Assembly: GCA_040380025.1 (NCBI GenBank)
Contig: JBEIJY010000002.1
Location: forward strand, 64,001-128,000
Length of the DNA stretch: 64,000 bases
DNA from: Bdellovibrionales bacterium
GTDB lineage: Bacteria; Bdellovibrionota; UBA1018; CAIMNF01
Direction of reading: 5' to 3'
Part shown: positions 1 to 64,000 of the stretch, piece by piece
Layout: each line of letters begins with the position of its first letter
Position numbering within the stretch: the stretch's first letter is position 1
Program-made: the position numbers and the translations under genes
The notes under the pieces: generated by a model
Told to the model about the DNA's origin: nothing
Databases searched by the model: none
What the model saw: the letters and a program-made list of their open reading frames with translations, nothing else

Positions 1-600
1 GAAAAAGACAAGCCTTGGTCGACCTCGGCCATCGAGGGGACCTTTCGCTTTTTGAATCGCGCCTACCGGATCTTCTTTGTCGAGGACCGCGCGAACGGCA
101 ACGACACCTTGAGGGTGGCGGATCGCCCGATGTCGCCCGAGGATGAAAAGATTTTGCACCAGACGGTGAAAAAGGTGACCGAGGACATCGAAGGCATGCG
201 CTTCAATACGGCGATCTCGACGATGATGGTGTTTGTGAATCATTTCACCCAGCAAGAAACCTCGCCCCGTGCGGCGATGCGGGTGTTCACCCAGTTGCTT
301 GCGCCCTTTGCTCCGCATCTGGCCGAGGAGTTCTGGCAGGTCCTGGGCGAAAAAGAATCGCTCTCGTACACGCCCTGGCCCTCGTATGACCCTGAGCTCG
401 TGAAGGCCGACACGATCACGATCGCGGTACAGGTGCTCGGAAAACTCAGGGGAACGCTCGAAGTCGAACCCGCCACCACGCAGGCCGTGCTCGAAGACAT
501 GGCCAAAAAGAACGAGGGTGTCGCGCGATTTTTGGACGGGAAGCAAATCGTGAAGGTGATTTACGTTCCTGGCCGGATTCTGAATTTCGTGGTGAAGTGA
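1..600 (+). CDS. leuS: Leucine--tRNA ligase, C-terminal part (5' end outside window)
   Basis: Frame open from base 1 (EKDKPWSTSAIEG...); FNTAIS, LLAPFAPHLAEE, VQVLGKLRG and C-terminal KVIYVPGRILNFVV are typical of the LeuRS C-terminus. Confidence 0.95.
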   Translation, partial: EKDKPWSTSAIEGTFRFLNRAYRIFFVEDRANGNDTLRVADRPMSPEDEKILHQTVKKVTEDIEGMRFNTAISTMMVFVNHFTQQETSPRAAMRVFTQLLAPFAPHLAEEFWQVLGEKESLSYTPWPSYDPELVKADTITIAVQVLGKLRGTLEVEPATTQAVLEDMAKKNEGVARFLDGKQIVKVIYVPGRILNFVVK

Positions 601-679
601 CCTGATTTTTGCCCGGCAAAGCTTGCCGATCCGGAACTCCGCCGACTCCGCTAAAATAAGAAGTGGAGAGAGGTTCCCC

Positions 680-838
680 ATGAGAGAGTTCGGACCTTTG
701 GAGAGACTTGCCTTGATCGGATCGGTGCTGTTTTGCGTGCTGGGCTCGGTGCTTTTGATCGACGGGAAGAAGCAATACGAGCGCGATCTCGAGCGCTCCG
801 AAACGGTGGACTACCAGTCCACCCGGAACCCGTTCTGA
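680..838 (+). CDS. Small single-TM hypothetical protein (52 aa)
   Basis: ATG at 680 after GGAGAGAGG; one hydrophobic stretch LALIGSVLFCVLGSVLLI followed by a charged tail. Confidence 0.55.
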   Translation: MREFGPLERLALIGSVLFCVLGSVLLIDGKKQYERDLERSETVDYQSTRNPF

Positions 839-840
839 AA

Positions 841-872
841 GAAAAACCCCGACTCGGTGAGAGTCGGGGCTT
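841..872 (-). terminator. Intrinsic terminator downstream of tRNA-Asn (possibly bidirectional)
   Basis: CCCCGACTC-ggtga-GAGTCGGGG stem; U-tract lies on the minus strand. Confidence 0.7.
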
Positions 873-941
873 CCAGGTTGGATGTTGTTTCGTAAATGCT
901 GTTTTGACGGCCAACGCTAAAGTTGAAATCGGACAAAAAAA

Positions 942-1016
942 TGGCTCAGGAGGAGGGATTCGAACCCCCGACCAATCGGTTAACAGCCGATTGCTCTACC
1001 ACTGAGCTACTCCTGA
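942..1016 (-). tRNA. tRNA-Asn (GTT)
   Basis: Reverse complement TCAGGAGTAGCTCAGTGGTAGAGCAATCGGCTGTTAACCGATTGGTCGGGGGTTCGAATCCCTCCTCCTGAGCCA: cloverleaf, GTT anticodon, TTCGAA T-loop, encoded CCA. Confidence 0.97.
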
Positions 1017-1092
1017 ATCGTATAGATTTGAGTAACGAAAAAAGATTTCGTTGTCTATACTATTTTTGATGCCTGAAAATGCCGGTTTTTCC

Positions 1093-2817
1093 ATGATTTT
1101 GCGCCGAATGGCCGTCCCGGTTCCGCTCTTGCTCGCGGTTTTGATGGGGAGCCCCCGGGGGGCACTCGCAAAGCCGGTTCCTCTTGCGAGCCTCTTCGCC
1201 GAACCGGCTCCGCCCGATAAATCCAAAAAAAAGAAAAAGAAAAAACCGCCGGCGCCGAAGCTCCCCGAGGAGTACCGCATCTTTGCGCGGGCCCGCGAGG
1301 CGTTCGAAAAAAAGTCCGATCCGGGTGCTCTTGAGTCCGCGCAGCGGGAGCTTTTGCTTGCTCCGCTCCATGCACGGAACAAGGCCATCGAGAAGGATTT
1401 CGAAGAGCTGTTCTTCGCCCTCGAGATCAAAAAAGGAATCGCCCATGAAAAGCGGAAGAACCGCGAGAAAGCGCTCGAGAGCTTCGAGGCGGGACTCGGG
1501 GGGCTCGGTACTTTCAAGTGGGTCCACTACTGGCGCGAGGAGGCCTCGTCGGCGCTTGTTCGCATTTGCGGGGCAAAGAAATTCCCGCGCGTCCCCGCCT
1601 GCCTCGCCCTTGCCCGGCGGGTGACCGATGCCTTTCCGAAGGCTGCGAACGAGACCAAATCCCTTCGTGCCTTGAGCCTTCCCGAACCCGTCGCCCAGCC
1701 TGACTTCGGCGGGGAGCGCTTGACCATCGGCTACAGCGAAAAGAAGGAGCGCGATGAAGAGGCGTTCCAAGAAGCACTCGATCATTACCTGAAAGGCCGG
1801 GAGAGTGATTTTTTGAAAGCCGGGCGCGCATTTCTGAGTGACTTTCCGCGATCTTCCCTCCGGTTCCGGACGATGTTCCTGCTCGGAGAAACGCTTCTGG
1901 GCGGGTCCAATCGCAAGGAGGCCGAGGGGTATTACCGCTCCATCATCGAGCAATCCCCGCTCAGTTACTATTCGATCGTCTCGGCCGAACGGCTCGATGT
2001 GGATCTCAGGACCAAGCTCTCCGCGGAGCCTCTGGTGATCGACCCCGAGGTGCAGGTGCTGGCGCCCGCCGACTCCGCCGCGCTCGAGCGTGCGCTCGTG
2101 CTCCAGAAGCTCGGAAAGACCGAAGAGCTCGGGATCGAGCTCGACGGGTTCTCGAAGCCCAAGGCCTATTCGAATGATGTGATTTTGTACCTGATGAAGA
2201 TCGCAACCGAGGGACGCCAGCATCTGGTCGCTTTCCGGCTCGCAAACGAGCTCATCCAGCGGCGGTTTTCGCGCATGGCAAGCCGGGAGATGCTCGATTT
2301 GCTGTTCCCCGATGCCTTCGAGGCCGAAATCGCGGCCGAAGCGACGACCGCCGGACAGGACCCGATCCTGATTGCAAGCCTGATCAAGCAGGAGTCGGGA
2401 TTCCGCGACTCCGCCCTTTCTTCTTCGGGCGCGATGGGGCTCATGCAGCTCATGCCCTTTACCGCGATCGATGTGCGCAAGGAGCTGAAGCTCCATGAGC
2501 TTCGCGATCCGAAGACGAACATCGCGCTCGGGGTGAAGTACTTTCAGGGGCTTATGTCGATGTACAACGGGAACCCGGTGTTCTCGCTTGCCGCGTACAA
2601 TGCGGGCCCGCATCGGGTGATGAAATGGCGCAAAGAGGCGGGAATCCGCTGGGGTATGCTCGACTGGATCGAGGCGATCCCGTTCAAGGAGACGCGCGAG
2701 TATGTGACCTCGATTCTGCGGAACCGCTATTGGTATCAGGTCAAGAAGGGGCTCCCGGTGGCGAGGATCACGGACTTAAAGGGATTGACCGTGCTTCCGC
2801 CCCTCGATAAAAACTGA
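1093..2817 (+). CDS. Soluble lytic transglycosylase (Slt-type) with helical/TPR-like N-terminus
   Basis: IKQES, GAMGLMQLMP, AAYNAGP and IPFKETREYV motifs; N-terminal signal-like segment; start uncertain (1093 or 1108). Confidence 0.9.
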   Translation: MILRRMAVPVPLLLAVLMGSPRGALAKPVPLASLFAEPAPPDKSKKKKKKKPPAPKLPEEYRIFARAREAFEKKSDPGALESAQRELLLAPLHARNKAIEKDFEELFFALEIKKGIAHEKRKNREKALESFEAGLGGLGTFKWVHYWREEASSALVRICGAKKFPRVPACLALARRVTDAFPKAANETKSLRALSLPEPVAQPDFGGERLTIGYSEKKERDEEAFQEALDHYLKGRESDFLKAGRAFLSDFPRSSLRFRTMFLLGETLLGGSNRKEAEGYYRSIIEQSPLSYYSIVSAERLDVDLRTKLSAEPLVIDPEVQVLAPADSAALERALVLQKLGKTEELGIELDGFSKPKAYSNDVILYLMKIATEGRQHLVAFRLANELIQRRFSRMASREMLDLLFPDAFEAEIAAEATTAGQDPILIASLIKQESGFRDSALSSSGAMGLMQLMPFTAIDVRKELKLHELRDPKTNIALGVKYFQGLMSMYNGNPVFSLAAYNAGPHRVMKWRKEAGIRWGMLDWIEAIPFKETREYVTSILRNRYWYQVKKGLPVARITDLKGLTVLPPLDKN

Positions 2818-2850
2818 TCGATAAAAACCGAAACGAAAGGTCGTTGGATC

Positions 2851-3825
2851 ATGTCGATGAATCGAATCCGTGAATGGGTGTTGTTGTCCGGAACCTCGAA
2901 TCCCGGCCTCTCGGCCAGAATCGCCGAGCGCCTCGGGCGGCCGCTCGGACAAATTGAGATCCGTCGCTTCAGCGATGGCGAGATTTTCGTCGAGGTCGGC
3001 GAAAACGTGCGGGGCCGGGCGGTGTATGTAATTCAAAGCACCTGCGCGCCCGCGAACGAAACGCTGATGGAAACGCTCATCATCATCGACGCCTTGAAGC
3101 GCGCGAGCGCGAAAGAGATCAACCTCGTGATTCCGTACTACGGCTATTCGAGGCAGGATCGCAAGGTCTCGCCCCGCACGCCGATCAGCGCCAAGCTCAC
3201 GGCCGATCTTCTGACCGTGGCCGGAGCCTCGAGGGTCCTCTCGGTCGATCTTCATGCGGGGCAGATTCAGGGGTTCTTCAACATTCCCTTCGACAATCTC
3301 TTCGCCATGCCCGTGATGGAGCGCCACTTGCGCGAGATCATTCCCGCCATCGAGCAGACCGCCGGGGCGGGAATTGTCGTCGTGAGCCCGGACGCGGGCG
3401 GAGTCGAGCGGGCGCGTTCGCTTGCCAAGCGGATCAACGCAGGAGTCGCGATCATCGACAAGCGCCGGACCGGGCCCAATGTGGCGAAGGCCATGAACAT
3501 CATCGGAGACGTGAGCAATCGCATCGCGATCATTCTGGACGACATGATCGACACGGCAGGCACGCTCACCGAATGCGCGAATGCGGTACTCGATCACGGC
3601 GCTTCGGAGGTGTACGCGGCCGCAACCCATGGCGTGCTCTCGGGACCTGCGATCGAACGCATCCGTTCTTCGCGGATCCGGCAGGTGATTGTCACCGACA
3701 CCATCCCGCTCGGAAGCGAGGGCGTCGCTTGCGGGAAGATCACGCAGGTCTCGGTGTCGCATCTTTTGGCCGAGGCCATTTACCGCATCCACCATTACGA
3801 TTCGGTCAGCTCGCTCTTTACCTGA
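2851..3825 (+). CDS. prs: Ribose-phosphate pyrophosphokinase
   Basis: RFSDGE, PYYGYSRQDRK, DLHAGQIQGFF, VVSPDAGG, DDMIDTAGT. Confidence 0.98.
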   Translation: MSMNRIREWVLLSGTSNPGLSARIAERLGRPLGQIEIRRFSDGEIFVEVGENVRGRAVYVIQSTCAPANETLMETLIIIDALKRASAKEINLVIPYYGYSRQDRKVSPRTPISAKLTADLLTVAGASRVLSVDLHAGQIQGFFNIPFDNLFAMPVMERHLREIIPAIEQTAGAGIVVVSPDAGGVERARSLAKRINAGVAIIDKRRTGPNVAKAMNIIGDVSNRIAIILDDMIDTAGTLTECANAVLDHGASEVYAAATHGVLSGPAIERIRSSRIRQVIVTDTIPLGSEGVACGKITQVSVSHLLAEAIYRIHHYDSVSSLFT

Positions 3826-3837
3826 AAGCCCCACACC

Positions 3838-4437
3838 ATGAAGCTCATTGTCGGTCTCGGAAACCCCGGCCCCCGTTACGAAACCACCCGCCACAACATC
3901 GGGTTCTTGTGTGTCGATGACCTGATCGACCGCTGGGGCGCGCGCGGGCCGGTCATCAAGAACCAGGCCGAAGTGTACCAGTGCGAGGTGGCGGGAGTGC
4001 AGGTCCTGCTCGTGAAGCCCCAGACCTTCATGAACCTCTCGGGTCGCTCGGTGTCGCCGTTTTTTTCGTTCTACAAGTGTTCGCCCGACGATCTGATCGT
4101 GATCCACGACGAGCTCGACATCCTGCCGGGCGAGATCCGCTTCAAGACCGGCGGGAGCGCCGGAGGCCACAACGGGCTCAAGTCGATCGACGAGTGCCTC
4201 GGGGCGGGAAATCTGCAATACCATCGGGTGCGTCTGGGCATCGGCCACCCTCGGAACTTCAATCTTCGGATGGACGTGGCCGATTATGTGCTGGGTCGGA
4301 TTCCCGACGGGGAGCTTCCGGACCTGCCGGATCTGTTCGAGAAGGCCGAAGCCGGAATTCGCCTGATTTTTCAGGGCAAAATAGGCGAAGCCATGAACAA
4401 ATTCCATGGACGGCCCAAGGCCTCTCGGGATAAATAA
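3838..4437 (+). CDS. pth: Peptidyl-tRNA hydrolase
   Basis: GLGNPG, TRHNIGF, KPQTFMNLSG, HDELD, GGHNGLKS. Confidence 0.98.
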   Translation: MKLIVGLGNPGPRYETTRHNIGFLCVDDLIDRWGARGPVIKNQAEVYQCEVAGVQVLLVKPQTFMNLSGRSVSPFFSFYKCSPDDLIVIHDELDILPGEIRFKTGGSAGGHNGLKSIDECLGAGNLQYHRVRLGIGHPRNFNLRMDVADYVLGRIPDGELPDLPDLFEKAEAGIRLIFQGKIGEAMNKFHGRPKASRDK

Positions 4438-4445
4438 ACCCTCCT

Positions 4446-5546
4446 ATGAGCTTACAGTGTGGAATCGTCGGACTCCCGAACGTCGGGAAAAGCACCATCT
4501 TCAATGCGCTTACGAGCGCCAAGGCCGAGGCGGCCAACTATCCCTTTTGCACGATCGAGCCGAACACCGGCATCGTGAAGGTGCCCGATCCGCGTCTCGA
4601 AGAGATCTCGCGGCACATTCCCCCGCAGAAGCTGATTCCGGCCATCATGACCTTCGTTGATATCGCAGGTCTGGTCCGGGGGGCTTCGAAGGGCGAAGGG
4701 CTCGGGAACCAGTTCCTGGGTCACATCCGCGAGACCGATGCGATCGCCCACGTGGTGCGGTGCTTTCAGGATCCGAACATCGTGCACGTCGAGGGTTCGA
4801 TCGATCCCATCCGCGACATCGAAACGATCGACACCGAGCTCGTGCTCTGCGACCTCGAGGCGGTGATCAAGAAGATCACAAGCCAGCAAAAGCAGGCCCG
4901 CACCGGCGATAAAAAGGCCGCCGCTCTCGTCAATGTGCTCGAGCGGATCCGCCCCCTGCTCGATCAGGGCAAGACCGTCCGCGCCTGCGGACTCAGCGAC
5001 GAAGAAAAAGAAATCGTGAAAGACATGCACTTTCTTACGATCAAGCCCGTCATGTACATCGCGAACGTGGACGAGGCTTCGCTCGCGGACCCGTTCGCAA
5101 ACGAGTTCGTCAAGAAGGTCGCCGAGCATGCCAAAAAAGAAGGCGCGCCCGTTGTGCCCATTTGTGGAAAAATCGAATCCGAGATCGCCGAGCTCGGAGA
5201 CGAAGACAAGAAGTCCTTTCTTTCGGACCTCGGAATGGAAGAGCCGGGTCTGAACCGCGTGATCCGCGCGGGATATGATCTTCTCGGGCTTCAGACCTAC
5301 TTCACCGCGGGCGAGATGGAAGTGCGCGCTTGGACGATTCAAAAGGGCTGGAAAGCGCCGCAAGCCGCCGGCGTCATCCACTCCGACTTTGAGCGCGGAT
5401 TCATCCGCGCCGAGGTGTTTCACTACAATGACCTCGTGAAGCTCCAGTCCGAGGCGAAGATCCGCGATGCGGGCCTGCTCCGGGTCGAAGGAAAAGAATA
5501 TGTCGTTCAAGACGGCGACATCATGCACTTCCGCTTCAACGTGTAG
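4446..5546 (+). CDS. ychF: Redox-regulated ATPase YchF
   Basis: GLPNVGKST, ANYPFCTIEPN, DIAGLVRGASKGEGLGNQFL, EGKEYVVQDGD. Confidence 0.98.
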   Translation: MSLQCGIVGLPNVGKSTIFNALTSAKAEAANYPFCTIEPNTGIVKVPDPRLEEISRHIPPQKLIPAIMTFVDIAGLVRGASKGEGLGNQFLGHIRETDAIAHVVRCFQDPNIVHVEGSIDPIRDIETIDTELVLCDLEAVIKKITSQQKQARTGDKKAAALVNVLERIRPLLDQGKTVRACGLSDEEKEIVKDMHFLTIKPVMYIANVDEASLADPFANEFVKKVAEHAKKEGAPVVPICGKIESEIAELGDEDKKSFLSDLGMEEPGLNRVIRAGYDLLGLQTYFTAGEMEVRAWTIQKGWKAPQAAGVIHSDFERGFIRAEVFHYNDLVKLQSEAKIRDAGLLRVEGKEYVVQDGDIMHFRFNV

Positions 5547-5556
5547 GGAGACCGTC

Positions 5557-6261
5557 ATGCGCGCGCTGATTCTGATTCTGTTCGTGTTTTCGGGAGTCTC
5601 GAATGCCTCTGAGGGGACTGCTGCTGAGCGAAGCGTCACTGTGAGCGGCGAATGCGCGCTTGAGGTCGATCCCGATCGCGGGAGCGTGATTCTGGTGGCC
5701 GAGCACCAGGACAAAGACGCCAAGGCCGCCATCCGCACCGCCACCGCCCAACACGAGAAGCTGAAAGCCGCCCTCAAAAAATCAAAGCTGAAGGACCTGG
5801 AGCTTTCGAGCGTGGAATACACCGTGCAGGAAGTGACCGAGTGGGAGAACAACCGCGCGGTCAAAAAGGGCTTCCAGTGTCGGCTCGGACTCCGGGTCGC
5901 GACGCCCGAGATCCCCGCCCTGGGCGAAGTGCTCTCGATCGCCGATGATTCCGGAATCCGGAACACGCACTCGCTACAGACCTACCTTTCGGACGCGAAG
6001 CTTCTCGAAGAAAAAAAGCGCTGTCTTGCCCTTGCGGCCGGGAATGCACGCGAGAAGGCCCAGCATCTGGTGAAGAGCCTCGGCGCCTCTTTGGGGCCGG
6101 TTCAGAGCATTCGTGAGCGGGGTACGGCCGAGTCCCAGCCCGTGCCGATGCCAAGGGTGTTCTCGATGAAGGCCGCAGAAGCGGGGCCCGCGCCCACGAT
6201 CGAAGGCGGGAAGCAAAGTGTCCGTCATGAGGTCGAAGTGACCTTCTCGATCGAGCGTTAA
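5557..6261 (+). CDS. SIMPL/DUF541 (YggE-like) periplasmic protein
   Basis: Signal peptide, VTVSGE..VDPD, A..NAREKA..L...LG..LG pattern, C-terminal VEVTF; ATG at 5557 after GGGAG. Confidence 0.85.
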   Translation: MRALILILFVFSGVSNASEGTAAERSVTVSGECALEVDPDRGSVILVAEHQDKDAKAAIRTATAQHEKLKAALKKSKLKDLELSSVEYTVQEVTEWENNRAVKKGFQCRLGLRVATPEIPALGEVLSIADDSGIRNTHSLQTYLSDAKLLEEKKRCLALAAGNAREKAQHLVKSLGASLGPVQSIRERGTAESQPVPMPRVFSMKAAEAGPAPTIEGGKQSVRHEVEVTFSIER

Positions 6262-7181
6262 GGCGATTCGGGGGAATCTTCGGAAGATTCGGGATTCAGG
6301 CTCCGGCTCACGCCCACCATCGCCCCGAGCAGGATCGCCATCGCGAAAATCTGCACACCCGAGAGAGGTGCTTCGAGGTAACGCGAATTCACCCAAACGG
6401 CCGTGAGCGGGAACGAAAGCTCGAGCAGGGTAGCGGTCGAGGCGGGGACCCGTCGAAGGCCCCGGTAATACAGAATCATCGCAATGAAGCCCGGAACGAG
6501 CGCCATGAACCCGAGCGAGGTGATGACCTCGACATTCGTGGCGGCGAAGGGGATTTCGATTTTGGACTGGCCGTGGCGCGAGGTGATCACCATCATGGCG
6601 GCCAGGCCCCAGACAAACCGCCAGAACGAGAGCACGTTTTCGTCTGTCTTGCGGAGCACGATTTTTCCGACCACGGTCGAGACCGCCCAGAGAAAGGCCG
6701 CAAGGAATGCGAGCACTGCTCCGACATTGGCGTGATTCGCAATCATGCCGGGTTGGATTCCTTCGGGAAAGCTCAGCAAAAACGCGGCAGAAACGGCAAT
6801 CGCACCCCAAACGAGGAATGAGGCCGTGATCTTCTCTCCCAAAAACAAGGCCGAGAGCAAGATCACCAGAACCGGCTGGATCTTCTGGATCAGAATCGTC
6901 ACACTCGGATTCGTGTAGCGAAAACTCTCGGTGAACAGGATCGTCGCCAGGGCCGAACCGAACACGCCGATGAAGCCGGCACCGAGCAGTTGTCTCCACC
7001 CGGGAAAGAGCGCCCGTTTGCCCGAGGCGAACAGCACCCAGACGAGAGCCAGAATCGAGGCGAAGATGTGTTCGAAGTACACGATCGTCACCGCGCTCAG
7101 GTCTTGCACGAGCGGCAGACGAAAGAGCGCATCGGTGGCCCAGAGGGCGGCTCCTACGAAGACAAAAAGAGCGGGCTGCAT
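6258..7181 (-). CDS. DMT/EamA family transporter
   Basis: About 10 TM segments in two repeats, FLGEK motif; start 7181 or 7193. Confidence 0.88.
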   Translation of the reverse strand: MQPALFVFVGAALWATDALFRLPLVQDLSAVTIVYFEHIFASILALVWVLFASGKRALFPGWRQLLGAGFIGVFGSALATILFTESFRYTNPSVTILIQKIQPVLVILLSALFLGEKITASFLVWGAIAVSAAFLLSFPEGIQPGMIANHANVGAVLAFLAAFLWAVSTVVGKIVLRKTDENVLSFWRFVWGLAAMMVITSRHGQSKIEIPFAATNVEVITSLGFMALVPGFIAMILYYRGLRRVPASTATLLELSFPLTAVWVNSRYLEAPLSGVQIFAMAILLGAMVGVSRSLNPESSEDSPESP

Positions 7182-8497
7182 GTGTGCATCCAATCCTGGA
7201 AGAAGAGCGGGGCTTGCTTGGCGAGGGTTTCGCGAAGCTGGTCTTTTTTGAGCCCCTCGGTGCGGTCAAAAAACTTCGGATCAAACAGCGCGAATTGAAT
7301 GTTGTTCGGCTGGTAGTTCTTCGCCTCCGATGCGGTCACGTGCGCTAGGAGCGCTCCGAGCGCCGTGTTCGCCGGTGGAGCGCTGTGGGGTAGTCCCTTC
7401 AGGCGCTCCAGAATGAAGATCGCGGCCAGCATTCCCGAGGCGGCCGACTCGAGGTATCCTTCGACGCCAGTGATTTGCCCCGCAAGGTAGACACGAGGAT
7501 GACCCTTCAAAGAGAGGTCCGGGCGAAGCGCCTTCGGGCCGCAGACAAAGGTGTTCCGGTGCATCGAGCCCATGCGCAGGAACTCGGCGTTTTTCAGCGC
7601 CGGAATCATCCGGAGCGCCTTGGTTTGCGCCCCGTACTTGAGCCGGGTCTGAAATCCCACGAGGTTATAAGCGGTTTTTGCGCGGTTTTCGGGTCGAAGT
7701 TGGACGGCCGCATAGGGGCGGTGCCCGGTCGCAGGATCGGTAAGACCAGTCGGCTTCATGGGGCCATAGCGAAGGGAGTCGCGCCCGGTGGCGGCGATGG
7801 CTTCGATCGGCTGACAGCCCTGAAAGTATTTTTCTTTTTCGAAGTTCTTGGTGGGAACCATCTCGCCCGTGAGGAGTGCATCCAAAAACGCGTCGTATTC
7901 GTCTTTCGAGAGCGGGCAGTTGATATACGCCTCTTCGCCGCCCTTGTCGTAGCGGTTCGCGGTGAACGCGCGGGTCATATCGATCGTCGAGGCGTCGATG
8001 ATCGGCGCGATCGCATCGTAAAAATACAAATCCTCGGCACCGGTCGCACCGGCAATCCAGGCGGTGAGCGCATCTGATGTCAGCGGACCTGTTGCGATCA
8101 GGGTCACCTCGTTCGATCCCTCGAAGGGCTTCGTGACTTCGCCCGGTTCAAAGCGGATGTTCGGATGATTCCGGATTCGGCCGGTGATCAGCGTCGAGAA
8201 CACGTCGCGGTCGACCGCAAGCGCTTCTCCCGCAGGAACCTCCGCTTCGGTGGCAGAAGAAAGAATCAGCGATCCCACCAGGCGCATTTCGGCCTTCAGC
8301 ATTCCGGGGGCCGAGACGGGGTTTTTCGATTTCAGCGAATTCGAACAGACGAGCTCGGCGCACTGTCCGGTTTTGTGGGCAGGGGTTGTGGTCTCGGGTC
8401 TCATTTCGTGCAAGACCACCGGAATTCCCCGCTCCGCCAAAAACCAAGCGGCCTCGGAGCCCGCCAGGCCCGCGCCGATAATATGAACCGTTTGCAT
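7154..8497 (-). CDS. trmFO: Folate/FAD-dependent tRNA (uracil-54) methyltransferase
   Basis: IGAGLAGSEAA, AELVCSNS, YFYDAIAP, YNLVGFQT, AGQITGVEGY. Confidence 0.97.
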   Translation of the reverse strand: MQTVHIIGAGLAGSEAAWFLAERGIPVVLHEMRPETTTPAHKTGQCAELVCSNSLKSKNPVSAPGMLKAEMRLVGSLILSSATEAEVPAGEALAVDRDVFSTLITGRIRNHPNIRFEPGEVTKPFEGSNEVTLIATGPLTSDALTAWIAGATGAEDLYFYDAIAPIIDASTIDMTRAFTANRYDKGGEEAYINCPLSKDEYDAFLDALLTGEMVPTKNFEKEKYFQGCQPIEAIAATGRDSLRYGPMKPTGLTDPATGHRPYAAVQLRPENRAKTAYNLVGFQTRLKYGAQTKALRMIPALKNAEFLRMGSMHRNTFVCGPKALRPDLSLKGHPRVYLAGQITGVEGYLESAASGMLAAIFILERLKGLPHSAPPANTALGALLAHVTASEAKNYQPNNIQFALFDPKFFDRTEGLKKDQLRETLAKQAPLFFQDWMHTCSPLFLSS

Positions 8498-8523
8498 TCA
8501 ATCTGAATTAAACTAAAGAGGGT

Positions 8524-9450
8524 ATGGCATCAACCCTAAAGGACCGCATTCGGGAGTTCCTCGATCACGGGATCAATGAAAAAAATTGGTCGCAAGAGAC
8601 AATCCGCGCCTATGAGTCCGATTTGGCCCAATTCGAGAGGCATTTGCGCGAAAACTCCGGAATCGAGGCGGAGGAGGGGCTGAAGTCGCTGGAATCCTCC
8701 CACTTCCGGTCGTTCGCTGCGGCCTTGTTCGAGCGATGCGATGCGGTGAGCGTGGCCCGAAAAATGAGCACGCTTCGCACGTTTTTTCGGTACTTGAAGC
8801 GCAAGGGCGTCGTGGGGCGAAGCTGGCTTCCGATGATTCCCTCGCCGAAATCTGCGCAAAAACTCCCGGAATTCCTGAAGATCGAGGAACTGTTCGAGCT
8901 CATGCGAGCGCCCGATCGCTCGATCTGGACCGGGCTTCGGGATCGGGCGATCTTTGAAATCCTGTACGGATCGGGACTTCGGGTCGGAGAGCTCGAATCG
9001 CTAAGGATGGCATCTTTTGCGCACAAATCGGGCTGGATCCGGGTCTCGGGCAAAGGTGGCAAGGAACGGATGGTACCGATGACCGAGCCCGCACAGGAGG
9101 CCCTTCGAGAGTACCTCGGAGCCCGTCCCGCGCCCGCGGACCCGGAGCTCGTGTTCATCGGGTATCGGGGCACGGCGCTCACCTCACGGAGCGTGGCGCG
9201 GATTTTGGCCAGAACCATGGTCCGGGCGGCCCTGCTTTCGCCCCAATGGATGGACGAGAAGCGCAAGGTCTCGCCGCATGCGCTTCGTCACAGTTTTGCG
9301 ACCCATTTGCTCTCGGCCGGGGCCGATTTGCGGAGCATTCAGGAGCTTCTGGGGCACTCCCGGCTCTCCACAACCCAGCGCTATACTCATCTGAATCTGG
9401 GCGAGATCCAAGACGCCTATCTCCTTGCGCATCCCCTTTCAAAAAAGTAA
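8524..9450 (+). CDS. xerC: Tyrosine recombinase XerC
   Basis: SAM-like N-domain, LYGSGLRVGEL, GKGGKER, PHALRHSFATHLL, QELLGH..LSTTQRYTH; adjacent to trmFO. Confidence 0.85.
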   Translation: MASTLKDRIREFLDHGINEKNWSQETIRAYESDLAQFERHLRENSGIEAEEGLKSLESSHFRSFAAALFERCDAVSVARKMSTLRTFFRYLKRKGVVGRSWLPMIPSPKSAQKLPEFLKIEELFELMRAPDRSIWTGLRDRAIFEILYGSGLRVGELESLRMASFAHKSGWIRVSGKGGKERMVPMTEPAQEALREYLGARPAPADPELVFIGYRGTALTSRSVARILARTMVRAALLSPQWMDEKRKVSPHALRHSFATHLLSAGADLRSIQELLGHSRLSTTQRYTHLNLGEIQDAYLLAHPLSKK

Positions 9451-9477
9451 AACCTCGGGAGAGCAAGGCAAACCCAG

Positions 9478-10101
9478 ATGGACTTCAACCTCATTGTCGA
9501 TTTTTTGATCGATTACTATGGACCGATCCCGTATCTCGCGATCTTCGTGATCCTCCTTGCGTGCGGGCTCGGGATTCCCATTCCCGAAGACATCACCCTG
9601 ATTGCGGGCGGCATCCTGACCTATTACGGCGTTTGCGATGTGTGGCTCATGATCGCGGTGGGGCTCGCGGGGGTTCTGATCGGGGACTCGTTCGTGTACT
9701 ACCTTGGCCACCATTTCGGCCGCCGGCTCCTGAAGAAATGGCCGTTCCGCCTGTTCATCGACGAGAAAAAAATCGAATCCATCCGGGGCCAGCTGGACAA
9801 GCACGGGGCGAAGCTTCTGTTTTCGGCCCGGTTCATGCCCGGTGTCCGCTCGACGGTTTTTTTCGCAACGGGGCTTCTTCATTATCCGTATCGCAAAATG
9901 CTGTTTTATGACGGACTGGCCGCGATCCTGAGTGTCCCCGCGATCGTGTACTCGGTGTATCACTTCGGGGATTTCCTCGAGTCGGTGATCAAGTGGATCA
10001 AAAAAGTGGAAGGCGGAATCGTCGGGTTGATTGTTCTGGCCCTTCTTTATGCGGCCTACAAGTTCTGGTCCTCCCGTCGTAAAAAGGAGCGGGAAACATG
10101 A
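9478..10101 (+). CDS. DedA family membrane protein
   Basis: GIPIPED, GD...Y..G...G, ARFMPGVR. Confidence 0.93.
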   Translation: MDFNLIVDFLIDYYGPIPYLAIFVILLACGLGIPIPEDITLIAGGILTYYGVCDVWLMIAVGLAGVLIGDSFVYYLGHHFGRRLLKKWPFRLFIDEKKIESIRGQLDKHGAKLLFSARFMPGVRSTVFFATGLLHYPYRKMLFYDGLAAILSVPAIVYSVYHFGDFLESVIKWIKKVEGGIVGLIVLALLYAAYKFWSSRRKKERET

Positions 10102-10985
10102 TTCTCCGGATTTTGTGCGCTGTGATTTTGTTTTTGACTGCGGCGTCGGTGATGGCCGACCAGATCGAGGCCGACGTGCCTTCTTTGTGCTCGGGTCTCG
10201 ACAAGGCGTTCCTGAAGCGGAACTGGGGGAACAGTCCTTGCCGCAAGATCGAGTGGAAGGTTCACTCGAGCTCGGTCGCGGGGCGGCCGCTCATGTATGC
10301 CGAGTTCGGCCCGAAAAACGCCGAAAACACCACTCTTGTTTTTTCGATGGTCCACGGGGACGAGATCACGCCGCTCTATTTGGGCTTTGCGCTCGCCCGT
10401 TGGGCCGAGACCAACATGAAGTCGTTTCCCGACACGCGGCTGATTCTTGCTCCGCTCGTGAATCCGGACGGATTTTTCGGCTACCCGAAGTCCCGCACGA
10501 ATGCCCGCGGTGTGGATTGCAACCGGAACTTCGATACCCGCGACTGGAAGAAAAAGGCACTTGCCTCCTGGCGCAAGAACTATCGTTCTGACAAGCGGCG
10601 CTTCCCCGGGCACAAGCCCGATTCCGAGCCCGAGACGCTGTTTCAGAAGGCCCTGATCGACCTGACCAAGCCCGACAAGATCATCTCGATCCATTCCCCG
10701 CTGAATGTCCTCGATTACGACGGGCCGGATGCGCTGAAGCTCTCGCACTTCAACGAAGAATACATTCAAAAATGCGAGGAGCTTCGCGCGAGCGTGAAAG
10801 CGAAGTCGACCGGGTTTTTCCCCGGTTCCCTCGGCAATTATGCCGGCAATGAGCTCGGAATCCCGACGATCACGCTGGAGCTTCCGACTGCGAATCCGAA
10901 TTTTGCGAAGAAGTACTGGGAGCTGTTCCGGAAAGGGATCGAAACCGTGATCCGGTACCGGATTCCCTCGCGGGAAACCCCATGA
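10098..10985 (+). CDS. M14 zinc carboxypeptidase / murein peptide amidase A-like, secreted
   Basis: HGDE, NPDG, RTNARGVDCNRNF, SEPET, ISIH, GSLG..TLEL; signal peptide. Confidence 0.88.
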   Translation: MILRILCAVILFLTAASVMADQIEADVPSLCSGLDKAFLKRNWGNSPCRKIEWKVHSSSVAGRPLMYAEFGPKNAENTTLVFSMVHGDEITPLYLGFALARWAETNMKSFPDTRLILAPLVNPDGFFGYPKSRTNARGVDCNRNFDTRDWKKKALASWRKNYRSDKRRFPGHKPDSEPETLFQKALIDLTKPDKIISIHSPLNVLDYDGPDALKLSHFNEEYIQKCEELRASVKAKSTGFFPGSLGNYAGNELGIPTITLELPTANPNFAKKYWELFRKGIETVIRYRIPSRETP

Positions 10986-11566
10986 AGACGCTCTTTTCGA
11001 CCCGGGTGGAGCAAAAGCCGTTGGGCCTTCCGAAGTCCCTGCAGTCCGCGCTTCTGAAAACCATCGACAAGCTCCCCGAGTTGGACCGCGCAGGAGCGGA
11101 GTGGAGCCGCAAGAATTACCGGAACGGCTACACCTCGTACGGATCTCTCTCGGATCTGCATCTTCAGTTCAGCGTGTTCGAGCGCCTGAAAGAAAAGCTC
11201 GATCTCGCGGCCAAAAAATACGCAAACGGGCTCGGAATCCGCTTCCCCCGCGGACGACTGGAGCTCTCTGCCCTTTGGGTGAACATCATGCCGGCGAATT
11301 GCTATCACGCCTTCCACATTCATCCGAACTCGATTGTGAGCGGGACCTTTTATGTGAAAGTCCCGAAGGGCGCGGGACCGCTTCGTCTTGAGGATCCGCG
11401 CGCCTCGCTGTTCATGGCGTGTCCGCCACGAAAGATCCAAGAGGACCTGATCCCCCGGGCGGGCGAGGTGATTTTGTTCGAAAGCTGGCTCCGGCACGAG
11501 GTCCCGCCGCATTCTTGCAAAAAAGAGCGGATCAGCGTGAGCTTCAACTACGATTGGATTCAGTAA
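10982..11566 (+). CDS. TIGR02466-like putative 2OG-Fe(II) oxygenase
   Basis: GYTSY, WVNI, HxxHxH, SGTFYV, DPR, FESWLRHEV, RISVSFN. Confidence 0.88.
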   Translation: MKTLFSTRVEQKPLGLPKSLQSALLKTIDKLPELDRAGAEWSRKNYRNGYTSYGSLSDLHLQFSVFERLKEKLDLAAKKYANGLGIRFPRGRLELSALWVNIMPANCYHAFHIHPNSIVSGTFYVKVPKGAGPLRLEDPRASLFMACPPRKIQEDLIPRAGEVILFESWLRHEVPPHSCKKERISVSFNYDWIQ

Positions 11567-11570
11567 GAGT

Positions 11571-12698
11571 TCAGGGCTTCTTTTTCACAGCCGGCGGAGT
11601 CAACGAAGAATTCGGGAGGGGCTTCGCGGGAGTGGCCACCGGTTTCGGTTTTGCGGGCGCTTTTACCGGTGCGGGAGCTTTTGCCGGTGGCGGAGCCTTT
11701 ACCGGAGCAGGTGACTTCACGGGAGTCGGTTCCGGCTTCGGTTCGATCAAGCGAGGGCTCGGAGGAAGCGGAACGGGTGCAATTTCTTCTTGTCCGAAGA
11801 GCGTGTACCGGATTCCCGCGATGATCCTGAGGTCTTGACCCAACGGTCCGCCGATCCTCGAAATATCCAATCCTGCAGTGGCGGAAAGGCCGTTTGAGGA
11901 GCCGTGCCGGAGCCCGAGATAAAAATCATTCGGGGCCGTGTTGTTGCTCAGGGGAACCATGTTGATCGAGTTGATCTCGGCAGACATCCCCCATGAGTCA
12001 TTGAAAGGAAGATATCCTCCAATTCCCGCGATGAACCGGCGCCGAAAGTCGATCGGCGCGTAGTTCGCACTGAAATCATAAATCGAGTTCGGGGCCGAGA
12101 CGTACCCGAGATTGATGACCATCGTCCATGCCTCGAAAGTCCGCTCGAGCGTTCCGCGAAGGCCAAGATACGGAGTTCCGTCTGACACGAAGGCGCCGCT
12201 TCCCCCGGTCGCAAAGCGGACCTCAGGAATCAGGGCCACCGCGGTGTGAGAGCCATCGTTCGTGAGGCGGATTTTTCCCATGAGCTTGATGTCGCCGATG
12301 CTGGTTTCGTTCGAGTAGTCGCCGAGAGGTCCTTCGAGTGGGTTTCCCGAGAAGCTCACATAGTGGATGGGGACGCCGAGATAAAGCGCGAAGTTGTTCG
12401 CAAGCTTCGCACCTGCGAAGAGGTCTAGGGTCTGCAACGAATCAAGAATGGGAGCGGTGGCGGTCTGGCCCTCGGTGCCCGCCACGAGCGGGTTCGAGAC
12501 AAAATTGTAGGTTGCGCCGAAATAGTACAAAGCCTTCTTCGGCCACTCCGAGCGGAACCCATCCTCGAGCAGTACGAACCGGTCCGAGGTCGATGGGTTG
12601 AATGTCTGAACGTTGATGCTCTTGATTCCCGCAAAAGCGATTCCCGGAAAAAGCAGGGAAACCAAAGCGATCCGGCGAAGAAACAAGGGAAGTCTCAT
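11571..12698 (-). CDS. Putative outer-membrane beta-barrel protein with Pro/Ala/Lys-rich tail
   Basis: Signal peptide (AFA), alternating beta-strand pattern, GDIKL..K and RIIAGIRY segments, C-terminal PAPVKA-type repeats. Confidence 0.65.
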   Translation of the reverse strand: MRLPLFLRRIALVSLLFPGIAFAGIKSINVQTFNPSTSDRFVLLEDGFRSEWPKKALYYFGATYNFVSNPLVAGTEGQTATAPILDSLQTLDLFAGAKLANNFALYLGVPIHYVSFSGNPLEGPLGDYSNETSIGDIKLMGKIRLTNDGSHTAVALIPEVRFATGGSGAFVSDGTPYLGLRGTLERTFEAWTMVINLGYVSAPNSIYDFSANYAPIDFRRRFIAGIGGYLPFNDSWGMSAEINSINMVPLSNNTAPNDFYLGLRHGSSNGLSATAGLDISRIGGPLGQDLRIIAGIRYTLFGQEEIAPVPLPPSPRLIEPKPEPTPVKSPAPVKAPPPAKAPAPVKAPAKPKPVATPAKPLPNSSLTPPAVKKKP

Positions 12699-12734
12699 GA
12701 TTCCAGTAAAACAAAGATCATAAAGGAATGAAAC

Positions 12735-13367
12735 TCAAAAAGGCCTTTGCGGGATGCCTTGAACGGCCAGGGCCCGGTCATAATGGCGGAATGTCCCCGC
12801 ACCGTCATCGAGTAGACGCCGGCCCGGGCACAAGATCGGCTCATCCGGAAAATCCAGCTCTTCCTCGGGGGTTCCGAGAAGGGCGGTCCCGTCCCCGAGC
12901 TTTTCGATCACCTCGCGCATACAGGAATCAAACCACCGCTTGTCGCGATCAGAATCAAGCTCGACCTCGGCGATTCCGCCCGGAATATACCGGTAAAATG
13001 CGGGAACCTCCCGCGACCACAACAGCGGCGGCGAGTATTTGGGCTGGTGATCGGGGTTGCCATGAGCCTTCTTGCGGAACGATACGCTGGTGTTCAAATC
13101 GACCACCTCGCCAAACGGGGTCACGACCCAAAAATGGGTGTGATCCCCCCAGCATCCCGCCCAAAGGAGCGAGAGGTTTTCCATGACCTCGACCCACGCG
13201 GCTTGGCCATAAAACACATTTGCTTGAATGCCACAATGGCGGAGGGCCTCGGTGGTCACAGCCGAAACCAAGAGGGGATATTCCGAGCGGTCGCCCGAAA
13301 TCCGGTCGGTGACCCGGGTCACGAGCCGCGAAACGGTTGCAATCAGCGGAAGGGGGGTGGAATCCAT
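12735..13367 (-). CDS. Hypothetical protein (possible degenerate transglutaminase-like fold)
   Basis: 210-aa ORF with TAAGGT 6 nt before the ATG; L...GI.A...G...HFW...VD pattern. Confidence 0.65.
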   Translation of the reverse strand: MDSTPLPLIATVSRLVTRVTDRISGDRSEYPLLVSAVTTEALRHCGIQANVFYGQAAWVEVMENLSLLWAGCWGDHTHFWVVTPFGEVVDLNTSVSFRKKAHGNPDHQPKYSPPLLWSREVPAFYRYIPGGIAEVELDSDRDKRWFDSCMREVIEKLGDGTALLGTPEEELDFPDEPILCPGRRLLDDGAGTFRHYDRALAVQGIPQRPF

Positions 13368-13414
13368 GGCGGCACCTTACCGGAAGTGCGCGCAAGGCTC
13401 AAGCAAAGCCGGCT

Positions 13415-13669
13415 TCAGGAGGCCTGTTTCGAGAATTCTTCGGGGAACAGACGCACCACCACATCATGGGGAAGAACCCCGAAAATCAGCTCGTGGAAGT
13501 CACCGGGGCGGAGCCCCTCGACTGCGGCTGCTTTTCCGATTCGTTCGAGGCGCTCCTTCAGCGTCGAAAAATCGACCTCTCCGCGCTCATGCTCGCACTG
13601 AAGGTAGGCTTCAAAAATTCCGTTCGCATATTGCTGTTTTAGCTGGTCGATGAAGTCGTCGCGATCCAT
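13415..13669 (-). CDS. Small acidic hypothetical protein (84 aa)
   Basis: SD-like GAGGG before ATG; upstream sigma-28-like promoter. Confidence 0.7.
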   Translation of the reverse strand: MDRDDFIDQLKQQYANGIFEAYLQCEHERGEVDFSTLKERLERIGKAAAVEGLRPGDFHELIFGVLPHDVVVRLFPEEFSKQAS

Positions 13670-13689
13670 GAATTCCCTCTCTTGAATCC

Positions 13690-13716
13690 TGATCGGACGA
13701 AAATCGAAATCCTTGA
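13690..13716 (-). promoter_or_regulatory. Sigma-28 (FliA)-like promoter
   Basis: Minus strand TCAA-N15-TCCGATCA versus consensus TAAA-N15-GCCGATAA. Confidence 0.55.
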
Positions 13717-13717
13717 G

Positions 13718-14086
13718 TCAAAAAGAGGATTTTCCGTCACGAAACCGCCACAGAAAAGCGAAGCCCGCCCAGCCCGCCATCAGAAGCACTCCCCCGATTG
13801 GGGTGATCGCGCCCAAAGCCCGGATTCCTGTCAAAAGGATGCCGTACAGGCTTCCCGAAAAAATGGCGATCCCGGCAAGAAAGCAGAACCCGGGCCAGCG
13901 CTTCTGAACCCCGCTCAGGTGGAACAAAATCAATGCGATCGCATGAATGACCAGATAGTGGGTCGAAGTTTTGTAAATCTCGAGGAGGTCCTCGCTGACC
14001 CGGTCCCGAAGCCCATGTGCACCGAATGCACCCAGAGCGACGCCGATTCCGGCCAGGGCTGCGCCCAGTCTTCCAAAATGAATCAT
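13718..14086 (-). CDS. DUF423 (YgdD-like) membrane protein
   Basis: GAFGAH, FSGSLY, GAITPIGG. Confidence 0.93.
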   Translation of the reverse strand: MIHFGRLGAALAGIGVALGAFGAHGLRDRVSEDLLEIYKTSTHYLVIHAIALILFHLSGVQKRWPGFCFLAGIAIFSGSLYGILLTGIRALGAITPIGGVLLMAGWAGFAFLWRFRDGKSSF

Positions 14087-15795
14087 GCCTGAAGTCCTCT
14101 TTCGATCATCTCTTTGAAGTCTTTGTTCGTGGATTTCAGATTTTCGAGGGTTTGCCGAGTGGAGGCGACGGCAGGGCTCATCGGATCGAGCCTCGAGATC
14201 AGCTCCAAAAGCTCAAGTCGCAAGAGCCAGTCTTCGGGATGGCGGGCATCGAGTTCGGTGAGAATCTTCAAAAGGGGCTCGGCCGAATTCCCGTTCTGGT
14301 CCCGACACTCCCGCACCTTCCGGTACAGCTCGTTCAAGGCCGCATTTTCGGCGGTGAGGTTGGTCTTGTGCGATTTCACCTTGGTGCCGGCGCTTCCGCG
14401 GGTCTTCATGACAAAGCTCTTGCGGTCGGCGGCTCCTCCGAACACCGAGACAATCCGCGATGCGATGGGAACGAGTCGGGTCTCGCCCCCGGATTCGGCA
14501 ATCATTCGGCCTTGAGAATCGCGGACTTCGAGGTTTTTGACCACAAGCACGAGCCCTGTCGGGCCGTGCGAGAGGACGCGAACCACGTGGCCTCGCAGAA
14601 TATGGCCGGATTGAGCAAGAACCCCCGCACCTTCGAGTGCCCGGGCGATCTCGCCTGCCGGAGCGGTCCGGATCGCCTCGGGGAACAGAAAAACCGCGAT
14701 TTCTTCGGGGAGCAGACCAGTTTCGGATTCCGAAATCTCGACCCCGCCCGAGGAAAGCTGCTTTGCTCCCGAGAGGGTGAATCCGGCTTCTGTTCCCTCT
14801 GTCGTAAAGAGTGGAGAGTGCAAAATTCCTGAGAGCTGAAGGCCCGAGTCGAGCACTGCGGTGACGGTGTTTTCGGCCTCGACGCCAAGGCGGAGCCCGT
14901 ACGCTCCCCCGCGCCTGAATGCCATCGAGTCCGCGAATTCGTTCAGCGCCCGGGTGAGCTCCTGAAAGTCCTTTGCCACGAACAATTGCGGCTGGGGGCG
15001 CGTAATGTCGTAGGAGGTACCGATGCAGGCTGAAAGCGAGAAGGGGATTTTTTTCACCGATGGGTCAAGGCAGTGGTAGCTCTCGCTGATCGAAGAAAGT
15101 AGACCCGCGCCGTAAATGAGGGGCTTGTCGGTCCCTTCGATCAGGCCGTATTCGGTCGTCCACCACGCCATGCGGGTCAGAAGCGCGGCCTCGGAGGGCT
15201 TGCTCTCGCGGCTCGCGAGCTCCTCGAAGCGCTGTTGGGCTTTTGCGATTTGTTCGGGCGTGGATTTGGGGTTTTCTTTGATCTCAGAGAGATCAAACAC
15301 CGCTCCGTAGAGTTCGAGATCGGCCTTGGTGATGATCGCGTTCCGGGCGACCTCGCCATAGGCCTCGAGATACGCACGGTACCCGGGGTCGGCCACGATC
15401 GGCACGTGTCCAGCCGCCTCGTGGATGATGTCGGGCGAGGGGGTGTAGCCGATGTTCTCGAGCTTCCGGATGTCGCAGGCGATCGCAAGGATGCGAAGCG
15501 ATTGGAACTCCAGGAAAACGCTCGGCGGAATGAAACCGTTGATGGCGACCGCGCGCCAGCCGATTTTTTTGAGCGCTTCGTCCATTTCGGAGATCAGCGG
15601 GACGCGATCGGTGGAGATTCCGGTCTCGTCGAGGCCATGAACATAAAGCGGATGGCCGTGAACGGCGAAAAACGCCTTCGAAACGCGCATGACGTAACGC
15701 CAGACCGCGTGATCGATCGGGGTGTAAAGGGAAGGGTCCTGCTCCGTGATGTATTCCAGAAGATGCTCCGGAATCTCAGCGAGCGGTGGCCTCAT
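14083..15795 (-). CDS. Aromatic amino acid hydroxylase (long phenylalanine 4-monooxygenase type)
   Basis: YTPSPDIIHEAAGH, WWTTEYGL, IYGAGLLSS, YDITRPQPQLFV, HPEDWLL. Confidence 0.92.
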   Translation of the reverse strand: MRPPLAEIPEHLLEYITEQDPSLYTPIDHAVWRYVMRVSKAFFAVHGHPLYVHGLDETGISTDRVPLISEMDEALKKIGWRAVAINGFIPPSVFLEFQSLRILAIACDIRKLENIGYTPSPDIIHEAAGHVPIVADPGYRAYLEAYGEVARNAIITKADLELYGAVFDLSEIKENPKSTPEQIAKAQQRFEELASRESKPSEAALLTRMAWWTTEYGLIEGTDKPLIYGAGLLSSISESYHCLDPSVKKIPFSLSACIGTSYDITRPQPQLFVAKDFQELTRALNEFADSMAFRRGGAYGLRLGVEAENTVTAVLDSGLQLSGILHSPLFTTEGTEAGFTLSGAKQLSSGGVEISESETGLLPEEIAVFLFPEAIRTAPAGEIARALEGAGVLAQSGHILRGHVVRVLSHGPTGLVLVVKNLEVRDSQGRMIAESGGETRLVPIASRIVSVFGGAADRKSFVMKTRGSAGTKVKSHKTNLTAENAALNELYRKVRECRDQNGNSAEPLLKILTELDARHPEDWLLRLELLELISRLDPMSPAVASTRQTLENLKSTNKDFKEMIERGLQA

Positions 15796-15965
15796 GAGAG
15801 TCTTTTGGTCGAATCGTGATCGTCTTTGTCGGAGCCTTCGAGGCCCTTCTTGAACGCCCCGATGCCTTTGCCGAGGGCCGAGCCGAGCTCAGGGAGCCTG
15901 CGGCTGCCGAACAGAAGCACTACAATCGCGAGAATGAGAAGATGACCGCCGCTTAATCCAAACAT
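15792..15965 (-). CDS. tatA: Twin-arginine translocase TatA/E (57 aa, missing from ORF track)
   Basis: Hand translation MFGLSGGHLLILAIVVLLFGSRRLPELGSALGKGIGAFKKGLEG...; LLFG..RLPELG..LG..I..FK signature; ATGA overlap with next gene. Confidence 0.93.
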   Translation of the reverse strand: MFGLSGGHLLILAIVVLLFGSRRLPELGSALGKGIGAFKKGLEGSDKDDHDSTKRLS

Positions 15966-16046
15966 GTCCCTTTTTTACCTCAAAAACAGTGGATTCACCA
16001 CGGGTTTTTGGGTAGAGTCGGAGCCCTTGCTCAAAGGAGAATTCCC

Positions 16047-16811
16047 ATGGAAAAACAAAAACCTTTAACGGTTGCGGCCCGCCTTGTCTCGAGACGGAAC
16101 CTGACTTCGGATGTGATCGAGTTCGTGTTTCGCTCCGAGCCGGCCTTTTTGTTTAAACCGGGCCAGTTTATCAGCATTGTGGTTCCGGGGCGTGGTCCCG
16201 GAGGGCGCGATCTTCGTCGGGCGTATTCGATCGCCTCCGCGCCCGAGCTCACGCTGGACGGTCAAAGCGCGTTCGAGCTGTGCGTGAAGCTGGTCGAGGG
16301 TGGTCCCGGTACGAGTTATCTGAATACGATTTTGCCCGGGGATTCGATCTCGGGAATGGTTCCGTTCGGGGATTTCGTGTATCACGCGAAGCCCGGACGC
16401 CATGCGATTTTCATCGCCACCGGCACCGGCATTGCCCCGTTTCGTTCGATGGTGCTCTCGAAGGTGTTCGAAGAATGCCGTCCGGCATCGGCGAAGATTC
16501 TGTTCGGTGCGCGGAGCGAGGAGGATCTTTTGTACACCGACGAGCTCGGCCACGCGATCGGCCCGGCCAATGTGATTCAGGCGCTTTCGCGTCCGGTCGG
16601 GGCGTGGGGCGGCTTCAAGGGCCGGGTGACGGACTGGCTCCGGCAGAACGAAAGTTCGATCGCCTGGGGCGAGACTGAGTTTTATTTGTGCGGAAACGGC
16701 GCCATGATCGATGAAGTGAAGCAGATTCTGGCCGCCAAAGGAGTCGAAAAGACCTCGGTGCACCAGGAGGTGTACTATAAGCCGAAGCCGGGCGAGGCCC
16801 ACGCGAACTGA
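16047..16811 (+). CDS. FAD/NAD(P)-binding oxidoreductase (ferredoxin-NADP reductase family)
   Basis: FKPGQF, RAYSIAS, ATGTGIAPFRSM, YLCG; SD AAGGAG before ATG 16047. Confidence 0.9.
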   Translation: MEKQKPLTVAARLVSRRNLTSDVIEFVFRSEPAFLFKPGQFISIVVPGRGPGGRDLRRAYSIASAPELTLDGQSAFELCVKLVEGGPGTSYLNTILPGDSISGMVPFGDFVYHAKPGRHAIFIATGTGIAPFRSMVLSKVFEECRPASAKILFGARSEEDLLYTDELGHAIGPANVIQALSRPVGAWGGFKGRVTDWLRQNESSIAWGETEFYLCGNGAMIDEVKQILAAKGVEKTSVHQEVYYKPKPGEAHAN

Positions 16812-16834
16812 TCATCACGCAGGGCCCTGTTTGA

Positions 16835-16864
16835 TTGACAAGCACGCGGGGTTCTCGTTAGGGT
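16835..16864 (+). promoter_or_regulatory. Sigma-70-like promoter for tRNA-Ser
   Basis: TTGACA-N18-TAGGGT about 40 nt upstream of the tRNA. Confidence 0.5.
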
Positions 16865-16905
16865 CAAGGCTTGCGGCCACATCATACCCTGAAAGTCTCG
16901 TTTGC

Positions 16906-16995
16906 GGAGAGATGGCAGAGTGGTCGATTGCACCGGTTTTGAAAACCGGCAGACTCGTAAGGGTCTCGGGGGTTCAAATCCCTCTCTCTCCGCCA
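16906..16995 (+). tRNA. tRNA-Ser (TGA)
   Basis: GGAGAGA acceptor stem, CCGGT-ttTGAaa-ACCGG anticodon arm, long variable arm, GGTTCAAATCC, ends TCTCTCCGCCA. Confidence 0.97.
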
Positions 16996-17162
16996 CTTTC
17001 CCGATCGCTCCCGCCAAACCGCTCCAATCGCCCACCGATCAATTCTGGTCCGCCTCCGCGACGTCGTGTCTCGCTGATTCGGTTCTTTGGCTTGGCGTAT
17101 GTGATTGATTTTCATGTTAAATTCACCAGATAAAATAAGCACTTGCAATGCGCGATGTATTT

Positions 17163-17185
17163 TGTATTTACATTTTGTCATTACA
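17163..17185. promoter_or_regulatory. Putative antitoxin (RHH) operator: two tandem imperfect palindromes
   Basis: TGTATTTACA (17163-17172) and TGTCATTACA (17176-17185) just upstream of the TA operon. Confidence 0.5.
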
Positions 17186-17201
17186 ATGATATCTTGATCG
17201 A

Positions 17202-17564
17202 GTGAGGGTGTCGGCATTCATCTGGGATGAACACAACAGCGATAAGTGCCTATAGCACGGTTTGAGTTTGGCCCAAATAGAGGACTTTCTATTAAGCCAA
17301 CCAACCCTGATGGACGATGATCATCACTCAGGCCAAGAGCCGATATATATTGCTTTTGGTTATTTCGAAGACCGATTTTTATTCGTGGTTTTTACCTTGA
17401 GGGTGAAAGACAAAAAACTAAAGTTTCGGGTGATTAGTGCGAGATATGCGAGAGCAAAAGAAATAAAGAGGTTAGAAGCTTATGAAAAAGCAAAAAGCAC
17501 AAGTCAGAAAAAGAAAGACGGAAGGCAAAGACCCATTAGATCGAGATATGTCTTTCGTGTTTAA
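17202..17564 (+). pseudogene. BrnT family toxin with in-frame amber stop
   Basis: From GTG 17202: MRVSAFIWDEHNSDKCL*HGLSLAQIEDF...FVVFT...RVISAR; TAG at 17253-17255 splits the FxWD and HG motifs. Confidence 0.8.
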
Positions 17565-17751
17565 CCATCCAGAAAAGTGGAAGCAATTCAGCGAGCTTTT
17601 TCAGTTCGCACCGAAAGACAAGACGATCACTCTGAGAATGAGTGCAGATCTTTTAAATCGCTACAAAGAGTTAGCGGAAAAAATGGACACAAAATACCAG
17701 AAGCTTATTCGTGAGGCTTTGCTGGAGTACCTATTGAAAAAGGCTTCGTAG
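17482..17751 (+). CDS. BrnA/CopG-like ribbon-helix-helix antitoxin
   Basis: KTITLRMSADLL..YK..A.....KYQKLIREAL; overlaps toxin 3' end; low GC. Confidence 0.85.
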   Translation: MKKQKAQVRKRKTEGKDPLDRDMSFVFNHPEKWKQFSELFQFAPKDKTITLRMSADLLNRYKELAEKMDTKYQKLIREALLEYLLKKAS

Positions 17752-17792
17752 AGTTTCGATCATTCATTTTAATCGGAATGTCCTGCACAATT

Positions 17793-19355
17793 TCATCGTT
17801 GGGCGCCCGCAAGCATCCTGTCCTCGAATGCCGTAAGTGCCGCTTTTGCCCCTTCTCCCATGGCGATGATGATTTGTTTGAAAGGCGTCGTGGTCACGTC
17901 GCCTGCCGCATAAATTCCCGGAGCCGAGGTCCGGTTTTTCGCATCGATCACGATTTCACCGCTCGGGGCGAGGTCCAGGGTGCCTTTCAAGAATCCGGTG
18001 TTCGGAAGAAGCCCGATCTGAACAAAAATTCCGTCCACTGCGAAAACGCGCTCTTCGTTCGTGGTTCGATCCTCATATACAAGGGCATTGGCTTTGTGAC
18101 CGTCACCCTCGATTCGGCGGGATTTGGCGTTCGTGATGACAGTCGTATTCGGAAGGGATCTCAGTTTGTCGACCAAGACCAGGTCTGCCTTCAGATCGGC
18201 ATTGTATTCAAAAACCGTGACGTGGCTCGCGATGCCGGCAAGGTCGATCGCCGCCTCCACACCGGAATTTCCCCCGCCGATCACGGCCACGGCTCGTCCT
18301 TTGTAAAAGGGGCCATCACAATGAGGGCAGAATGCCACTCCCCGCCCTAAGTATTCTTTTTCGCCGGGAATTCCGAGCTCCCGCCATTTTGCTCCGCTCG
18401 CGATGATCACCGAGTGCGCGCGGATGGTCTCGCCGCTCTCGAGCAACACTTCCTTCCGCTCCTCTTTTGAGATCGATTTCACTTTGCGATGCTCAAAGAT
18501 CGATACGGGGTATCGCCCCAGGTGGCGGGATAGTTCCGCAGAGAGCCCCGGGCCTTCGGTGTAGGGGATCGAGATCATGTTCTCGATGCCGCGGGTTTCC
18601 TGAAGCTGTCCGCCGATGCGGTCTGCGACGATGGCGGTTTTCAGCCCCTTTCTAGCGCTGTAAATGGCGGCAGAAGAGCCTGCGGGCCCGCCGCCGATGA
18701 CCAGCACATCGAAGAATCCGAGATCCTTCGGCACCACGGTCTCGGGGGACTCGGATTTTCCGAAGTGCTTCTCAAGAACCGAGAGCAAATCGACCAACGA
18801 AATCCGGCCCGAGTGCAGAAGAGTATCGCCCGATAGAACCGACGGCACGCCTTGGATTCCCAATCGGGTGACTTCTTCTTGCCGGAGCCCGCCATCGATC
18901 ATCTCGTGATCGAAGTCGGAGTGGATCAGGGCGAACAGATTCAGCATCTGCACGACATCGGGGCAATTCTCGCAAGAAAGCGAAACAAAGGTGCGCAGAC
19001 GGATCGGACCCTTCAGAGCCTGAATTCGTGCCTGGATTGCTTCGTCGGGAAGCTTGCCTTTTTCGGCGGAATTCAGGACAGCGAGCACGAGCGAGGAAAA
19101 CTCGTGCCCTCCCGGGACGCCGCTGAAGCGGATTCCGGTTTTGGCGCCGTTCCTTACTATGCAAAAAGACGGAATGGCATGGGCCTCGCCCGATGAGGTA
19201 ACCGTGATCCGGGAGGAACATTCCGCAAGCCCGCGCAACATCGAAAGAAGCTCCTCTTGCGCGGGGTGTTGGCACTCGTCATGACGGAGCAAGATGTCCG
19301 TCGTAAGAGTGGCAAAAAGCGAAGCGAGTTCTGTTTTCAGTGCATCGTCCAACAT
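17793..19355 (-). CDS. ahpF: Alkyl hydroperoxide reductase subunit F
   Basis: PGGHEFSSLVLA, CENCPDVVQ, GGGPAG, CPHCDGP, GGGNSGVEAA. Confidence 0.97.
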   Translation of the reverse strand: MLDDALKTELASLFATLTTDILLRHDECQHPAQEELLSMLRGLAECSSRITVTSSGEAHAIPSFCIVRNGAKTGIRFSGVPGGHEFSSLVLAVLNSAEKGKLPDEAIQARIQALKGPIRLRTFVSLSCENCPDVVQMLNLFALIHSDFDHEMIDGGLRQEEVTRLGIQGVPSVLSGDTLLHSGRISLVDLLSVLEKHFGKSESPETVVPKDLGFFDVLVIGGGPAGSSAAIYSARKGLKTAIVADRIGGQLQETRGIENMISIPYTEGPGLSAELSRHLGRYPVSIFEHRKVKSISKEERKEVLLESGETIRAHSVIIASGAKWRELGIPGEKEYLGRGVAFCPHCDGPFYKGRAVAVIGGGNSGVEAAIDLAGIASHVTVFEYNADLKADLVLVDKLRSLPNTTVITNAKSRRIEGDGHKANALVYEDRTTNEERVFAVDGIFVQIGLLPNTGFLKGTLDLAPSGEIVIDAKNRTSAPGIYAAGDVTTTPFKQIIIAMGEGAKAALTAFEDRMLAGAQR

Positions 19356-19406
19356 GGGGTATTCCTCCCGGTCAAGATCCGGTTACTATGGCATCGAATC
19401 GGTAGG

Positions 19407-19973
19407 TCAGATTTTTCCGACGAGATTCAAGCCCGGCTTCAGGGTTTCTGCTCCAGGCTTCCATTTGGCGGGGCAGACTTCGCCCGGATGGGTCGAGACA
19501 AACTGCGCCGCTTGCACCTTGCGAAGCAGCTCGTCCGCATTGCGGCCGATTCCGTTGTCGTGCATCTCAGCGATCTTGATGAGTCCCTCGGGGTTCACCA
19601 CGAACGTGCCGCGGTAAGCGAGGCCTTCTTCTTCGATGTGCACACCGAAGGCGCGCGAGAGGTGCCCTGTCGGATCGGCAAGCATCGGGAAGCGGATCTT
19701 CTTGATCGTCTCGGAGGCATCATGCCAGGCCTTGTGCGAGAAGTGGGTGTCGGTGCTGACCGAGTAGACCTCGACGCCGAGTTTTTTGAATTCGGCGTAT
19801 TTGTCTGCCATGTCGCCCAGTTCGGTCGGACAGACAAAGGTGAAGTCAGCGGGGTAAAAGAAAAAGATCGACCACTTTCCGAGAAGGTCGTTCTTGGTGA
19901 CGGTTTTGAAGGCTCCTTCGTGAAATGCCTGCACTTTGAAGTCTTCGATTTGGGTATTGATGATGGTTTTCAT
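19407..19973 (-). CDS. ahpC: Alkyl hydroperoxide reductase subunit C
   Basis: FYPADFTFVCPTEL, GEVCPAKW; SD AAGGAG. Confidence 0.98.
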   Translation of the reverse strand: MKTIINTQIEDFKVQAFHEGAFKTVTKNDLLGKWSIFFFYPADFTFVCPTELGDMADKYAEFKKLGVEVYSVSTDTHFSHKAWHDASETIKKIRFPMLADPTGHLSRAFGVHIEEEGLAYRGTFVVNPEGLIKIAEMHDNGIGRNADELLRKVQAAQFVSTHPGEVCPAKWKPGAETLKPGLNLVGKI

Positions 19974-20012
19974 GGGTTTCTCCTTTGACTCAAGGATAGC
20001 TCCTCCCTCGGC

Positions 20013-20057
20013 ATAGATAAAATCGAATTATTCTCTAGAGTGATAGAGTAAATCTAA
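20013..20057. promoter_or_regulatory. OxyR/LysR-type binding boxes between ahpC and the glutaredoxin gene
   Basis: ATAG-N7-CGAA (20013) and ATAG-N7-CTAA (20043; TAGA-N5-TCTA palindrome, T-N11-A) resemble OxyR ATAG-N7-CTAT. Confidence 0.55.
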
Positions 20058-20117
20058 CAATGAGGGCGGTGGATGTCGAAAAGCCAATGCGGGTCGTTTT
20101 GTGGTACACTCCCGCCC

Positions 20118-20480
20118 ATGATGACCGGTATTCGCAAAGTTCTCGGATTCCTGATCCTTGCCCTCGATCGCATTTTCGTCCCCGGGGTCGAGGTAAGCCG
20201 CACTCCGCCGGAGCAGGAAGCGCTCGACCGGAGGCTTTCGGATTGGACCCTGTACCACCTTGAGGCTTGCCCTTTTTGCGTCAAAGTGCGTCGTCAGATG
20301 AAGCGCCGGGCGCTCACGATTCCCCTGAAAGAGATCAATGCCGATTCCCGGTTCCATGCCGAGCTCATGGCGGGCGGAAAGCTCGATCAGGTCCCGTGTT
20401 TGCGCTATCGCGACTCCGCAGGCGCCGAAAAATGGATGTACGAATCGAGCGACATCAACGCGTTTCTTGCAGGCCTTTGA
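20118..20480 (+). CDS. Glutaredoxin-like protein (CPFC)
   Basis: CPFCVKVRR, GG..QVPCL, WMYESSDI; TGnTACACT 7 nt before the ATG. Confidence 0.88.
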   Translation: MMTGIRKVLGFLILALDRIFVPGVEVSRTPPEQEALDRRLSDWTLYHLEACPFCVKVRRQMKRRALTIPLKEINADSRFHAELMAGGKLDQVPCLRYRDSAGAEKWMYESSDINAFLAGL

Positions 20481-20492
20481 GAGCACACCCTG

Positions 20493-22460
20493 ATGCTTCA
20501 AATTCAAGCCGTATCGAAGAGTTTCGGATCGAAAGTCCTGTTTGAGGGCGTACGCGCGAATCTCGATGCTCGCTCCCGGATCGCCCTTGTGGGGCCGAAC
20601 GGGGCTGGCAAATCGACTCTGATCAAGATGATCCTGGGGGGCGAGCACCCCGATCAGGGGGCGATTGTTCTTCATCCCCACGTTCGGGTCGGGCATCTGG
20701 CTCAGGAGCTTCCGAAGTTCGAGGATCGCACCATTCTGGACGAGGTGATGAGCCTCGGGGGGCGCCGCGGAGAAATCCTTGCACGAAAAGCCTGGCTCGA
20801 GCACGAGATGCAATCTCGCGAAGCGGGTCCGGCGCAGGATTCGGTGCTCTCGGCCTATGCAAAGGTTCTCGAGGAACTCGACTCGTTCGACGAGTTCCGT
20901 CTTCCCTCGCGGGCCGAGCGGATTCTCGAGGGGGTCGGCTTCCGGAGCCGGGATTTCGGGCGGAAGCTCTCGGAATTCAGCGGGGGCTGGCTCATGCGCG
21001 TGGCGCTGGCGCGCGTGCTTCTTTTGAATCCCGATATGCTCATCCTTGACGAGCCGACCAATCATCTGGACCTCGAGTCCCTGCTGTGGCTCGAGGAATT
21101 CTTGAAGGGCTATCCCGGCGCGATTCTGATGGTGAGCCATGATCGCGTGTTTTTGAACAAGCTCGTGAACGGAGTCTGGGAGATCGATCAGCGTCGCATC
21201 GAGACTTATTCGGGCGACCTCGATGCGTTCGTCGTTCAAAAAGAGGAACGCCTGAAGGTGCTCGAGGCGCGGGCGCAAGGGCAAGAGGCGAAGGCCGCCG
21301 AACTTCGCGCGTTCATCGAGCGGTTCGGTGCGAAGGCAAGCAAGGCCAGACAGGCGCAAAGCCGCATGAAGCAACTCGAAAAACTCGAGTCCCTCGAAAA
21401 AATCGAACTCCCGCAGGCAACGTCGGGAATCGGGTTTCGGTTCCCGCCCTGTCCGAAGAGCGGCTCGGTGGTGGCAACCATCAAGGGACTTCAGGTCAGA
21501 GTCGGGGCGGGCACCCAGGACGAGAAGACGCTCTTCTCGGGCTTGGACTGGATCGTCAAGCGCGGCACGCGCACCGCGATCGTCGGCGTGAATGGTGCCG
21601 GTAAAACCACTCTTCTGCGGGCTCTTGCCCGCAGTCTCGGGAACGGGGCCGAGTTCACCGCGGGCGAGTTCCGCCTGGGGCATGAGGTTCGCATCGGCTA
21701 CTATTCCCAGCTTCAGGCCGAGACGCTCGATCTCGAAAGCACGATTCTCGAAGAGCTCGAGTCGACGGCACCCACGCTCGAAATCGCCCGCATTCGGGGC
21801 GTGGCGGGGGCGTTTCTTTTTCGGGGCGATGATGTCGAGAAAAAGATCAAGGTCCTCTCGGGCGGCGAGAAGGCGCGAGTGGCGCTTGCGAAACTCCTGC
21901 TGACCCCGAACAACTTTTTGCTCCTCGATGAGCCGACCAACCACCTTGACGCGGATTCGCGGGAGGTTCTGCTGAGTGCGCTCCAGGAGTACGACGGGAC
22001 ATTGTGCCTGGTTTCGCATGATCGTGATTTTGTGGCGCCCCTTGCCGATCAGCTCCTCGAGATCGAAAATCACAAGGTGATCCCGCTTGTGATTCCCTAC
22101 GAGGAGTATCTCGAAAAGAAGACCCGCGAGACCCGCGAAAAAATCAAACAATCCTCGCGGAGCGGGACGCTTGCGGCCGCGACCCGGACTCTTGGTGCGA
22201 CTAGCGATGCTCCGGCGGAATCGAAGGCGCCGAAGATCTCGAACAACCAGCGAAAGGCATGGGAGCGGGAGTTCCAGCTCATTGAGGCCTCGATCGCCGA
22301 TCTCGAAGAACGAATCCGCGAGCTGAACGACCGGATCGCCTCGGGCGATTTCGAAAAGGACGCGGGGAAAATCCGGGCATGGATCGAGGAGCAGTCGGCT
22401 CTTCAGCTCGAATTGGACGCAAAAATGACACGATGGGAAGAGCTCGGAGGCTTATTATGA
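20493..22460 (+). CDS. ABC-F family ATPase (YheS/Uup-like)
   Basis: Two ABC domains: GPNGAGKST, FSGGW, DEPTNHLD twice, LSGGE; no TM segments; coiled-coil tail. Confidence 0.95.
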   Translation: MLQIQAVSKSFGSKVLFEGVRANLDARSRIALVGPNGAGKSTLIKMILGGEHPDQGAIVLHPHVRVGHLAQELPKFEDRTILDEVMSLGGRRGEILARKAWLEHEMQSREAGPAQDSVLSAYAKVLEELDSFDEFRLPSRAERILEGVGFRSRDFGRKLSEFSGGWLMRVALARVLLLNPDMLILDEPTNHLDLESLLWLEEFLKGYPGAILMVSHDRVFLNKLVNGVWEIDQRRIETYSGDLDAFVVQKEERLKVLEARAQGQEAKAAELRAFIERFGAKASKARQAQSRMKQLEKLESLEKIELPQATSGIGFRFPPCPKSGSVVATIKGLQVRVGAGTQDEKTLFSGLDWIVKRGTRTAIVGVNGAGKTTLLRALARSLGNGAEFTAGEFRLGHEVRIGYYSQLQAETLDLESTILEELESTAPTLEIARIRGVAGAFLFRGDDVEKKIKVLSGGEKARVALAKLLLTPNNFLLLDEPTNHLDADSREVLLSALQEYDGTLCLVSHDRDFVAPLADQLLEIENHKVIPLVIPYEEYLEKKTRETREKIKQSSRSGTLAAATRTLGATSDAPAESKAPKISNNQRKAWEREFQLIEASIADLEERIRELNDRIASGDFEKDAGKIRAWIEEQSALQLELDAKMTRWEELGGLL

Positions 22461-23884
22461 ATTTTGACGAACTTGCGATTTCAGACAGCATGAAGGCACG
22501 CCTGAAAGAAATCGGCTTCACCGCGATGACTCCGATTCAGGAGGCGACGATTCCCGTGATTCTCGCGGGTCGCGATGTGATCGGCCAATCGAAGACGGGA
22601 AGCGGGAAGACCGCAGCCTTTGGGATACCGATTCTCGAAAAAATCGTCGTGCGCCAAGAAGGTCACCCTGAGCTTCAGGCCTTGATTCTGTGCCCGACCC
22701 GCGAGCTCTCGGCCCAGGTGGCTCGCGAGCTCCGGCGGCTCGGCACCAAAAAAATCGGTCTTCGGGTGATTGAGCTTGGGGGCGGAGTGCCGGGAGGCCC
22801 GCAGGCTCGCCAGCTCGAGAACGGAGTCCAGGTCGCGGTGGGCACCCCGGGGCGGGTGCTCGATCATCTCGAGCGAGGGCGGCTGGATCTGGCGAGTCTT
22901 CGGATGCTCGTGCTCGATGAGGCGGACCGGATGCTTGAGATGGGGTTTCAGGAAGAGATGGACGGGATTTTTTCGAGGCTTCCCGAATCGCGACAAACGC
23001 TGTTGTTTTCGGCGACTTTTCCGCGTGGAATCCTCGAGATGAGCGCGCGGTGCCAGAACGATGCAATTCCGCTCAAGCCCGAGGTGCCGTCGACGGACGA
23101 AGCGGAATCCTCCACGCAAGCGCTGATCCGGCAGGAGTTTCGGGTATTGGAGGGGGGAGAGGGGCAGGGGACCGATCGAACGGATGCGCTCTTGTCGCTT
23201 CTTTGGGAGACCGACCCCGAATCTGCGATCGTATTTTGCAACTTCAAGGCGGTCAGTTTTGAGCTGGTGCGCGATCTGAAAATGCTCGGCATCAGCGCCG
23301 ATTGTTTGAACGGGGATCTCGAGCAGAGGGAGCGGGACCTCGTGATGGCGCGATTCCGGAATCGAAGCCTTCGCATTCTGGTGGCCACCGATGTTGCGGC
23401 ACGGGGAATCGATGTGGCGGGGCTCGATTTGGTGGTGAACTATGAGCTTCCCCAGAAAACCGAAAATTACGTTCATCGCATCGGCCGCACCGGACGGGCC
23501 GGGAAGACCGGCCTTGCCGTCTCGCTCATTCTTCCGCGCGAGAAGGATCGCGCCCGCATGCTGGTCGGCCCGGCGTTTGGCGACGAAATCTTTGCGCCCG
23601 CCCGGACCGGCACTCCCGAAGGAGGGGCAAAACCCGCCCTTCAGGCCGGAATGGAGACACTGATCATTCTGGAAGGCCGGAAGAACAAGATGCGTCCCGG
23701 TGACATTTTAGGAGCCCTGACGGGCGAGGCCGGAGGCCTCTCGGGCGAGCAGGTGGGAAAGATCGAGATCCATGACTTTCATGCCTTCGTCGCGATCGAG
23801 AAGAAGTCCGCCGCCCGCGCGCTTGCGCGTTTGCAAGAGGGGCGAATCAAGGGTCGAAAGGTGCGGGTCGAGCGGCCGAGGTGA
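22457..23884 (+). CDS. dbpA: DEAD-box RNA helicase DbpA
   Basis: TGSGKT, PTREL, DEAD, SAT, HRIGRTGR and C-terminal RPGDILGAL...GKI RNA-binding domain; ATGA overlap at 22457. Confidence 0.9.
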   Translation: MNFDELAISDSMKARLKEIGFTAMTPIQEATIPVILAGRDVIGQSKTGSGKTAAFGIPILEKIVVRQEGHPELQALILCPTRELSAQVARELRRLGTKKIGLRVIELGGGVPGGPQARQLENGVQVAVGTPGRVLDHLERGRLDLASLRMLVLDEADRMLEMGFQEEMDGIFSRLPESRQTLLFSATFPRGILEMSARCQNDAIPLKPEVPSTDEAESSTQALIRQEFRVLEGGEGQGTDRTDALLSLLWETDPESAIVFCNFKAVSFELVRDLKMLGISADCLNGDLEQRERDLVMARFRNRSLRILVATDVAARGIDVAGLDLVVNYELPQKTENYVHRIGRTGRAGKTGLAVSLILPREKDRARMLVGPAFGDEIFAPARTGTPEGGAKPALQAGMETLIILEGRKNKMRPGDILGALTGEAGGLSGEQVGKIEIHDFHAFVAIEKKSAARALARLQEGRIKGRKVRVERPR

Positions 23885-24036
23885 ATCGTTCGAACATTCT
23901 GGTGCACAGCCGGGCCCGAAGAGCGTCAAGAAAATATCTTTTCTTTTTTCTTTTTTCCTTGACCTGACGTCTGTAAGCTTATGAAGTAATACCATTCAAC
24001 GCAGTAAAACTATTGTTTGTCAGGAAAGGGATTTTC

Positions 24037-24816
24037 ATGTCTCGGATTAATAAAATCGTCCTGTCTTTGTTTGCGTTTTCGACCTTGTTTTCGAGCCCCG
24101 CTTTCGCAGAATCATCAAAAATGCTCAATCAGAACGACTTCGTGGGAATCTCGTTTTGGATGATCTCGATGGCTCTCGTGGCGGCAACCGCCTTCTTCTT
24201 TCTCGAAACCCAGCGGGTTGCGGGAAAGTGGAAGACCTCTCTCACCGTTTCTGGTCTGGTGACCCTGGTCGCTGCGACTCACTACTTCTACATGCGTGAA
24301 GTATGGGTTGAGACGGCAAGCACCCCGACCGTATACCGGTACATTGACTGGCTCATCACGGTTCCCCTTCTGATCACCGAGTTCTATCTGATCCTTCGTG
24401 CGATCGGAAAGGCCTCTGCCGGAATCTTCTGGCGTCTGATCATCGGAACCACCGCGATGCTCGCCCTCGGATACATGGGCGAAGCCGGTTACATGGGCGT
24501 GTGGCCCGCATTCATCCTGAGCTGTCTTGCGTGGTTCTTCGTGATCTACGAAATCTACGCCGGAGAAGCAGGAAGAATCGGAACCACCCAGGCTCCTCCC
24601 GCAGTTCAATCAGCGTACCGCACCATGCGGACCATCGTGGTCTTCGGCTGGGCGGTTTATCCGATCGGATACTTCGTCGGATACCTCACCGGTGCAAACC
24701 CTGCCGACAGCATGGGAACTCTGAACATCGTTTACAACTTTGCTGACGTTGTGAACAAAATCGGCTTCGGCGTGATCATTTGGAACGTAGCCGTCACTTC
24801 GAGCGAATCGAACTGA
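24037..24816 (+). CDS. Proteorhodopsin (DTE proton pump, Leu105 green type) with signal peptide
   Basis: RYIDWLITVPLLITEF (D97/T101/L105/E108 in GPR numbering), H75 in HYFY, GWAVYP, YNFADVVNKIGFG with Schiff-base Lys; 7 TM; purine-rich SD AGGAAAGGG. Confidence 0.97.
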   Translation: MSRINKIVLSLFAFSTLFSSPAFAESSKMLNQNDFVGISFWMISMALVAATAFFFLETQRVAGKWKTSLTVSGLVTLVAATHYFYMREVWVETASTPTVYRYIDWLITVPLLITEFYLILRAIGKASAGIFWRLIIGTTAMLALGYMGEAGYMGVWPAFILSCLAWFFVIYEIYAGEAGRIGTTQAPPAVQSAYRTMRTIVVFGWAVYPIGYFVGYLTGANPADSMGTLNIVYNFADVVNKIGFGVIIWNVAVTSSESN

Positions 24817-24833
24817 TTCGAACAAAAATAAGG

Positions 24834-24868
24834 AAAAGCCCCGCGACCCTGTCGTGGGGCTTTTTTTT
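24834..24868 (+). terminator. Intrinsic terminator after the rhodopsin gene
   Basis: AAAAGCCCCGCGAC-cct-GTCGTGGGGC followed by T8. Confidence 0.85.
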
Positions 24869-24874
24869 GACCTC

Positions 24875-26866
24875 ATGAAACACTTTGATGTCGTCATTGC
24901 GGGCGGCGGTCTTTCCGGAATGATCTGCGCCGACACCCTCGCGAATTCTCCGAACACCGAACTCCGCATCGCCATTGTGGATCCCGATCCCGCGAGCCTG
25001 AAATCGAGGACTTTCGCGAGCTGGACAAAAAAATCCGAGCCTCCTCATCGGTATTCCGGCCTGGTTTCGAAGCGATGGGATCGGTTCCGGGTCACCGACC
25101 CCCGCGGGAATCCGATCGAAAGATCATTCGAAGACTATTGCTACGAGTACGTATCGGGAGAGTCGCTTTTTGAGCATTGGAATCAAAAAATCAATGCTGA
25201 TCCCCGCTTTCATCGCATCGATCAATCCGTCCGGACCATCACCGAGGAGCGAAATCCCGACACTGGACAGATTCGTGCGGTGGTGGAGCTCAAGGACGGA
25301 CGCATCCTTCATGCTGATCGGGTGTTGAGCTCTCCCGCGCGCCATCCGGGAGCGGTTCAACAAAGCTTTTTCGGGCTCGAGATCGAAACGACCGAGGAGT
25401 TCTTCGATCCGGATGTGGTGGATCTCATGGATTTTCGCTTCGAGCAAAAAGGCGAGGTCCGGTTTGTGTATCGCTTGCCCCTGAGCAAGACCCGCGCACT
25501 GGTCGAGTTCACGGTCTTTTCGGCAAGCGATGTTTCCAGAACAGACTGCGAGGCGGGACTGCAAGAGTATCTTTCTCGATTGCTGGGGCTCCCTTCGTAT
25601 TCCGTGCTCCGGACCGAATCCGGGATCATTCCGATGGGCGTGGACCCGGAGCCTTTTTTCCCCCCTTCGTTTCGAAGCCAGGTGATGGAATCGATCGGAG
25701 GAGCGGGAGGAAGAATCAAGGCCAGCACGGGATACTCCTTTCGGCGGAATCTGGAGCACCCGGAAGCGGGGACGAGCGCGGGATCTGCGCGCTTCCGGTT
25801 CCGGATGTATGATGTGCTACTGCTCGGGATGATTCGACAAAACGGCGGCGTGGTCGCCGGCGTCTTTGCCCGATTGTTCGCACGAAACCGACCGGGAGCG
25901 GTGTTTTCGTTTCTGGACGAAAAATCGCGACCCTTGGACGAGGCCAGGATTTTCTGGTCCCTGCCTTGGACGCCTTTTTTGCGACAGTTGTTGCTGGAGT
26001 ATCCTTTTCTTTTTGCCGCAATGGCAACTCTTTTGCTTCAGCATGCGATCGGAGGATTCGCCGGCTGGATCGTGCCCCTTTCGGGTCTGCTCATTACGGG
26101 CGTTCCCCATGGGAGTGTCGATCATTTGCTGAATCCAGCCCAAAAAAACAGACTTTCCTTCACGCTTCGCTATCTCATAGGAATGGCGCTTTATCTTCTC
26201 GCCTGGTGGTTTGCGCCTCTTCTGACCTTCTTGTTCTTTCTTTGGCAGTCGGCCGATCACTTCGGCGAGGCATATTGGATTCGCGCGATCCGCGCGTCCA
26301 AGAATGATCCCCTGGTTCGCGGACTGGTCTGGCTCTGGGGCCTGTTCGCGGCCGGATTCAGTGTTTTGTTTCATTGGGAAGAGGCGATGCCGATCGTGAT
26401 CGGCATCGTGGGCGATCAGGAGTGGATCCGAACACTCCCGGACTCGCGGGCTGGGTTTCTCTCGCTCGTTCTTTTTGGAATGGCCTTCATTGCGGCCCAT
26501 TTGCTCGATCGCTATGAGCGCAGGTCCAGGGGGCGGCCCCCGAGCGGTGCTCCGGCCACGCTTCTTCTCGGGGCTGTGCTCATGATGCTTCCTCTTTTAC
26601 CGGGCTTTCTTTGTTTCTTTGCGTTCTGGCATGGCTGGGATTCGATCCGGGCCCAGCGGGAGCGCATGGGGTGGAGCGTGGGCGATTACGTTCGGAAGGC
26701 GTTGCCACTCTCGGTGGTTTCATGGGCCGGAATCTTTGGCTTGATTTGGTGGTTCGACGGGCTGATTTGGAAGGTCTTTTTTATCGCGATCGGCGCTCTC
26801 ACCGCGGCCCACGTGCCCGCAATGAAGCGATTTTTACTTTCACGACCAACAGAAGAGCGGGGATGA
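24875..26866 (+). CDS. Fused lycopene beta-cyclase (CrtY) / beta-carotene 15,15'-dioxygenase (Blh/Brp)
   Basis: N-half: IAGGGLSG, LMDFR, RFVYRLP, LVEFT, ESGIIPM, GGRIKASTGYSF. C-half: multi-TM with GVPHGSVDH, SADHFG, FWHG, LTAAH (four Blh His motifs). One continuous frame. Confidence 0.9.
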   Translation: MKHFDVVIAGGGLSGMICADTLANSPNTELRIAIVDPDPASLKSRTFASWTKKSEPPHRYSGLVSKRWDRFRVTDPRGNPIERSFEDYCYEYVSGESLFEHWNQKINADPRFHRIDQSVRTITEERNPDTGQIRAVVELKDGRILHADRVLSSPARHPGAVQQSFFGLEIETTEEFFDPDVVDLMDFRFEQKGEVRFVYRLPLSKTRALVEFTVFSASDVSRTDCEAGLQEYLSRLLGLPSYSVLRTESGIIPMGVDPEPFFPPSFRSQVMESIGGAGGRIKASTGYSFRRNLEHPEAGTSAGSARFRFRMYDVLLLGMIRQNGGVVAGVFARLFARNRPGAVFSFLDEKSRPLDEARIFWSLPWTPFLRQLLLEYPFLFAAMATLLLQHAIGGFAGWIVPLSGLLITGVPHGSVDHLLNPAQKNRLSFTLRYLIGMALYLLAWWFAPLLTFLFFLWQSADHFGEAYWIRAIRASKNDPLVRGLVWLWGLFAAGFSVLFHWEEAMPIVIGIVGDQEWIRTLPDSRAGFLSLVLFGMAFIAAHLLDRYERRSRGRPPSGAPATLLLGAVLMMLPLLPGFLCFFAFWHGWDSIRAQRERMGWSVGDYVRKALPLSVVSWAGIFGLIWWFDGLIWKVFFIAIGALTAAHVPAMKRFLLSRPTEERG

Positions 26867-27689
26867 AGAGCAGGATTTTTCGAGTGGTCGGGACCACGGT
26901 CCGGTTCCGGAATGCTGTTTTCGGGTCACTCGCCGCGGTCTTCAGCAATTCGTGACCGATTTGCTGATAGAGTTTTCCGGCGAAGGCGATCGCCACGGCC
27001 GTCCGAAGGGGCAAAAATGCAATCCCCCGAAAGCCCTCGTCATACCAACGGTCAGCAAGACGCAACAACGACCGCACCGCCGGGAGCGCTCGCTCAGGTT
27101 CGTGTGCCAGCTCGCGTGCCAAGTCGTGAGCCCCTAGCCCCGGCATGAGATCAGCCGGAATGTACACTCGGCCGATCCGGGCATCGGCTTGGATGTCGCG
27201 CGCAATGTTCGTGAGCTGCATTGCCTTTCCGAGCGCGGCGGCCGGAGCCGGCGCCCGGATCGGATCGGCACCGATCACGGGGCACATCATGAGTCCCACG
27301 ACTCCGGCCACACGAAAGCAGTACTGTTCGAGTTCCGAAACGGTCGCATAGCGCGTGTCTTCGAGATCCATCCGGAACCCCGCGAGGAATTCCGCCCGGT
27401 GCGCGGGATCGACCCAGGCGGGAGGGCTGAAAGGAGAGTTTGCGTCGGTAGCGCACTCGATTTCTTGAAGCCCGCGCAGCGCAGCGGAGCGGTCAGGGGC
27501 CTCGTCGATTCGATCATCACAGTTTCGGCACCACTGATACAGCCGAAGTGCATCGTGGCGCGTGGAGCGCGGCAAAAAAAATGAAGCGAGGGCAAAGCTT
27601 TTCGATCCTTGCCGGATCACCTCCTCGGGCGAAATCGCGGGGTGAGGTCTAGGATGCGGTCGAGGGTGCTCGTCTGGCGCGGCCGTCAT
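26799..27689 (-). CDS. crtB: Phytoene synthase
   Basis: GSKSFALAS, LYQWCRNCDD, YCFRVAGVVG, LGKAMQLTNIARDI..D...GRVYIP. Confidence 0.95.
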   Translation of the reverse strand: MTAAPDEHPRPHPRPHPAISPEEVIRQGSKSFALASFFLPRSTRHDALRLYQWCRNCDDRIDEAPDRSAALRGLQEIECATDANSPFSPPAWVDPAHRAEFLAGFRMDLEDTRYATVSELEQYCFRVAGVVGLMMCPVIGADPIRAPAPAAALGKAMQLTNIARDIQADARIGRVYIPADLMPGLGAHDLARELAHEPERALPAVRSLLRLADRWYDEGFRGIAFLPLRTAVAIAFAGKLYQQIGHELLKTAASDPKTAFRNRTVVPTTRKILLFIPALLLVVKVKIASLRARGPR

Positions 27690-29213
27690 TCAGGCCTGCG
27701 CCTCGAATCGGGCCGATCGAATGTCGTCCAAGAGCAGATTCGCGGTCGCTTTTGCGGAATTCACGACTCCCGGAACCCCTGCCCCGGGATGCGTGCCGGC
27801 GCCGACAAAATAGAGACCCTTCAGGTCGGGGTCGCGATTTCGGGTGCGGAACGCAGCACTTTGCCAAAGGACGGGTTCGGCCGAGAAGGCCGCACCCAGA
27901 TGTGAGTTCAGCTCGTCCCGGAAATCCTCAGGCGTGAAGATGCGCTGGGTGACGATGTGCTTTCGCAAATCGGGAGCGTAGCGGGTCTCGATGTACTCGA
28001 GGATTTTCTCGGCATAGGCGGGGCCCTCTTTCTTCCAGTCGATCTTGAGGTTTCCGAGATGGGGAACGGGCGAAAGAACATAAAACGCCTCACATCCCTC
28101 GGGGGCCATCGACGGGTCCGAGCGGGTGGGGGCATGAAGATAGAGCGAGAAATCATCGGGGATTTCGTCATTCTTGCTGAAGATTTTTTTCAGGAGCTCG
28201 CGGTAGGATTTTCCGAACAGAATATTGTGATGGGCGAGTTTCGGATATTGCTTGCTTGTCCCGAAGTAAATCAAGAAGAGGGACATGCTCTGGGATTGCC
28301 GGAGCGCTTTCTGGCGCGAGGGGCGGACTTGTTCGGAGTTTCGAAGAAGGTGCGAGTAACTGTGAACCACATCGGCGTTCGTGACGACGATGTCGCAGGG
28401 CCAGGTCCCCTGATGCGTGCGAACCGCCGAAACGCTCGAGCCATGGGTCAAAATCTCATCGACGGGAGTCGAGAGCTCGATTCTTCCCCCAAGTTCCTGA
28501 AACAACCGCACAAGAGCGTTCACGAGTGCGCCGGTTCCTCCGCGCGGAAAGAACACGCCCCAGTTTCGTTCGAGGTAATGAATCAGGGTGTAAATCGAGG
28601 AGGTCTTGAAGGGGTCGCCGCCCACTAGCAACGAATGAAAACTGAATGCCTGGCGAAGCTCACGGTCTTCGATGTATTGCGAGACCGTCTTGAAGACCGA
28701 GCGGTGAGCCTTCAGATTCACAAGCTGGGGTGCAACCCGCACCATGCTCCAGAGATTCAAAAACGGAACATGGGCGAGCTTGGTGTAGCCCTCATCGAAG
28801 ACATTCTTCGAGTAGTTCAGGAACCGCTCATAGCCTTCGACGTCGCGCGGGGACTTCGACTGGATCTGCTCGAAGGTCGTCTTCGGATCGTTCGAGTAGT
28901 CGAAGACATAGCCGTTCTCCCAAAAGAGCCGATAAAACGGGCTCACGGGCATGAGCTCGACGTAGTCTTCCATCTTCCGGCCCGCCTCTTCGAACAACTC
29001 CTTCAGGCACTCAGGCGCGGTGATCACAGTGGGACCAGCATCGAAAACAAAGCCCTTGTCCCGGTACACATAGGCCCTGCCGCCAGGCTGGTCTCGCTTT
29101 TCGAAGAGCACCACTTCGTGTCCGGCCGTTTGCAGGCGCACGGCGGCGGCCAGTCCCGCAAAGCCACTGCCGATGACGGCGATTCTTTTTTTGTTCCTGA
29201 TTTTTTCAGCCAT
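27690..29213 (-). CDS. crtI: Phytoene desaturase
   Basis: IGSGFAGLAAA, FDAGPTVIT, FHSLLVGG, SLYLHAP, VGAGTHPGAGVPGV. Confidence 0.97.
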   Translation of the reverse strand: MAEKIRNKKRIAVIGSGFAGLAAAVRLQTAGHEVVLFEKRDQPGGRAYVYRDKGFVFDAGPTVITAPECLKELFEEAGRKMEDYVELMPVSPFYRLFWENGYVFDYSNDPKTTFEQIQSKSPRDVEGYERFLNYSKNVFDEGYTKLAHVPFLNLWSMVRVAPQLVNLKAHRSVFKTVSQYIEDRELRQAFSFHSLLVGGDPFKTSSIYTLIHYLERNWGVFFPRGGTGALVNALVRLFQELGGRIELSTPVDEILTHGSSVSAVRTHQGTWPCDIVVTNADVVHSYSHLLRNSEQVRPSRQKALRQSQSMSLFLIYFGTSKQYPKLAHHNILFGKSYRELLKKIFSKNDEIPDDFSLYLHAPTRSDPSMAPEGCEAFYVLSPVPHLGNLKIDWKKEGPAYAEKILEYIETRYAPDLRKHIVTQRIFTPEDFRDELNSHLGAAFSAEPVLWQSAAFRTRNRDPDLKGLYFVGAGTHPGAGVPGVVNSAKATANLLLDDIRSARFEAQA

Positions 29214-30303
29214 GCGAATTCATCACCTTTCTTGCCATTTCTTCGATCGGGTTCAGAGCCGGGTTCCCGGCGAATCGATCTTTGAGTCCTCTCAGACACG
29301 AATCCATCGCCTCGCAGGCTTGCGCAAGCGCCACCGCGATCACCGGATGGGTCGTCCGCGGATCGTCTTCGCCTTTTTGGATGGTTCGGGACATCAGGGC
29401 CTGGAATTTTGTGAACTCATGGGGTTCGAGCGTTGTCGCCGCAACCGCCCACACCCAGGACGGACGAATGAAGGGCCCTCTCGGGGTGTCCGATTTGCCC
29501 GATTCGCGAAACTCGGCCAGGTCATTGAACATTTGCAACAAGACCCCGAACGACTGACCGAAATCGGCAATCGTGCGACGAAGGTCCGAATGGGCAGAGG
29601 CGGCGACGGCTCCGAATTCGGCGCACATCCTCATGAGGGCGCCGGTTTTCAGGCCCAGCGTTGCCATCGAGATTGGAGTGATTTTCGCTTGGGGCAGAAA
29701 GGTCATGTCATGAGCGAGATCGAGCGACTGACCATAGTGAGCTTGAATCATGGCGTGATGATGAACCCGATAGAGCTCGAGCTCGATTTCAGCCGGGATT
29801 TTTTGAGACCGGATCAGGTCGGTCGCGCGGTAGTAGAGCCAGTTGCCGGCATTGATGGCAGAGGGCATGCCGATCAGGGCGTGCAGGGCAGGGCCGCCTC
29901 TTCGAGTCATGCTTGAGTCCTGAATGTCATCGATGATCAGGGATCCGGCATGGATCGTCTCGACCATGGCACCGAGAGAAGAGAGCAAGTCCTCGTGCTC
30001 CTTGTCTCGGACCGCTGAACCCGAGGCGAGATCAAACCCGATCGAGACCAACTGAGCCCGGACCTGTTTGCTCGGCCGGTCCAAGTATTCGTTCAGGGGG
30101 TCGAGCATGGGTGCGAGCAAAGGGGGAAGAGCTTCTTTTGGCGCGACTCCCAGCGGGAGCCATTCCCGCAAAAAAGCCAAGTCGTCCGGGCCCGGGAGGA
30201 TCATCTGCGACAAAGTACGCGGTTGGTCCGACCTCGCGGGCGGGGATGTTCTGAATGGTTCCTGGATTTCTCTTCGATTCGTCAGTTCACGAAACTCGTT
30301 CAC
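29206..30303 (-). CDS. crtE: Polyprenyl (probably geranylgeranyl) diphosphate synthase
   Basis: KQVR, HAGSLIIDDIQD, RRGGP, GQSLDL, LKTGAL; first in the crtE-crtI-crtB run; start position uncertain. Confidence 0.8.
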   Translation of the reverse strand: MNEFRELTNRREIQEPFRTSPPARSDQPRTLSQMILPGPDDLAFLREWLPLGVAPKEALPPLLAPMLDPLNEYLDRPSKQVRAQLVSIGFDLASGSAVRDKEHEDLLSSLGAMVETIHAGSLIIDDIQDSSMTRRGGPALHALIGMPSAINAGNWLYYRATDLIRSQKIPAEIELELYRVHHHAMIQAHYGQSLDLAHDMTFLPQAKITPISMATLGLKTGALMRMCAEFGAVAASAHSDLRRTIADFGQSFGVLLQMFNDLAEFRESGKSDTPRGPFIRPSWVWAVAATTLEPHEFTKFQALMSRTIQKGEDDPRTTHPVIAVALAQACEAMDSCLRGLKDRFAGNPALNPIEEMARKVMNSHG

Positions 30304-30477
30304 GCGCCCCGCCCCGCTGTTTTGCCAAAAATCCCTCGTGTCTTCATGGATAACAGCCGGAGTGGTTGAATTCTAGAAAATACAGGCACCTGACCCTAAC
30401 GAGGGTTACGGGAGTATTCCTTGCTGTTTTGGTCAACTTAAGGTATCATTCGCGCCCGAAACCCAGGGATTTGTCTT

Positions 30478-31308
30478 ATGAAGTGTTTCACGGCCGTGGT
30501 TGCATTTGTCCTTTCTGTTCCCCTCTTCGCCATCGCAGATGAGCGATGTTCCGATCTTCTGACCAAGAAAACCCACCAGGAGGCGATTGCCGAGGGGATT
30601 CTTGCGAGCTATGCCCCTTATCAGTACCGCCCGTTCCGACTCGAACCGCTTAGCCAGAATCAGAATGCCATCGTATTTTTGGGATCGGAGATTGATCTTC
30701 CAAAACGGAAGTTCATTTTGAAGGTCATGCCGCTCGGCGAGGCATTGAGCGACTTTTATGCTCTTCGCTTGATTCGAGGCATCCAGAAAGAGATTCGAAT
30801 CCCGATTTCCGTGGTCGATTCGGTGGTTCTCACGCCTCGACTCGGAACTCTCGCGTCAGAGACCTTGGTGCTCCAGAAAAACTCCCTCGCCCGGGGAAGA
30901 ACTTTGTTTGAGATTCTTGCCGACGAACAGGTCGCAACCGATCGAAAGAGTTACCTTCGGAATTACTATATGGCCTGGATCCATCAAATGGCGGGAGCTT
31001 TGAAGAAGAAGCGGTTTTTGGTCGAAACGAAGCGTCTGGAGTCCAACTTTTATCGAAACCAACACCGCTTCATCGAGACCCATCCGAATGCGATCGACGA
31101 TCAGCCGATTGCGCTCAGTGCGAGCCGTTTGTGGGATGAAGAGATGAGGGGCAAGGAGATGGAGCCTTTGTTCCAGTATCTCGACCGCGCATCCCGTGGT
31201 GTGCTCGAGAACCTGAGCAGTAGCGGGAACGGGATATCCATCATCCTCAAGACCGACAACATCATGGTCGATGATTCCGACCACATGGTGTTGTTTGATC
31301 CATTTTAA
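30478..31308 (+). CDS. Secreted hypothetical protein with remote kinase-like motifs
   Basis: Signal peptide; FILKV, GRTL, LKTDNIMVD, LFDPF. Confidence 0.6.
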   Translation: MKCFTAVVAFVLSVPLFAIADERCSDLLTKKTHQEAIAEGILASYAPYQYRPFRLEPLSQNQNAIVFLGSEIDLPKRKFILKVMPLGEALSDFYALRLIRGIQKEIRIPISVVDSVVLTPRLGTLASETLVLQKNSLARGRTLFEILADEQVATDRKSYLRNYYMAWIHQMAGALKKKRFLVETKRLESNFYRNQHRFIETHPNAIDDQPIALSASRLWDEEMRGKEMEPLFQYLDRASRGVLENLSSSGNGISIILKTDNIMVDDSDHMVLFDPF

Positions 31309-32759
31309 TTTTTTGGTTTCGGATTCTTTTTTTCGATCAGGGGGGCAGTCAACTTTACGCGAAGTCCGCGATCGGGATTCCCGATGGGTAGCACCAGATA
31401 CATGCTGGTGCCCGATCGAGGAAATTCCAATCCGGCCGCAATTTCGCCAGAAATCCCCTGTTTTTTTGCCCACTCCCGGAGAATCGATACATTGACAAAG
31501 CCCCGCACGGGGGTCTTTTCGGAGCTTCCGGCGAAATTTGTGCCGAAACTCGCCCCGAAACTCGCTTCACTCGAAAGCTCTTGCCCCGCTTCGGCGTTGT
31601 TTCGGATTCGAATCGGGGTCACCGACGCGTTCGCGACCAACCCGCCCTTGTGAAGTTGATACGCTCCCGTTGCCTCATTGGTTTGCCCGAGCCGTGTGAT
31701 CAATCCATAGGTGTGCCGGGCTCCTCCGGTCGAATTGGCTGATTCCGAGACTTGGACGATCAGCTGGCCGTAAGGATCGGAGCCGCGGGTCTCGTACCCC
31801 AAAAACAGGTTCTGGTTTTTCTTCTTCCATGCGACCCCGGTCAACGCCTGCTCCCGGAATGGCCTGGCGATCAATACATATTGAAGTTTTCCACCGACCC
31901 GTCGGAGCGGATTTTGACCGGAAATCCGGAAATCCAGGTAGCTGCCTCCCGGATCGGTCGCATCCACGCGGGAGCGGAGCGAGAGATCAGAATCGCCAAT
32001 CGATGCCCCCGAGGGATTCCGCCAGTGTTGTTTGTAGTCAAAACCGACCGGAATCGTGACCGGTCCCAAGGAGTAAAATCGCGGTTTGAATTTGGATTTC
32101 TTTCCCTTTTCCATCGGAATGGCCGAAAATCGGCCTGCTTCCACCGCAGATGGAACCAAGGCTGTCCATCGGCTCCCGGTGACCCAAAGATCGGGATTCG
32201 CAGGCGAAGGTTCAAGGGCAATTACCGCAAGAGGACTCGACTGCGAAGACAGTTCGAGAATCTCCGGCAAATCGGAGTCCCCCGGGGCCTGCGACGGCCG
32301 CCAAGAACAGGCATCGACGTTTTCTCCGAAAGCGGCCTTCGCCCACTCGCCATCGAGAGAGGGCGGAAAAGCCCCAATCGCGGCCTGAAGGGGTTTCAGA
32401 TTCTCTGCCACCGGAGAAACTGCTCCGGGCGGAGGTTCTTCAAAAACCGGGATTAGCTCGTGGTCGATTGCTCTGTCCGTGAAGTTGATGAACGAGGGGG
32501 TGAATCCGAGCCCCATTTGCTTTTGCATCTCGAGCGGATCCCCGAATGCGCTGGCAAGTTCGGGCAGACGTAACCATCCCTCTGGCGTGGCCAAATCCGG
32601 AAACAGTCCCGGCTGCATCACATAGTGCCCGAGAAAAAAAGCATTCCTCTCCCAATCCGAATCTTGTGCCTGCACGCGCGCCCCGATGCACCAAAAAATT
32701 GGCATCAAGATCAAGAACCGAACAGGAATCCGTATCGCCCGAAAAAACAGCGCACTCAT
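31305..32759 (-). CDS. Secreted hypothetical protein, beta-rich C-terminus
   Basis: 484-aa ORF filling the gap between neighbours; signal-like N-terminus (VQA/QD). Confidence 0.65.
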   Translation of the reverse strand: MSALFFRAIRIPVRFLILMPIFWCIGARVQAQDSDWERNAFFLGHYVMQPGLFPDLATPEGWLRLPELASAFGDPLEMQKQMGLGFTPSFINFTDRAIDHELIPVFEEPPPGAVSPVAENLKPLQAAIGAFPPSLDGEWAKAAFGENVDACSWRPSQAPGDSDLPEILELSSQSSPLAVIALEPSPANPDLWVTGSRWTALVPSAVEAGRFSAIPMEKGKKSKFKPRFYSLGPVTIPVGFDYKQHWRNPSGASIGDSDLSLRSRVDATDPGGSYLDFRISGQNPLRRVGGKLQYVLIARPFREQALTGVAWKKKNQNLFLGYETRGSDPYGQLIVQVSESANSTGGARHTYGLITRLGQTNEATGAYQLHKGGLVANASVTPIRIRNNAEAGQELSSEASFGASFGTNFAGSSEKTPVRGFVNVSILREWAKKQGISGEIAAGLEFPRSGTSMYLVLPIGNPDRGLRVKLTAPLIEKKNPKPKN

Positions 32760-32828
32760 CTCTTCCGTTTCGGTGTTTCCCCGATCAAAACTTGATGCCT
32801 CGAAGATCAGGCGCTACCATTTTAATGA

Positions 32829-34196
32829 ATGGGAGCGGGTGATTCCAAAAAAACAGTCAGAGCGCTGACGGTGTTTCAAAGCGCCGATCTTCGTAAGCGC
32901 GTGAACAACGAGCTCCAGCGTCATTACCGGGATCGTCTGGAAGAAGAATCCGTTCCGTTGCTCCAGGATGCGGTGGCGCTCGTCGAGGAACACCCGGAGC
33001 GGTTTGACCTTTTGATCATCGAGCACGAGAGTGCCTCGCTTGCGGTTCTAAAAACCCTTCTCGATTTGTGCGGTTTCGGCGCGCCCGTCCTCGTGTCGAA
33101 CAAGGCGGAGCTCTTCGAGGGGCTGCTTGCCCGAGAACGGCCGCCCGAAGTTGCAAGGGTTTCATCGCTCGAGCAAGAGCTCGAACACATTTTGCGTCGT
33201 CTTGTCCTCTTGGGCCGTCTGCCGCCCACCGGATCGGTCGATTCCTTGGAATATGTCGCCATTTCTTCGAGCTCGCTCATGGGGGTTCAGCCTCTTCATG
33301 CCGATGTCTTTGTGAAGATCGGAGATGGTCATTTCGTACGGGTCTTCAAGCAGGGAGAGGTGATTGTCCCTGAGGCCCTGCAAAAATTCATCGAGTCCAA
33401 AAAGGACAAGTTCCACCTGAAAAAATCCGGTGCCCTGAAGGCGCTCGATCAGACGGCCTCGGGACTCCGGGCTCTCGCAAGCCCCCTTCCGCAGGAACCC
33501 GAAAAGGCCGCTCCGGTGCTGATTCATGCACGAAAACTCGTCGGCGATCTGATCGCCCAAGTGGGGTTCACCCCCGAGGCGCGCGAGATCGCCCGGAACA
33601 GCGCCATGGTTGCGATCCGCCTTGTGGGAAGCAAGCCGAAGCTTGCCAGTGTCCTGAAGGACATCAATCTCGAAGAGGGCGGATTGATCGCGAACCACAG
33701 CTTTGTAACCGGAAACGTCGCCTGCGCCCTTGCGTTCCGTGCCGGATGGAGTTCCGAGAGTACGTTCTTCAAGCTCTGGCTTGCGGCCTTTTTGCATGAC
33801 ATTGCTATTCATCGCGAGGAACACGCGAAATTCCGGACTTCCGCCATACTGGATGCCTCGGAACTCGATTCGGATCAGGCGAGGGAGGTGCGTCTTCATC
33901 CGATCCGTGCGGGCGAGTATGCGCGCCAGTTCACCGATATTCCCTCGGATGTCGAGCAAATCGTGGTCCAGCATCACGAGCGTCCGGACGGGGGAGGGTT
34001 TCCCCGGGCGCTCCATTCGCGCCACATCAGTCCCTTGAGCGCATTGTTCATCATCGCCGAAGATCTCGTTCATGCCGCGATCGAGAATCCCGGCCTTTCG
34101 GTGCTTGGATTTTTCGAAACCAAAAAAGAAGAATACTCCCGGGGCCAATTCCGGAAGATCCGGACGTCGATTCTGGGATCCGGTTCCGGTCTGTGA
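32829..34196 (+). CDS. HD-GYP-like domain protein with degenerate receiver-like N-terminus
   Basis: NHS, AFLHDI, HP, QHHERPDGGGFP. Confidence 0.8.
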   Translation: MGAGDSKKTVRALTVFQSADLRKRVNNELQRHYRDRLEEESVPLLQDAVALVEEHPERFDLLIIEHESASLAVLKTLLDLCGFGAPVLVSNKAELFEGLLARERPPEVARVSSLEQELEHILRRLVLLGRLPPTGSVDSLEYVAISSSSLMGVQPLHADVFVKIGDGHFVRVFKQGEVIVPEALQKFIESKKDKFHLKKSGALKALDQTASGLRALASPLPQEPEKAAPVLIHARKLVGDLIAQVGFTPEAREIARNSAMVAIRLVGSKPKLASVLKDINLEEGGLIANHSFVTGNVACALAFRAGWSSESTFFKLWLAAFLHDIAIHREEHAKFRTSAILDASELDSDQAREVRLHPIRAGEYARQFTDIPSDVEQIVVQHHERPDGGGFPRALHSRHISPLSALFIIAEDLVHAAIENPGLSVLGFFETKKEEYSRGQFRKIRTSILGSGSGL

Positions 34197-34212
34197 TAGG
34201 GTCATTTGCGGT

Positions 34213-35613
34213 ATGATCGAACCCCGAGTGGTGCAGGTTCCGGGAGCAGAAATCCGTTTTTTCGGCGCGGCCGGCGAGGTCACGGGCAGCAAAGCGATTC
34301 TTCGTGCGCATCGAAAGTCGATTCTGATCGATTGCGGATTGTTCCAGGGCGAAAAGACGAGCAAACAGATGAATTGGACCCCGATGCCGGAGGAGGTTTC
34401 TTCGGTCGATGCCGTCTTGATCACGCATGCGCACCTGGATCACTGCGGGTATCTTCCGAGGCTCGTGAAAGGCGGATACTCGGGTCCAGTGTACTGTTCG
34501 CCCGGGACCCGCGACTTGATGAAGATCATTCTTCTGGATTCGGCCCATCTTCAAGAAGAAGACGCTGAGTATGCGAACCGGACCGGATACTCCCGCCACA
34601 AGCCGGCCGAACCCTTGTACACGGTCCGCGATGCCGAACGGGCCCTCTCGCTCGTCAAGACCATGCCGATGGGGGTGTGGCAGACGGTGGTTCCCGGGGT
34701 CGAAGTCGAGCTCACGCGCGCGGGGCATATCATCGGTTCTTCGGTGGCGCGCTTCCGCATCAAGGCTGCGGGGAAGGACTCTCTCGTTACCTTCAGCGGG
34801 GACCTCGGCCATGGCCGGCAGCTCACCATTCTTGCTCCTGATCCTCTCCCCGATACCGATGTGCTGGTTCTGGAGAGCACCTATGGAGATCGTCTTCATG
34901 CGCGGGATCTCCCCGAGGATGCTCTGGAGCGAATCCTGAATCAGATTCAGCGCTCCGGCGGAGTCCTTGTGATTCCCTCGTTCGCCGTGGGGCGCGCGCA
35001 GGAAGTGTTGCATCTCATTCGAGTTCTCGAGGATCGCGGGCGGGTCAAGCCGGTTCCGGTCGTATTGGACTCACCGATGGCCGAGGACGCGACCGCAATC
35101 TACCTGCAACACCCCGAGGACCATCCGCCCGGTCTTGATTTTGAAAAAAAGGCACGCAATTTCTTTCCGAAGCGCTTTGAGTGGGTTCGGTCGGCCCAGG
35201 AGTCACGCCAGTTGTCGGATCGCAAGGGGCCGCTGGTGATTCTTTCTGCTTCGGGTATGCTCCAAGGTGGGCGTGTATTGCATCATCTTCGGACGCGACT
35301 CGTGGATTCAAAGAATGTGGTTCTATTTGTGGGATATCAGGCCGAGGGAACCAAGGGCTGGTTTTTGAAGAATCGAGGAAAATCCGAGGGCGCGCTCCGG
35401 ATCTTCCACGAACCGGTACCAGTGAATGCGCAAATTGAGTCGATCGAGTCGCTCTCGGCCCACGCCGATCAGAAGGATCTTTTGACGTGGATCAATTCGG
35501 CCGCAAAAAAACCGAACTTGATCATTTTGAATCATGGCTCCGGCCTTTCGGCTAATGCTCTCGCGGGTCGGATTGATCGCGAGCTCGGGATCCGCACCCA
35601 TCCGCTCACGTGA
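34213..35613 (+). CDS. MBL-fold / beta-CASP RNA-processing metallo-hydrolase
   Basis: GAAGEVTGS, DCGLFQG, THAHLDH, AGHIIGS, ESTYG, FAVGRAQE, GYQAEGT, SAHAD. Confidence 0.93.
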   Translation: MIEPRVVQVPGAEIRFFGAAGEVTGSKAILRAHRKSILIDCGLFQGEKTSKQMNWTPMPEEVSSVDAVLITHAHLDHCGYLPRLVKGGYSGPVYCSPGTRDLMKIILLDSAHLQEEDAEYANRTGYSRHKPAEPLYTVRDAERALSLVKTMPMGVWQTVVPGVEVELTRAGHIIGSSVARFRIKAAGKDSLVTFSGDLGHGRQLTILAPDPLPDTDVLVLESTYGDRLHARDLPEDALERILNQIQRSGGVLVIPSFAVGRAQEVLHLIRVLEDRGRVKPVPVVLDSPMAEDATAIYLQHPEDHPPGLDFEKKARNFFPKRFEWVRSAQESRQLSDRKGPLVILSASGMLQGGRVLHHLRTRLVDSKNVVLFVGYQAEGTKGWFLKNRGKSEGALRIFHEPVPVNAQIESIESLSAHADQKDLLTWINSAAKKPNLIILNHGSGLSANALAGRIDRELGIRTHPLT

Positions 35614-35674
35614 GTCATGGATTGATCTTTGTGGGATGCTGGAATCCACGATTCTTTTGAGATATCGTGGGAGT

Positions 35675-36286
35675 ATGAAAATCAAAGTCCTTCTTTTGGC
35701 AAGCTTGGTTGGCTCGGTCTCGACTCTGGCCGCAGCAGCGGTTCCGGAATCGATTTATGACTTTCGTGTGAATCGACTCGGCGGAGTTCCGGCATCGCTC
35801 TCGGAGTACAAAGGAAAAGTCCTTTTGATCGTGAACACCGCATCGAAATGCGGATACACTCCGCAGTATCAGGGCCTTCAGACGATTTATCAGCGATACA
35901 AGACTCGCGGCTTCGAGGTCCTCGGATTTCCTTCGAATGACTTCGGCTCGCAGGAGCCGGGCAATGCGGGTGAGATCAAAAAGTTCTGCGAGACCCGGTA
36001 CAAGGTCTCCTTCCCGATGTTCGAAAAAGGCGTGGTGTCCGGAAGCCACAAGCAACCCCTGTACGCTTGGCTCGTGGCCAATGAGCCGAAAGCGAAATTC
36101 GGCCAGAGCGAAGTGGGCTGGAACTTCGAGAAATTCCTGGTCTCCAAAGAAGGCGCGGTGCTTGCCCGCTTTCGTTCGAGTGTCACCCCCGAGAGCCCCG
36201 AGGTGATCCAGGCGATCGAATCGGCGCTCGAAAAAAAAAAGGAATCTGAACATGTCGGACCCAAAAGCACCGCTCCATCTCAGTGA
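35675..36286 (+). CDS. Glutathione peroxidase family protein with signal peptide
   Basis: [33 protein letters not shown]. Confidence 0.93.
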
Positions 36287-37217
36287 CGAGCAGGTCCGGG
36301 TCACCCGGATGTGCGCGACCGAAAACCCCTTCCGGAATGCCTATTGGGACAATCACGATGCGGGAATTTATGTCGACATCGTGAATGGAAAGCCCTTGTT
36401 CAGCTCGAAGGACAAATTCGACTCCGGCACCGGTTGGCCGAGCTTCACCAGGCCCGTCGACGAGAAGGTCCTTGCGCTGAAGGATGACCGGAGCCACGGG
36501 ATGATTCGCACCGAGGTGCGCTCGAAAGATTCGGACTCTCATCTGGGCCACGTGTTTGATGACGGCCCGGGCCCGACCCGGAAGCGCTTTTGCATCAATT
36601 CGGCATCGCTCCGGTTCGTGAGCGTGCTGAACCTCGAAAAAGAGGGCTACGGAAAATACCGCGATTTGTTTTCGGACGAGGTAGTGCGGGACGAAAAGAA
36701 AAAGCGTGCCGATCGCGTTCAATCGGGTGCGTACCAGACCGCAATCCTTGCGGGCGGATGTTTTTGGGGGGTTCAGGATCTGATCCGGAAGCTTCAGGGC
36801 GTGGTCGACACCGAGGTGGGGTACACCGGCGGGAGCACGGCGAATCCGATGTATGAAGAGGTGAAAAAAGGCACCACCGGACATGCCGAGGCCGTGAGGG
36901 TTGTGTTTGATCCGAAGCAGATCCCGTTTGCGAGGCTTTTGGATTTGTTTTTCACCCTGCATGATCCGACGACCTCGAACCGTCAGGGCAATGACATCGG
37001 CTCGCAATACCGGTCGGCGATCTTCTTCTCTTCGCCCGCCCAAAAGGAAGAGTCGCTCAAAAAAATCAAGGAATGGAATGCCTCGGGCAAGTGGAAGAAG
37101 CCCATTGTGACCGAAGTCCTTCCGGCGATGCCGTTTTATCCGGCGGAGGGATATCACCAGGATTACCTGGTCAAGAACCCGAACGGATACACCTGTCATT
37201 ACTTCAGGGAGTTCTGA
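36252..37217 (+). CDS. Bifunctional methionine sulfoxide reductase MsrB-MsrA
   Basis: Msr[23 protein letters not shown]. Msr[29 protein letters not shown]. Confidence 0.95.
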
Positions 37218-37218
37218 G

Positions 37219-38046
37219 ATGAAGAACCTGAGGCCTTCTCCTGCGATCAGCGTGGCCTCGAACACCAGTATCGGAGAAACCCTCCGGATCATGCGCGAGA
37301 ACCACGTGGGTTCGGTTCTCGTGAATTCCTACTCGCACCCCCATTCGCTTGAGGGGATTTTCACCGAGAGGGATCTCTTGAAGTGGATCCCCGAGATCGA
37401 GAAAAATCGTGCCTGGGACAAGGCGATTGCGACCATCATGACCAAAAATCCGGTGACCCTGGATCTTCCGGATCTCGACCGCGCGGCCGAGATCATGATC
37501 GAAAAAGGCTTTCGCCATGTTCCGATCGTGTACCGGTTGGAAGGGGCGATCCGTGTTGCCGGAGTGGTATCGATGCGGGACTTGTTCAAGGGCCTCGTGG
37601 CCGAGAGGCGCGAGCGGAAGGTGCGCGATCAGTTTTTGGGCAAGCGAGTGGTGGTGCTGGCCCATGAGCCCTCGGGTCGGGATCTTCAGAAACGCCTTTT
37701 GAAGGATCATGTCGACCTGATTGTGATCGAGCGGGATTTTGACCAAAATCCCCCCGGAGTCCTTGAGGTCGTGTCCGAGGTCATGGCTTCTGATCTTTTG
37801 GTGCTGGATCTGGATCAGTTTCAGGTCGAGTATTGGGTGTCGATCCTGAAGGCAGTGCTTGCCCAAAAGCATCGGCCGCATGTGTTTGTCGTGTACGATC
37901 CGGTTCTGCAAGAGAGCAAAAGCATTGTGGCCCTGAAGAAGCTCTCGCAAGGTTCGGTGGTGCAGGTGTTTCCGAAGCCCGTCAATCTTTTGGAGTATCT
38001 GCGCTTGATGGAGCGCAGTTTTAAGCCAAGCGTCAAAAATCCGTGA
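37219..38046 (+). CDS. CBS-pair protein with receiver-like C-terminal domain
   Basis: GIFTERD, IMTKNP, FRHVPI, GVVSMRDL; C-terminal LLVLD...FPKP. Confidence 0.8.
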   Translation: MKNLRPSPAISVASNTSIGETLRIMRENHVGSVLVNSYSHPHSLEGIFTERDLLKWIPEIEKNRAWDKAIATIMTKNPVTLDLPDLDRAAEIMIEKGFRHVPIVYRLEGAIRVAGVVSMRDLFKGLVAERRERKVRDQFLGKRVVVLAHEPSGRDLQKRLLKDHVDLIVIERDFDQNPPGVLEVVSEVMASDLLVLDLDQFQVEYWVSILKAVLAQKHRPHVFVVYDPVLQESKSIVALKKLSQGSVVQVFPKPVNLLEYLRLMERSFKPSVKNP

Positions 38047-38121
38047 TCCATTTTCCGGTCCGAACGTGCGCGGGAGTCGTGCTACACTGTTTCCAACACC
38101 CGAAAGAAAGGACTTTCAGAC

Positions 38122-39267
38122 ATGATCAGTTTTGAACTTTCCGACGAACAGAAGCAACTCCAGGAACTGGCCCGCAAATTCGCGAAAGACGCGATGATCC
38201 CGGCCGCGGAACATCACGATCATACCGGCGAGTTCCCGTTCGAGGTGACCAATAAAGCGTGGGAGCTCGGCCTCATGAACACCCACATTCCGCAAGAATA
38301 CGGCGGTCTCGGGCTGAGCGTTCTGGATGGCATCATCATCACCGAAGAACTGGCATATGGATGCACCGGAATCGCGACCGCCATGGAGGCGAACGCTCTC
38401 GCATCGGCCCCTGTGATTGTCGCCGGGAATGACGAGCAAAAGAAACAATTCCTCGGAGCCCTCACCGCCGAACCCAAGTATGCCGCTTATTGTGTGACCG
38501 AGCCCGGAGCGGGATCGGACGTGGCGGGGATCACCACCACGGCAAAAAAAGTCGGCGATGAGTATGTGATCAATGGCGCGAAGATGTGGATCACGAACGC
38601 GAGTGTGGCGAGCTGGTACTTCGTGCTCGCGTACACCGACCCCTCGCTGAAGCACAAGGGGATGTCGGGGTTTTTGGTTCCCCGCGACACCAAGGGCATC
38701 GTGGTCGGGCGCAAAGAAGACAATCTCGGCCAGCGCGCATCGGATACTCGCGGGATCACCTTCGAAGAAGTGCGAATTCCGGTGAAATACCGCCTTGGCA
38801 ACGAGGGTGATGGCTTCCGGATCGCGATGAGTGCATTCGATCATACCCGTCCGGTGGTGGCGGCCGGAGCAGTGGGACTGGCCCGCCGGGCGATGGACGA
38901 GGCGATTCAGTACGCAAGCACCCGAAAAACCTTCGGGACTCCGATTGCGGGGTATCAGGCGATCAGCTTCATGATCGCCGACATGGCAAAAGACATCGAG
39001 GCCGCGCGATATTTGGTCTGGCGCGCAGGCTGGGAGATCGACCAAGGCCGGAGGAATACCAAGTTCGCGGCCTTCGCGAAATCCTTCGCGGCCGACATGG
39101 CCATGCGGGTAGCGACCGATGCCGTGCAGGTCTTCGGCGGATACGGGTATTCCAAGGAATATCCGGTCGAGAAGCTCATGCGCGATGCGAAGATCTATCA
39201 GATCTACGAAGGAACCTCGCAGATCCAGCGCCTGATCATCGCAAAAGAGATCTTCGATCGCAAATAG
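38122..39267 (+). CDS. Acyl-CoA dehydrogenase (medium-chain type)
   Basis: [36 protein letters not shown]. Confidence 0.96.
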
Positions 39268-39272
39268 CGCGA

Positions 39273-40085
39273 TCAGTGCGGATTTCTAAGATACTCCTGC
39301 ATTCCATTGAGCATCTGCGAACACCCGTAACCGTCGATGTGCCGGTGATCAATCGTGACCGAGACGGGAAGCATCGGTTTAATGATGATCTTCCCGTTCT
39401 CGACCACGGGTTTGTCTGAGATCTTCCCGATCGCCATGACCATCGGGCACCGCGAGTAGGGGACCAGCGGGGCGAATCCGTATTCAAGGCCCATCCCTCC
39501 GACCGAGGTGAGCATGACCGATCCGAAGGGGTCCCGCGGGGTTCCGAGGAGCGGGCTCCAAAGGTTCAGGTCGTGGTTCAAAAACGAGACCAAGTCGAGC
39601 ACCTTCGCGATCACCCACGAGGGCACGAACTTCAGATTCTTTTTGATTTTCTGGAACTCCGGATCGCGATGGGTGCGGATCGCCTTCGCCTTTTCATGGA
39701 GTTCGTCCATGATCGCCTCGAGGGATTTTTGGTTCGTGTTCCGGATGATCGCGCCCGAGAGGTTTTCTTCGCCGTCCTCGACCGCCGAGACCTGCAAGAA
39801 GGTGTCGATGGTTTCGCGCTCGTAGAGGCGGCCCCAGCGCAGAACCGAATTGAACGAGGGGCACCGCTCGATTCCGTGGGCGATCGCCTTTGCCATGATC
39901 ACGGTCGGAGTCAGGCGGATGCCCCGCTGTTTGGATTCCTCGATTTTTTCGAGAATCGGTCCCGCGTCGATGTCAATGAACCCGTACACCGATGGGTCCT
40001 TGGTTGTGGACCAGGTTCCGATGGCGACCTTCCGCCAGACATTCATTTTGACCGCGCCTTTGAAGCCGATGTTCTGTTTGATCAT
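39273..40085 (-). CDS. Stand-alone 2-oxoacid dehydrogenase E2 acyltransferase catalytic domain
   Basis: TIDHRHIDG motif; likely start ATG 40085 (MIKQNIGF) with TACCAT 6 nt upstream; no lipoyl domain. Confidence 0.82.
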   Translation of the reverse strand: MIKQNIGFKGAVKMNVWRKVAIGTWSTTKDPSVYGFIDIDAGPILEKIEESKQRGIRLTPTVIMAKAIAHGIERCPSFNSVLRWGRLYERETIDTFLQVSAVEDGEENLSGAIIRNTNQKSLEAIMDELHEKAKAIRTHRDPEFQKIKKNLKFVPSWVIAKVLDLVSFLNHDLNLWSPLLGTPRDPFGSVMLTSVGGMGLEYGFAPLVPYSRCPMVMAIGKISDKPVVENGKIIIKPMLPVSVTIDHRHIDGYGCSQMLNGMQEYLRNPH

Positions 40086-40235
40086 GGTCAGATGGTAAAC
40101 AAAAACCCGTCTTCGTGCGAGATCCGGCTTTTGGAACGCCGATTTCTTGCCCCTCTTGACGCCGCTCCTTGATTTCTCGCTCCCCTGTTCGTAGTTTGCC
40201 TCGCGCGGGACGGATGGAAGGTACGGGGTGAGTGA

Positions 40236-41114
40236 ATGGTTCCACGGTTCGGTCGGGGATTGAGGGTCACGGTTCTGTTTTTGGTTCTGGTGTCGCTTCA
40301 GTCCTGCAAAAAGGACGCATGGTTCGGGCAGGGGTTCGATACGATGGTGATCCGGTGCCGGAAGGGAGCACACCCATGCTCGGGGATTGCAAATGTTCTT
40401 TTTTCTGGAAAAAAAGTAGCCCGTGCTTTTGAGTTCCAAGAAGGGACGCTGTATCAGGAAGCCTGGGGGGATTCCTACAGCCAGGTGAACAAGCTCTTCG
40501 GCGCCACTGATTGTGGCGATGTGCTCGATCCGCGCAACAATAGCGCCATGGTGGGCTTTCGGCATTTGGCCGGAACCGATCAGATCGAGATTCTGGGGTA
40601 CGTCCATCGTGAGGATGCCTACCGGAACGGATACAACTTCCGGCATACGAATCTTTGGGTGGTGCCGCGGGGAACGCGGGTCGCCCTTGAGATCTCGACA
40701 GCAGGACCGTATTACCGGTTCACGGCGAACGGTGATACCGATTTGCTGATGAAGCGATTCTGCAATCGTCCGAATTTTCAGGGCCGCATGATCGGAACCT
40801 GGTTCGGGGGACAGCGACCCGCTCCGCAGGCGATGCGGATTCAACACGAACCGGGAGTGACAATCGAGTCGGTCTTTCCGAAAACGCTTCGAATCATGGA
40901 CCAGGATAACCTGTGCTCGAAGGGACTGGATCCGCTTGAATATCTGGTTCAGCACGAATCGGGAATCTACTCGGCGTATGAGTCCGAGTGCGGGGCGGGG
41001 AACCTCGAAGTGCAGTATCTGGGCTGTGATGCGAAGATGAACGGAACTCCCGGGGCAGAAACCAGTGTCGATTCGGAGCGGGGGTTCCGCTACCGGATCA
41101 GCTGCGGATCCTGA
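40236..41114 (+). CDS. Hypothetical lipoprotein
   Basis: Lipobox LQSC; VNKLFG..DC, NSAMVGFR, WFGG..PAP segments; several Cys. Confidence 0.7.
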   Translation: MVPRFGRGLRVTVLFLVLVSLQSCKKDAWFGQGFDTMVIRCRKGAHPCSGIANVLFSGKKVARAFEFQEGTLYQEAWGDSYSQVNKLFGATDCGDVLDPRNNSAMVGFRHLAGTDQIEILGYVHREDAYRNGYNFRHTNLWVVPRGTRVALEISTAGPYYRFTANGDTDLLMKRFCNRPNFQGRMIGTWFGGQRPAPQAMRIQHEPGVTIESVFPKTLRIMDQDNLCSKGLDPLEYLVQHESGIYSAYESECGAGNLEVQYLGCDAKMNGTPGAETSVDSERGFRYRISCGS

Positions 41115-41124
41115 TCCCCGAGAC

Positions 41125-41991
41125 TCAGCGGCCCTCGTCCTCGAGCGCCGCTTTGATTCGAAGATAGCTTTCAAATCGCGGCAGATGCGAGTACTCCTGC
41201 CGCTTGACCTGAAGCTCGTACATCTCGGGAAAGTATTGAATCAGCGTTTTCGGATCGACCCCGATCAGGCCGAACTCCTTGATGCCGGGAGTATCGATGA
41301 ACCGGGTTCCTTCGCCGGCCGGAATCATCTTCGAGACCGTGGTCGTGTGCTTGCCTTTGCCGGTGGCTCCGCTCACTACTCCCACCTTGCCCACGGCTTC
41401 TCCGAAGAGCTCCGAGAGGAGCGAGGTTTTTCCCACACCCGAGTGCCCGCAGAAGACTGAGGTCTTGCCCCGAAGGGCGTTTCTGAGTTCCTCGATTCCC
41501 GATTTTTCTCGGGTCGAGACCGGAAAACACTGGTAGCCCAAGTCTGAATAGAGCTTCCACGGAGACTCCTCTCCCGAGCGCAGATCCATTTTGTTGATCA
41601 CGATCAGAGGGATGATTCCCGCCGCAGAGGTCGAGATCAAAAAGCGATCGACCAGCCCGGGTGAGAAATCCGGCTCATGGAGCGAGGTCGTGATGACCAC
41701 GTAATCCAGATTGGCCGCGATCGTGTGCATGATCTTGCCTTCACGCCCCGGGGCTTTTCTGGAGATCGAATTTTTTCTGGGAATCACTTCTTCGATGACG
41801 CCGTCGCTTCCGCCAAAGGTTTTGATTCGGACCCGGTCGCCAGGCGCCACCGGAGACCGCTCGCGCCACTCGGCATCCCGATCGACGATCTGCCCGCGCC
41901 GGTAGGTGCACAGGATCCGTTTCGATTCGTCCGAATCGGGAATGACGTTCGCCATTTTGGGGAACACCTCGCTGATGACGCCTTCAACCAT
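41125..41991 (-). CDS. rsgA: Small ribosomal subunit biogenesis GTPase RsgA
   Basis: OB-fold GD.V, permuted order NKMD - GHSGVGKT - GKHTT - DTPG. Confidence 0.93.
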   Translation of the reverse strand: MVEGVISEVFPKMANVIPDSDESKRILCTYRRGQIVDRDAEWRERSPVAPGDRVRIKTFGGSDGVIEEVIPRKNSISRKAPGREGKIMHTIAANLDYVVITTSLHEPDFSPGLVDRFLISTSAAGIIPLIVINKMDLRSGEESPWKLYSDLGYQCFPVSTREKSGIEELRNALRGKTSVFCGHSGVGKTSLLSELFGEAVGKVGVVSGATGKGKHTTTVSKMIPAGEGTRFIDTPGIKEFGLIGVDPKTLIQYFPEMYELQVKRQEYSHLPRFESYLRIKAALEDEGR

Positions 41992-42069
41992 TCATTGATT
42001 CCTCTGCACGAGGCGAACAGTACGAAATTCCCGTGACTCCGTCAAAGAGATGCTCCAGAATCAGAAAAA

Positions 42070-42810
42070 ATGAAGGCATCCGGATCTTTTCGTCTTCTTA
42101 CGATGTTCATGATCGGGTTTCCGGTCATTTATCCGCTCGGTGCAGCGCTGGTGTTCCAGCTTCCGCTGAAGGGTCTGGGCGCGATCGTCCTGTCTCCTCT
42201 TTTTTATCTTGCCACTGCGCTTTGGATTGCAACCGGCACCGGGCTTCAGTCCTTCCGGCACTGGGCTTGGTATACCTTTTTGGTCGCACAGGGGATTGTG
42301 GCCTGGTTCAATGCCCAGATTGTTCTCAATTACAGTGAGTCTCCGATCAAGGGGTACTCATTCTTTCTGGTGTTTGCGCTTCAGTTCCTGTTCATCCGGT
42401 TCGTCTCGCGCGAGGTGCGGGTGCCTTATTTGTTCCCGAGAATCCACTGGTGGAAGAGCGGAATCGAGGCGATCCGCTCGCTCGAGGTCCAGTTCACGGT
42501 CATGAGAGAGTCTGAAATCCCGCTGAGCGGGCAGGTCCTCGATTTGAGCCCCCGGGGGTGTTTCATGAAAACCCCGCTTGAGTTCGGGGCGGGTGAGCAG
42601 GTTTCCATGCAGTTGAACGCCTACGGGCAGGATCTGGTCGTCAAGGGAGAGATTGTCTGGATCGCACCCAGTACCGTGACCCATCCGCGCGGGATCGGGA
42701 TCCGGTTCGAGGAGTTGGATCGGCAGACGAGGCGAAAAATCCGCACGATGGCGCGGTCGTTTGATCAAGAAAAGGAGCGTTCCGGTGGAACTTCAGTCTT
42801 ACCTTCGTGA
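42070..42810 (+). CDS. Membrane protein with C-terminal PilZ domain
   Basis: Four TM segments, then DLSPRGCF...GEIVW...GIGIRF. Confidence 0.8.
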   Translation: MKASGSFRLLTMFMIGFPVIYPLGAALVFQLPLKGLGAIVLSPLFYLATALWIATGTGLQSFRHWAWYTFLVAQGIVAWFNAQIVLNYSESPIKGYSFFLVFALQFLFIRFVSREVRVPYLFPRIHWWKSGIEAIRSLEVQFTVMRESEIPLSGQVLDLSPRGCFMKTPLEFGAGEQVSMQLNAYGQDLVVKGEIVWIAPSTVTHPRGIGIRFEELDRQTRRKIRTMARSFDQEKERSGGTSVLPS

Positions 42811-43252
42811 GGCGCTGAAACAGGCCGAAAAGGCGGGTGCCATCGAGGAAGTGCCCGTCGGCGCCGTGATCGTCCATGAGGGCAAGGTCATTGGAACCGG
42901 GTTCAATACCCGTGAAACCACGCAAGATCCGCTCGGGCATGCCGAGATCAACGCCATCCGCGTGGCCGCAAGCGCCTTGGGTTCGTGGAGGCTGCTCGAT
43001 TGCGATTTGTATGTGACGCTCGAGCCTTGTCCGCTTTGTCTTTCGGCCTGCCAGCAGGCCAGGATCCGAAAGGTCGTGTACGGAGCAAAGGACGAAAAAG
43101 GCGGAGCGATTTGCCTTGGGTTTCATGTTCATGATCATCCCAAGCTGAATCACCGGTTCGAGGTGATCCATTCCCCGATGGAGGAGTGCTCGAAGATCCT
43201 GAAGGACTTCTTCGCACGCCGCCGGACCGAGAAGAAGTCCACCCGTTCCTGA
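42785..43252 (+). CDS. tadA: tRNA adenosine deaminase
   Basis: EVPVGAV, HAE, TLEPCPLC; GTG start after AAGGAG. Confidence 0.92.
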   Translation: MELQSYLREALKQAEKAGAIEEVPVGAVIVHEGKVIGTGFNTRETTQDPLGHAEINAIRVAASALGSWRLLDCDLYVTLEPCPLCLSACQQARIRKVVYGAKDEKGGAICLGFHVHDHPKLNHRFEVIHSPMEECSKILKDFFARRRTEKKSTRS

Positions 43253-43310
43253 TCAAAAACAATCATTCTGCGCGTGCAAAGAGCCCTCGGGTTCATGCTA
43301 GGCTCCCCCC

Positions 43311-44606
43311 ATGGACGGTACGTTTCTCGATCGGGTGTTTCGCGTTTTGACCAGCCGAAGAATGGCCACGGTTCTTCTGCTCGGATTCTCCTCGGGCCTT
43401 CCCTTGGGTCTCACCGGCAGTACGCTTCAGGCGTGGATGACCCACGAGGGGGTCAATCTCAGGACTATCGGAATCTTCGCTCTGGTTGGCCTTCCTTACA
43501 CGATCAAGTTTCTTTGGTCGCCCTTCATGGACCGCTATGTTCCGCCCTTGTTCGGTCGACGACGCGGTTGGCTTCTGCTCACTCAGCTCCTCCTCGTGGC
43601 CTCCATCGCGGGCATGGCAGTGACCGATCCCAAGGAGCAATCGATGATCATGGCGACCATCGCTTTTTTGGTCGCGTTCTTTAGTGCAAGTCAGGACATC
43701 GTGGTCGATGCGTATCGGACCGATGCCCTGGCCCCCGAAGAATACGGATTGGGGTCGGGAGCCTATGTGCTGGGCTATCGGCTTGCGATGCTGATGAGCG
43801 GGGCGGTCGCGCTCATTCTTGCCGATCAGATGCCGTGGAAGCAGGTGTATCTCGTCATGGCTCTTTGCATGGGGGTCGGAATCCTGACCACGCTTTTTTT
43901 GGCGCCCGAGCCCGAAACCAAAGAGCCGCCTCCTCATAATCTTCGCGAGGCGATCGTCGATCCCTTGGTTGATTTTTTTTCGCGCCGGGGGTCGTTCGAG
44001 ATCCTCGGATTCATTATTCTCTACAAGCTCGATGTCGTGGTCGCGCTTGCGCTTAGTACGACGTTTCTTTTGCAGGTCGGGTTCTCGAACACGGATATCG
44101 GGGCCGTGAACAAGGGAGTCGGGCTCGTGGCCACCATTGTGGGGACTCTTTCGGGTGGAGCGTTGATGACGGCGCTCGGAATGAAGCGCTCTCTATGGAT
44201 TTTTGGGATTTTGCAGGGGGCGGGGAATGGATTGTTCGTGGCCCTTGCCCACTTTGGCAAAGTGTACCCGCTCATGGTGGGAGCGGTTGCGCTCGAGAAT
44301 CTCTTCAGCGGCATGGGGAATGCCGCTTACGCCGCTTTCATGATGAGCCTTTGCAATAAGAAGTTCTCGGCGACCCAATATGCGCTTTTGACGAGCCTGA
44401 TGGCCCTGACCCGGGTTCTTGCGGGATCGGCGAGCGGATTCCTGGCTGAGCGCCTGGGGTGGGAGCATTACTTCATGGTCGCGATCAGCCTCATGATTCC
44501 GGGGCTTTTGCTGCTAACCCGCTATGATCATTGGGCAACGCTTCGCGAAAAAGCGCTCGATGAGGGAGCCAATCCCGAAAAATGGGAGGTTGCTAAAAAC
44601 CGCTAA
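43311..44606 (+). CDS. ampG: AmpG muropeptide MFS permease
   Basis: GFSSGLP, KFLWSP..D, GRRRGW, SASQDIVVDAYR, ATQYAL. Confidence 0.95.
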   Translation: MDGTFLDRVFRVLTSRRMATVLLLGFSSGLPLGLTGSTLQAWMTHEGVNLRTIGIFALVGLPYTIKFLWSPFMDRYVPPLFGRRRGWLLLTQLLLVASIAGMAVTDPKEQSMIMATIAFLVAFFSASQDIVVDAYRTDALAPEEYGLGSGAYVLGYRLAMLMSGAVALILADQMPWKQVYLVMALCMGVGILTTLFLAPEPETKEPPPHNLREAIVDPLVDFFSRRGSFEILGFIILYKLDVVVALALSTTFLLQVGFSNTDIGAVNKGVGLVATIVGTLSGGALMTALGMKRSLWIFGILQGAGNGLFVALAHFGKVYPLMVGAVALENLFSGMGNAAYAAFMMSLCNKKFSATQYALLTSLMALTRVLAGSASGFLAERLGWEHYFMVAISLMIPGLLLLTRYDHWATLREKALDEGANPEKWEVAKNR

Positions 44607-44639
44607 ATTTTATCGGGTATTGGTCCGAACAGAGGAGGT

Positions 44640-45191
44640 ATGGTCGGACCCAAGGCAAATCTCCTTCGGAGAATCGGATCGAGCCTCGTCGACGGAGCCC
44701 TGGAGCTCACGGGGGGGCTCTTGGGTTCGTACCTCGGAGCCATGGTCGCGGCGCTCGTGACAGTCATGCACGAGGAGGCCGCCGCCGAGACCATGCAAAG
44801 CTCGATGAAGAGCGGTTTCGGGATCGGTTTTGCATTCTGGGCGCTCTCGATTTCATTCTTGAATCGGGTGCTGATCCAAGGCATCTCGCGCGCCTCCATC
44901 GGCAAAAAACTCTTTCATCTCGAGCTGGTTTCGGCCCGCGATTCGATGACCTGGGGACGGGTAACGGGACGCTGGGTGCTCTCGGTCGGATCGCTCGTCG
45001 TGCTCGGGGCCGGCTACTGGTTCATGCTCTTGAACCGCGAACGGCGCACCCTCCATGATTTGGTCGCAGGCACGGATGTGGTGCCCGCCTCGGGGGGCGC
45101 AGGCGCCGATTCCGCCCCCCTTGCCCCTGTGATCGAGCTGCGCCCGAAAGCGGTCACAGACGAAAACAAAGACGAGAAAAAATCAGCCTAA
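44640..45191 (+). CDS. RDD family membrane protein
   Basis: RRIGSSLVD, SIGKKLF, RTLHDLVAGT; SD GAGGAGG. Confidence 0.88.
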   Translation: MVGPKANLLRRIGSSLVDGALELTGGLLGSYLGAMVAALVTVMHEEAAAETMQSSMKSGFGIGFAFWALSISFLNRVLIQGISRASIGKKLFHLELVSARDSMTWGRVTGRWVLSVGSLVVLGAGYWFMLLNRERRTLHDLVAGTDVVPASGGAGADSAPLAPVIELRPKAVTDENKDEKKSA

Positions 45192-45499
45192 TTGCCCGTC
45201 ACGATCGTGCACATTTTTCCGTACACGCCGAGGATGCTCTTGTACTGATGATCGACCGAGCTGATCTCGGTGATCGCTCCGTTCTTCATGGCCGCCGAAA
45301 GAGACGCATCTCCCGAGGTAACCAGACCCACATAGTTTTGCGTGCAAGCCATGCCCCGTTTGCGGCCCGGCGGATTGGTGGTGACCATCACGCCCTCGAT
45401 GTGGTCGGTCAGGATGAGTCCGGGGGCGGTCGAGGAGCGCGGAGTCGCGCAGGCCGAGAGAAGAATCACAGGAAGAATCCAAAGAAATCGCATGCTCAT
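45188..45499 (-). CDS. TRL-like lipoprotein
   Basis: Lipobox LSAC; K.G.AC...GLV..GDAS...A..NG.I..I..VD...SILGVY...CTIVTG. Confidence 0.85.
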   Translation of the reverse strand: MSMRFLWILPVILLSACATPRSSTAPGLILTDHIEGVMVTTNPPGRKRGMACTQNYVGLVTSGDASLSAAMKNGAITEISSVDHQYKSILGVYGKMCTIVTGN

Positions 45500-45541
45500 G
45501 CCCTCATTGGAGCAGAAAACATACCCTGCGACAAGCGATGC

Positions 45542-45582
45542 AAACTGCCCCCTTCATCGAGCACAATCAAAGGGGGCAGTTT
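45542..45582. repeat. Short inverted repeat made of the termini of the fold-back element family
   Basis: AAACTGCCCCCTT...AAGGGGGCAGTTT; right part GCACAATCAAAGGGGGCAGTTT matches 50668-50689 at 21/22 positions. Confidence 0.75.
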
Positions 45583-45617
45583 TCAAGCCGTGGGGGGATG
45601 TGATAAATCGACCGAAG

Positions 45618-46667
45618 ATGCACGAGACGATTCTCATAACTGGAGCGGCCGGATACATCGGTTCTCATTTCGCCGAGGCCCTGATCGCAGCTCCGGAATG
45701 GACCCGAAAAAATCCGAAGCTCGTTTTTTTGGATGACCTGAGCTCGGGGCATCTGGAGTTTCTGCAAGAGCTGTCGGCCCTCGCCGTCGGTGCCGGAATG
45801 ACGGAACCCGTCTTTGAGCGCGTCTCTCTTCAGGATGCCGAGGGGGTGCGGACAGCCCTGCTTCGTCATCGTCCCGCTGCGGTCGTGCATTTCGCCGCGA
45901 AGATCTCGGTCGCAGAATCGGTGCAAAATCCGGATCTTTATTTTTTGAACAACGTCGAGGGGTCAAAGAACCTGCTCTCGGCCATGCGGGAATCGAATTG
46001 CAAGAGGATGATTTTTTCGAGTACGGCTGCGGTGTACGGCGCGGTTGAAGATCCGGTCCGGGCAACCGGTCCCTTGTCCGAGGAAACCTCCCTCGCTCCG
46101 ATCAATCCCTACGGCGAGACCAAGCTCAAAATGGAGCAAGAGATCGCCCGCGCCGGGGCGGAGTGGGGGCTTCGCAGTGTGGTCTTTCGGTACTTCAATG
46201 CGGCCGGCGCATCGGCCTCGGGACGTTTCGGAGAATGGCATGAGCCTGAGACGCATTTGATCCCGCTTCTTTTGCGCTCCATCGAATCGGGCAAGGCCCT
46301 CTCGGTTTTTGGGAATGATTATCCGACCCGCGATGGAACCTGCATCCGGGATTACATTCATGTGTCGGATCTGGCGAGCGCGCACCTTCTCGGGCTCATG
46401 CGGCTTTTGGTCGAGGAAGCCTTTGCGGGCGGAACGTTCAACCTGGGCACCGAGACGGGCACCTCGGTACTTGAGGTAATTCATGCGGCCGAGCAGATCA
46501 CCAAAAAGCGCGTGCCCTACGAGCTCAAAGACCGCCGAGCAGGTGACTCACCCGTGCTCGTCGCGGACTCCTCGCGGGCCCGCAAGGTTTTGGGATGGGT
46601 CCCCGTGCATTCCGGCATCGACATGATTGTTCGAACCGCATGGGACTGGGAGCAGAGAAAGAGTTGA
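45618..46667 (+). CDS. galE: UDP-glucose 4-epimerase
   Basis: TGAAGYIGSH, HFAA, FSSTAAVYG, YGETK, RYFNAAGA, DGTCIRDYIHV. Confidence 0.93.
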   Translation: MHETILITGAAGYIGSHFAEALIAAPEWTRKNPKLVFLDDLSSGHLEFLQELSALAVGAGMTEPVFERVSLQDAEGVRTALLRHRPAAVVHFAAKISVAESVQNPDLYFLNNVEGSKNLLSAMRESNCKRMIFSSTAAVYGAVEDPVRATGPLSEETSLAPINPYGETKLKMEQEIARAGAEWGLRSVVFRYFNAAGASASGRFGEWHEPETHLIPLLLRSIESGKALSVFGNDYPTRDGTCIRDYIHVSDLASAHLLGLMRLLVEEAFAGGTFNLGTETGTSVLEVIHAAEQITKKRVPYELKDRRAGDSPVLVADSSRARKVLGWVPVHSGIDMIVRTAWDWEQRKS

Positions 46668-46670
46668 TTC

Positions 46671-47069
46671 CTATTTCGATGCTTTGAATGCGTCCGCAAG
46701 GATCTGGTTTGCCTTCGGGCCGCATTCCTGGATTTCTTGATAGGGAACCGTGCTTCCGTCGGCTTGATATTGAATGTCTTTGATCACCCGGGCGAATTTG
46801 GTTCCGCTTGGAACCAATGCCTGGATGACGTCCGACGCAAAGTATCCGATGGTGTCTACGTCAATTCCCGTCCGAAGTTGCTTTCCGATCGATTCCTTCG
46901 AACCAACCACGATCACGGGATCGGTCGAGTGGCTCGGATTGCGGATTTCGATCTCGGAACCTCCGTTCACCAGAGAAATCTGAAAGGGTCCGCAAAGCGA
47001 ATCTTCAGAAGTCTGGGCGTGGGAGGGAGTCTGAACCAGGGCAAGAGACAGAAGAAATGCGGTAATCAT
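46671..47069 (-). CDS. Secreted hypothetical protein
   Basis: Signal peptide ending SHA; two Cys; 132 aa. Confidence 0.65.
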   Translation of the reverse strand: MITAFLLSLALVQTPSHAQTSEDSLCGPFQISLVNGGSEIEIRNPSHSTDPVIVVGSKESIGKQLRTGIDVDTIGYFASDVIQALVPSGTKFARVIKDIQYQADGSTVPYQEIQECGPKANQILADAFKASK

Positions 47070-47161
47070 GAGCAGATTTGTACACTACTGCTTGCAGGCT
47101 GTCGAGAAAAACTGACACAATGCAAAATCCTGACAAACACTCGCTGGACTCAGAGCTTCAA

Positions 47162-47366
47162 GAAAATTGAGCCCTTTGAGAGTTCCTGATCAGTACGGTG
47201 TTTCGGGAAAGGGGCTGGGGAACAAAAAAGTTTTGCCGAAACACGCGAGCCACGAAGGCGAAAGCGAGGCCGGAGGACCCGGCTCGGAGGCAAAAACCTT
47301 TTTGTTTCCCAGCCCCTTTCCCAAACCACGGTACTGGGTCAAGCACACTCAAAGGGCTCAGTTTTC
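47162..47366 (+). repeat. Long fold-back element A (REPIN/MITE-like or structured RNA)
   Basis: About 75-nt imperfect inverted arms around a core sharing 39 identical nt (47257-47295) with element B. Confidence 0.8.
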
Positions 47367-47461
47367 GCTTCACGCGGGGGATCTACTTCATTTGGAGAGC
47401 ATTTTCGTTGCAATTCGGGTGGGTTTTTTCTATTGTGCGCCGCAGAACGGTGAGGAGTTTT

Positions 47462-48019
47462 ATGAAAAATCCATTTTTTTCGTTGGCGTTGATCGGAATC
47501 GTAGCCCTTTCTCAGTCGGGAGCGGCCTTGGCCGATCCACAGGACCGCGAAAACCGGGCGCGAATCACTCTGAAGGTGATCGAAACCGACGCCGAAGGGC
47601 ACACCCGTACTCATAAAATCGGAAAGCGTTCCAAGGTTCTGTTTTCGAAGACCCCGAAGGGAACCGTTCGATTGGCGGTTGACCCCGCGTGGGGCCTGAC
47701 GGTGTTGGATCGGGTCGAGCCTGATTTCCAGCCCGGTGCATGGTCGATCAAGGGGCATCTTCCGCAATTGGTCATTGCCAAGCTGATCGAGCAGTCCTGC
47801 GACGTGGAGTGCCAGAGCGAGTATCTCTCCGTTCAGAATAAAATCGCCGAGCTGAAGGCAAGCACCGGATTTTCGGATTACTTTTATGCCGGAGCATTCG
47901 AGGTTTCGGGCCCGACCATGGGCTATCTCGACGATTCCAGCGAATTCGAGCTGAAGTATCGGCTTTCAGAAGGAACCGAGCTCGTGGTCCGCGTGGACCT
48001 TCGTCGCTGGTGGCGCTAA
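47462..48019 (+). CDS. Secreted hypothetical protein
   Basis: SD GAGGAG, ATG 47462, signal peptide ending ALA. Confidence 0.7.
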   Translation: MKNPFFSLALIGIVALSQSGAALADPQDRENRARITLKVIETDAEGHTRTHKIGKRSKVLFSKTPKGTVRLAVDPAWGLTVLDRVEPDFQPGAWSIKGHLPQLVIAKLIEQSCDVECQSEYLSVQNKIAELKASTGFSDYFYAGAFEVSGPTMGYLDDSSEFELKYRLSEGTELVVRVDLRRWWR

Positions 48020-48053
48020 CCGCTCAAACCGGGCGGATTCGAACCATTCCACC

Positions 48054-50426
48054 TTACCAATAGGGCACCGTCCGGTAGAACACCGAGGTGTCGAATCTTT
48101 GGGATGCCCCGAAGCCCCATTCCGAGGCCCGCTGGCTGAATCCCATGGTCATGAACAGCGTCTCATCGGCGAGGAGCTTCGCGCTCAGTTTCCGTTCGAG
48201 CGGGTCAGGGGAGTTCGGATCGAGAGTGATCGAATTCAAACCCTCTTTGAACTTCAGATGCCGGTTGTAGACGATCACCTCGATCGCATCTTTTTTGTGT
48301 CGTCTCGACATCGGCTGAATCCGAAAGTACAAAAACTCCGGCGTTTTGCTCAAATTGAAGTGAATCACGGTTCTTCCAAGCGCATCACGCGAAGAATAGA
48401 ACGACCGCACGAGGGCCTCGGGGTCTTGCGCGGTCCGTTCGGTCTCGGTTCCCATTCCCATCGATTGCGACGAGATCCGGAGCGTGTTTTCCATCGCGGT
48501 CGGCGTGTGCCCGCGCACCTGGATGTTCCCGAAGGCCGGATTCTGCGCCACCAAGAACCGTTCATAGGTGCCGTTCGGGAGTCCCTCCATCAGCAGAATC
48601 GGATACAACTCCGAACGCCCCTGATTGGCAAAAAGACGCGTGAGTGCCGCATGTTCGGCCTGTGCATCCCCGCGAAGAAAAGCTTCGCGCGCCTCCTCGA
48701 ACCAGCGTTGCTTGAGTCTCAGGCCGAGTCCCTTTGCACGGCGGTCGATTTCTTCCCACGGGGTCTCGAGGAAGCGCCGGAGGCCCGAGAGCTTGAAGGT
48801 CATTCCGAAGTAAAACGAGCTTCTTCCGTAAAACAGTCGTCTTCCCAGTTTTTTTCCCGGAGCGGGCGGCGCCCGGCGGGGAAATCGCGGAAAAATCCCT
48901 TTCAGTCCCAAATCGGTTTCGACCCGTCCCACGTACCGGTTCAGCGAGGCGGCCATGGTGTAAGAGTCATCGATGGAGTTCTCGGACATCAGCACGAACG
49001 AGTCCTCGAGCTTCTCGCGGAACGCCTGATCATCGATCAGAATCGAGGTGCGATGGGTGACGCGTTCCCCGCTTCCGACAAAATCGTATTCCCGCGAGCG
49101 GGACTTCACGGACTGAAAAAATCGCTTCTCTCCGTCCGGGAGTTCGATCTCGGTCGTGATTTTTTGCGAGCCCCGCGCGACACTGAACCGGATCACCGGG
49201 CTTGCACGCCCGCTGAATTCGGCGTTGTGGAGGTGCCGGTCGGTTTTTCGGCGGTACAACCGCTCGACCGGAGGTCGCCCTTCTTCGGGTATCATCGCAG
49301 AGAGCTCGCTTGACCGGATGAACGAGCCCAGCACCGCACGATGATACGCATCCCTTCCCTCGGGCGACTCGAGATCGTAGCGGTATCCGACATCGAGGCC
49401 GATCTCGCGCGCATTGGTCGCCGTGAACTGAAACGGCGTGATGGTGGGGCTCAGGCGTCCCACGGTGGTTTCGATGCTCGAACCTTTGAACAGAACAAAT
49501 CCTTGAAATACCCCCGGAAAGCCAAGTCTTGTTCCCGCCGTGACCTTGAGCTGATCGCCCTTCAGGCGGCTGATCCGGACTTTCGCGTAGCGATCGTCTT
49601 CTTTCATGATCGCGATCTGGTAACTGCCCGTAAAATGGAACTCCACGCCGACTCCCGCGTAGCCCTCGATCAGGGGTACGGGCGACACATTCCAGCCGAA
49701 ATCCCCCCCGAAGCCCGCGGTGCCCGAGACGGTGTAGCTGATGATCTCGTTCTTCTTCATGCGCTTCTTCACGCAGTTCGCATGAAAGGGGATTTTGAAG
49801 GGGAGCTTTACGAGATTCAACACATCCCGGAGCTTTACCCGCATCGCCGCATCGAGCGGACTGGAGTTCAGGTACGGGTTCAGGTCTTCGATGTCGGCCT
49901 CGTCGCCCGGGCCCGCGTTCTCGAAATCGAGGGCCTCCTTGGTGCGGGCTTTTTCGGGGCTCATCTGCCGGATGTTCCGGATCTCGAATGAGCCATCGAC
50001 CCCGAGGCGCATTCCGCCCACGGGGAACTGCAGAACCTGATCGGGAATCCGCTCGGGGGGGCCCACGGTCAGGTCCGCGCCGACGATGCGCGAAGCGAGG
50101 CGGATCGAGAACGAGTCGATCACCGTCCAGGTGTTCAGGGTGTCGTAGTTGTTGAAGATGTTGCGTCCGATGCGGACCGCGCCCGAGCCGATTCCGGGAA
50201 TGTCGCTGTCATACAGGGGAATCGAGGTGTTTCCGTCGAAGAGGGCGTTCACGATCCGGTATTCGAGGGCTTCGCCCCGGGTCATCGAGGATTGGTAGAA
50301 CTCCTCGGGCCAGGGTCTTGGCTGGAAGTCGAAGCCCGGCGGAGGAGGGCGCGGCACTTCGATTTGTGCGAGCGCGATCCCCGGCATGGCCAGCAATGCC
50401 GCAAAGAAAATGCGAAGCAAATTCAC
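48054..50426 (-). CDS. Large secreted hypothetical protein (790 aa)
   Basis: Signal peptide ending ALA, GGAG upstream of GTG; long open frame. Confidence 0.75.
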   Translation of the reverse strand: MNLLRIFFAALLAMPGIALAQIEVPRPPPPGFDFQPRPWPEEFYQSSMTRGEALEYRIVNALFDGNTSIPLYDSDIPGIGSGAVRIGRNIFNNYDTLNTWTVIDSFSIRLASRIVGADLTVGPPERIPDQVLQFPVGGMRLGVDGSFEIRNIRQMSPEKARTKEALDFENAGPGDEADIEDLNPYLNSSPLDAAMRVKLRDVLNLVKLPFKIPFHANCVKKRMKKNEIISYTVSGTAGFGGDFGWNVSPVPLIEGYAGVGVEFHFTGSYQIAIMKEDDRYAKVRISRLKGDQLKVTAGTRLGFPGVFQGFVLFKGSSIETTVGRLSPTITPFQFTATNAREIGLDVGYRYDLESPEGRDAYHRAVLGSFIRSSELSAMIPEEGRPPVERLYRRKTDRHLHNAEFSGRASPVIRFSVARGSQKITTEIELPDGEKRFFQSVKSRSREYDFVGSGERVTHRTSILIDDQAFREKLEDSFVLMSENSIDDSYTMAASLNRYVGRVETDLGLKGIFPRFPRRAPPAPGKKLGRRLFYGRSSFYFGMTFKLSGLRRFLETPWEEIDRRAKGLGLRLKQRWFEEAREAFLRGDAQAEHAALTRLFANQGRSELYPILLMEGLPNGTYERFLVAQNPAFGNIQVRGHTPTAMENTLRISSQSMGMGTETERTAQDPEALVRSFYSSRDALGRTVIHFNLSKTPEFLYFRIQPMSRRHKKDAIEVIVYNRHLKFKEGLNSITLDPNSPDPLERKLSAKLLADETLFMTMGFSQRASEWGFGASQRFDTSVFYRTVPYW

Positions 50427-50492
50427 CCTCCCGAATGAACGATCCCGACAGCACCGTAAACCGGATTGATGTACCGAGTCGAGGGATTTTCA

Positions 50493-50689
50493 AAACTGCT
50501 CCATTTGATTGCGCCTCATTTGGAATTTGGGTTGAGAATGCACCCGAACAGAAAAACGATTTTGCCTCCGAGCCGGGTCCTCCGGCCTCGCTTTCGCCAT
50601 CCTGGCTCGCGAGAGTCGGCAAACTCCTTTTTCTGCCCGGGTACATTCTCAACCCAAGTTCCGATGGGCACAATCAAATGGGGCAGTTT
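50493..50689 (-). repeat. Long fold-back element B (inverted relative to A)
   Basis: About 70-nt inverted arms; 50560-50598 is the exact reverse complement of 47257-47295. Confidence 0.8.
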
Positions 50690-50705
50690 GTGGTATACGG
50701 CCTCG

Positions 50706-51662
50706 ATGGAATTTCAAATCCTGATGACCAATCTCACGAATCCGACTCTTTTGTTTTTTGTTCTCGGTGCCTTTGCGGCACTCGTAAAGAGCGATCTCGA
50801 GATCCCTCCCCACACGATCAAGTTCATCTCGCTCTATTTGTTGTTCTCGATCGGATTCCGAGGCGGGCAGGAGCTCGCGCACAGCGGCTTCACCACCGAG
50901 GTCCTGCTGGCCCTCGGCTTTGGCGTCGTGCTGGCGACCGTGATTCCGATTTTCTTGTTTTTTGCGCTCAAAAGACGATTCTCGGTGGCCGATGCCGGCG
51001 CCATTGCCGCCACCTACGGATCGGTGAGCGCCGTGACCTTCGTGGCCGCGAACTCGTTTTTGGAGTTTCAGGGTCTCCATGCCGGGGGGCACATGGTGGC
51101 AGTCATGGCCGCGATGGAGGCTCCCGCGATCATCGTCGGGGTTTCGCTGATCAGCTGGTACGACCGGAGTACGCCGGTGTCGTTCAAGACGGTGCTTCAT
51201 CACTCGCTCACGAACGGGAGCATCCTGATGGTGGTGGGGAGCCTCGTGATCGGTCTGATTGCCGATGCCAAGCAGGCCGAGGGGATCCGGCCGTTCGCTT
51301 CAGATATCTTCAAGGGGTTTCTTGCGATCTTTCTGCTCGAGATGGGCATGGTCACCGTGAACCGGATCCGGACCTTTCTGCGCTATGGACCAGTGGCCTC
51401 GATCATCTCGACCGTGGTGCCGCTCTTGAACGGGGGCGTGGTCGCGTACGTGAGCCAATGGGTCACGGCCGATCCGGCGAACCGGTTTATGTTCTCGATT
51501 CTCGCCGCGAGCGGGTCTTACATTGCGGTTCCGGCCACCCTCCGGCTCGCGGTCCCGAAGGCCGATCCAGGCCTGTACATTCCGATGGCGCTCGGAATCA
51601 CCTTCCCGGTGAACCTTACGATCGGAATGCCGTTTTATTTTTGGATCGTGCACCGTCTCTAG
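50706..51662 (+). CDS. sbtA: Sodium-dependent bicarbonate transporter family permease
   Basis: SDLEIP, IGFRGG, ATYGSVSAVTF, MEAPAI, FLLEMG, SYIAVPA, GITFP; ATG 50706. Confidence 0.92.
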   Translation: MEFQILMTNLTNPTLLFFVLGAFAALVKSDLEIPPHTIKFISLYLLFSIGFRGGQELAHSGFTTEVLLALGFGVVLATVIPIFLFFALKRRFSVADAGAIAATYGSVSAVTFVAANSFLEFQGLHAGGHMVAVMAAMEAPAIIVGVSLISWYDRSTPVSFKTVLHHSLTNGSILMVVGSLVIGLIADAKQAEGIRPFASDIFKGFLAIFLLEMGMVTVNRIRTFLRYGPVASIISTVVPLLNGGVVAYVSQWVTADPANRFMFSILAASGSYIAVPATLRLAVPKADPGLYIPMALGITFPVNLTIGMPFYFWIVHRL

Positions 51663-51719
51663 GTTTAAAGGCCGATAAATTCGATCTGATAATCAAAGTT
51701 GATTCACGAATAAAAAAAC

Positions 51720-51746
51720 TAAAGGTTTCTGAACTCATGCCGAAAG
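51720..51746 (+). promoter_or_regulatory. Sigma-28 (FliA)-like promoter
   Basis: TAAA-N15-GCCGAAAG (exact spacing; 6/8 match to GCCGATAA). Confidence 0.6.
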
Positions 51747-51751
51747 GAAGG

Positions 51752-51891
51752 TGTCTGAGCTGGAGGTGCTTTGGTGGGTACTCAAAGGCTCGGGCACTTG
51801 ACTGGGGGCCGTTCCACTTTTTGAAACGAAGGAACCAAGACTGAGGTGGTTCCGACGGGTACAGCGAGGTGGTGACGGCTCCTTTTTTTTT
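51752..51891 (+). ncRNA. Candidate ~140-nt structured small RNA
   Basis: Lies between a sigma-28-like promoter and a T9 tract; two long G-U-rich hairpins; no credible ORF. Confidence 0.55.
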
Positions 51892-51907
51892 CGCTAGTCT
51901 CAGATCC

Positions 51908-52345
51908 ATGTCCATTCGAGTCAGCCTGAACCACATCGGGATCGCCACCGAGCGGGGGAATACCCGTCTCGAAACCCTGTTTCGTCTTTTGAATATCCGT
52001 CACGCCGAAAGCGAAGTCGTCGAAGAGCAGGGGGTGAATGTGCACTTTTTCGAGCTTCAGGGGGAGCCGCCTCACTTGGAGCTTCTTGAGGTCATGGATC
52101 CCGAGGGGGCGGTGGCCAAGTTCATCGCCAAGCGCGGGCCGGGGGTGCATCATCTTTCGTTCCAGGTCGAGTCGGGAGGCCTGGACCCCCTGTGCGAGAC
52201 CTTAAAAAAAGAGGGATTCCGCTTCATTTACGATTCTCCGCAGCGCGGAGCCCGGAACATGCGAATCCATTTCATTCATCCTGCCACTGCGGGCGGGGTG
52301 CTCGTCGAACTCATGGAGGCGGCCCATGCCCATCCGGCTCAGTGA
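51908..52345 (+). CDS. VOC family protein, methylmalonyl-CoA epimerase-like
   Basis: HIGIA, EQGV, ELLE, KFI.KRG.GVHH, FIHP...GGVLVEL. Confidence 0.85.
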   Translation: MSIRVSLNHIGIATERGNTRLETLFRLLNIRHAESEVVEEQGVNVHFFELQGEPPHLELLEVMDPEGAVAKFIAKRGPGVHHLSFQVESGGLDPLCETLKKEGFRFIYDSPQRGARNMRIHFIHPATAGGVLVELMEAAHAHPAQ

Positions 52346-53039
52346 GACACTAAAGCGTCTTTTGATCGTTTATGTCGTCGTATTCGTGATCCAGCAAACG
52401 ATCGATCAGTTTTTCGGCGGCCATCTGAAGGCCTATCTCGCGCTGATTCCGAACGCGGTTCTGGGCGGGTATGTCTGGCAGATCCTGACCTACGGTTTTC
52501 TTCATGCCGATGTCATGCACCTTCTTTTGAACCTGCTGGTGCTCGCGTTCGTCGGATCCGACATCGAGTCGGTCTGGGGGCGGAGGAAGTTCCTGATTTA
52601 CTACTTCTTTTGTGTTCTTTCGGCCGGATTGTTTTATCTGATCGTGCAGTTCCTGATCTCGAACCCCTTGTACCTGTCGCTTCCCATGTTGGGAGCCTCG
52701 GGGGGGATTTATGGCCTTCTGTACGCCTATGGAGTGCTTTTTCCCGACCGCGAGATGCTTCTCATGATGCTGTTCCCGATCCGGGCGCGGCAGTTTGTCT
52801 GGGTTCTGGCGGGGATCGAGTTTTTGCAGGCGATCTACTCCGGACAGGGCGGACTGGGTGCGATCGCCCATCTTTCGGGCATGGGGGCCGGATTTTTGTA
52901 CCTGTATTTTGAGGCGCGGGGGCTCCGGCTTCCACGGGGTTCGTCGAATCCGTCCGGCCCTGCGAAAAAGAAGAACAGTCATCTCCGGCTCGTGAAAGAC
53001 GAAGACGACCAGACCAAAGGCCCGAAGACCTGGCACTGA
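52326..53039 (+). CDS. Rhomboid family intramembrane serine protease
   Basis: WQILTYGFLH, HLLLN, GASG, AHLSG. Confidence 0.93.
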   Translation: MPIRLSETLKRLLIVYVVVFVIQQTIDQFFGGHLKAYLALIPNAVLGGYVWQILTYGFLHADVMHLLLNLLVLAFVGSDIESVWGRRKFLIYYFFCVLSAGLFYLIVQFLISNPLYLSLPMLGASGGIYGLLYAYGVLFPDREMLLMMLFPIRARQFVWVLAGIEFLQAIYSGQGGLGAIAHLSGMGAGFLYLYFEARGLRLPRGSSNPSGPAKKKNSHLRLVKDEDDQTKGPKTWH

Positions 53040-53080
53040 TCGGTTTTGATCGGTACGGATCGGGGGCCGTCCCCCTTGCG

Positions 53081-53109
53081 TTGACTTATCTGCGGATTTC
53101 CTTTATGTT
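53081..53109 (+). promoter_or_regulatory. Sigma-70-like promoter
   Basis: TTGACT-N17-TATGTT, ending 8 nt before ATG 53118. Confidence 0.6.
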
Positions 53110-53117
53110 TTGACGCT

Positions 53118-53297
53118 ATGTCATTACTTCACGAAGCCATTTCTGATAAAAAATTCGACGTCCGTGTGCTCGAAAAAAACCTGGTCCGCAATGTCGTCAC
53201 CGACAAAGACGTGAAGTCGTTCGTGGAGCGTCTTCCGGATGATGCCGAGAACGCGACTTTCATCAGCCTCGACGAGATCGCCGAGCAAAAAAAATAA
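53118..53297 (+). CDS. Small hypothetical protein (59 aa, missing from ORF track)
   Basis: Hand translation MSLLHEAISDKKFDVRVLEKNLVRNVVTDKDVKSFVERLPDDAENATFISLDEIAEQKK; own promoter; fills the gap before trxB. Confidence 0.75.
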   Translation: MSLLHEAISDKKFDVRVLEKNLVRNVVTDKDVKSFVERLPDDAENATFISLDEIAEQKK

Positions 53298-53321
53298 TTC
53301 CTCGATTCAGAGGGGGTCATC

Positions 53322-54299
53322 ATGAGTCACGCCGCAATCACGCCGGCCCAGCCTCCGGCAGACGGAATTGAGAACGTTGTCATTTTGGGCACAGGCCCCG
53401 CAGGGTTGACCGCGGCCATCTACGCGGCTCGCGCGAATCTCGCCCCTCTTTGTGTCGAGGGCACTCAGCCCGGCGGACAGCTCACCATCACCACCGATGT
53501 CGAGAACTTCCCCGGATTCCCGAACGGTGTCATGGGACCCGAACTCATGCAGGGCTTTCGTTCCCAAGCAGAGCGTTTCGGCACCCGCTTCAAAACGGGC
53601 GATGTCCAGGCGGTGGATCTAAAGCAACGGCCTTACTCCCTGAGTCTCGCTGATGGCTCAATCGTGAAGACCCGGACCTTGATCATCTCGACTGGTGCAT
53701 CGGCGAAGTTGCTCGGACTGAAGAACGAATCCCGCCTCATGGGGCGCGGAGTTTCGGCATGCGCCACGTGCGACGGATTCTTTTTTCGCAACCAGGACAT
53801 CGCGATCGTGGGCGGTGGCGATACGGCCATGGAAGAGGCGAATTTCCTGACCCGGTTTGCAAAGTCCGTGACGCTCATCCATCGGCGCGATACCTTTCGC
53901 GCCTCGAAGGTCATGCAGGACCGCACCCGCCGGAATCCGAAAATCCGCTTTATTCTCGACACCGCGGTCGAAGACGTCCTGGGCGAGAATGAGGTGACCG
54001 GACTGAAGCTGCGGAATCTGAAGACGGGCGAAGCGAGCGAGCTTCCCGTGACCGGATTCTTCGTGGCCATCGGGCACCAACCGAACACCAAGCTCTTCCA
54101 GGACCAGCTCGAGATGAACGATGCCGGATATCTCGTGATTCAGGCCGGAACGACGAAGACGCGCATTCCCGGCGTTTTTGCTGCGGGCGACGTGGCCGAC
54201 CCTGTGTATCGGCAGGCGGTCACCGCGGCAGGTACGGGTTGCATGGCCGCGATCGATGCCGAACGGTATCTCGAGAGCGAACACTCGGGCTCCCACTAG
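53322..54299 (+). CDS. trxB: Thioredoxin-disulfide reductase
   Basis: GTGPAG, GGQL, VENFPG, CATCDG, GGGDTA, YRQAVTAAG. Confidence 0.97.
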   Translation: MSHAAITPAQPPADGIENVVILGTGPAGLTAAIYAARANLAPLCVEGTQPGGQLTITTDVENFPGFPNGVMGPELMQGFRSQAERFGTRFKTGDVQAVDLKQRPYSLSLADGSIVKTRTLIISTGASAKLLGLKNESRLMGRGVSACATCDGFFFRNQDIAIVGGGDTAMEEANFLTRFAKSVTLIHRRDTFRASKVMQDRTRRNPKIRFILDTAVEDVLGENEVTGLKLRNLKTGEASELPVTGFFVAIGHQPNTKLFQDQLEMNDAGYLVIQAGTTKTRIPGVFAAGDVADPVYRQAVTAAGTGCMAAIDAERYLESEHSGSH

Positions 54300-54323
54300 G
54301 CGGGATTCTCTCAAGGAGGGGCA

Positions 54324-55571
54324 GTGAGCTCAACGCGTCTCAAGCTGTCGCTCGAAATCGCACTCCGCTTCCTCGTTTCGAAAAGTCGCGGGAATTTTCT
54401 CTCTTTCATTTCTTTGGTTTCGATCTCAGGCGTCTGCATCGGCGTTCTGGCCCTTCTCGTGGTGACCAGTGTGGTGAACGGCTTTGAGAACGAGCTCACG
54501 CGCGTGATCTCCGGCACGCAAGGCGATGTGCTTTTTTACACCCGTGGCGCTCCGATCCGGGACCGGAAGGATCTCGAGCGCAAGATCCGCGAGCTTTCCC
54601 CGCAAGCGGGTTCCATCACCGGCTCGTTCGTGAGCGAGGTGATGTTCCACGGTCCCGAAGGCGTTGCCGGCGGGGTTCTTGAGGGAGTGGATCTTCCGAC
54701 CTGGCCCTCGGTCATCGAAATCAAAAGCAGGATCCAAGGCGAGGGCGCATTGCCCGAAAAGGACGAAGAGATTCTTCTCGGCTCCGCCCTGGCCGAGCGC
54801 CTGGGCGTGAAAATCGGGGATTCGATCCGCGTGATTCTTCCGTTTTCGAGCATGGACGAGGACGAGAGCGGAGCGGGAACCCCGAAGGTCCAGGATTTCA
54901 GGCTGGTCGGGATCGTGCACCTCGGAATGTATGATTACGATTCGAAGTATGCGTACGCGCCTCTTCCCTCGGTTCAGCGGTTGGTCTACGGCGAGGATCG
55001 CGATTTCATCACGACCTTCCGAATGAGGCTCGAGGAACCCTCGATGGCGGCGTCCGTGGCGCAAGGGCTTTCCGGGCATTTCGGTTACCCGTACCGGGTG
55101 CGCGACTGGAGCCAGCTGAATCGCAATCTTCTTTATGCGATCCGGCTCGAAAAGGCCGTGATCGCCGTTCTGCTCACGGCGATCATGGTGGTGGCGGCCT
55201 TCAATGTGATCAGTGCGCTCCTGATGATGGTCCACGAAAAAGAAAAAGAGATCGCAATTCTCCGGGTGCTCGGAGTCCGCATGCGGGATCAGTTCTATCT
55301 GTTTTCGCTGATCGGTTCTTTTTTGGGCCTTGCGGGGACGGTTTTGGGAACCGTGCTCGGGCTGATCGCGACCTGGGTTCTGCGAAGCTCGCAGTTCATC
55401 CGGCTGCCGGCCGAGGTGTATCACCTCGAATACCTCCCGGTGATCATCCGCTGGACGGAGTGGTGCGCGATCGGCGTGCTCGCGTTCTTGATTTGTTTTT
55501 TGGCAACCGTGGGACCTGCTGCGCGGATCGCGCGCAGGAGCCCTGTCGAGGGACTGAGATGGACAACGTGA
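54324..55571 (+). CDS. Lipoprotein-releasing ABC permease (LolC/E family)
   Basis: SVVNGF, GMYDYD, VAAFNVIS, EIAILR..G; upstream of lolD. Confidence 0.92.
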   Translation: MSSTRLKLSLEIALRFLVSKSRGNFLSFISLVSISGVCIGVLALLVVTSVVNGFENELTRVISGTQGDVLFYTRGAPIRDRKDLERKIRELSPQAGSITGSFVSEVMFHGPEGVAGGVLEGVDLPTWPSVIEIKSRIQGEGALPEKDEEILLGSALAERLGVKIGDSIRVILPFSSMDEDESGAGTPKVQDFRLVGIVHLGMYDYDSKYAYAPLPSVQRLVYGEDRDFITTFRMRLEEPSMAASVAQGLSGHFGYPYRVRDWSQLNRNLLYAIRLEKAVIAVLLTAIMVVAAFNVISALLMMVHEKEKEIAILRVLGVRMRDQFYLFSLIGSFLGLAGTVLGTVLGLIATWVLRSSQFIRLPAEVYHLEYLPVIIRWTEWCAIGVLAFLICFLATVGPAARIARRSPVEGLRWTT

Positions 55572-56245
55572 TTCTAAGGGCCCGCGGCCTCTATCGGGAG
55601 TTCAAGAAAGAAAAAGAGCGCATTCCGGTGGTGAAGGGCGTCTCGCTCGATCTCGCCGCCGGAGACTGCGTTGCCATCATGGGCTCCTCGGGAGCGGGCA
55701 AGTCCACGCTCCTGCACATGCTGGGAACCCTTGACCGTCCGACGAGCGGGGAGCTTGCGTTCGCTCCTTTGTTTTCGGATGTGTGGAAGCTGTCCGATGA
55801 GGCGCTCTCGGATTTCCGGAACCGGAACATCGGGTTTGTGTTTCAGTTCCATTATCTTCTGCCCGAGTTCACGGCGCTCGAGAATGTCATGATGCCCGCC
55901 TTGATTTCGGGAATGGCCCGTCCCGAGGCCGAGACGAGGGCCCGGGGGCTTTTGGAGTTCGTGGGGCTCGGAAGCCGGCTCGAGCACAAGCCGGGCGAGC
56001 TCTCGGGCGGGGAACAGCAGCGGGTGGCGATCGCGCGAGCGGTGATTTTGAAGCCCAGAATCCTCCTGGGCGATGAGATGACCGGGAATCTCGACTCCGA
56101 GAACAGCAAGAAGGTCATCGATCTGCTGCTCGACCTGAACCGGCAGTTCGGGATCGCGATTCTGATCGTGACCCACGATCCCGAGGTCGCGGCCCGGATG
56201 AAGCGGGTGATCACGATGAAAGATGGAAAAATCACCAGTTCGTGA
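55559..56245 (+). CDS. lolD: Lipoprotein-releasing ABC ATPase
   Basis: GSSGAGKST, GFVFQFHYLL, LSGGEQQR, TGNLD. Confidence 0.92.
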   Translation: MDNVILRARGLYREFKKEKERIPVVKGVSLDLAAGDCVAIMGSSGAGKSTLLHMLGTLDRPTSGELAFAPLFSDVWKLSDEALSDFRNRNIGFVFQFHYLLPEFTALENVMMPALISGMARPEAETRARGLLEFVGLGSRLEHKPGELSGGEQQRVAIARAVILKPRILLGDEMTGNLDSENSKKVIDLLLDLNRQFGIAILIVTHDPEVAARMKRVITMKDGKITSS

Positions 56246-56260
56246 TACGAAGTAGGTCCC

Positions 56261-58606
56261 GTGAAATTCGTGATCCTGGCTCTTGCATCCTGCTTGTTTC
56301 TCGCGTCCGCCCGGGCCGCCACGATCACCGAGGTCCAGACCGCGGGGCTCCGGCGCATCGAGCGCGATGCCGTGCTCGAGAAAATCCTCTCCAAAAAGGG
56401 TGTTGAGTACGATTCCGACCGCATCCGATCCGACATCGAGGCCCTTTATGGCATGGGGTATTTTGACGACATCTCGATTCATCGGGAGGACTCCCCCGAA
56501 GGCGGCGTCGTTCTGAAGTACGAATTCGTCGAGCGGCCCGTGATCAACGAGATTCTTTTCGAGGGGAACGAAAAGATCTCCACCTCCGATCTCGAGGAGG
56601 CGATCAAGGTCAAGCGCTGGTCGATCCTCGACACGAGCAAAGTCCAGGCGGACATCGAGATCCTTCAAAAGCAGTACGAAGAAAAAGGCTATTTCCTCGC
56701 CCGGATCACCCATGAGGTGAGGCCCGATGTCGAGGGAGAGGTCAAGCTCGTGTACCGGGTCTCGGACTACGACAAGGTCGAGATCAAGCGGATCAACATC
56801 CTGAACAACAAGCGCTTCAGCACTTCAAAGCTGAAGTCCCTTTTCGCCGAAACCAAAGAGGGAGATTCGGCGAGCCTGCTTTCGAGCGGGGGATCCTTCA
56901 AGGAATCGGCGTTCAAGGTCGATCTCCAGCGCCTGATGTATTTTTACTTCGACAACGGCTATCTCAAGTTCCGGCATGAGAATCCCGTGGTCACCGTGAG
57001 CGAAGACAAGCGCCACGTGTTCATCTCGCTCTGGGTCGATGAAGGCGAGCAGTACTCGGTTGGGTCGTATGACTTCAGCGGCGATCTTCTTTTTCCGAAA
57101 GATGAGCTCAAAAAAGAGATCAGTCTCCTGGAAGGCCAGATCTTCACGATTACGGGGCGCAATGCCGACATCCAGAGGCTGACCGAGAAATATCAGGATC
57201 TCGGGTACGCCTTTGTGAACGTGGTTCCCCGGATGGAGTTCGATGACCAGAAGAAAACCATCGCCGTCGATTATTCTTTCGAAAAAGGAAGCCTGGTTCA
57301 TTTTGGCGAGATCCGGATCGTCGGCAACACCAAGACCTACGACAAGGTGATCCGTCGCGAGCTTCGGATTTATGAGGGCGAGCTGTACAGCGGGTCCAAG
57401 CTCAGAATTTCAAAGGAGCGGGTGGAGCGCCTCGGGTTTTTTGCGCCGGGCGAGGTGCAGTTCAATCAGATTCCGCGAAAAGGGCGCGATGATGTCGTCG
57501 ACATCGAGATCCAGATCAAGGAACGCTCGACCGGAAGCGTGACTCTCGGGGCCGGATACAGCTCCGTGCAGGGCTTCTTTTTTCAGGGAAGGATCCAGGA
57601 AATCAACCTCTTCGGCCGTGGTCAGAACCTGAGCTTCGAGACGCAGTGGGGGCGCACCCAGCTCGTCCGGAGCTTCTCGCTTTCGTTTCTTGATCCGTAC
57701 GCCTTCGATACCCTTTGGAGTGCGGGCTTTGACATCTTCATGGCGAACTCGCCGATCCCGGACCGCTACCTGATCCGTCGCTCGGGGTTCAATCTCAGGA
57801 CGGGGTATCCGCTCACCGATGACATTCAAGGGTTCATCACCTACAAGTTCGAGCATCTGGGAGTCCTGATCAACGATGCCGACAGCCGGAATCAGCAGCG
57901 GCTCCTTCCGGGCGCAAACACTTCGCTCCCCGTACTGAAGGCCGATGAAACTCTCGACAGAGGCATTCTCTCGAGCCTGGTCTTCAGCGTGGTCCGTGAT
58001 CGCCGGAATAACCGCTTCGAAACCACCAGCGGCAATTATCAGAACGCCTCGTTCGAGATCGCCGGTCTCGGCGGGGTGAAGGATTTTGCGAAGCTCATTT
58101 TGAACAATCGCTTTTATTCGAATTTCATCGGGAATTTTGTTTTCAAGAACAACACCGAGTTCGGCGCCTTGTTCAATACCGGCGGACGGGGGATTCCTCC
58201 TGCCGAGAAGTTCTTCCTCGGGGGGCCGTGGAATTTGCGCGGCTTTGATGCGTTCTCGATCTCGCCGACCAGTGGCACGGGAACAGCGGACGATCCGATC
58301 GAGAAACTCGGCGGGGTCTCGCAATTCTTCTCGATGTTCGAGCTGGAGCATCCGATCGTGAAGGAGGCGGGAATCAAAGGAGTCCTTTTTTACGACGTCG
58401 GAAGCTCTTTTGCGGGCGTTCCTGTCATCGATTCTGGTCGAAACTACAATCTCCGGCAGGACTGGGGATTCGGAATCCGCTGGTTTTCGCCCCTCGGACC
58501 TCTGCGATTTGAATGGGGTTTTCCGATCGGACGGCAGATCATCGCCACCCGGGGCCAGATCGAGGCAAGCCCCTCATTCATTTTCTTTATCGGACAACCC
58601 TTTTAG
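56261..58606 (+). CDS. bamA: Outer membrane protein assembly factor BamA
   Basis: POTRA repeats (GNEKI, GNTKT.DKVIRRE), ERSTG, NLFGRGQ, LRGF, SPLGPLRF, C-terminal F. Confidence 0.96.
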   Translation: MKFVILALASCLFLASARAATITEVQTAGLRRIERDAVLEKILSKKGVEYDSDRIRSDIEALYGMGYFDDISIHREDSPEGGVVLKYEFVERPVINEILFEGNEKISTSDLEEAIKVKRWSILDTSKVQADIEILQKQYEEKGYFLARITHEVRPDVEGEVKLVYRVSDYDKVEIKRINILNNKRFSTSKLKSLFAETKEGDSASLLSSGGSFKESAFKVDLQRLMYFYFDNGYLKFRHENPVVTVSEDKRHVFISLWVDEGEQYSVGSYDFSGDLLFPKDELKKEISLLEGQIFTITGRNADIQRLTEKYQDLGYAFVNVVPRMEFDDQKKTIAVDYSFEKGSLVHFGEIRIVGNTKTYDKVIRRELRIYEGELYSGSKLRISKERVERLGFFAPGEVQFNQIPRKGRDDVVDIEIQIKERSTGSVTLGAGYSSVQGFFFQGRIQEINLFGRGQNLSFETQWGRTQLVRSFSLSFLDPYAFDTLWSAGFDIFMANSPIPDRYLIRRSGFNLRTGYPLTDDIQGFITYKFEHLGVLINDADSRNQQRLLPGANTSLPVLKADETLDRGILSSLVFSVVRDRRNNRFETTSGNYQNASFEIAGLGGVKDFAKLILNNRFYSNFIGNFVFKNNTEFGALFNTGGRGIPPAEKFFLGGPWNLRGFDAFSISPTSGTGTADDPIEKLGGVSQFFSMFELEHPIVKEAGIKGVLFYDVGSSFAGVPVIDSGRNYNLRQDWGFGIRWFSPLGPLRFEWGFPIGRQIIATRGQIEASPSFIFFIGQPF

Positions 58607-58621
58607 GTTAAGCTCCCCCTC

Positions 58622-59131
58622 ATGAACAAAACAGCCACGATCGGTTTTATTCTGTGCAGTCTGGTCCTCAACTCCGCCATCGCCCGTGCCGACGGAGACC
58701 TGAAAGTCGGGATCATCGACATGCAGAAATGCATTCAAAGTTCGGATTCCGGAAAGAAAGCGAAGGCCGAGCTCGAAGCAGCCTTCAACAAAAAGAAAAA
58801 AGAACTTCAAGAGCAGGAACAGGCTTTTAAGACCGCAGAAGAAGCGTTTCAAAAGAAGCAGGGCGCTTTGAGCGAGACCGCCCGGAAGGAACAACAAGAA
58901 AAGCTCCGGGAGAAGTTCATGAAGTATCAGGAGAACCTGCAGCGATCCCAGGCCGAGATTCAAAAAAAGGAGCAGGACATGAGCGCTCCCATCATCCAGA
59001 AGGTGCGCGAGAAGGTGACCGAAATCGCGAAGAAACGCGGCCTCGGCATCGTGCTCGAGAAGAACGAGAACATCGTCATTCATTCCGAGGACCGCTACGA
59101 CATCACCGATGAGGTCATGAAGGCTCTTTGA
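58622..59131 (+). CDS. skp: Skp/OmpH chaperone
   Basis: Signal peptide, KVGIID, long coiled coil, DITDEV. Confidence 0.92.
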   Translation: MNKTATIGFILCSLVLNSAIARADGDLKVGIIDMQKCIQSSDSGKKAKAELEAAFNKKKKELQEQEQAFKTAEEAFQKKQGALSETARKEQQEKLREKFMKYQENLQRSQAEIQKKEQDMSAPIIQKVREKVTEIAKKRGLGIVLEKNENIVIHSEDRYDITDEVMKAL

Positions 59132-60216
59132 TGGTCTCGATCGAGCAGGTTGCAGACTGGTGCGGGGGACGGATTGCGAACTCCGCTGAGGGGGCGATTT
59201 CCTCGCTGGCAGGGTCGCTTCGCCTGCGACGGATCGCACCTCTTGAGAAGGCCGGACCCGAGGATCTTGCGTTCTTTTTTTCAAAAAACTACCAAGAGGC
59301 CCTGAAGCAGACCCGCGCCGGGGCGATCGTGACGGGCGATGCGTTCGTCGCTCCTCTGGCCGGATCGGGACTTCCCCAGTGGAAGACTTCCGTATTTTTG
59401 TCGTGCCCGCAGCCTTATCTGGCGATGGCACTCATCACCCGCGAATTTTCGAAACTTCTTTCGGCCCATGATCATCAGCAAAAAAGAGCCGCAAGCGAGA
59501 TCCACCCGAGCGCGGTGATCGATCCTTCGGCACGGCTCGGCGAGCGGGTCAAAGTGGGTCCTCATGTGGTCATCGAGGCCGGCGCCGTGGTGGGCAATGA
59601 TGTCACCCTGTATCCCTCGGTGTATCTCGGCCCGGATACGCGAGTGGGCGATGAGACCGTGCTCTTCCCGCGAGTTTCGCTGTATCAGGCAAGCGAGGTC
59701 GGCAAGAGGTGCCGCCTCCACGCCGGAGCAGTGATCGGAGCCGACGGGTTCGGGTACGCGCAAAAAACCGACCCAGCAAGCAAGCTCCCGGTCGATCACC
59801 TGAAGATTTACCATCTCGGCCGCGTTGTGATCGGCGACGATGTTGAGATCGGTGCGAATTCGACGATCGATCGCGGCACTTTCGGCGACACGATCATCGG
59901 CGACAAGGTCAAGATCGACAACCAGGTCCAGATCGGACACAACGTGGTGCTCGAAGAGGGCGCGGTTCTTTGCGGCGCCTCCGGAGTCGCGGGAAGTTCA
60001 ACGGTCGGACGATTCACCATGATCGGAGCACAGGCGGGTCTCGGCAACGGAGTCAAAGTCGGGGCGTACTCGACGCTCGCAGGGTATACCGGTGTGACCA
60101 AGGATTATCCCGATCATTCCGCTCTTGCGGGAGTTCCCGCGCGGCCGCAAAGCGAGCAGTTCCGGATCCTGGCGCTCCAACAAAAGCTTCTGAAAGAACG
60201 AGGACGAAAAAAATGA
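59128..60216 (+). CDS. lpxD: UDP-3-O-acylglucosamine N-acyltransferase
   Basis: Hexapeptide repeats, IGADGFGY, GANSTIDRG, KIDNQVQIGHN. Confidence 0.95.
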   Translation: MMVSIEQVADWCGGRIANSAEGAISSLAGSLRLRRIAPLEKAGPEDLAFFFSKNYQEALKQTRAGAIVTGDAFVAPLAGSGLPQWKTSVFLSCPQPYLAMALITREFSKLLSAHDHQQKRAASEIHPSAVIDPSARLGERVKVGPHVVIEAGAVVGNDVTLYPSVYLGPDTRVGDETVLFPRVSLYQASEVGKRCRLHAGAVIGADGFGYAQKTDPASKLPVDHLKIYHLGRVVIGDDVEIGANSTIDRGTFGDTIIGDKVKIDNQVQIGHNVVLEEGAVLCGASGVAGSSTVGRFTMIGAQAGLGNGVKVGAYSTLAGYTGVTKDYPDHSALAGVPARPQSEQFRILALQQKLLKERGRKK

Positions 60217-60743
60217 ACGAGCCCGCTCCGTACCAACTGGATATCCGGAAGATCCAGGAATTTCTTCCTCATCGGTATCCGTTCTTGATGGTCGACCGGA
60301 TTCTGGACATCACCGGGCCCGGCCCCTTGGACAGTGACGAGTCCAAGACCAAAATCGGCATCAAGGTCCGGGGCGTGAAGAACGTCACCATGAATGAGCC
60401 GTATTTCACGGGACACTTTCCCGACCTTCCGATCATGCCCGGGGTGCAGATCATCGAGGCCATGGCCCAGGTGGCGAGCTTTTCGATTTATCCGACCTAC
60501 ATGAAGCGCAAAGCCGAATTCGACGACGGGTTTCAGTGCTTTCTCGTGGGAGTCGACAACGCGCGCTTCCGCGCGCCCGTCACTCCGGGAGATGTTCTCG
60601 TGGTCGAAACCGAAGTGACCATGAGTCGCTCCACCATGTGGGGGTTCCATGTTCGCGGTACCGTCGACGGCAAACTCGTGGCCGAGGCCGATCTTCTCGC
60701 TAACATCCTGATGAGCCGCAAGGGCTCGAAAACAGTCCGATAA
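60213..60743 (+). CDS. fabZ: 3-hydroxyacyl-ACP dehydratase
   Basis: LPHRYPFLMVD, KNVTMNEP.F.GHFP, PGV..IEAMAQ. Confidence 0.96.
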   Translation: MNEPAPYQLDIRKIQEFLPHRYPFLMVDRILDITGPGPLDSDESKTKIGIKVRGVKNVTMNEPYFTGHFPDLPIMPGVQIIEAMAQVASFSIYPTYMKRKAEFDDGFQCFLVGVDNARFRAPVTPGDVLVVETEVTMSRSTMWGFHVRGTVDGKLVAEADLLANILMSRKGSKTVR

Positions 60744-60756
60744 AAGGAGTTTCATC

Positions 60757-61536
60757 ATGGCGAACATCCATTCGACTGCGATTGTCCATGCCCGTGCAGA
60801 GCTTGCCGCCACGGTCGAGGTAGGACCCTACTGTGTGATCGGCCCGAATGTGAAGGTCGACGAGGGGACTTGTTTTCAGAGCCATGTTGTCGTCGATGGT
60901 TGGACGACGATCGGCAAGAACAATGTGTTCTTTCCGTTCGGCTCGATCGGAGCCGTGCCGCAGGACCTGAAGTACAAGGGCGAAAAAACCGAGCTGATCA
61001 TCGGGGACCACAACACGATCCGCGAGAGCGTCACTTTGAATCTCGGGACCGTGCAGGGAATCGGAAAGACCGTGATCGGAAATCACAACCTGATCATGGC
61101 CTATGTGCATTTCGGTCATGATGTCGTGCTCGGAAACCACGCCATCATCGCGAACTCGGTCAATCTTGCGGGGCACTCCGTGATCGAAGACCATGTGAAC
61201 GTCGGCGGCATGACCGGGGTTGTGCAGTTCTGCCGGATCGGGGCGCACTCCTATGTCGGGGGTTGTTCGGTGATCGATCGGGACGTGACTCCCTTCACCA
61301 TCGTCATCGGCTCACGGCCCGTCGAGCTGAAGGGTGCCAACATCATCGGCCTTCGCCGGCGTGGATTCAGCAATGCCACGATCTCGGCGATCAGTGAATC
61401 CCTGAAGCTCTGGAAGCGTGCGGATGTCATGAGGGACCAGTGCCTGCTCGAGATCGAGAGCCAGTATGGCGAGGTTCCCGAGGTGCGGGAACTCGTGCAG
61501 TTCATCCGGAAGAGCGAGCACGGTTGCGTGAGATGA
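60757..61536 (+). CDS. lpxA: UDP-N-acetylglucosamine O-acyltransferase
   Basis: PQDLKY, IRESVT, AYVHFGHD, LAGH, GLRRRGF. Confidence 0.96.
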   Translation: MANIHSTAIVHARAELAATVEVGPYCVIGPNVKVDEGTCFQSHVVVDGWTTIGKNNVFFPFGSIGAVPQDLKYKGEKTELIIGDHNTIRESVTLNLGTVQGIGKTVIGNHNLIMAYVHFGHDVVLGNHAIIANSVNLAGHSVIEDHVNVGGMTGVVQFCRIGAHSYVGGCSVIDRDVTPFTIVIGSRPVELKGANIIGLRRRGFSNATISAISESLKLWKRADVMRDQCLLEIESQYGEVPEVRELVQFIRKSEHGCVR

Positions 61537-63620
61537 GGATCTTTGTCTCCGCGGCGGAGATTTCGTCTGACATTCACGCCGCGAAGATTCTCCGCGCCCT
61601 GATCGATCTCTTGCCGCCGGATTCGGTCCGTGTTGCCGGAATCGGCGGTCCGCGTCTTCGAGCCCTCCCTGAATTCGAGTGTCTTGCCGAAGCGGAGTCG
61701 ATGCGGGTCATGGGTTTTGTCGAAGTGCTCGGAAGTTTGGGCAAGCTCGCGCGAATTCGTGACAAAATCGAAGGATTCCTTTCTTCGAATCCTCCCGATC
61801 TCATTCTGACGTTCGATTATCCTGATTTCCATTTTTCTTTGATGAAAAGACTCTCGCGCCATCCCTGGTTTGCGGAAGCATTCAAGATCTGCGCGATTCC
61901 GCCCAAGGTCTGGGTGTGGCGAAAAAATCGGGTCGAACGGATCCGCAGACTCTACGACGGGGTGCTCGTGGTGTTCCCGTTCGAAGAACAATTCTATCGC
62001 GATCACGGGATCCCGGTTTTGTACCGTGGGAATCCGCTCATTGCCGATCTGCTCGAGCGGCATCCTGTCCGGGCCGGTGGCGATGCCGGTGATTTCTTGC
62101 AACTCGCAGTTCTTCCCGGAAGCCGCAAGGGGGAGCTAAAGCAGCATCTTCCGATTGTGGCGGCCACGCTTCATGATCTTTCTGCGATTTCAGGAAGAAC
62201 GGTGATTGCAGAGGTGCCCGTTCCCCGGGGAGTCGAGCAGTCTTGGATCGAGTGCGAGCTGGTTTCGAACTCACGGGTGCAGTACCGGTTTTTTCCGGAT
62301 GGATCGGGAGAGGTCCTCTCGCGCAATTCCGTCGGGTTGGTGAAGAGCGGCACGTCCACGCTCGAGGCGGCGGTTCTCGGGTGTGTGCCGGTGATTTTTT
62401 ATCGAATGAATCCCGTGAGTGAGTGGATTTTCAAGAAATTCGTCCGGTACGCCGGTCCGGTGGGGCTCCCGAACATCCTGCTTGGAATCCGGGATCGAAG
62501 CCGCGCGGTGTTTCGCGAGTTTTTGGGTCGGGAGGCCGCCCCCGGAGCGCTGGCCGTGGAGCTTCGGAGATTGCTCGAGGATTCCGGGTCGAGAGACGAA
62601 CTCCAACGGGCCGGTGACTCCTTGCGGTCCTCTTTGGTGCCCGCCCGGGGGCCGGTCCCGACCGAACTCGCGAAGGCCATTCTGGAGTGGGTTTCGACGC
62701 CGCGAAATCTCCGCATTTCCCGCAAAAAATCAACATGGATCGCACTGGCTTCGTTCTTCTGGTCTTGTTTGAATGGCCTGCGAAGGGGAGTGCGGAAGGC
62801 TCTCGGACTCACCGGGCGCAAGCTTCCGGTCCGTTCGATTCTGGTCGGAAACCTGCAGGCCGGCGGGGCGGGAAAAACCCCTCTGGTGATCGCTCTCGCG
62901 CAGGGGGCGCTGGCGCGGGGGGATCGGGTCGGGGTGGTTTCGCGCGGCTACGGAATCAAGCTCACTGAAACAGTCCGGATCGCATCTCACGGGGACTCCG
63001 CGTCCCGGATCGGAGACGAACCGGCCGAAATTCTGAGCGAGGTACCGGGAGTGAAGATCGCTCTTTCGGCCGATCGGCATCAGGCTGCAGAGGCACTGAT
63101 CCGCGAGGGCGTGAATCTCATTCTGGCCGATGACGGATTCCAGAATCTCCGGTTTCGCACCGATGTGACCGTTCTTGCGGTGACGGATGCGGGACGGAAC
63201 GAGATTCCCTATCGGGATTTTGACTCGGTCGCGACTTTGGCAGACTTCGTCGTCCAAACAAAGGGCGAGGTGGGCGACCGGTTCGGTGCGATTTTTCGGC
63301 TCGAGTGGGAGTCTGATGCGATTCCTCATGGTCCTCTTTGGCTCTGGTGTGCCGTCGGGGATCCCGATGAGGTGGTGCGATTCCATCGGAATCGCGGGTG
63401 TGAAATCGAGCGTGTGATCGTCGCCCGCGATCATGCGGTGCCGGACCCCGCGGCGATCTCGGCATGGATCAACGAAGCCCGTCTTGCGGGTGCGCATCTG
63501 GCCGTGACCCCGAAGGATGCGGTGAAGATTCCGCTCGATCTGCGTCAGGAAATTGTGGTTCTTTCTCGAAGGATTCGCGCTCCACAGTTGATTTCGAAGA
63601 TCTTGGACCGTTTGCAATAA
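61533..63620 (+). CDS. Fused lipid A disaccharide synthase (LpxB) / tetraacyldisaccharide 4'-kinase (LpxK)
   Basis: LpxB: EISSD, DYPDF, VWVWR, FPFE, LPGSR, SGTSTLE, LPNIL. LpxK: VGNL..GGAGKTP, SRGYG, GDEP, DDGFQ, T.KDAVK. One frame; ATGA overlap with lpxA. Confidence 0.9.
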   Translation: MRIFVSAAEISSDIHAAKILRALIDLLPPDSVRVAGIGGPRLRALPEFECLAEAESMRVMGFVEVLGSLGKLARIRDKIEGFLSSNPPDLILTFDYPDFHFSLMKRLSRHPWFAEAFKICAIPPKVWVWRKNRVERIRRLYDGVLVVFPFEEQFYRDHGIPVLYRGNPLIADLLERHPVRAGGDAGDFLQLAVLPGSRKGELKQHLPIVAATLHDLSAISGRTVIAEVPVPRGVEQSWIECELVSNSRVQYRFFPDGSGEVLSRNSVGLVKSGTSTLEAAVLGCVPVIFYRMNPVSEWIFKKFVRYAGPVGLPNILLGIRDRSRAVFREFLGREAAPGALAVELRRLLEDSGSRDELQRAGDSLRSSLVPARGPVPTELAKAILEWVSTPRNLRISRKKSTWIALASFFWSCLNGLRRGVRKALGLTGRKLPVRSILVGNLQAGGAGKTPLVIALAQGALARGDRVGVVSRGYGIKLTETVRIASHGDSASRIGDEPAEILSEVPGVKIALSADRHQAAEALIREGVNLILADDGFQNLRFRTDVTVLAVTDAGRNEIPYRDFDSVATLADFVVQTKGEVGDRFGAIFRLEWESDAIPHGPLWLWCAVGDPDEVVRFHRNRGCEIERVIVARDHAVPDPAAISAWINEARLAGAHLAVTPKDAVKIPLDLRQEIVVLSRRIRAPQLISKILDRLQ

Positions 63621-63647
63621 GCCCTGGGAAGCCGTAAACTCAAAAAG

Positions 63648-64000
63648 ATGGAAAGAAAACGGGGCCGGCGACTTTATTCGGCGGGACATTTCGGTCTTGG
63701 AGTGTTGTTGATTCTTGCCGCGTGTTCCACATCCAATCATTTGCGAAAGATCGAGGATGGCGACCTGAGCAAAGAGCTTTCCCCGGATCTTGCAAAGCGC
63801 TTCGAGGTGAAGGATTTCTCGGGAGCGCCCCCGGCTCCTGCGCCGTCCCCTGCGCCGCTACCGGCTGCTTCCGAAAAAGCCGGCAAGAAGAAAGGCAAAA
63901 AAGGATCTGGAATGAAGGAGAAGCAGCCATCTCCGAGCGAGCCAAAAGCAGTCCCGGCTCCCGCGTCCGCGCCCTCCCGACGGGTGTCACCCATGCCCTT
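63648..64000 (+). CDS. Lipoprotein, N-terminal part (runs off window)
   Basis: MERKRGRR...GVLLILAAC lipobox, then Pro/Lys-rich linker; TAAACT 7 nt before the ATG. Confidence 0.7.
   Translation, partial: MERKRGRRLYSAGHFGLGVLLILAACSTSNHLRKIEDGDLSKELSPDLAKRFEVKDFSGAPPAPAPSPAPLPAASEKAGKKKGKKGSGMKEKQPSPSEPKAVPAPASAPSRRVSPMP

Follow-up and report, generated by a model that had tools for sequence, protein, structure and literature searches.

The window analysed here, a 64,000-nucleotide stretch of DNA from a metagenome-assembled Bdellovibrionota genome, contains an opsin gene beside genes for carotenoid synthesis and raises the question of whether its host can both build and use a light-driven proton pump. 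Rhodopsin phototrophy in this phylum is already known and is not new here: Bdellovibrio/Oligoflexia MAGs are tabulated as carriers of phototrophy genes in PMC7701988, and Kin4B8 (PDB 7ytb/8i2z), whose proton pumping has been measured, comes from an uncultured Bdellovibrionota bacterium (10.1101/2022.08.24.505090). An initial annotation of the locus had presented light-driven pumping as an addition to the lineage; a pump gene and a retinal pathway are indeed encoded, but the novelty falls away with Kin4B8 already in print. Rhodopsin clusters in rearranged order, horizontal transfer of such clusters, and fused carotenoid enzymes are known kinds too, which limits the surprise. What seems undescribed is the fusion of CrtY with Blh, together with an exchange of cassette and pump that relatives appear to have undergone. 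The fusion and the opsin exchange, the two most distinctive features, were not emphasised in the initial annotation. Literature searches, whose coverage excluded most subscription papers, returned no paper on a bacterial CrtY-Blh fusion or on this cassette.

The locus encodes a DTE proteorhodopsin together with every enzyme of a retinal pathway, the final two as a single fused protein. Judging from sequence, we consider it quite probable that the host, a likely predatory member of the Bdellovibrionota, has in this locus a self-sufficient proton pump driven by green light.

Organisation of the locus

On the + strand the opsin gene (24037-24816; 259 aa; PF01036, 152 bits) is followed by a single ORF that combines crtY and blh (24875-26866). 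Facing them on the - strand are crtB, for phytoene synthase (26799-27689; 296 aa; PF00494, 176 bits), crtI, for a Pantoea-type phytoene desaturase (27690-29213; 507 aa; TIGR02734, 666 bits), and crtE, for a polyprenyl synthase (29206-30303; at most 365 aa; PF00348, 116 bits). The 3' ends of the fusion gene and crtB run into each other and share 68 bp. All five genes lie at the positions and on the strands given by the initial annotation, with intact ORFs and supporting family profile scores, and the full gene set from prenyl diphosphate to retinal and opsin is encoded, as it had proposed. Its "crtY-blh" was correct in place and strand but is one fused gene instead of two, so that five genes are enough for the whole set. 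The module contains neither idi nor a xanthophyll gene, again as annotated.

The nearest tRNA gene (tRNA-Ser, 16906-16995) does not adjoin the module. Peroxiredoxin-, glutathione peroxidase- and Msr-like ORFs were recognised by eye at up to 7 kb on either side, and an atlas search with a flanking 484-aa ORF gave only matches below 0.9.

The layout departs from the canonical co-directional operon, as had been noted. The proteobacterial order is PR-crtE-crtI-crtB-crtY-blh(-idi), as outlined in PMC10284914, and a related XR-crtEIBY-brp order is listed in PMC7701988. The enzyme set, the chemistry, the GPR-type DTE opsin and the Pantoea-type CrtI are shared with the proteobacterial operon as described there. 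In contrast to its single co-directional run with separate crtY and blh, the module consists of two facing transcription units; its crtY and blh are one gene of Bacteroidota type, its crtE, crtI and crtB derive from a Bdellovibrionota carotenoid operon, and idi is located elsewhere, in a mevalonate cluster.

The CrtY-Blh fusion protein

Counted from its ATG the fusion has 663 aa (670 aa from an upstream GTG), uninterrupted and with no linker. Its cyclase domain matches PF05834 with 161 bits (cut-off 23.4) and stays under the NCBIfam CrtY cut-offs (TIGR01789, 41.5 versus 215.2 bits; TIGR01790, 89.2 versus 209.5), and this half can only be filed as a predicted PF05834 cyclase of Bacteroidota type, nothing narrower. 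The GxGxxG residues G10, G12 and G15 are invariant in 44/44 aligned fusions, as is E211, whose position we take to be that of the catalytic acidic Glu of lycopene cyclases; the STGYS motif is invariant or nearly so in the same 44.

The Blh domain exceeds its cut-offs (TIGR03753, 122 versus 95 bits; PF15461, 107 versus 28) and is a multi-helix membrane domain, modelled with some ten long helices. Four histidines, H412, H462, H586 and H646, are invariant in all 44 aligned fusions and correspond to the iron-plane His21/78/188/256, matched by motif order and not by aligning Q4PNI0 itself. In an older four-His model of Blh the site includes His192, whose position is Ser590 in the fusion and is non-His in Bacteroidota Blh too. 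A 2026 preprint (10.64898/2026.08.06.743266) places His192 outside the iron plane and reports that Blh has no solved structure; the invariant set found here fits the revised site independently. Beta-carotene would be formed by the FAD cyclase domain, which its fusion to Blh would keep at the membrane, and would then be split with O2 into two retinals at the four-His iron site.

An AlphaFold model of the whole fusion is confident throughout (pLDDT 90.7, pTM 0.88; 92-95 at the junction), and in it the last cyclase helix continues into the first Blh helix. In a fold search with this model, the cyclase half matched only flavoproteins (geranylgeranyl-reductase-like), and the Blh half gave no informative match.

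Both domains occur in one chain in 53/77 protein-cluster matches and as a single-ORF fusion in 28/80 genome loci, and only 6 of the 34 Blh-matching genomes in a 401-genome sample of the phylum have the fusion. Stand-alone Blh nests within the fusion clade in the Blh tree, and at one locus (L067) Blh is kept and the cyclase domain has decayed. Judged from these sequences, the fusion is dispensable within the phylum.

Natural carotenoid fusions that likewise place consecutive retinal-pathway enzymes in one chain are reported in verrucomicrobia (CrtIB) and as CrtBY/CrtIBY (PMC10284914), and in Thecamonas trahens, whose CrtI-CrtB-CrtYc/d-Blh chain, too, has a cyclase followed by a terminal Blh (PMC10016063). 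The Thecamonas protein, as presented there, is eukaryotic, has four domains and uses a small membrane CrtYc/d cyclase, whereas here a bacterial FAD-type CrtY (PF05834) is joined directly to Blh. If active, the fusion would be a one-gene converter of lycopene to retinal, of use for retinal or retinoid production, and would offer a handle on Blh, with the soluble cyclase domain as a built-in cryo-EM fiducial.

Predicted route to retinal

The pathway steps given here are deduced from family membership. Absence of idi from the module is no gap, since a type-2 idi adjoins HMG-CoA reductase in a mevalonate cluster on another contig (C3); Dxr was not found in the host genome. The mevalonate pathway and type-2 Idi would provide IPP and DMAPP, from which CrtE would make GGPP, CrtB phytoene and CrtI lycopene. 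CrtE carries the motifs DDIQD and NDLAE and belongs to the family that carotenoid operons of Bdellovibrionota encode; its start is uncertain (a 300-aa form is present in the protein collection) and its product is likely GGPP. CrtB and CrtE score under equivalog cut-offs, and CrtI has 4dgk as best PDB match (E 1.4e-188). No CrtZ-like gene was recognised among the three PF04116 matches.

The opsin and its predicted expression

The opsin is a green-type proteorhodopsin with a DTE motif, its best PDB match being GPR 8cqc (E 5.6e-89). It has the type-1 rhodopsin fold with the retinal Lys (PF01036; K241 aligns with GPR K231), and alignment to GPR identifies the DTE motif and the Leu for green tuning (L112). 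All pump residues are present, H82, R101, D104, T108, L112, E115, D237 and K241, their GPR equivalents presumably being H75, R94, D97, T101, L105, E108, D227 and K231. Retinal would bind K241, and D104 and E115 would carry protons outward in green light. The N-terminus includes a stretch that resembles, by eye, a signal peptide. At the antenna window (xanthorhodopsin position 156) the protein has Phe159, in WPAF, instead of Gly. Bulky window residues are described as blocking antenna binding (10.1101/2022.08.24.505090), and with Phe at the window the opsin is predicted to be without a carotenoid antenna. It differs in this from Kin4B8, reported there as a fenestrated xanthorhodopsin with xanthophyll antennas; the module opsin is GPR-type.

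A purine-rich ribosome site lies 5' of the opsin gene. Between this gene and the fusion, an intrinsic-terminator-like hairpin with a U-tract (24829..24869, + strand) folds with -27.7 kcal/mol (z -5.7; 0/200 shuffles), and the fusion ATG follows 5 nt past it with no evident ribosome site. Like hairpins were present in 8/8 related intergenic stretches folded, three from relatives with the opsin-to-fusion order and five from Bacteroidota PR-crtY-blh loci. Among 1422 long ORFs the WWC codon bias of the opsin is at the 95th percentile, next to rpoB (94th), and that of the fusion at the 9th; genome-wide CAI puts the opsin at only the 30th and 43rd percentile, and WWC alone sets it apart. A consensus scan gave no sigma-70 promoter, five aligned upstream regions gave no clear conserved regulatory motif, and a sequence-run search for the stretch gave no RNA run. 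Enzyme levels are likely limited by the terminator 3' of the opsin: a terminated transcript of its own would yield abundant opsin, and read-through a low level of the fusion, with crtE-crtI-crtB as a facing, presumably translationally coupled unit.

Bacteroidota loci of Chitinophagaceae and Spirosomataceae (L083, L085, L086, L091, L104, L105, L111 and L114-L116) share the succession opsin, hairpin, crtY and blh, and their CrtY and Blh group with those of the module. They differ in having crtY and blh as separate ORFs, abutting or overlapping, an opsin of the Gly-window Met105 type, and no adjacent crtE, crtI and crtB.

Proposed origin and exchange of the cassette

The module had been proposed to be a mosaic with a Bacteroidota-like cyclase and a divergent CrtE. 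Gene trees, in which donor sampling is uneven because loci were fetched with the fusion profile, bear out the mosaic and the cyclase: both the CrtY and the Blh domains group with Bacteroidota-type proteins. The foreign CrtE is not upheld: non-phototrophic genomes in the order to which the host belongs have a crtY-crtE-crtI-crtB operon, and CrtE, CrtI and CrtB of the module cluster with the proteins of that operon.

Cassette proteins from three Bdellovibrionota lineages fall into a single clade (support 100/100 for CrtY, 100/100 for Blh and 100/99 for CrtI). A host-order CrtI clade, that is vertical descent, is rejected (p-AU 0.00046). Host CrtI is 77-80% identical to CrtI of the Oligoflexales group (RpoB 59-60%) and 77% identical to that of a congeneric genome, G002 (RpoB 92%). 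The opsin adjoining the 21 named fusion-clade loci is of xanthorhodopsin type in 13, GPR type in three and Bacteroidota type in three; the other two, on short contigs, have no visible opsin. Two relatives, G018 and G056, have clusters in the canonical order, and these belong to other clades. An independent origin of the Bdellovibrionota and Bacteroidota fusions was considered and set aside, as a single clade is not rejected (p-AU 0.17 for CrtY, 0.33 for Blh); where measurable, the junction has 65-73 residues in the former and 76-77 in the latter.

Orthologues of DbpA and of an HD protein were located in the genus and five regions were compared. Gene order around the module is not conserved (ABC-F adjoins DbpA in only 2/5) and therefore no clean, empty insertion site was found among them; flanks differ in every carrier examined. 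Module composition is ordinary for the genome (GC 0.54-0.62 and GC3 0.65-0.71; genome GC3 0.68 ± 0.07), and ordinary GC3 and CAI rule out recent gain from a compositionally different donor.

As the trees suggest, crtE, crtI and crtB would have been recruited from the native carotenoid operon of the lineage and the native crtY replaced by a Bacteroidota-type crtY-blh pair, later fused. Horizontal transfer would then have distributed the cassette over at least three lineages of the phylum, with exchange of the adjacent opsin between GPR-type, Bacteroidota-type and xanthorhodopsin pumps. A more specific proposal, which we hold only tentatively and think more doubtful than probable, is that a rigid linker-less retinal synthase would hand beta-carotene straight to the Blh cavity at the surface of the membrane (the channelling being taken solely from the single-chain fusion model), and would form the core of a cassette built and traded in predatory Bdellovibrionota. 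In this proposal the pump would be exchangeable, whether a plain green PR, an antenna PR or a xanthorhodopsin accompanied by keto-carotenoid genes of its own, and the cassette would fuel hunting between encounters with prey.

The host and its probable use of light

The initial placement of the host as Bdellovibrionota-like agrees with an RpoB tree (FastTree; one marker, Bacteroidota as sole outgroup, no Myxococcota or Desulfobacterota rows), in which the order-level clade of the host (45 rows, SH 100; 78-82% identity) encloses genomes that carry the labels Bdellovibrionales, Oligoflexia and Bacteriovoracaceae. RpoB identity of this order is 62-64% to Bdellovibrio-labelled and 54-61% to Oligoflexales-labelled genomes. 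Such distinctness fits the GTDB class UBA1018 (proposed Bdellonasia) as described in PMC13200544, with no named UBA1018 reference among the rows compared.

Within the genus the opsin is present in 6/17 genomes and absent from 11/17; CrtI matches occur in 5/17, all opsin-bearing. Two of the three nearest RpoB neighbours of the host (G010, 87% complete, and G013, 97%) are without opsin, and in the phylum sample the rhodopsin family was matched in 37/401 genomes (~9%).

The host is likely predatory, as judged from its gene content. A Tad locus (L213, contig C24) encodes two FHA-TPR proteins, RcpC/CpaB, a secretin, a T2SSE ATPase and T2SSF. FHA proteins thus accompany the Tad components CpaB, secretin, ATPase and platform, as in the Kil (Tad-like) predation system whose features are given in PMC8460266. 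The ATPase of L213 has an N-terminus of CbiA/ParA/MinD type and not the N-terminal FHA of Myxococcus KilF, and we therefore call the locus Kil-like only. No TrpB was found in the host genome, which is 98% complete, and eight flagellins have 282-310-aa frames. Two DacB-like genes were dropped as evidence of predation because 8/14 control genomes also match.

The ATP synthase c subunit has Q, ES and Y and lacks a Thr after ES, which presumably fits either coupling ion, H+ or Na+. The host likely gains energy from light; in the least supported step, the proton gradient would most likely power flagellar swimming and maintenance in a non-growing, prey-seeking phase. The roles in prey search or starvation survival put forward in the initial annotation are conjectural. 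Whether light energy carries bacterial predators through that phase becomes testable with this locus, and close relatives differ in pump presence and pump type.

Alternative explanations

An assembly or binning artefact, either a chimeric contig or a frameshift merging crtY and blh, deserves consideration for a metagenome-assembled genome, the more so as X1, the sole run with the whole stretch, may be its source and is for that reason not independent evidence. In X1 a 4375-nt contig covers 22937-27311 and an 11301-nt contig starts at 27282 and extends beyond 35000; both module edges are spanned with zero differing letters and even depths (29.4 and 32). G002, of another species, has an identical five-gene layout (L033; 44-89% protein identity) with different flanks, the fusion recurs in 53 sequence clusters and the composition is native. 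As far as testable, no chimera is seen at the module edges. The artefact is already largely refuted, and we give it next to no credence. A second run, X2, holds a small share of the stretch as scattered short pieces, so that no habitat is claimed.

The module might instead be functional but a near-neutral accessory, often gained and lost, that benefits its carrier through photoprotection or through pH or ion balance instead of powering the hunt. We judge this unlikely: its patchiness in genus and phylum, the different flanks of each carrier, the nearby oxidative-stress ORFs and the uncertain coupling ion would suit it, but the fusion would pull carotene into retinal with no CrtZ-like gene recognised, the WWC bias of the opsin is of the highly expressed type, and the oxidative-stress genes do not adjoin the module in the five carrier loci compared. 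A little less probable again is a pumping opsin served by a half-active fusion, in which the cyclase would be decaying or a spacer and Blh would cleave beta-carotene from prey or the environment. The sub-cut-off cyclase scores and the decayed cyclase of L067 are compatible with this, as are a congener (G001) with opsin and blh and no CrtI match, and opsin-blh pairs standing alone at many Bdellovibrionota loci. Against it, the cyclase motifs show little or no variation across 44 fusions and the model is confident across this domain; the host genome has no second CrtY match, and the intact, co-inherited crtE, crtI and crtB would belong to a pathway that stops at lycopene.

Gene content and integrity of the module

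All five genes of the proteorhodopsin-retinal module proposed in the initial annotation are present and intact. An opsin gene (24037-24816) and a crtY-blh fusion (24875-26866) lie on the plus strand, and crtB (26799-27689), crtI (27690-29213) and crtE (29206-30303) are oriented against them on the minus strand. The fusion tail and crtB share 68 bp, crtI abuts crtB, and crtI and crtE overlap by 8 bp. The best solved relative of the opsin is green proteorhodopsin (8cqc, E 5.6e-89). Aligned to it, the protein has all pump residues (H82, R101, D104, T108, L112, E115, D237 and K241). It is of the green proteorhodopsin (GPR) type; outside the group, the named proteins closest to it (74-77%) carry the labels Acidobacteria and Acidimicrobiia. 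Phe159 sits where antenna-binding rhodopsins carry Gly, a position at which, according to 10.1101/2022.08.24.505090, a bulky residue blocks the antenna. CrtI is of the Pantoea type (best match 4dgk, E 1.4e-188), while the cyclase, CrtB and CrtE score above Pfam cut-offs and below the narrower NCBIfam ones.

No chimera was found at the module edges, which the initial annotation had raised as a possible objection: both are bridged by two contigs of sequencing run X1 (depth 29.4 and 32, no errors), which check the assembly only, since X1 is possibly the source of the window DNA. GC, GC3 and codon use of the module fall inside the range of the host genome, and the five-gene layout is identical, with different flanks, in G002, another species of the host genus. 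With the recurrence of the fusion elsewhere, these observations make an assembly artefact very unlikely. The module is real and probably a functional proteorhodopsin photosystem.

The host

The host genome (2.35 Mb, 98% complete) is Bdellovibrionota-like, as first proposed. An RpoB tree (62 rows, FastTree, outgroup Bacteroidota only, clades labelled by NCBI titles) places it in a 45-row clade with genomes titled Bdellovibrionales, Oligoflexia and Bacteriovoracaceae, apart from those labelled Bdellovibrio/Pseudobdellovibrionaceae (62-64% identity) and Oligoflexales (54-61%). This placement agrees with the uncultured class UBA1018 (proposed name Bdellonasia; PMC13200544), to which the host would putatively belong.

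A Tad locus (L213, contig C24, 28000-39223) resembles the Kil predation system of PMC8460266. It encodes two FHA-TPR proteins, CpaB, a secretin, an ATPase, the platform protein TadB and four unannotated ORFs of 173-244 aa; the ATPase is a ParA/MinD-CpaF fusion without the FHA domain of KilF. The host also has eight flagellins in short frames and a mevalonate route, with no match to Dxr and no TrpB found in the 98% complete genome. The Tad locus, flagellins, mevalonate route and lack of TrpB would be predator-like traits. The absence of idi, noted initially, holds for the module but leaves no gap, since a type-2 idi adjoining the HMG-CoA reductase gene is supplied elsewhere in the genome. The ATP synthase c subunit (L212:1369-1704, contig C6) has Q, ES and Y, with Leu at the position where sodium-binding rings have Thr; its coupling ion, read from these residues, is uncertain.

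Origin and spread of the cassette

A crtY-crtE-crtI-crtB operon, or a close variant of it, is found in genomes of the host's order that lack phototrophy (crtY lies beside CrtI in 13 of the 15 regions fetched). CrtE, CrtI and CrtB of the window cluster with the enzymes of this operon and not with Bacteroidota ones, and CrtE and CrtI from the canonical proteorhodopsin operons of two relatives (G018 and G056) fall outside the group. The CrtE initially regarded as divergent is therefore native. The suggestion of a Bacteroidota-like cyclase was borne out: the cyclase of the fusion falls among Bacteroidota/Acidobacteriota-type cyclases (97/88), separate from the native CrtY of the order, and Bacteroidota loci show the same order as the module (opsin, terminator, crtY, blh).

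The cassette enzymes form one clade spanning three RpoB lineages (CrtY 100/100, Blh 100/100, CrtI 100/99). Monophyly of host-order CrtI was rejected (p-AU 0.00046) using 27 of 48 rows, with Bacteroidota and near-duplicate rows excluded. Host CrtI is 77-80% identical to that of the Oligoflexales group, while RpoB is 59-60% identical; this is no lower than its identity to G002 CrtI (77%), where RpoB reaches 92%. Seven named loci that duplicated DNA already in the set were removed prior to tree building; locus sampling is biased by the fusion query, and the trees give no donor direction.

Opsins differ among the 21 named loci of the fusion clade: 13 are of the xanthorhodopsin type (best match of the L045 opsin, 3ddl), three are Bacteroidota-type proteorhodopsins (L036 type, best match 9jov), three are of the GPR type, and two short contigs show none. 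The host genus alone holds both GPR (G000, the host, and G002) and Bacteroidota types (G011, G014, G016 and G001). Opsins are patchy, occurring in 6/17 genus genomes, 12/61 relatives and 37/401 phylum genomes, the last including two weak matches with stops.

At the Oligoflexales locus L045, the gap between crtB and the fusion (4579-8004) holds genes for a desaturase/ketolase-like protein, a CruF-like carotenoid biosynthesis protein (PF04240), an acyltransferase and a GT2 glycosyltransferase. This four-gene insert, detailed for L045 only, stands by a xanthorhodopsin with the Gly window, and L046-L053 have a gap of similar kind. The gene content suggests that it is likely a salinixanthin-type keto-carotenoid antenna pathway. 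The module of the window is, on its residues and genes, a stripped version without antenna window or recognised CrtZ (none among the host's three PF04116 matches). In G001, a Bacteroidota-type proteorhodopsin is accompanied by a stand-alone blh (L040:6415-8205, on a 9-kb contig), and no CrtI match was obtained at E 1e-60 in this 96% complete genome; G001 may use outside carotene, or the contig may be mis-binned.

The CrtY-Blh fusion

The fusion is a single chain of 663 aa (PF05834, 161 bits; TIGR03753, 122 bits, above cut-off). Both domains occur in one chain in 53 of the 77 protein clusters returned (scored lengths 364-1161, best 7998 candidates), and a single-ORF fusion in 28 of 80 genome loci, a subset retained out of 336 confirmed ones. 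Across 44 full-length fusions (of the 53, excluding partial chains and three distant Bacteroidota-type ones), GxGxxG, E211, H412, H462, H586 and H646 are invariant. The four histidines correspond, by motif order, to His21/78/188/256, proposed as the iron plane of Blh (10.64898/2026.08.06.743266, section 9); the His192 position is Ser, and likewise non-His in Bacteroidota Blh.

No linker separates the two domains: within about 13 residues of LPWxPF, the last cyclase motif, the chain enters the first Blh helix, the one that serves stand-alone Blh proteins from the same clade as their N-terminus. AlphaFold confidence for the entire chain (pLDDT 90.7, pTM 0.88) and across the junction (residues 361-390 at 92-95) predicts a fixed mutual orientation of the domains; a fold search returned, for the cyclase half, flavoproteins only, such as geranylgeranyl reductase. 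Channelling of beta-carotene between the two domains is plausible on this model. That the fusion is necessary is argued against by the long frame being found in just 6 of 34 Blh-matching genomes (401-genome phylum sample), by stand-alone Blh nested inside the fusion clade, and by a 439-aa ORF (L067:5443-6762) with an intact-looking Blh, a shortened cyclase remnant and a degenerate GxGxxG. This ORF is by its appearance a fusion in decay towards stand-alone Blh.

A second fusion group, in Bacteroidota-type genomes, accounts for 7 of the 80 loci (L069, L070, L071, L072, L076, L092, L093), none near an opsin; four of five genomes tested have a rhodopsin elsewhere. One origin of all fusions was not rejected (p-AU 0.17 for CrtY, 0.33 for Blh). 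Two of three 'uncultured Rhizobium' records in this group have a Bacteroidota-like RpoB and the third has no RpoB match, so these titles look wrong. Genome G048 has a divergent 703-aa fusion (L038:7614-9725, 31/28% to that of the host) facing a divergent proteorhodopsin, and also retains the native crtY-crtE-crtI-crtB operon.

Expression

Between opsin and fusion lies a hairpin of 19 pairs with its U-tract (24829-24869; -27.7 kcal/mol, z -5.7, 0/200 shuffles); the ATG of the fusion comes 5 nt past it with no evident ribosome site. Comparable hairpins occur in 8/8 related spacers folded, three opsin-to-fusion and five Bacteroidota opsin-crtY-blh, the shuffle control applying to the window hairpin only. 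Among 1422 long ORFs, the opsin lies at the 95th percentile of WWC codon fraction and the fusion at the 9th; by whole-genome CAI the opsin does not stand out. Hairpin and WWC contrast suggest much pump and little enzyme: the opsin would be abundant, and the fusion scarce and made via read-through.

Relation to described systems

Rhodopsin phototrophy, the headline of the initial annotation, is not new for the host phylum, where rhodopsin pumps are already known. Pumping was measured for Kin4B8, described as the xanthorhodopsin of an uncultured member of Bdellovibrionota (10.1101/2022.08.24.505090; also PMC13093654), Table 1 of PMC7701988 counts five Oligoflexia MAGs, three of them Bdellovibrio, among those carrying phototrophy genes, and a few opsins come from freshwater Bdellovibrionota (10.1101/2022.08.01.502354); opsins and Bdellovibrionota are not linked in the available text of 10.1101/2020.08.06.239558. 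Fusions already described for this pathway are CrtIB, CrtBY and CrtIBY (PMC10284914) and a eukaryotic CrtI-B-Yc/d-Blh (PMC10016063). No bacterial CrtY-Blh fusion was found in the literature searched, with subscription papers and several supplements outside its reach. The linker-less CrtY-Blh enzyme appears undescribed so far, as does a Bdellovibrionota-built cassette moving across lineages and switching opsins.

Other features of the window

Flanking ORFs at 30478-31308 (+, 276 aa) and 31305-32759 (-, 484 aa) have no Pfam/NCBIfam match, and neither adjoins the module in the relatives compared; for the latter, Atlas neighbours are no more than weak and resemble outer-membrane barrels. Both sides of the module carry, at a distance below 7 kb, further ORFs recognised by eye: AhpF-, AhpC- and glutaredoxin-like ones at 17793-20480, glutathione-peroxidase- and MsrB-MsrA-like ones at 35534-37217; an Msr gene also adjoins the opsin in G048. 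The segment 16001-19000, where GC drops to 0.51 directly past a tRNA-Ser (16906-16995), is a putative small island; a small ORF (17262-17564) resembles, by eye, the toxin (BrnT type) from a toxin-antitoxin pair. A 726-aa ORF (61440-63620, +) matches LpxB over residues 32-398 (below cut-off) and LpxK over 439-712, so that two enzymes acting in succession on lipid A may be fused in it. The ORF at 14083-15795 (-) encodes a hydroxylase of aromatic amino acids (570 aa), of the long PRK14056 type.

Follow-up and report, generated by a model that had tools for sequence, protein, structure and literature searches.

A fused CrtY-type lycopene cyclase and Blh domain, a putative source of retinal, beside a proteorhodopsin gene in Bdellovibrionota

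A rhodopsin gene cluster with a fused gene

The window analysed here, a stretch of 64,000 nucleotides from a Bdellovibrionales bacterium, holds at 24037-30303 a rhodopsin photosystem gene cluster, with opsin, crtE, crtB, crtI, cyclase and blh. The cyclase and blh form a single forward-strand gene (24875-26866), which encodes a CrtY-type lycopene cyclase joined to a Blh domain. Upstream on the same strand lies a proteorhodopsin gene (24037-24816; Pfam PF01036). Its product is of the green-absorbing type, with the D-T-L-E motif as in GPR and the retinal-binding Lys, and its best PDB matches are green proteorhodopsins (E 6e-89). It is the only rhodopsin that tblastn finds in the genome, and it is likely to be the user of the retinal made by the fusion.

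A terminator-like hairpin of 18 bp with a T-rich end separates the opsin stop from the ATG of the fusion; it occupies 24830-24868 (+) and ends 6 nt before that ATG. Its folding energy is -31.7 kcal/mol (z = -5.56), and 0 of 200 shuffled sequences were as stable. Hairpins lie at the same place in all 15 co-oriented relatives that were folded, fused and unfused alike, these being folds without a shuffle control. The hairpin of the window is likely to lower expression of the enzyme relative to the opsin, and the conserved position suggests that the opsin is expressed highly and the enzyme at a low level by read-through.

The genes for the earlier steps of the pathway are all on the opposite strand. 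A convergent crtB gene for phytoene synthase (26799-27689, PF00494; NF042419 scores below cut-off) overlaps the 3' end of the fusion with its own 3' end by 68 nt (26799-26866). It is followed by crtI for phytoene desaturase (27690-29213; TIGR02734, 666 bits against a cut-off of 238) and by a crtE-like gene for a polyprenyl (GGPP) synthase (29206-30303; PF00348, with the GGPP synthase models below cut-off). A search of the genome for carotenoid-tailoring homologues found none, and its three PF04116 proteins match no carotenoid hydroxylase model; for this reason the carotenoid pathway of this genome is likely to serve retinal only.

Several smaller features were also observed. The convergent overlap of fusion and crtB is present in loci L012-L015 and L019 as well, and in the window the codon of the invariant His646 of the Blh half (26810-26812) falls inside it. 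Adjoining crtE are two ORFs of 276 and 484 aa (30478-31308 on the forward and 31305-32759 on the reverse strand) without a Pfam match. At 16906-17751 the window carries a tRNA-Ser followed by a toxin-antitoxin pair of the BrnT/CopG-BrnA type.

Reality of the fusion

A sequence-only reading of this locus had described one frame of 663 codons in which the cyclase half runs without a stop into the Blh half. The translation and both Pfam domains agree with it: the frame encodes 663 residues and has one stop, the terminal one. Lycopene_cycl (PF05834) matches residues 5-304 with 161 bits against a cut-off of 23.4, and BCD (PF15461) matches residues 405-647 with 107 bits against 28; the NCBIfam model TIGR03753 (Brp/Blh) matches residues 400-647 with 122 bits against 95.25. 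The motifs that had been named (WTPFLRQL, PHG, HFG, WH and LTxxH, here LTAAH) are all found where they had been placed.

For the same reading, reads or relatives with a stop or frameshift at the junction would have spoken against the fusion; among relatives we find 52 homologues and 28 of 80 GTDB loci fused in frame. Both Pfam domains are present in 53 of 77 homologues including the query, with 49 of the relatives at 37-55% identity and three at 25-28%; the 28 GTDB loci that carry both domains in a single frame consist of 21 close ones and seven distant ones of Bacteroidota type. Because 52 relatives spanning 25-55% identity show the same architecture, the fusion is not an artefact. A contig assembled from a public run spans 23800-27311 at a depth of 29 with no differing letters and no gaps, although this run is possibly the source of the window itself and is thus not independent. 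Together, the fused relatives, the GTDB loci and the gap-free contig rule out an assembly or frameshift artefact, and we regard 24875-26866 as a confirmed, genuine fusion. For G049, a TGA scored as internal was considered as a junction stop and rejected, being the terminal stop of the gene itself.

The cyclase half

The cyclase half (residues 1-372; 24875-25990, +) carries a GxGxxG motif (G10, G12 and G15), D36 and a putative catalytic E211. All five residues are invariant in the 44 close fusions, which are the query and 43 of its 49 relatives after exclusion of six partial ones. In a canonical CrtY that scores above the TIGR01789 cut-off, the residue aligned to E211 is the Glu of 'IEDT', and we take the Glu at this position to be the catalytic residue of lycopene cyclase. 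In structure comparisons with Foldseek, in which only the FAD half was matched, this part resembles geranylgeranyl reductase (GGR) and FAD/flavin monooxygenases.

The canonical CrtY models of NCBIfam are not reached by this half (TIGR01789, 41.5 against a cut-off of 215.2; TIGR01790, 89.3 against 209.5). The match to PF05834 stops at model position 291 of 380, and in the close clade the segment after STGYSF is shortened. In the tree, the cyclase half groups with the cyclases of Bacteroidota type and away from canonical CrtY. Given the scores below cut-off and this grouping, we file it as a CrtY-type cyclase and not as canonical CrtY.

The fusion is the sole match to PF05834 and the sole match to PF15461 in the genome, which is 98% complete and has one set of crtB, crtI and crtE; a cyclase of the CrtYc/d type was not found in it. 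Among 29 other fusion-bearing genomes, 25 have no PF05834 match (E<=1e-8) besides the fusion, and four hold a second cyclase. The two halves are equally conserved, with mean identities of 0.50 and 0.48 among the close fusions and of 0.36 and 0.34 among the distant ones. As the genome has no other cyclase or Blh match and the catalytic residues are invariant, these sequence comparisons indicate that both halves are likely to be active.

The Blh half

The Blh half (residues 396-655; 26060-26839, +) is a multi-helix membrane domain recognised by PF15461 and TIGR03753, both above cut-off. Four of its residues, H412, H462, H586 and H646, do not vary in any of the 44 close or the 91 distant fusions, and neither does the cyclase Glu in the distant set. 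By motif order, and not by direct alignment, the four His correspond to His21, His78, His188 and His256 of the 66A03 Blh. In its accessible part, a recent preprint (bioRxiv 10.64898/2026.08.06.743266) proposes that these four residues form the iron plane, with His192 outside it; an older homology model, as cited there, had made His192 an iron ligand. The position of His192 is Ser590 in the window and Ser or Thr in all 44 close fusions. It also lacks His in 53 of 132 rows of stand-alone Blh (matched by regular expression and not dereplicated). As the preprint places this residue outside the iron plane, we do not treat it as defining for Blh.

Junction and predicted structure

AlphaFold2 predicts a compact single unit for the window protein (pLDDT 90.7, pTM 0.88) and likewise for a fusion from Bacteroidia (pLDDT 93.6, pTM 0.86). 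High pTM values for two large domains imply that their relative position is confidently predicted in these models. A hydrophobic all-helical domain spans residues 377-655, with seven hydropathy windows of at least 1.6, and it opens with a hydrophobic junction helix (residues 377-391; 26003-26047, +). The blocks around the junction, residues 361-400, have pLDDT values of 92-95. The stand-alone Blh proteins of L022, L042 and L072 start with a hydrophobic segment that aligns to the junction helix. Since this helix matches the N-terminus of stand-alone Blh and the last helices of the cyclase lead into it, the fusion has effectively no linker.

The junction is the least conserved part of the protein, with an identity of 0.41 among close and 0.16 among distant fusions, and the gap between the domains ranges from 26 to 56 residues across 97 full-length fusions. 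A coevolution scan (189 sequences, Meff 156) places 16 inter-domain pairs among the top 50, against a background of 45%; this is no enrichment and is uninformative. By sequence, the PDB holds no solved relative of the fusion.

Distribution among genomes

The architecture is common: among the best 150 matches of a profile search against 1.84 billion representatives, 114 are two-domain proteins, 97 of them full length, and the cyclase comes first and Blh second in all 114. In a sample of 401 genomes of the class Bacteroidia, 64 have Blh, and in 27 of these 64 (the centre genome included) it lies in a frame of 647-726 codons; the other 26 long-frame genes are all cyclase-Blh fusions, and 17 of them have a rhodopsin within about 4 kb. 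The rarity implied by the sequence-only reading is not borne out by these numbers, and the CrtY-Blh fusion is widespread in uncultured aquatic bacteria. That reading had named an architecture already in common use as one of the things that would speak against it, and as far as sequences go this is largely the case.

Within the phylum of the window the distribution is patchy: with three candidates scored per genome, the fusion was found in 4 of 400 other genomes of the phylum and in 3 of 14 others of the genus. The 21 close GTDB loci have titles that, where named, are mostly those of Bdellovibrionota (Oligoflexales, Bdellovibrionales, Bdellovibrio), and a rhodopsin adjoins the fusion in 20 of them; the contig of the remaining one begins at the gene. 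The fusion is retained across about 100 clusters at 50% identity, down to 25-35% identity.

Database labels name one half of the protein, as 'lycopene beta-cyclase' (JGI) or as 'Brp/Blh' or 'hypothetical' (NCBI). Surveys based on names may therefore miscount genomes as being without blh or crtY. Two irregularities were seen among the relatives. Loci L026, L028 and L033, titled 'uncultured Rhizobium sp.', carry fusions of the Bacteroidia clade, and these titles look doubtful; protein P0200 (672 aa) has a cyclase of the fusion clade without a Blh match in the profile.

Origin and phylogeny

Both halves fall among or beside genes of Bacteroidota type, separate from the canonical CrtY present elsewhere in the genomes of some Bdellovibrionota. 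Ten of 80 loci, and other Bacteroidia genomes besides, have rhodopsin, crtY and blh genes that abut without being fused, which is the obvious precursor layout. The fusion would have arisen when the stop codon that separated neighbouring crtY and blh genes disappeared in such a layout of Bacteroidota type, and would have reached Bdellovibrionota by lateral transfer; we consider both steps likely.

The trees behind these statements are quick LG+G4 trees of hand-picked subsets (86 Blh rows and 89 cyclase rows). The fused clades of Bdellovibrionota and of Bacteroidia each have SH-aLRT values of 99-100, and a single origin is not rejected (p-AU 0.93 and 0.44). The deep branches are unreliable, since constrained Blh trees outscored the free quick tree. 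Three rhodopsin lineages occur together with the fusion cassette, and a single genus has two of the three, which indicates shuffling and lateral transfer.

In the genus that comprises the window and loci L013, L014 and L015, two proteorhodopsin lineages lie beside the fusion, with 91% and about 40% identity to the opsin of the window, and the gene orientations differ. A divergent cyclase-Blh fusion at L085:1471-3579 (G145), which adjoins a proteorhodopsin with the gene order of the window, falls outside both main clades and possibly represents a separate origin.

How the two halves may work together

We think it probable that this single chain converts lycopene through beta-carotene to retinal for the neighbouring proteorhodopsin, that the Blh half tethers the cyclase and that the carotenoid passes between the two sites through the bilayer. 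CrtE, CrtB and CrtI, encoded on the opposite strand, would supply the lycopene. The cyclase half, with reduced FAD and Glu211, would cyclise the lycopene ends, and the Blh half, with iron on His412, His462, His586 and His646 and with O2, would cut beta-carotene at the 15,15' position. The predicted membrane domain of Blh would keep the cyclase on the membrane, and carotenoid would move from one site to the other via the bilayer, in a leaky manner and without a sealed channel.

Membrane anchoring of the cyclase had already been proposed in the sequence-only reading, and we consider it likely, with an engineered analogue in its favour. According to the accessible text of PMC10165439, bacterial CrtY is membrane-associated without a transmembrane helix, and the faster cyclisation by a synthetic CrtZ-CrtY fusion is ascribed to its location at the membrane. 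By analogy, it is plausible that the fusion brings an advantage by fixing an otherwise peripheral cyclase to the membrane.

The reading had gone further and proposed direct channelling of beta-carotene to the cleavage site. In its strict form, a rigid junction would align the product exit of the cyclase with the Blh cavity, so that most of the beta- or gamma-carotene is passed on directly and little of it enters the bulk membrane. The lack of a disordered linker and the high pTM in both clades are compatible with such a hand-off, as are the invariable order of the domains with its narrow range of gaps and the genome of the window itself, in which the pathway may serve retinal alone. It is opposed by the loci of xanthorhodopsin type. 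At 13 fused loci the neighbouring gene encodes a xanthorhodopsin, and 12 of the 13 have a cruF-like gene, 11 of them also with genes for a crtW-like enzyme, an acyltransferase and a glycosyltransferase; the product expected from these tailoring genes is a monocyclic keto-carotenoid glycoside ester of antenna type. At all 13 the fusion is the only cyclase found in a search for the CrtY and CrtYc/d types. Because the tailoring genes are present and no other cyclase of these types was found, the cyclised carotenoid would have to leave the fusion at these loci.

A second line of evidence against strict channelling is the loss of the cyclase half where it has become redundant. In all five relatives whose Blh belongs to the same clade and is without a cyclase half, a cyclase is encoded elsewhere in the genome by a gene of its own, and the one that was scanned, in L115, passes TIGR01789. 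These five genomes represent about three events, since they are related and three are in one genus. At L024:5443-6759 the cyclase half has been cut by in-frame deletions to about 150 residues, with three collinear fragments left, and the genome holds a separate cyclase; the L024 protein nests among fused proteins with a support of 99, and we interpret it as decay of the cyclase half in progress. For L021 and L044, an unfused ancestral position is not rejected by the tree (p-AU 0.80). Redundancy does not always lead to loss of the cyclase half, since four of the 29 genomes hold both the fusion and a second cyclase. In addition, the junction is the least conserved part of the protein, and the two ring closures needed per lycopene, together with a substrate dissolved in the bilayer, would make a single tunnel unlikely. 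Overall, the comparisons of loci and proteins make strict channelling unlikely.

Leaky passage through the bilayer with a tethered cyclase also has to be weighed against a fusion of little consequence, in which losing the stop that kept overlapping crtY and blh genes apart did no harm, the compact cassette was transferred as a unit, and kinetics and localisation are as for split genes. In Bacteroidota, crtY and blh commonly abut or overlap, splits or losses occur within both fused clades (L024 and L180), and the cassette is patchy in genus and phylum and has three rhodopsin lineages as partners, all of which would fit such a history. Against it stands the retention across about 100 clusters and down to low identity with few reversions, which suggests some selection on the fusion and leads us to regard near-neutrality as quite improbable. 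Least of all do we expect one half to be inactive or to use another substrate, for instance as a structural remnant or a monocyclase making only gamma-carotene: the low canonical CrtY scores, the shortened segment, the missing His192 and the monocyclic product that the xanthorhodopsin loci would need point that way, and a monocyclase would still supply retinal because Blh can cleave gamma-carotene (bioRxiv 10.64898/2026.08.06.743266, accessible part), but invariant catalytic residues, equal conservation of the halves and the failure to find another cyclase or Blh in the genome make this highly improbable.

Relation to known systems

We found no description of a CrtY-Blh fusion in the literature searched, to which subscription papers, patents and supplements could add one. 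The accessible parts of PMC5877348, PMC7734400, PMC2889829, PMC12852478, PMC13344046 and the Kin4B8 preprint contain nothing on it. Zeng 2020 (PMC7701988) describes rhodopsin-bearing Oligoflexia MAGs, some of which are among the loci studied here, and its accessible text makes no mention of a fusion. A string 'blh-crtY' in the literature was considered as a report of a fusion and rejected, since it gives a gene order. The statement in the sequence-only reading that no characterised CrtY-Blh fusion was known is in this sense upheld, but a cyclase-Blh precedent with another type of cyclase exists in Thecamonas (PMC10016063, accessible part).

The comparisons that follow rest on the accessible portions of the sources cited. 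The separate crtY and blh genes of PR-crtE-crtI-crtB-crtY-blh operons and of rhodopsin-crtY-blh operons in Bacteroidota (PMC10284914, PMC10675870) share with the window the gene families, their order, the neighbours and the predicted product. In contrast to these operons, the window has one polypeptide, crtE, crtI and crtB are on the opposite strand, and both halves are of Bacteroidota type in a Bdellovibrionota-like host. The nearest precedent is the CrtI-CrtB-CrtYc/d-Blh protein of Thecamonas trahens (XP_013761525.1; PMC10016063), likewise a natural chain with a lycopene cyclase domain ahead of a C-terminal Blh; unlike the protein of the window, it is eukaryotic, has four domains and uses a CrtYc/d cyclase in place of the FAD-dependent CrtY type. 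Consecutive steps are also fused in fungal CrtYB/CarRA, thraustochytrid CrtIBY and verrucomicrobial CrtIB (PMC10016063, PMC10284914), the last of which also lies in a proteorhodopsin operon (PMC10284914), but none of these couples an FAD-type CrtY to a cleavage enzyme. The Blh of the uncultured marine bacterium 66A03 (UniProt Q4PNI0) has the same predicted iron plane of four His and the same multi-helix membrane fold (bioRxiv 10.64898/2026.08.06.743266); it is a stand-alone protein with His192, which the fusions lack. In the synthetic CrtZ-CrtY fusions (PMC10165439), CrtY is likewise tethered to the membrane enzyme of the next step; these are engineered, and CrtY worked poorly at the N-terminus, whereas in the natural CrtY-Blh proteins it is always N-terminal.

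The fusion is a real, overlooked and widespread variant of a known pathway, with an activity that is putative; the surprise is moderate, since chemistry and pathway were already known. If active as predicted, it would mean that retinal production in a large part of the aquatic rhodopsin users runs through an apparently unreported fused enzyme. It also provides more than 100 natural junctions, tested by evolution, for retinoid engineering. With its fused, split and decayed members, the family lends itself to a clean natural test between tethering and channelling of substrates dissolved in the membrane. A bolder combination of claims is doubtful: that a rigid junction delivers carotene directly to the iron and determines how much carotenoid becomes retinal and how much serves as antenna, that this is the form of about four in ten Blh-bearing Bacteroidia and of rhodopsin-bearing Bdellovibrionota, hidden by database names for one half, and that it would serve as a one-gene lycopene-to-retinal part that beats split genes.

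Three loci of Bdellovibrionota (L002:4582-10836, L020:4571-10846 and L022:4552-9659) carry xanthorhodopsins with crtW-like, cruF-like, acyltransferase and glycosyltransferase genes. These clusters are likely to be the native antenna-carotenoid pathway of the group to which the source of Kin4B8 belongs. The xanthorhodopsin of L002 keeps a Gly after Trp, as at Gly156 of XR.
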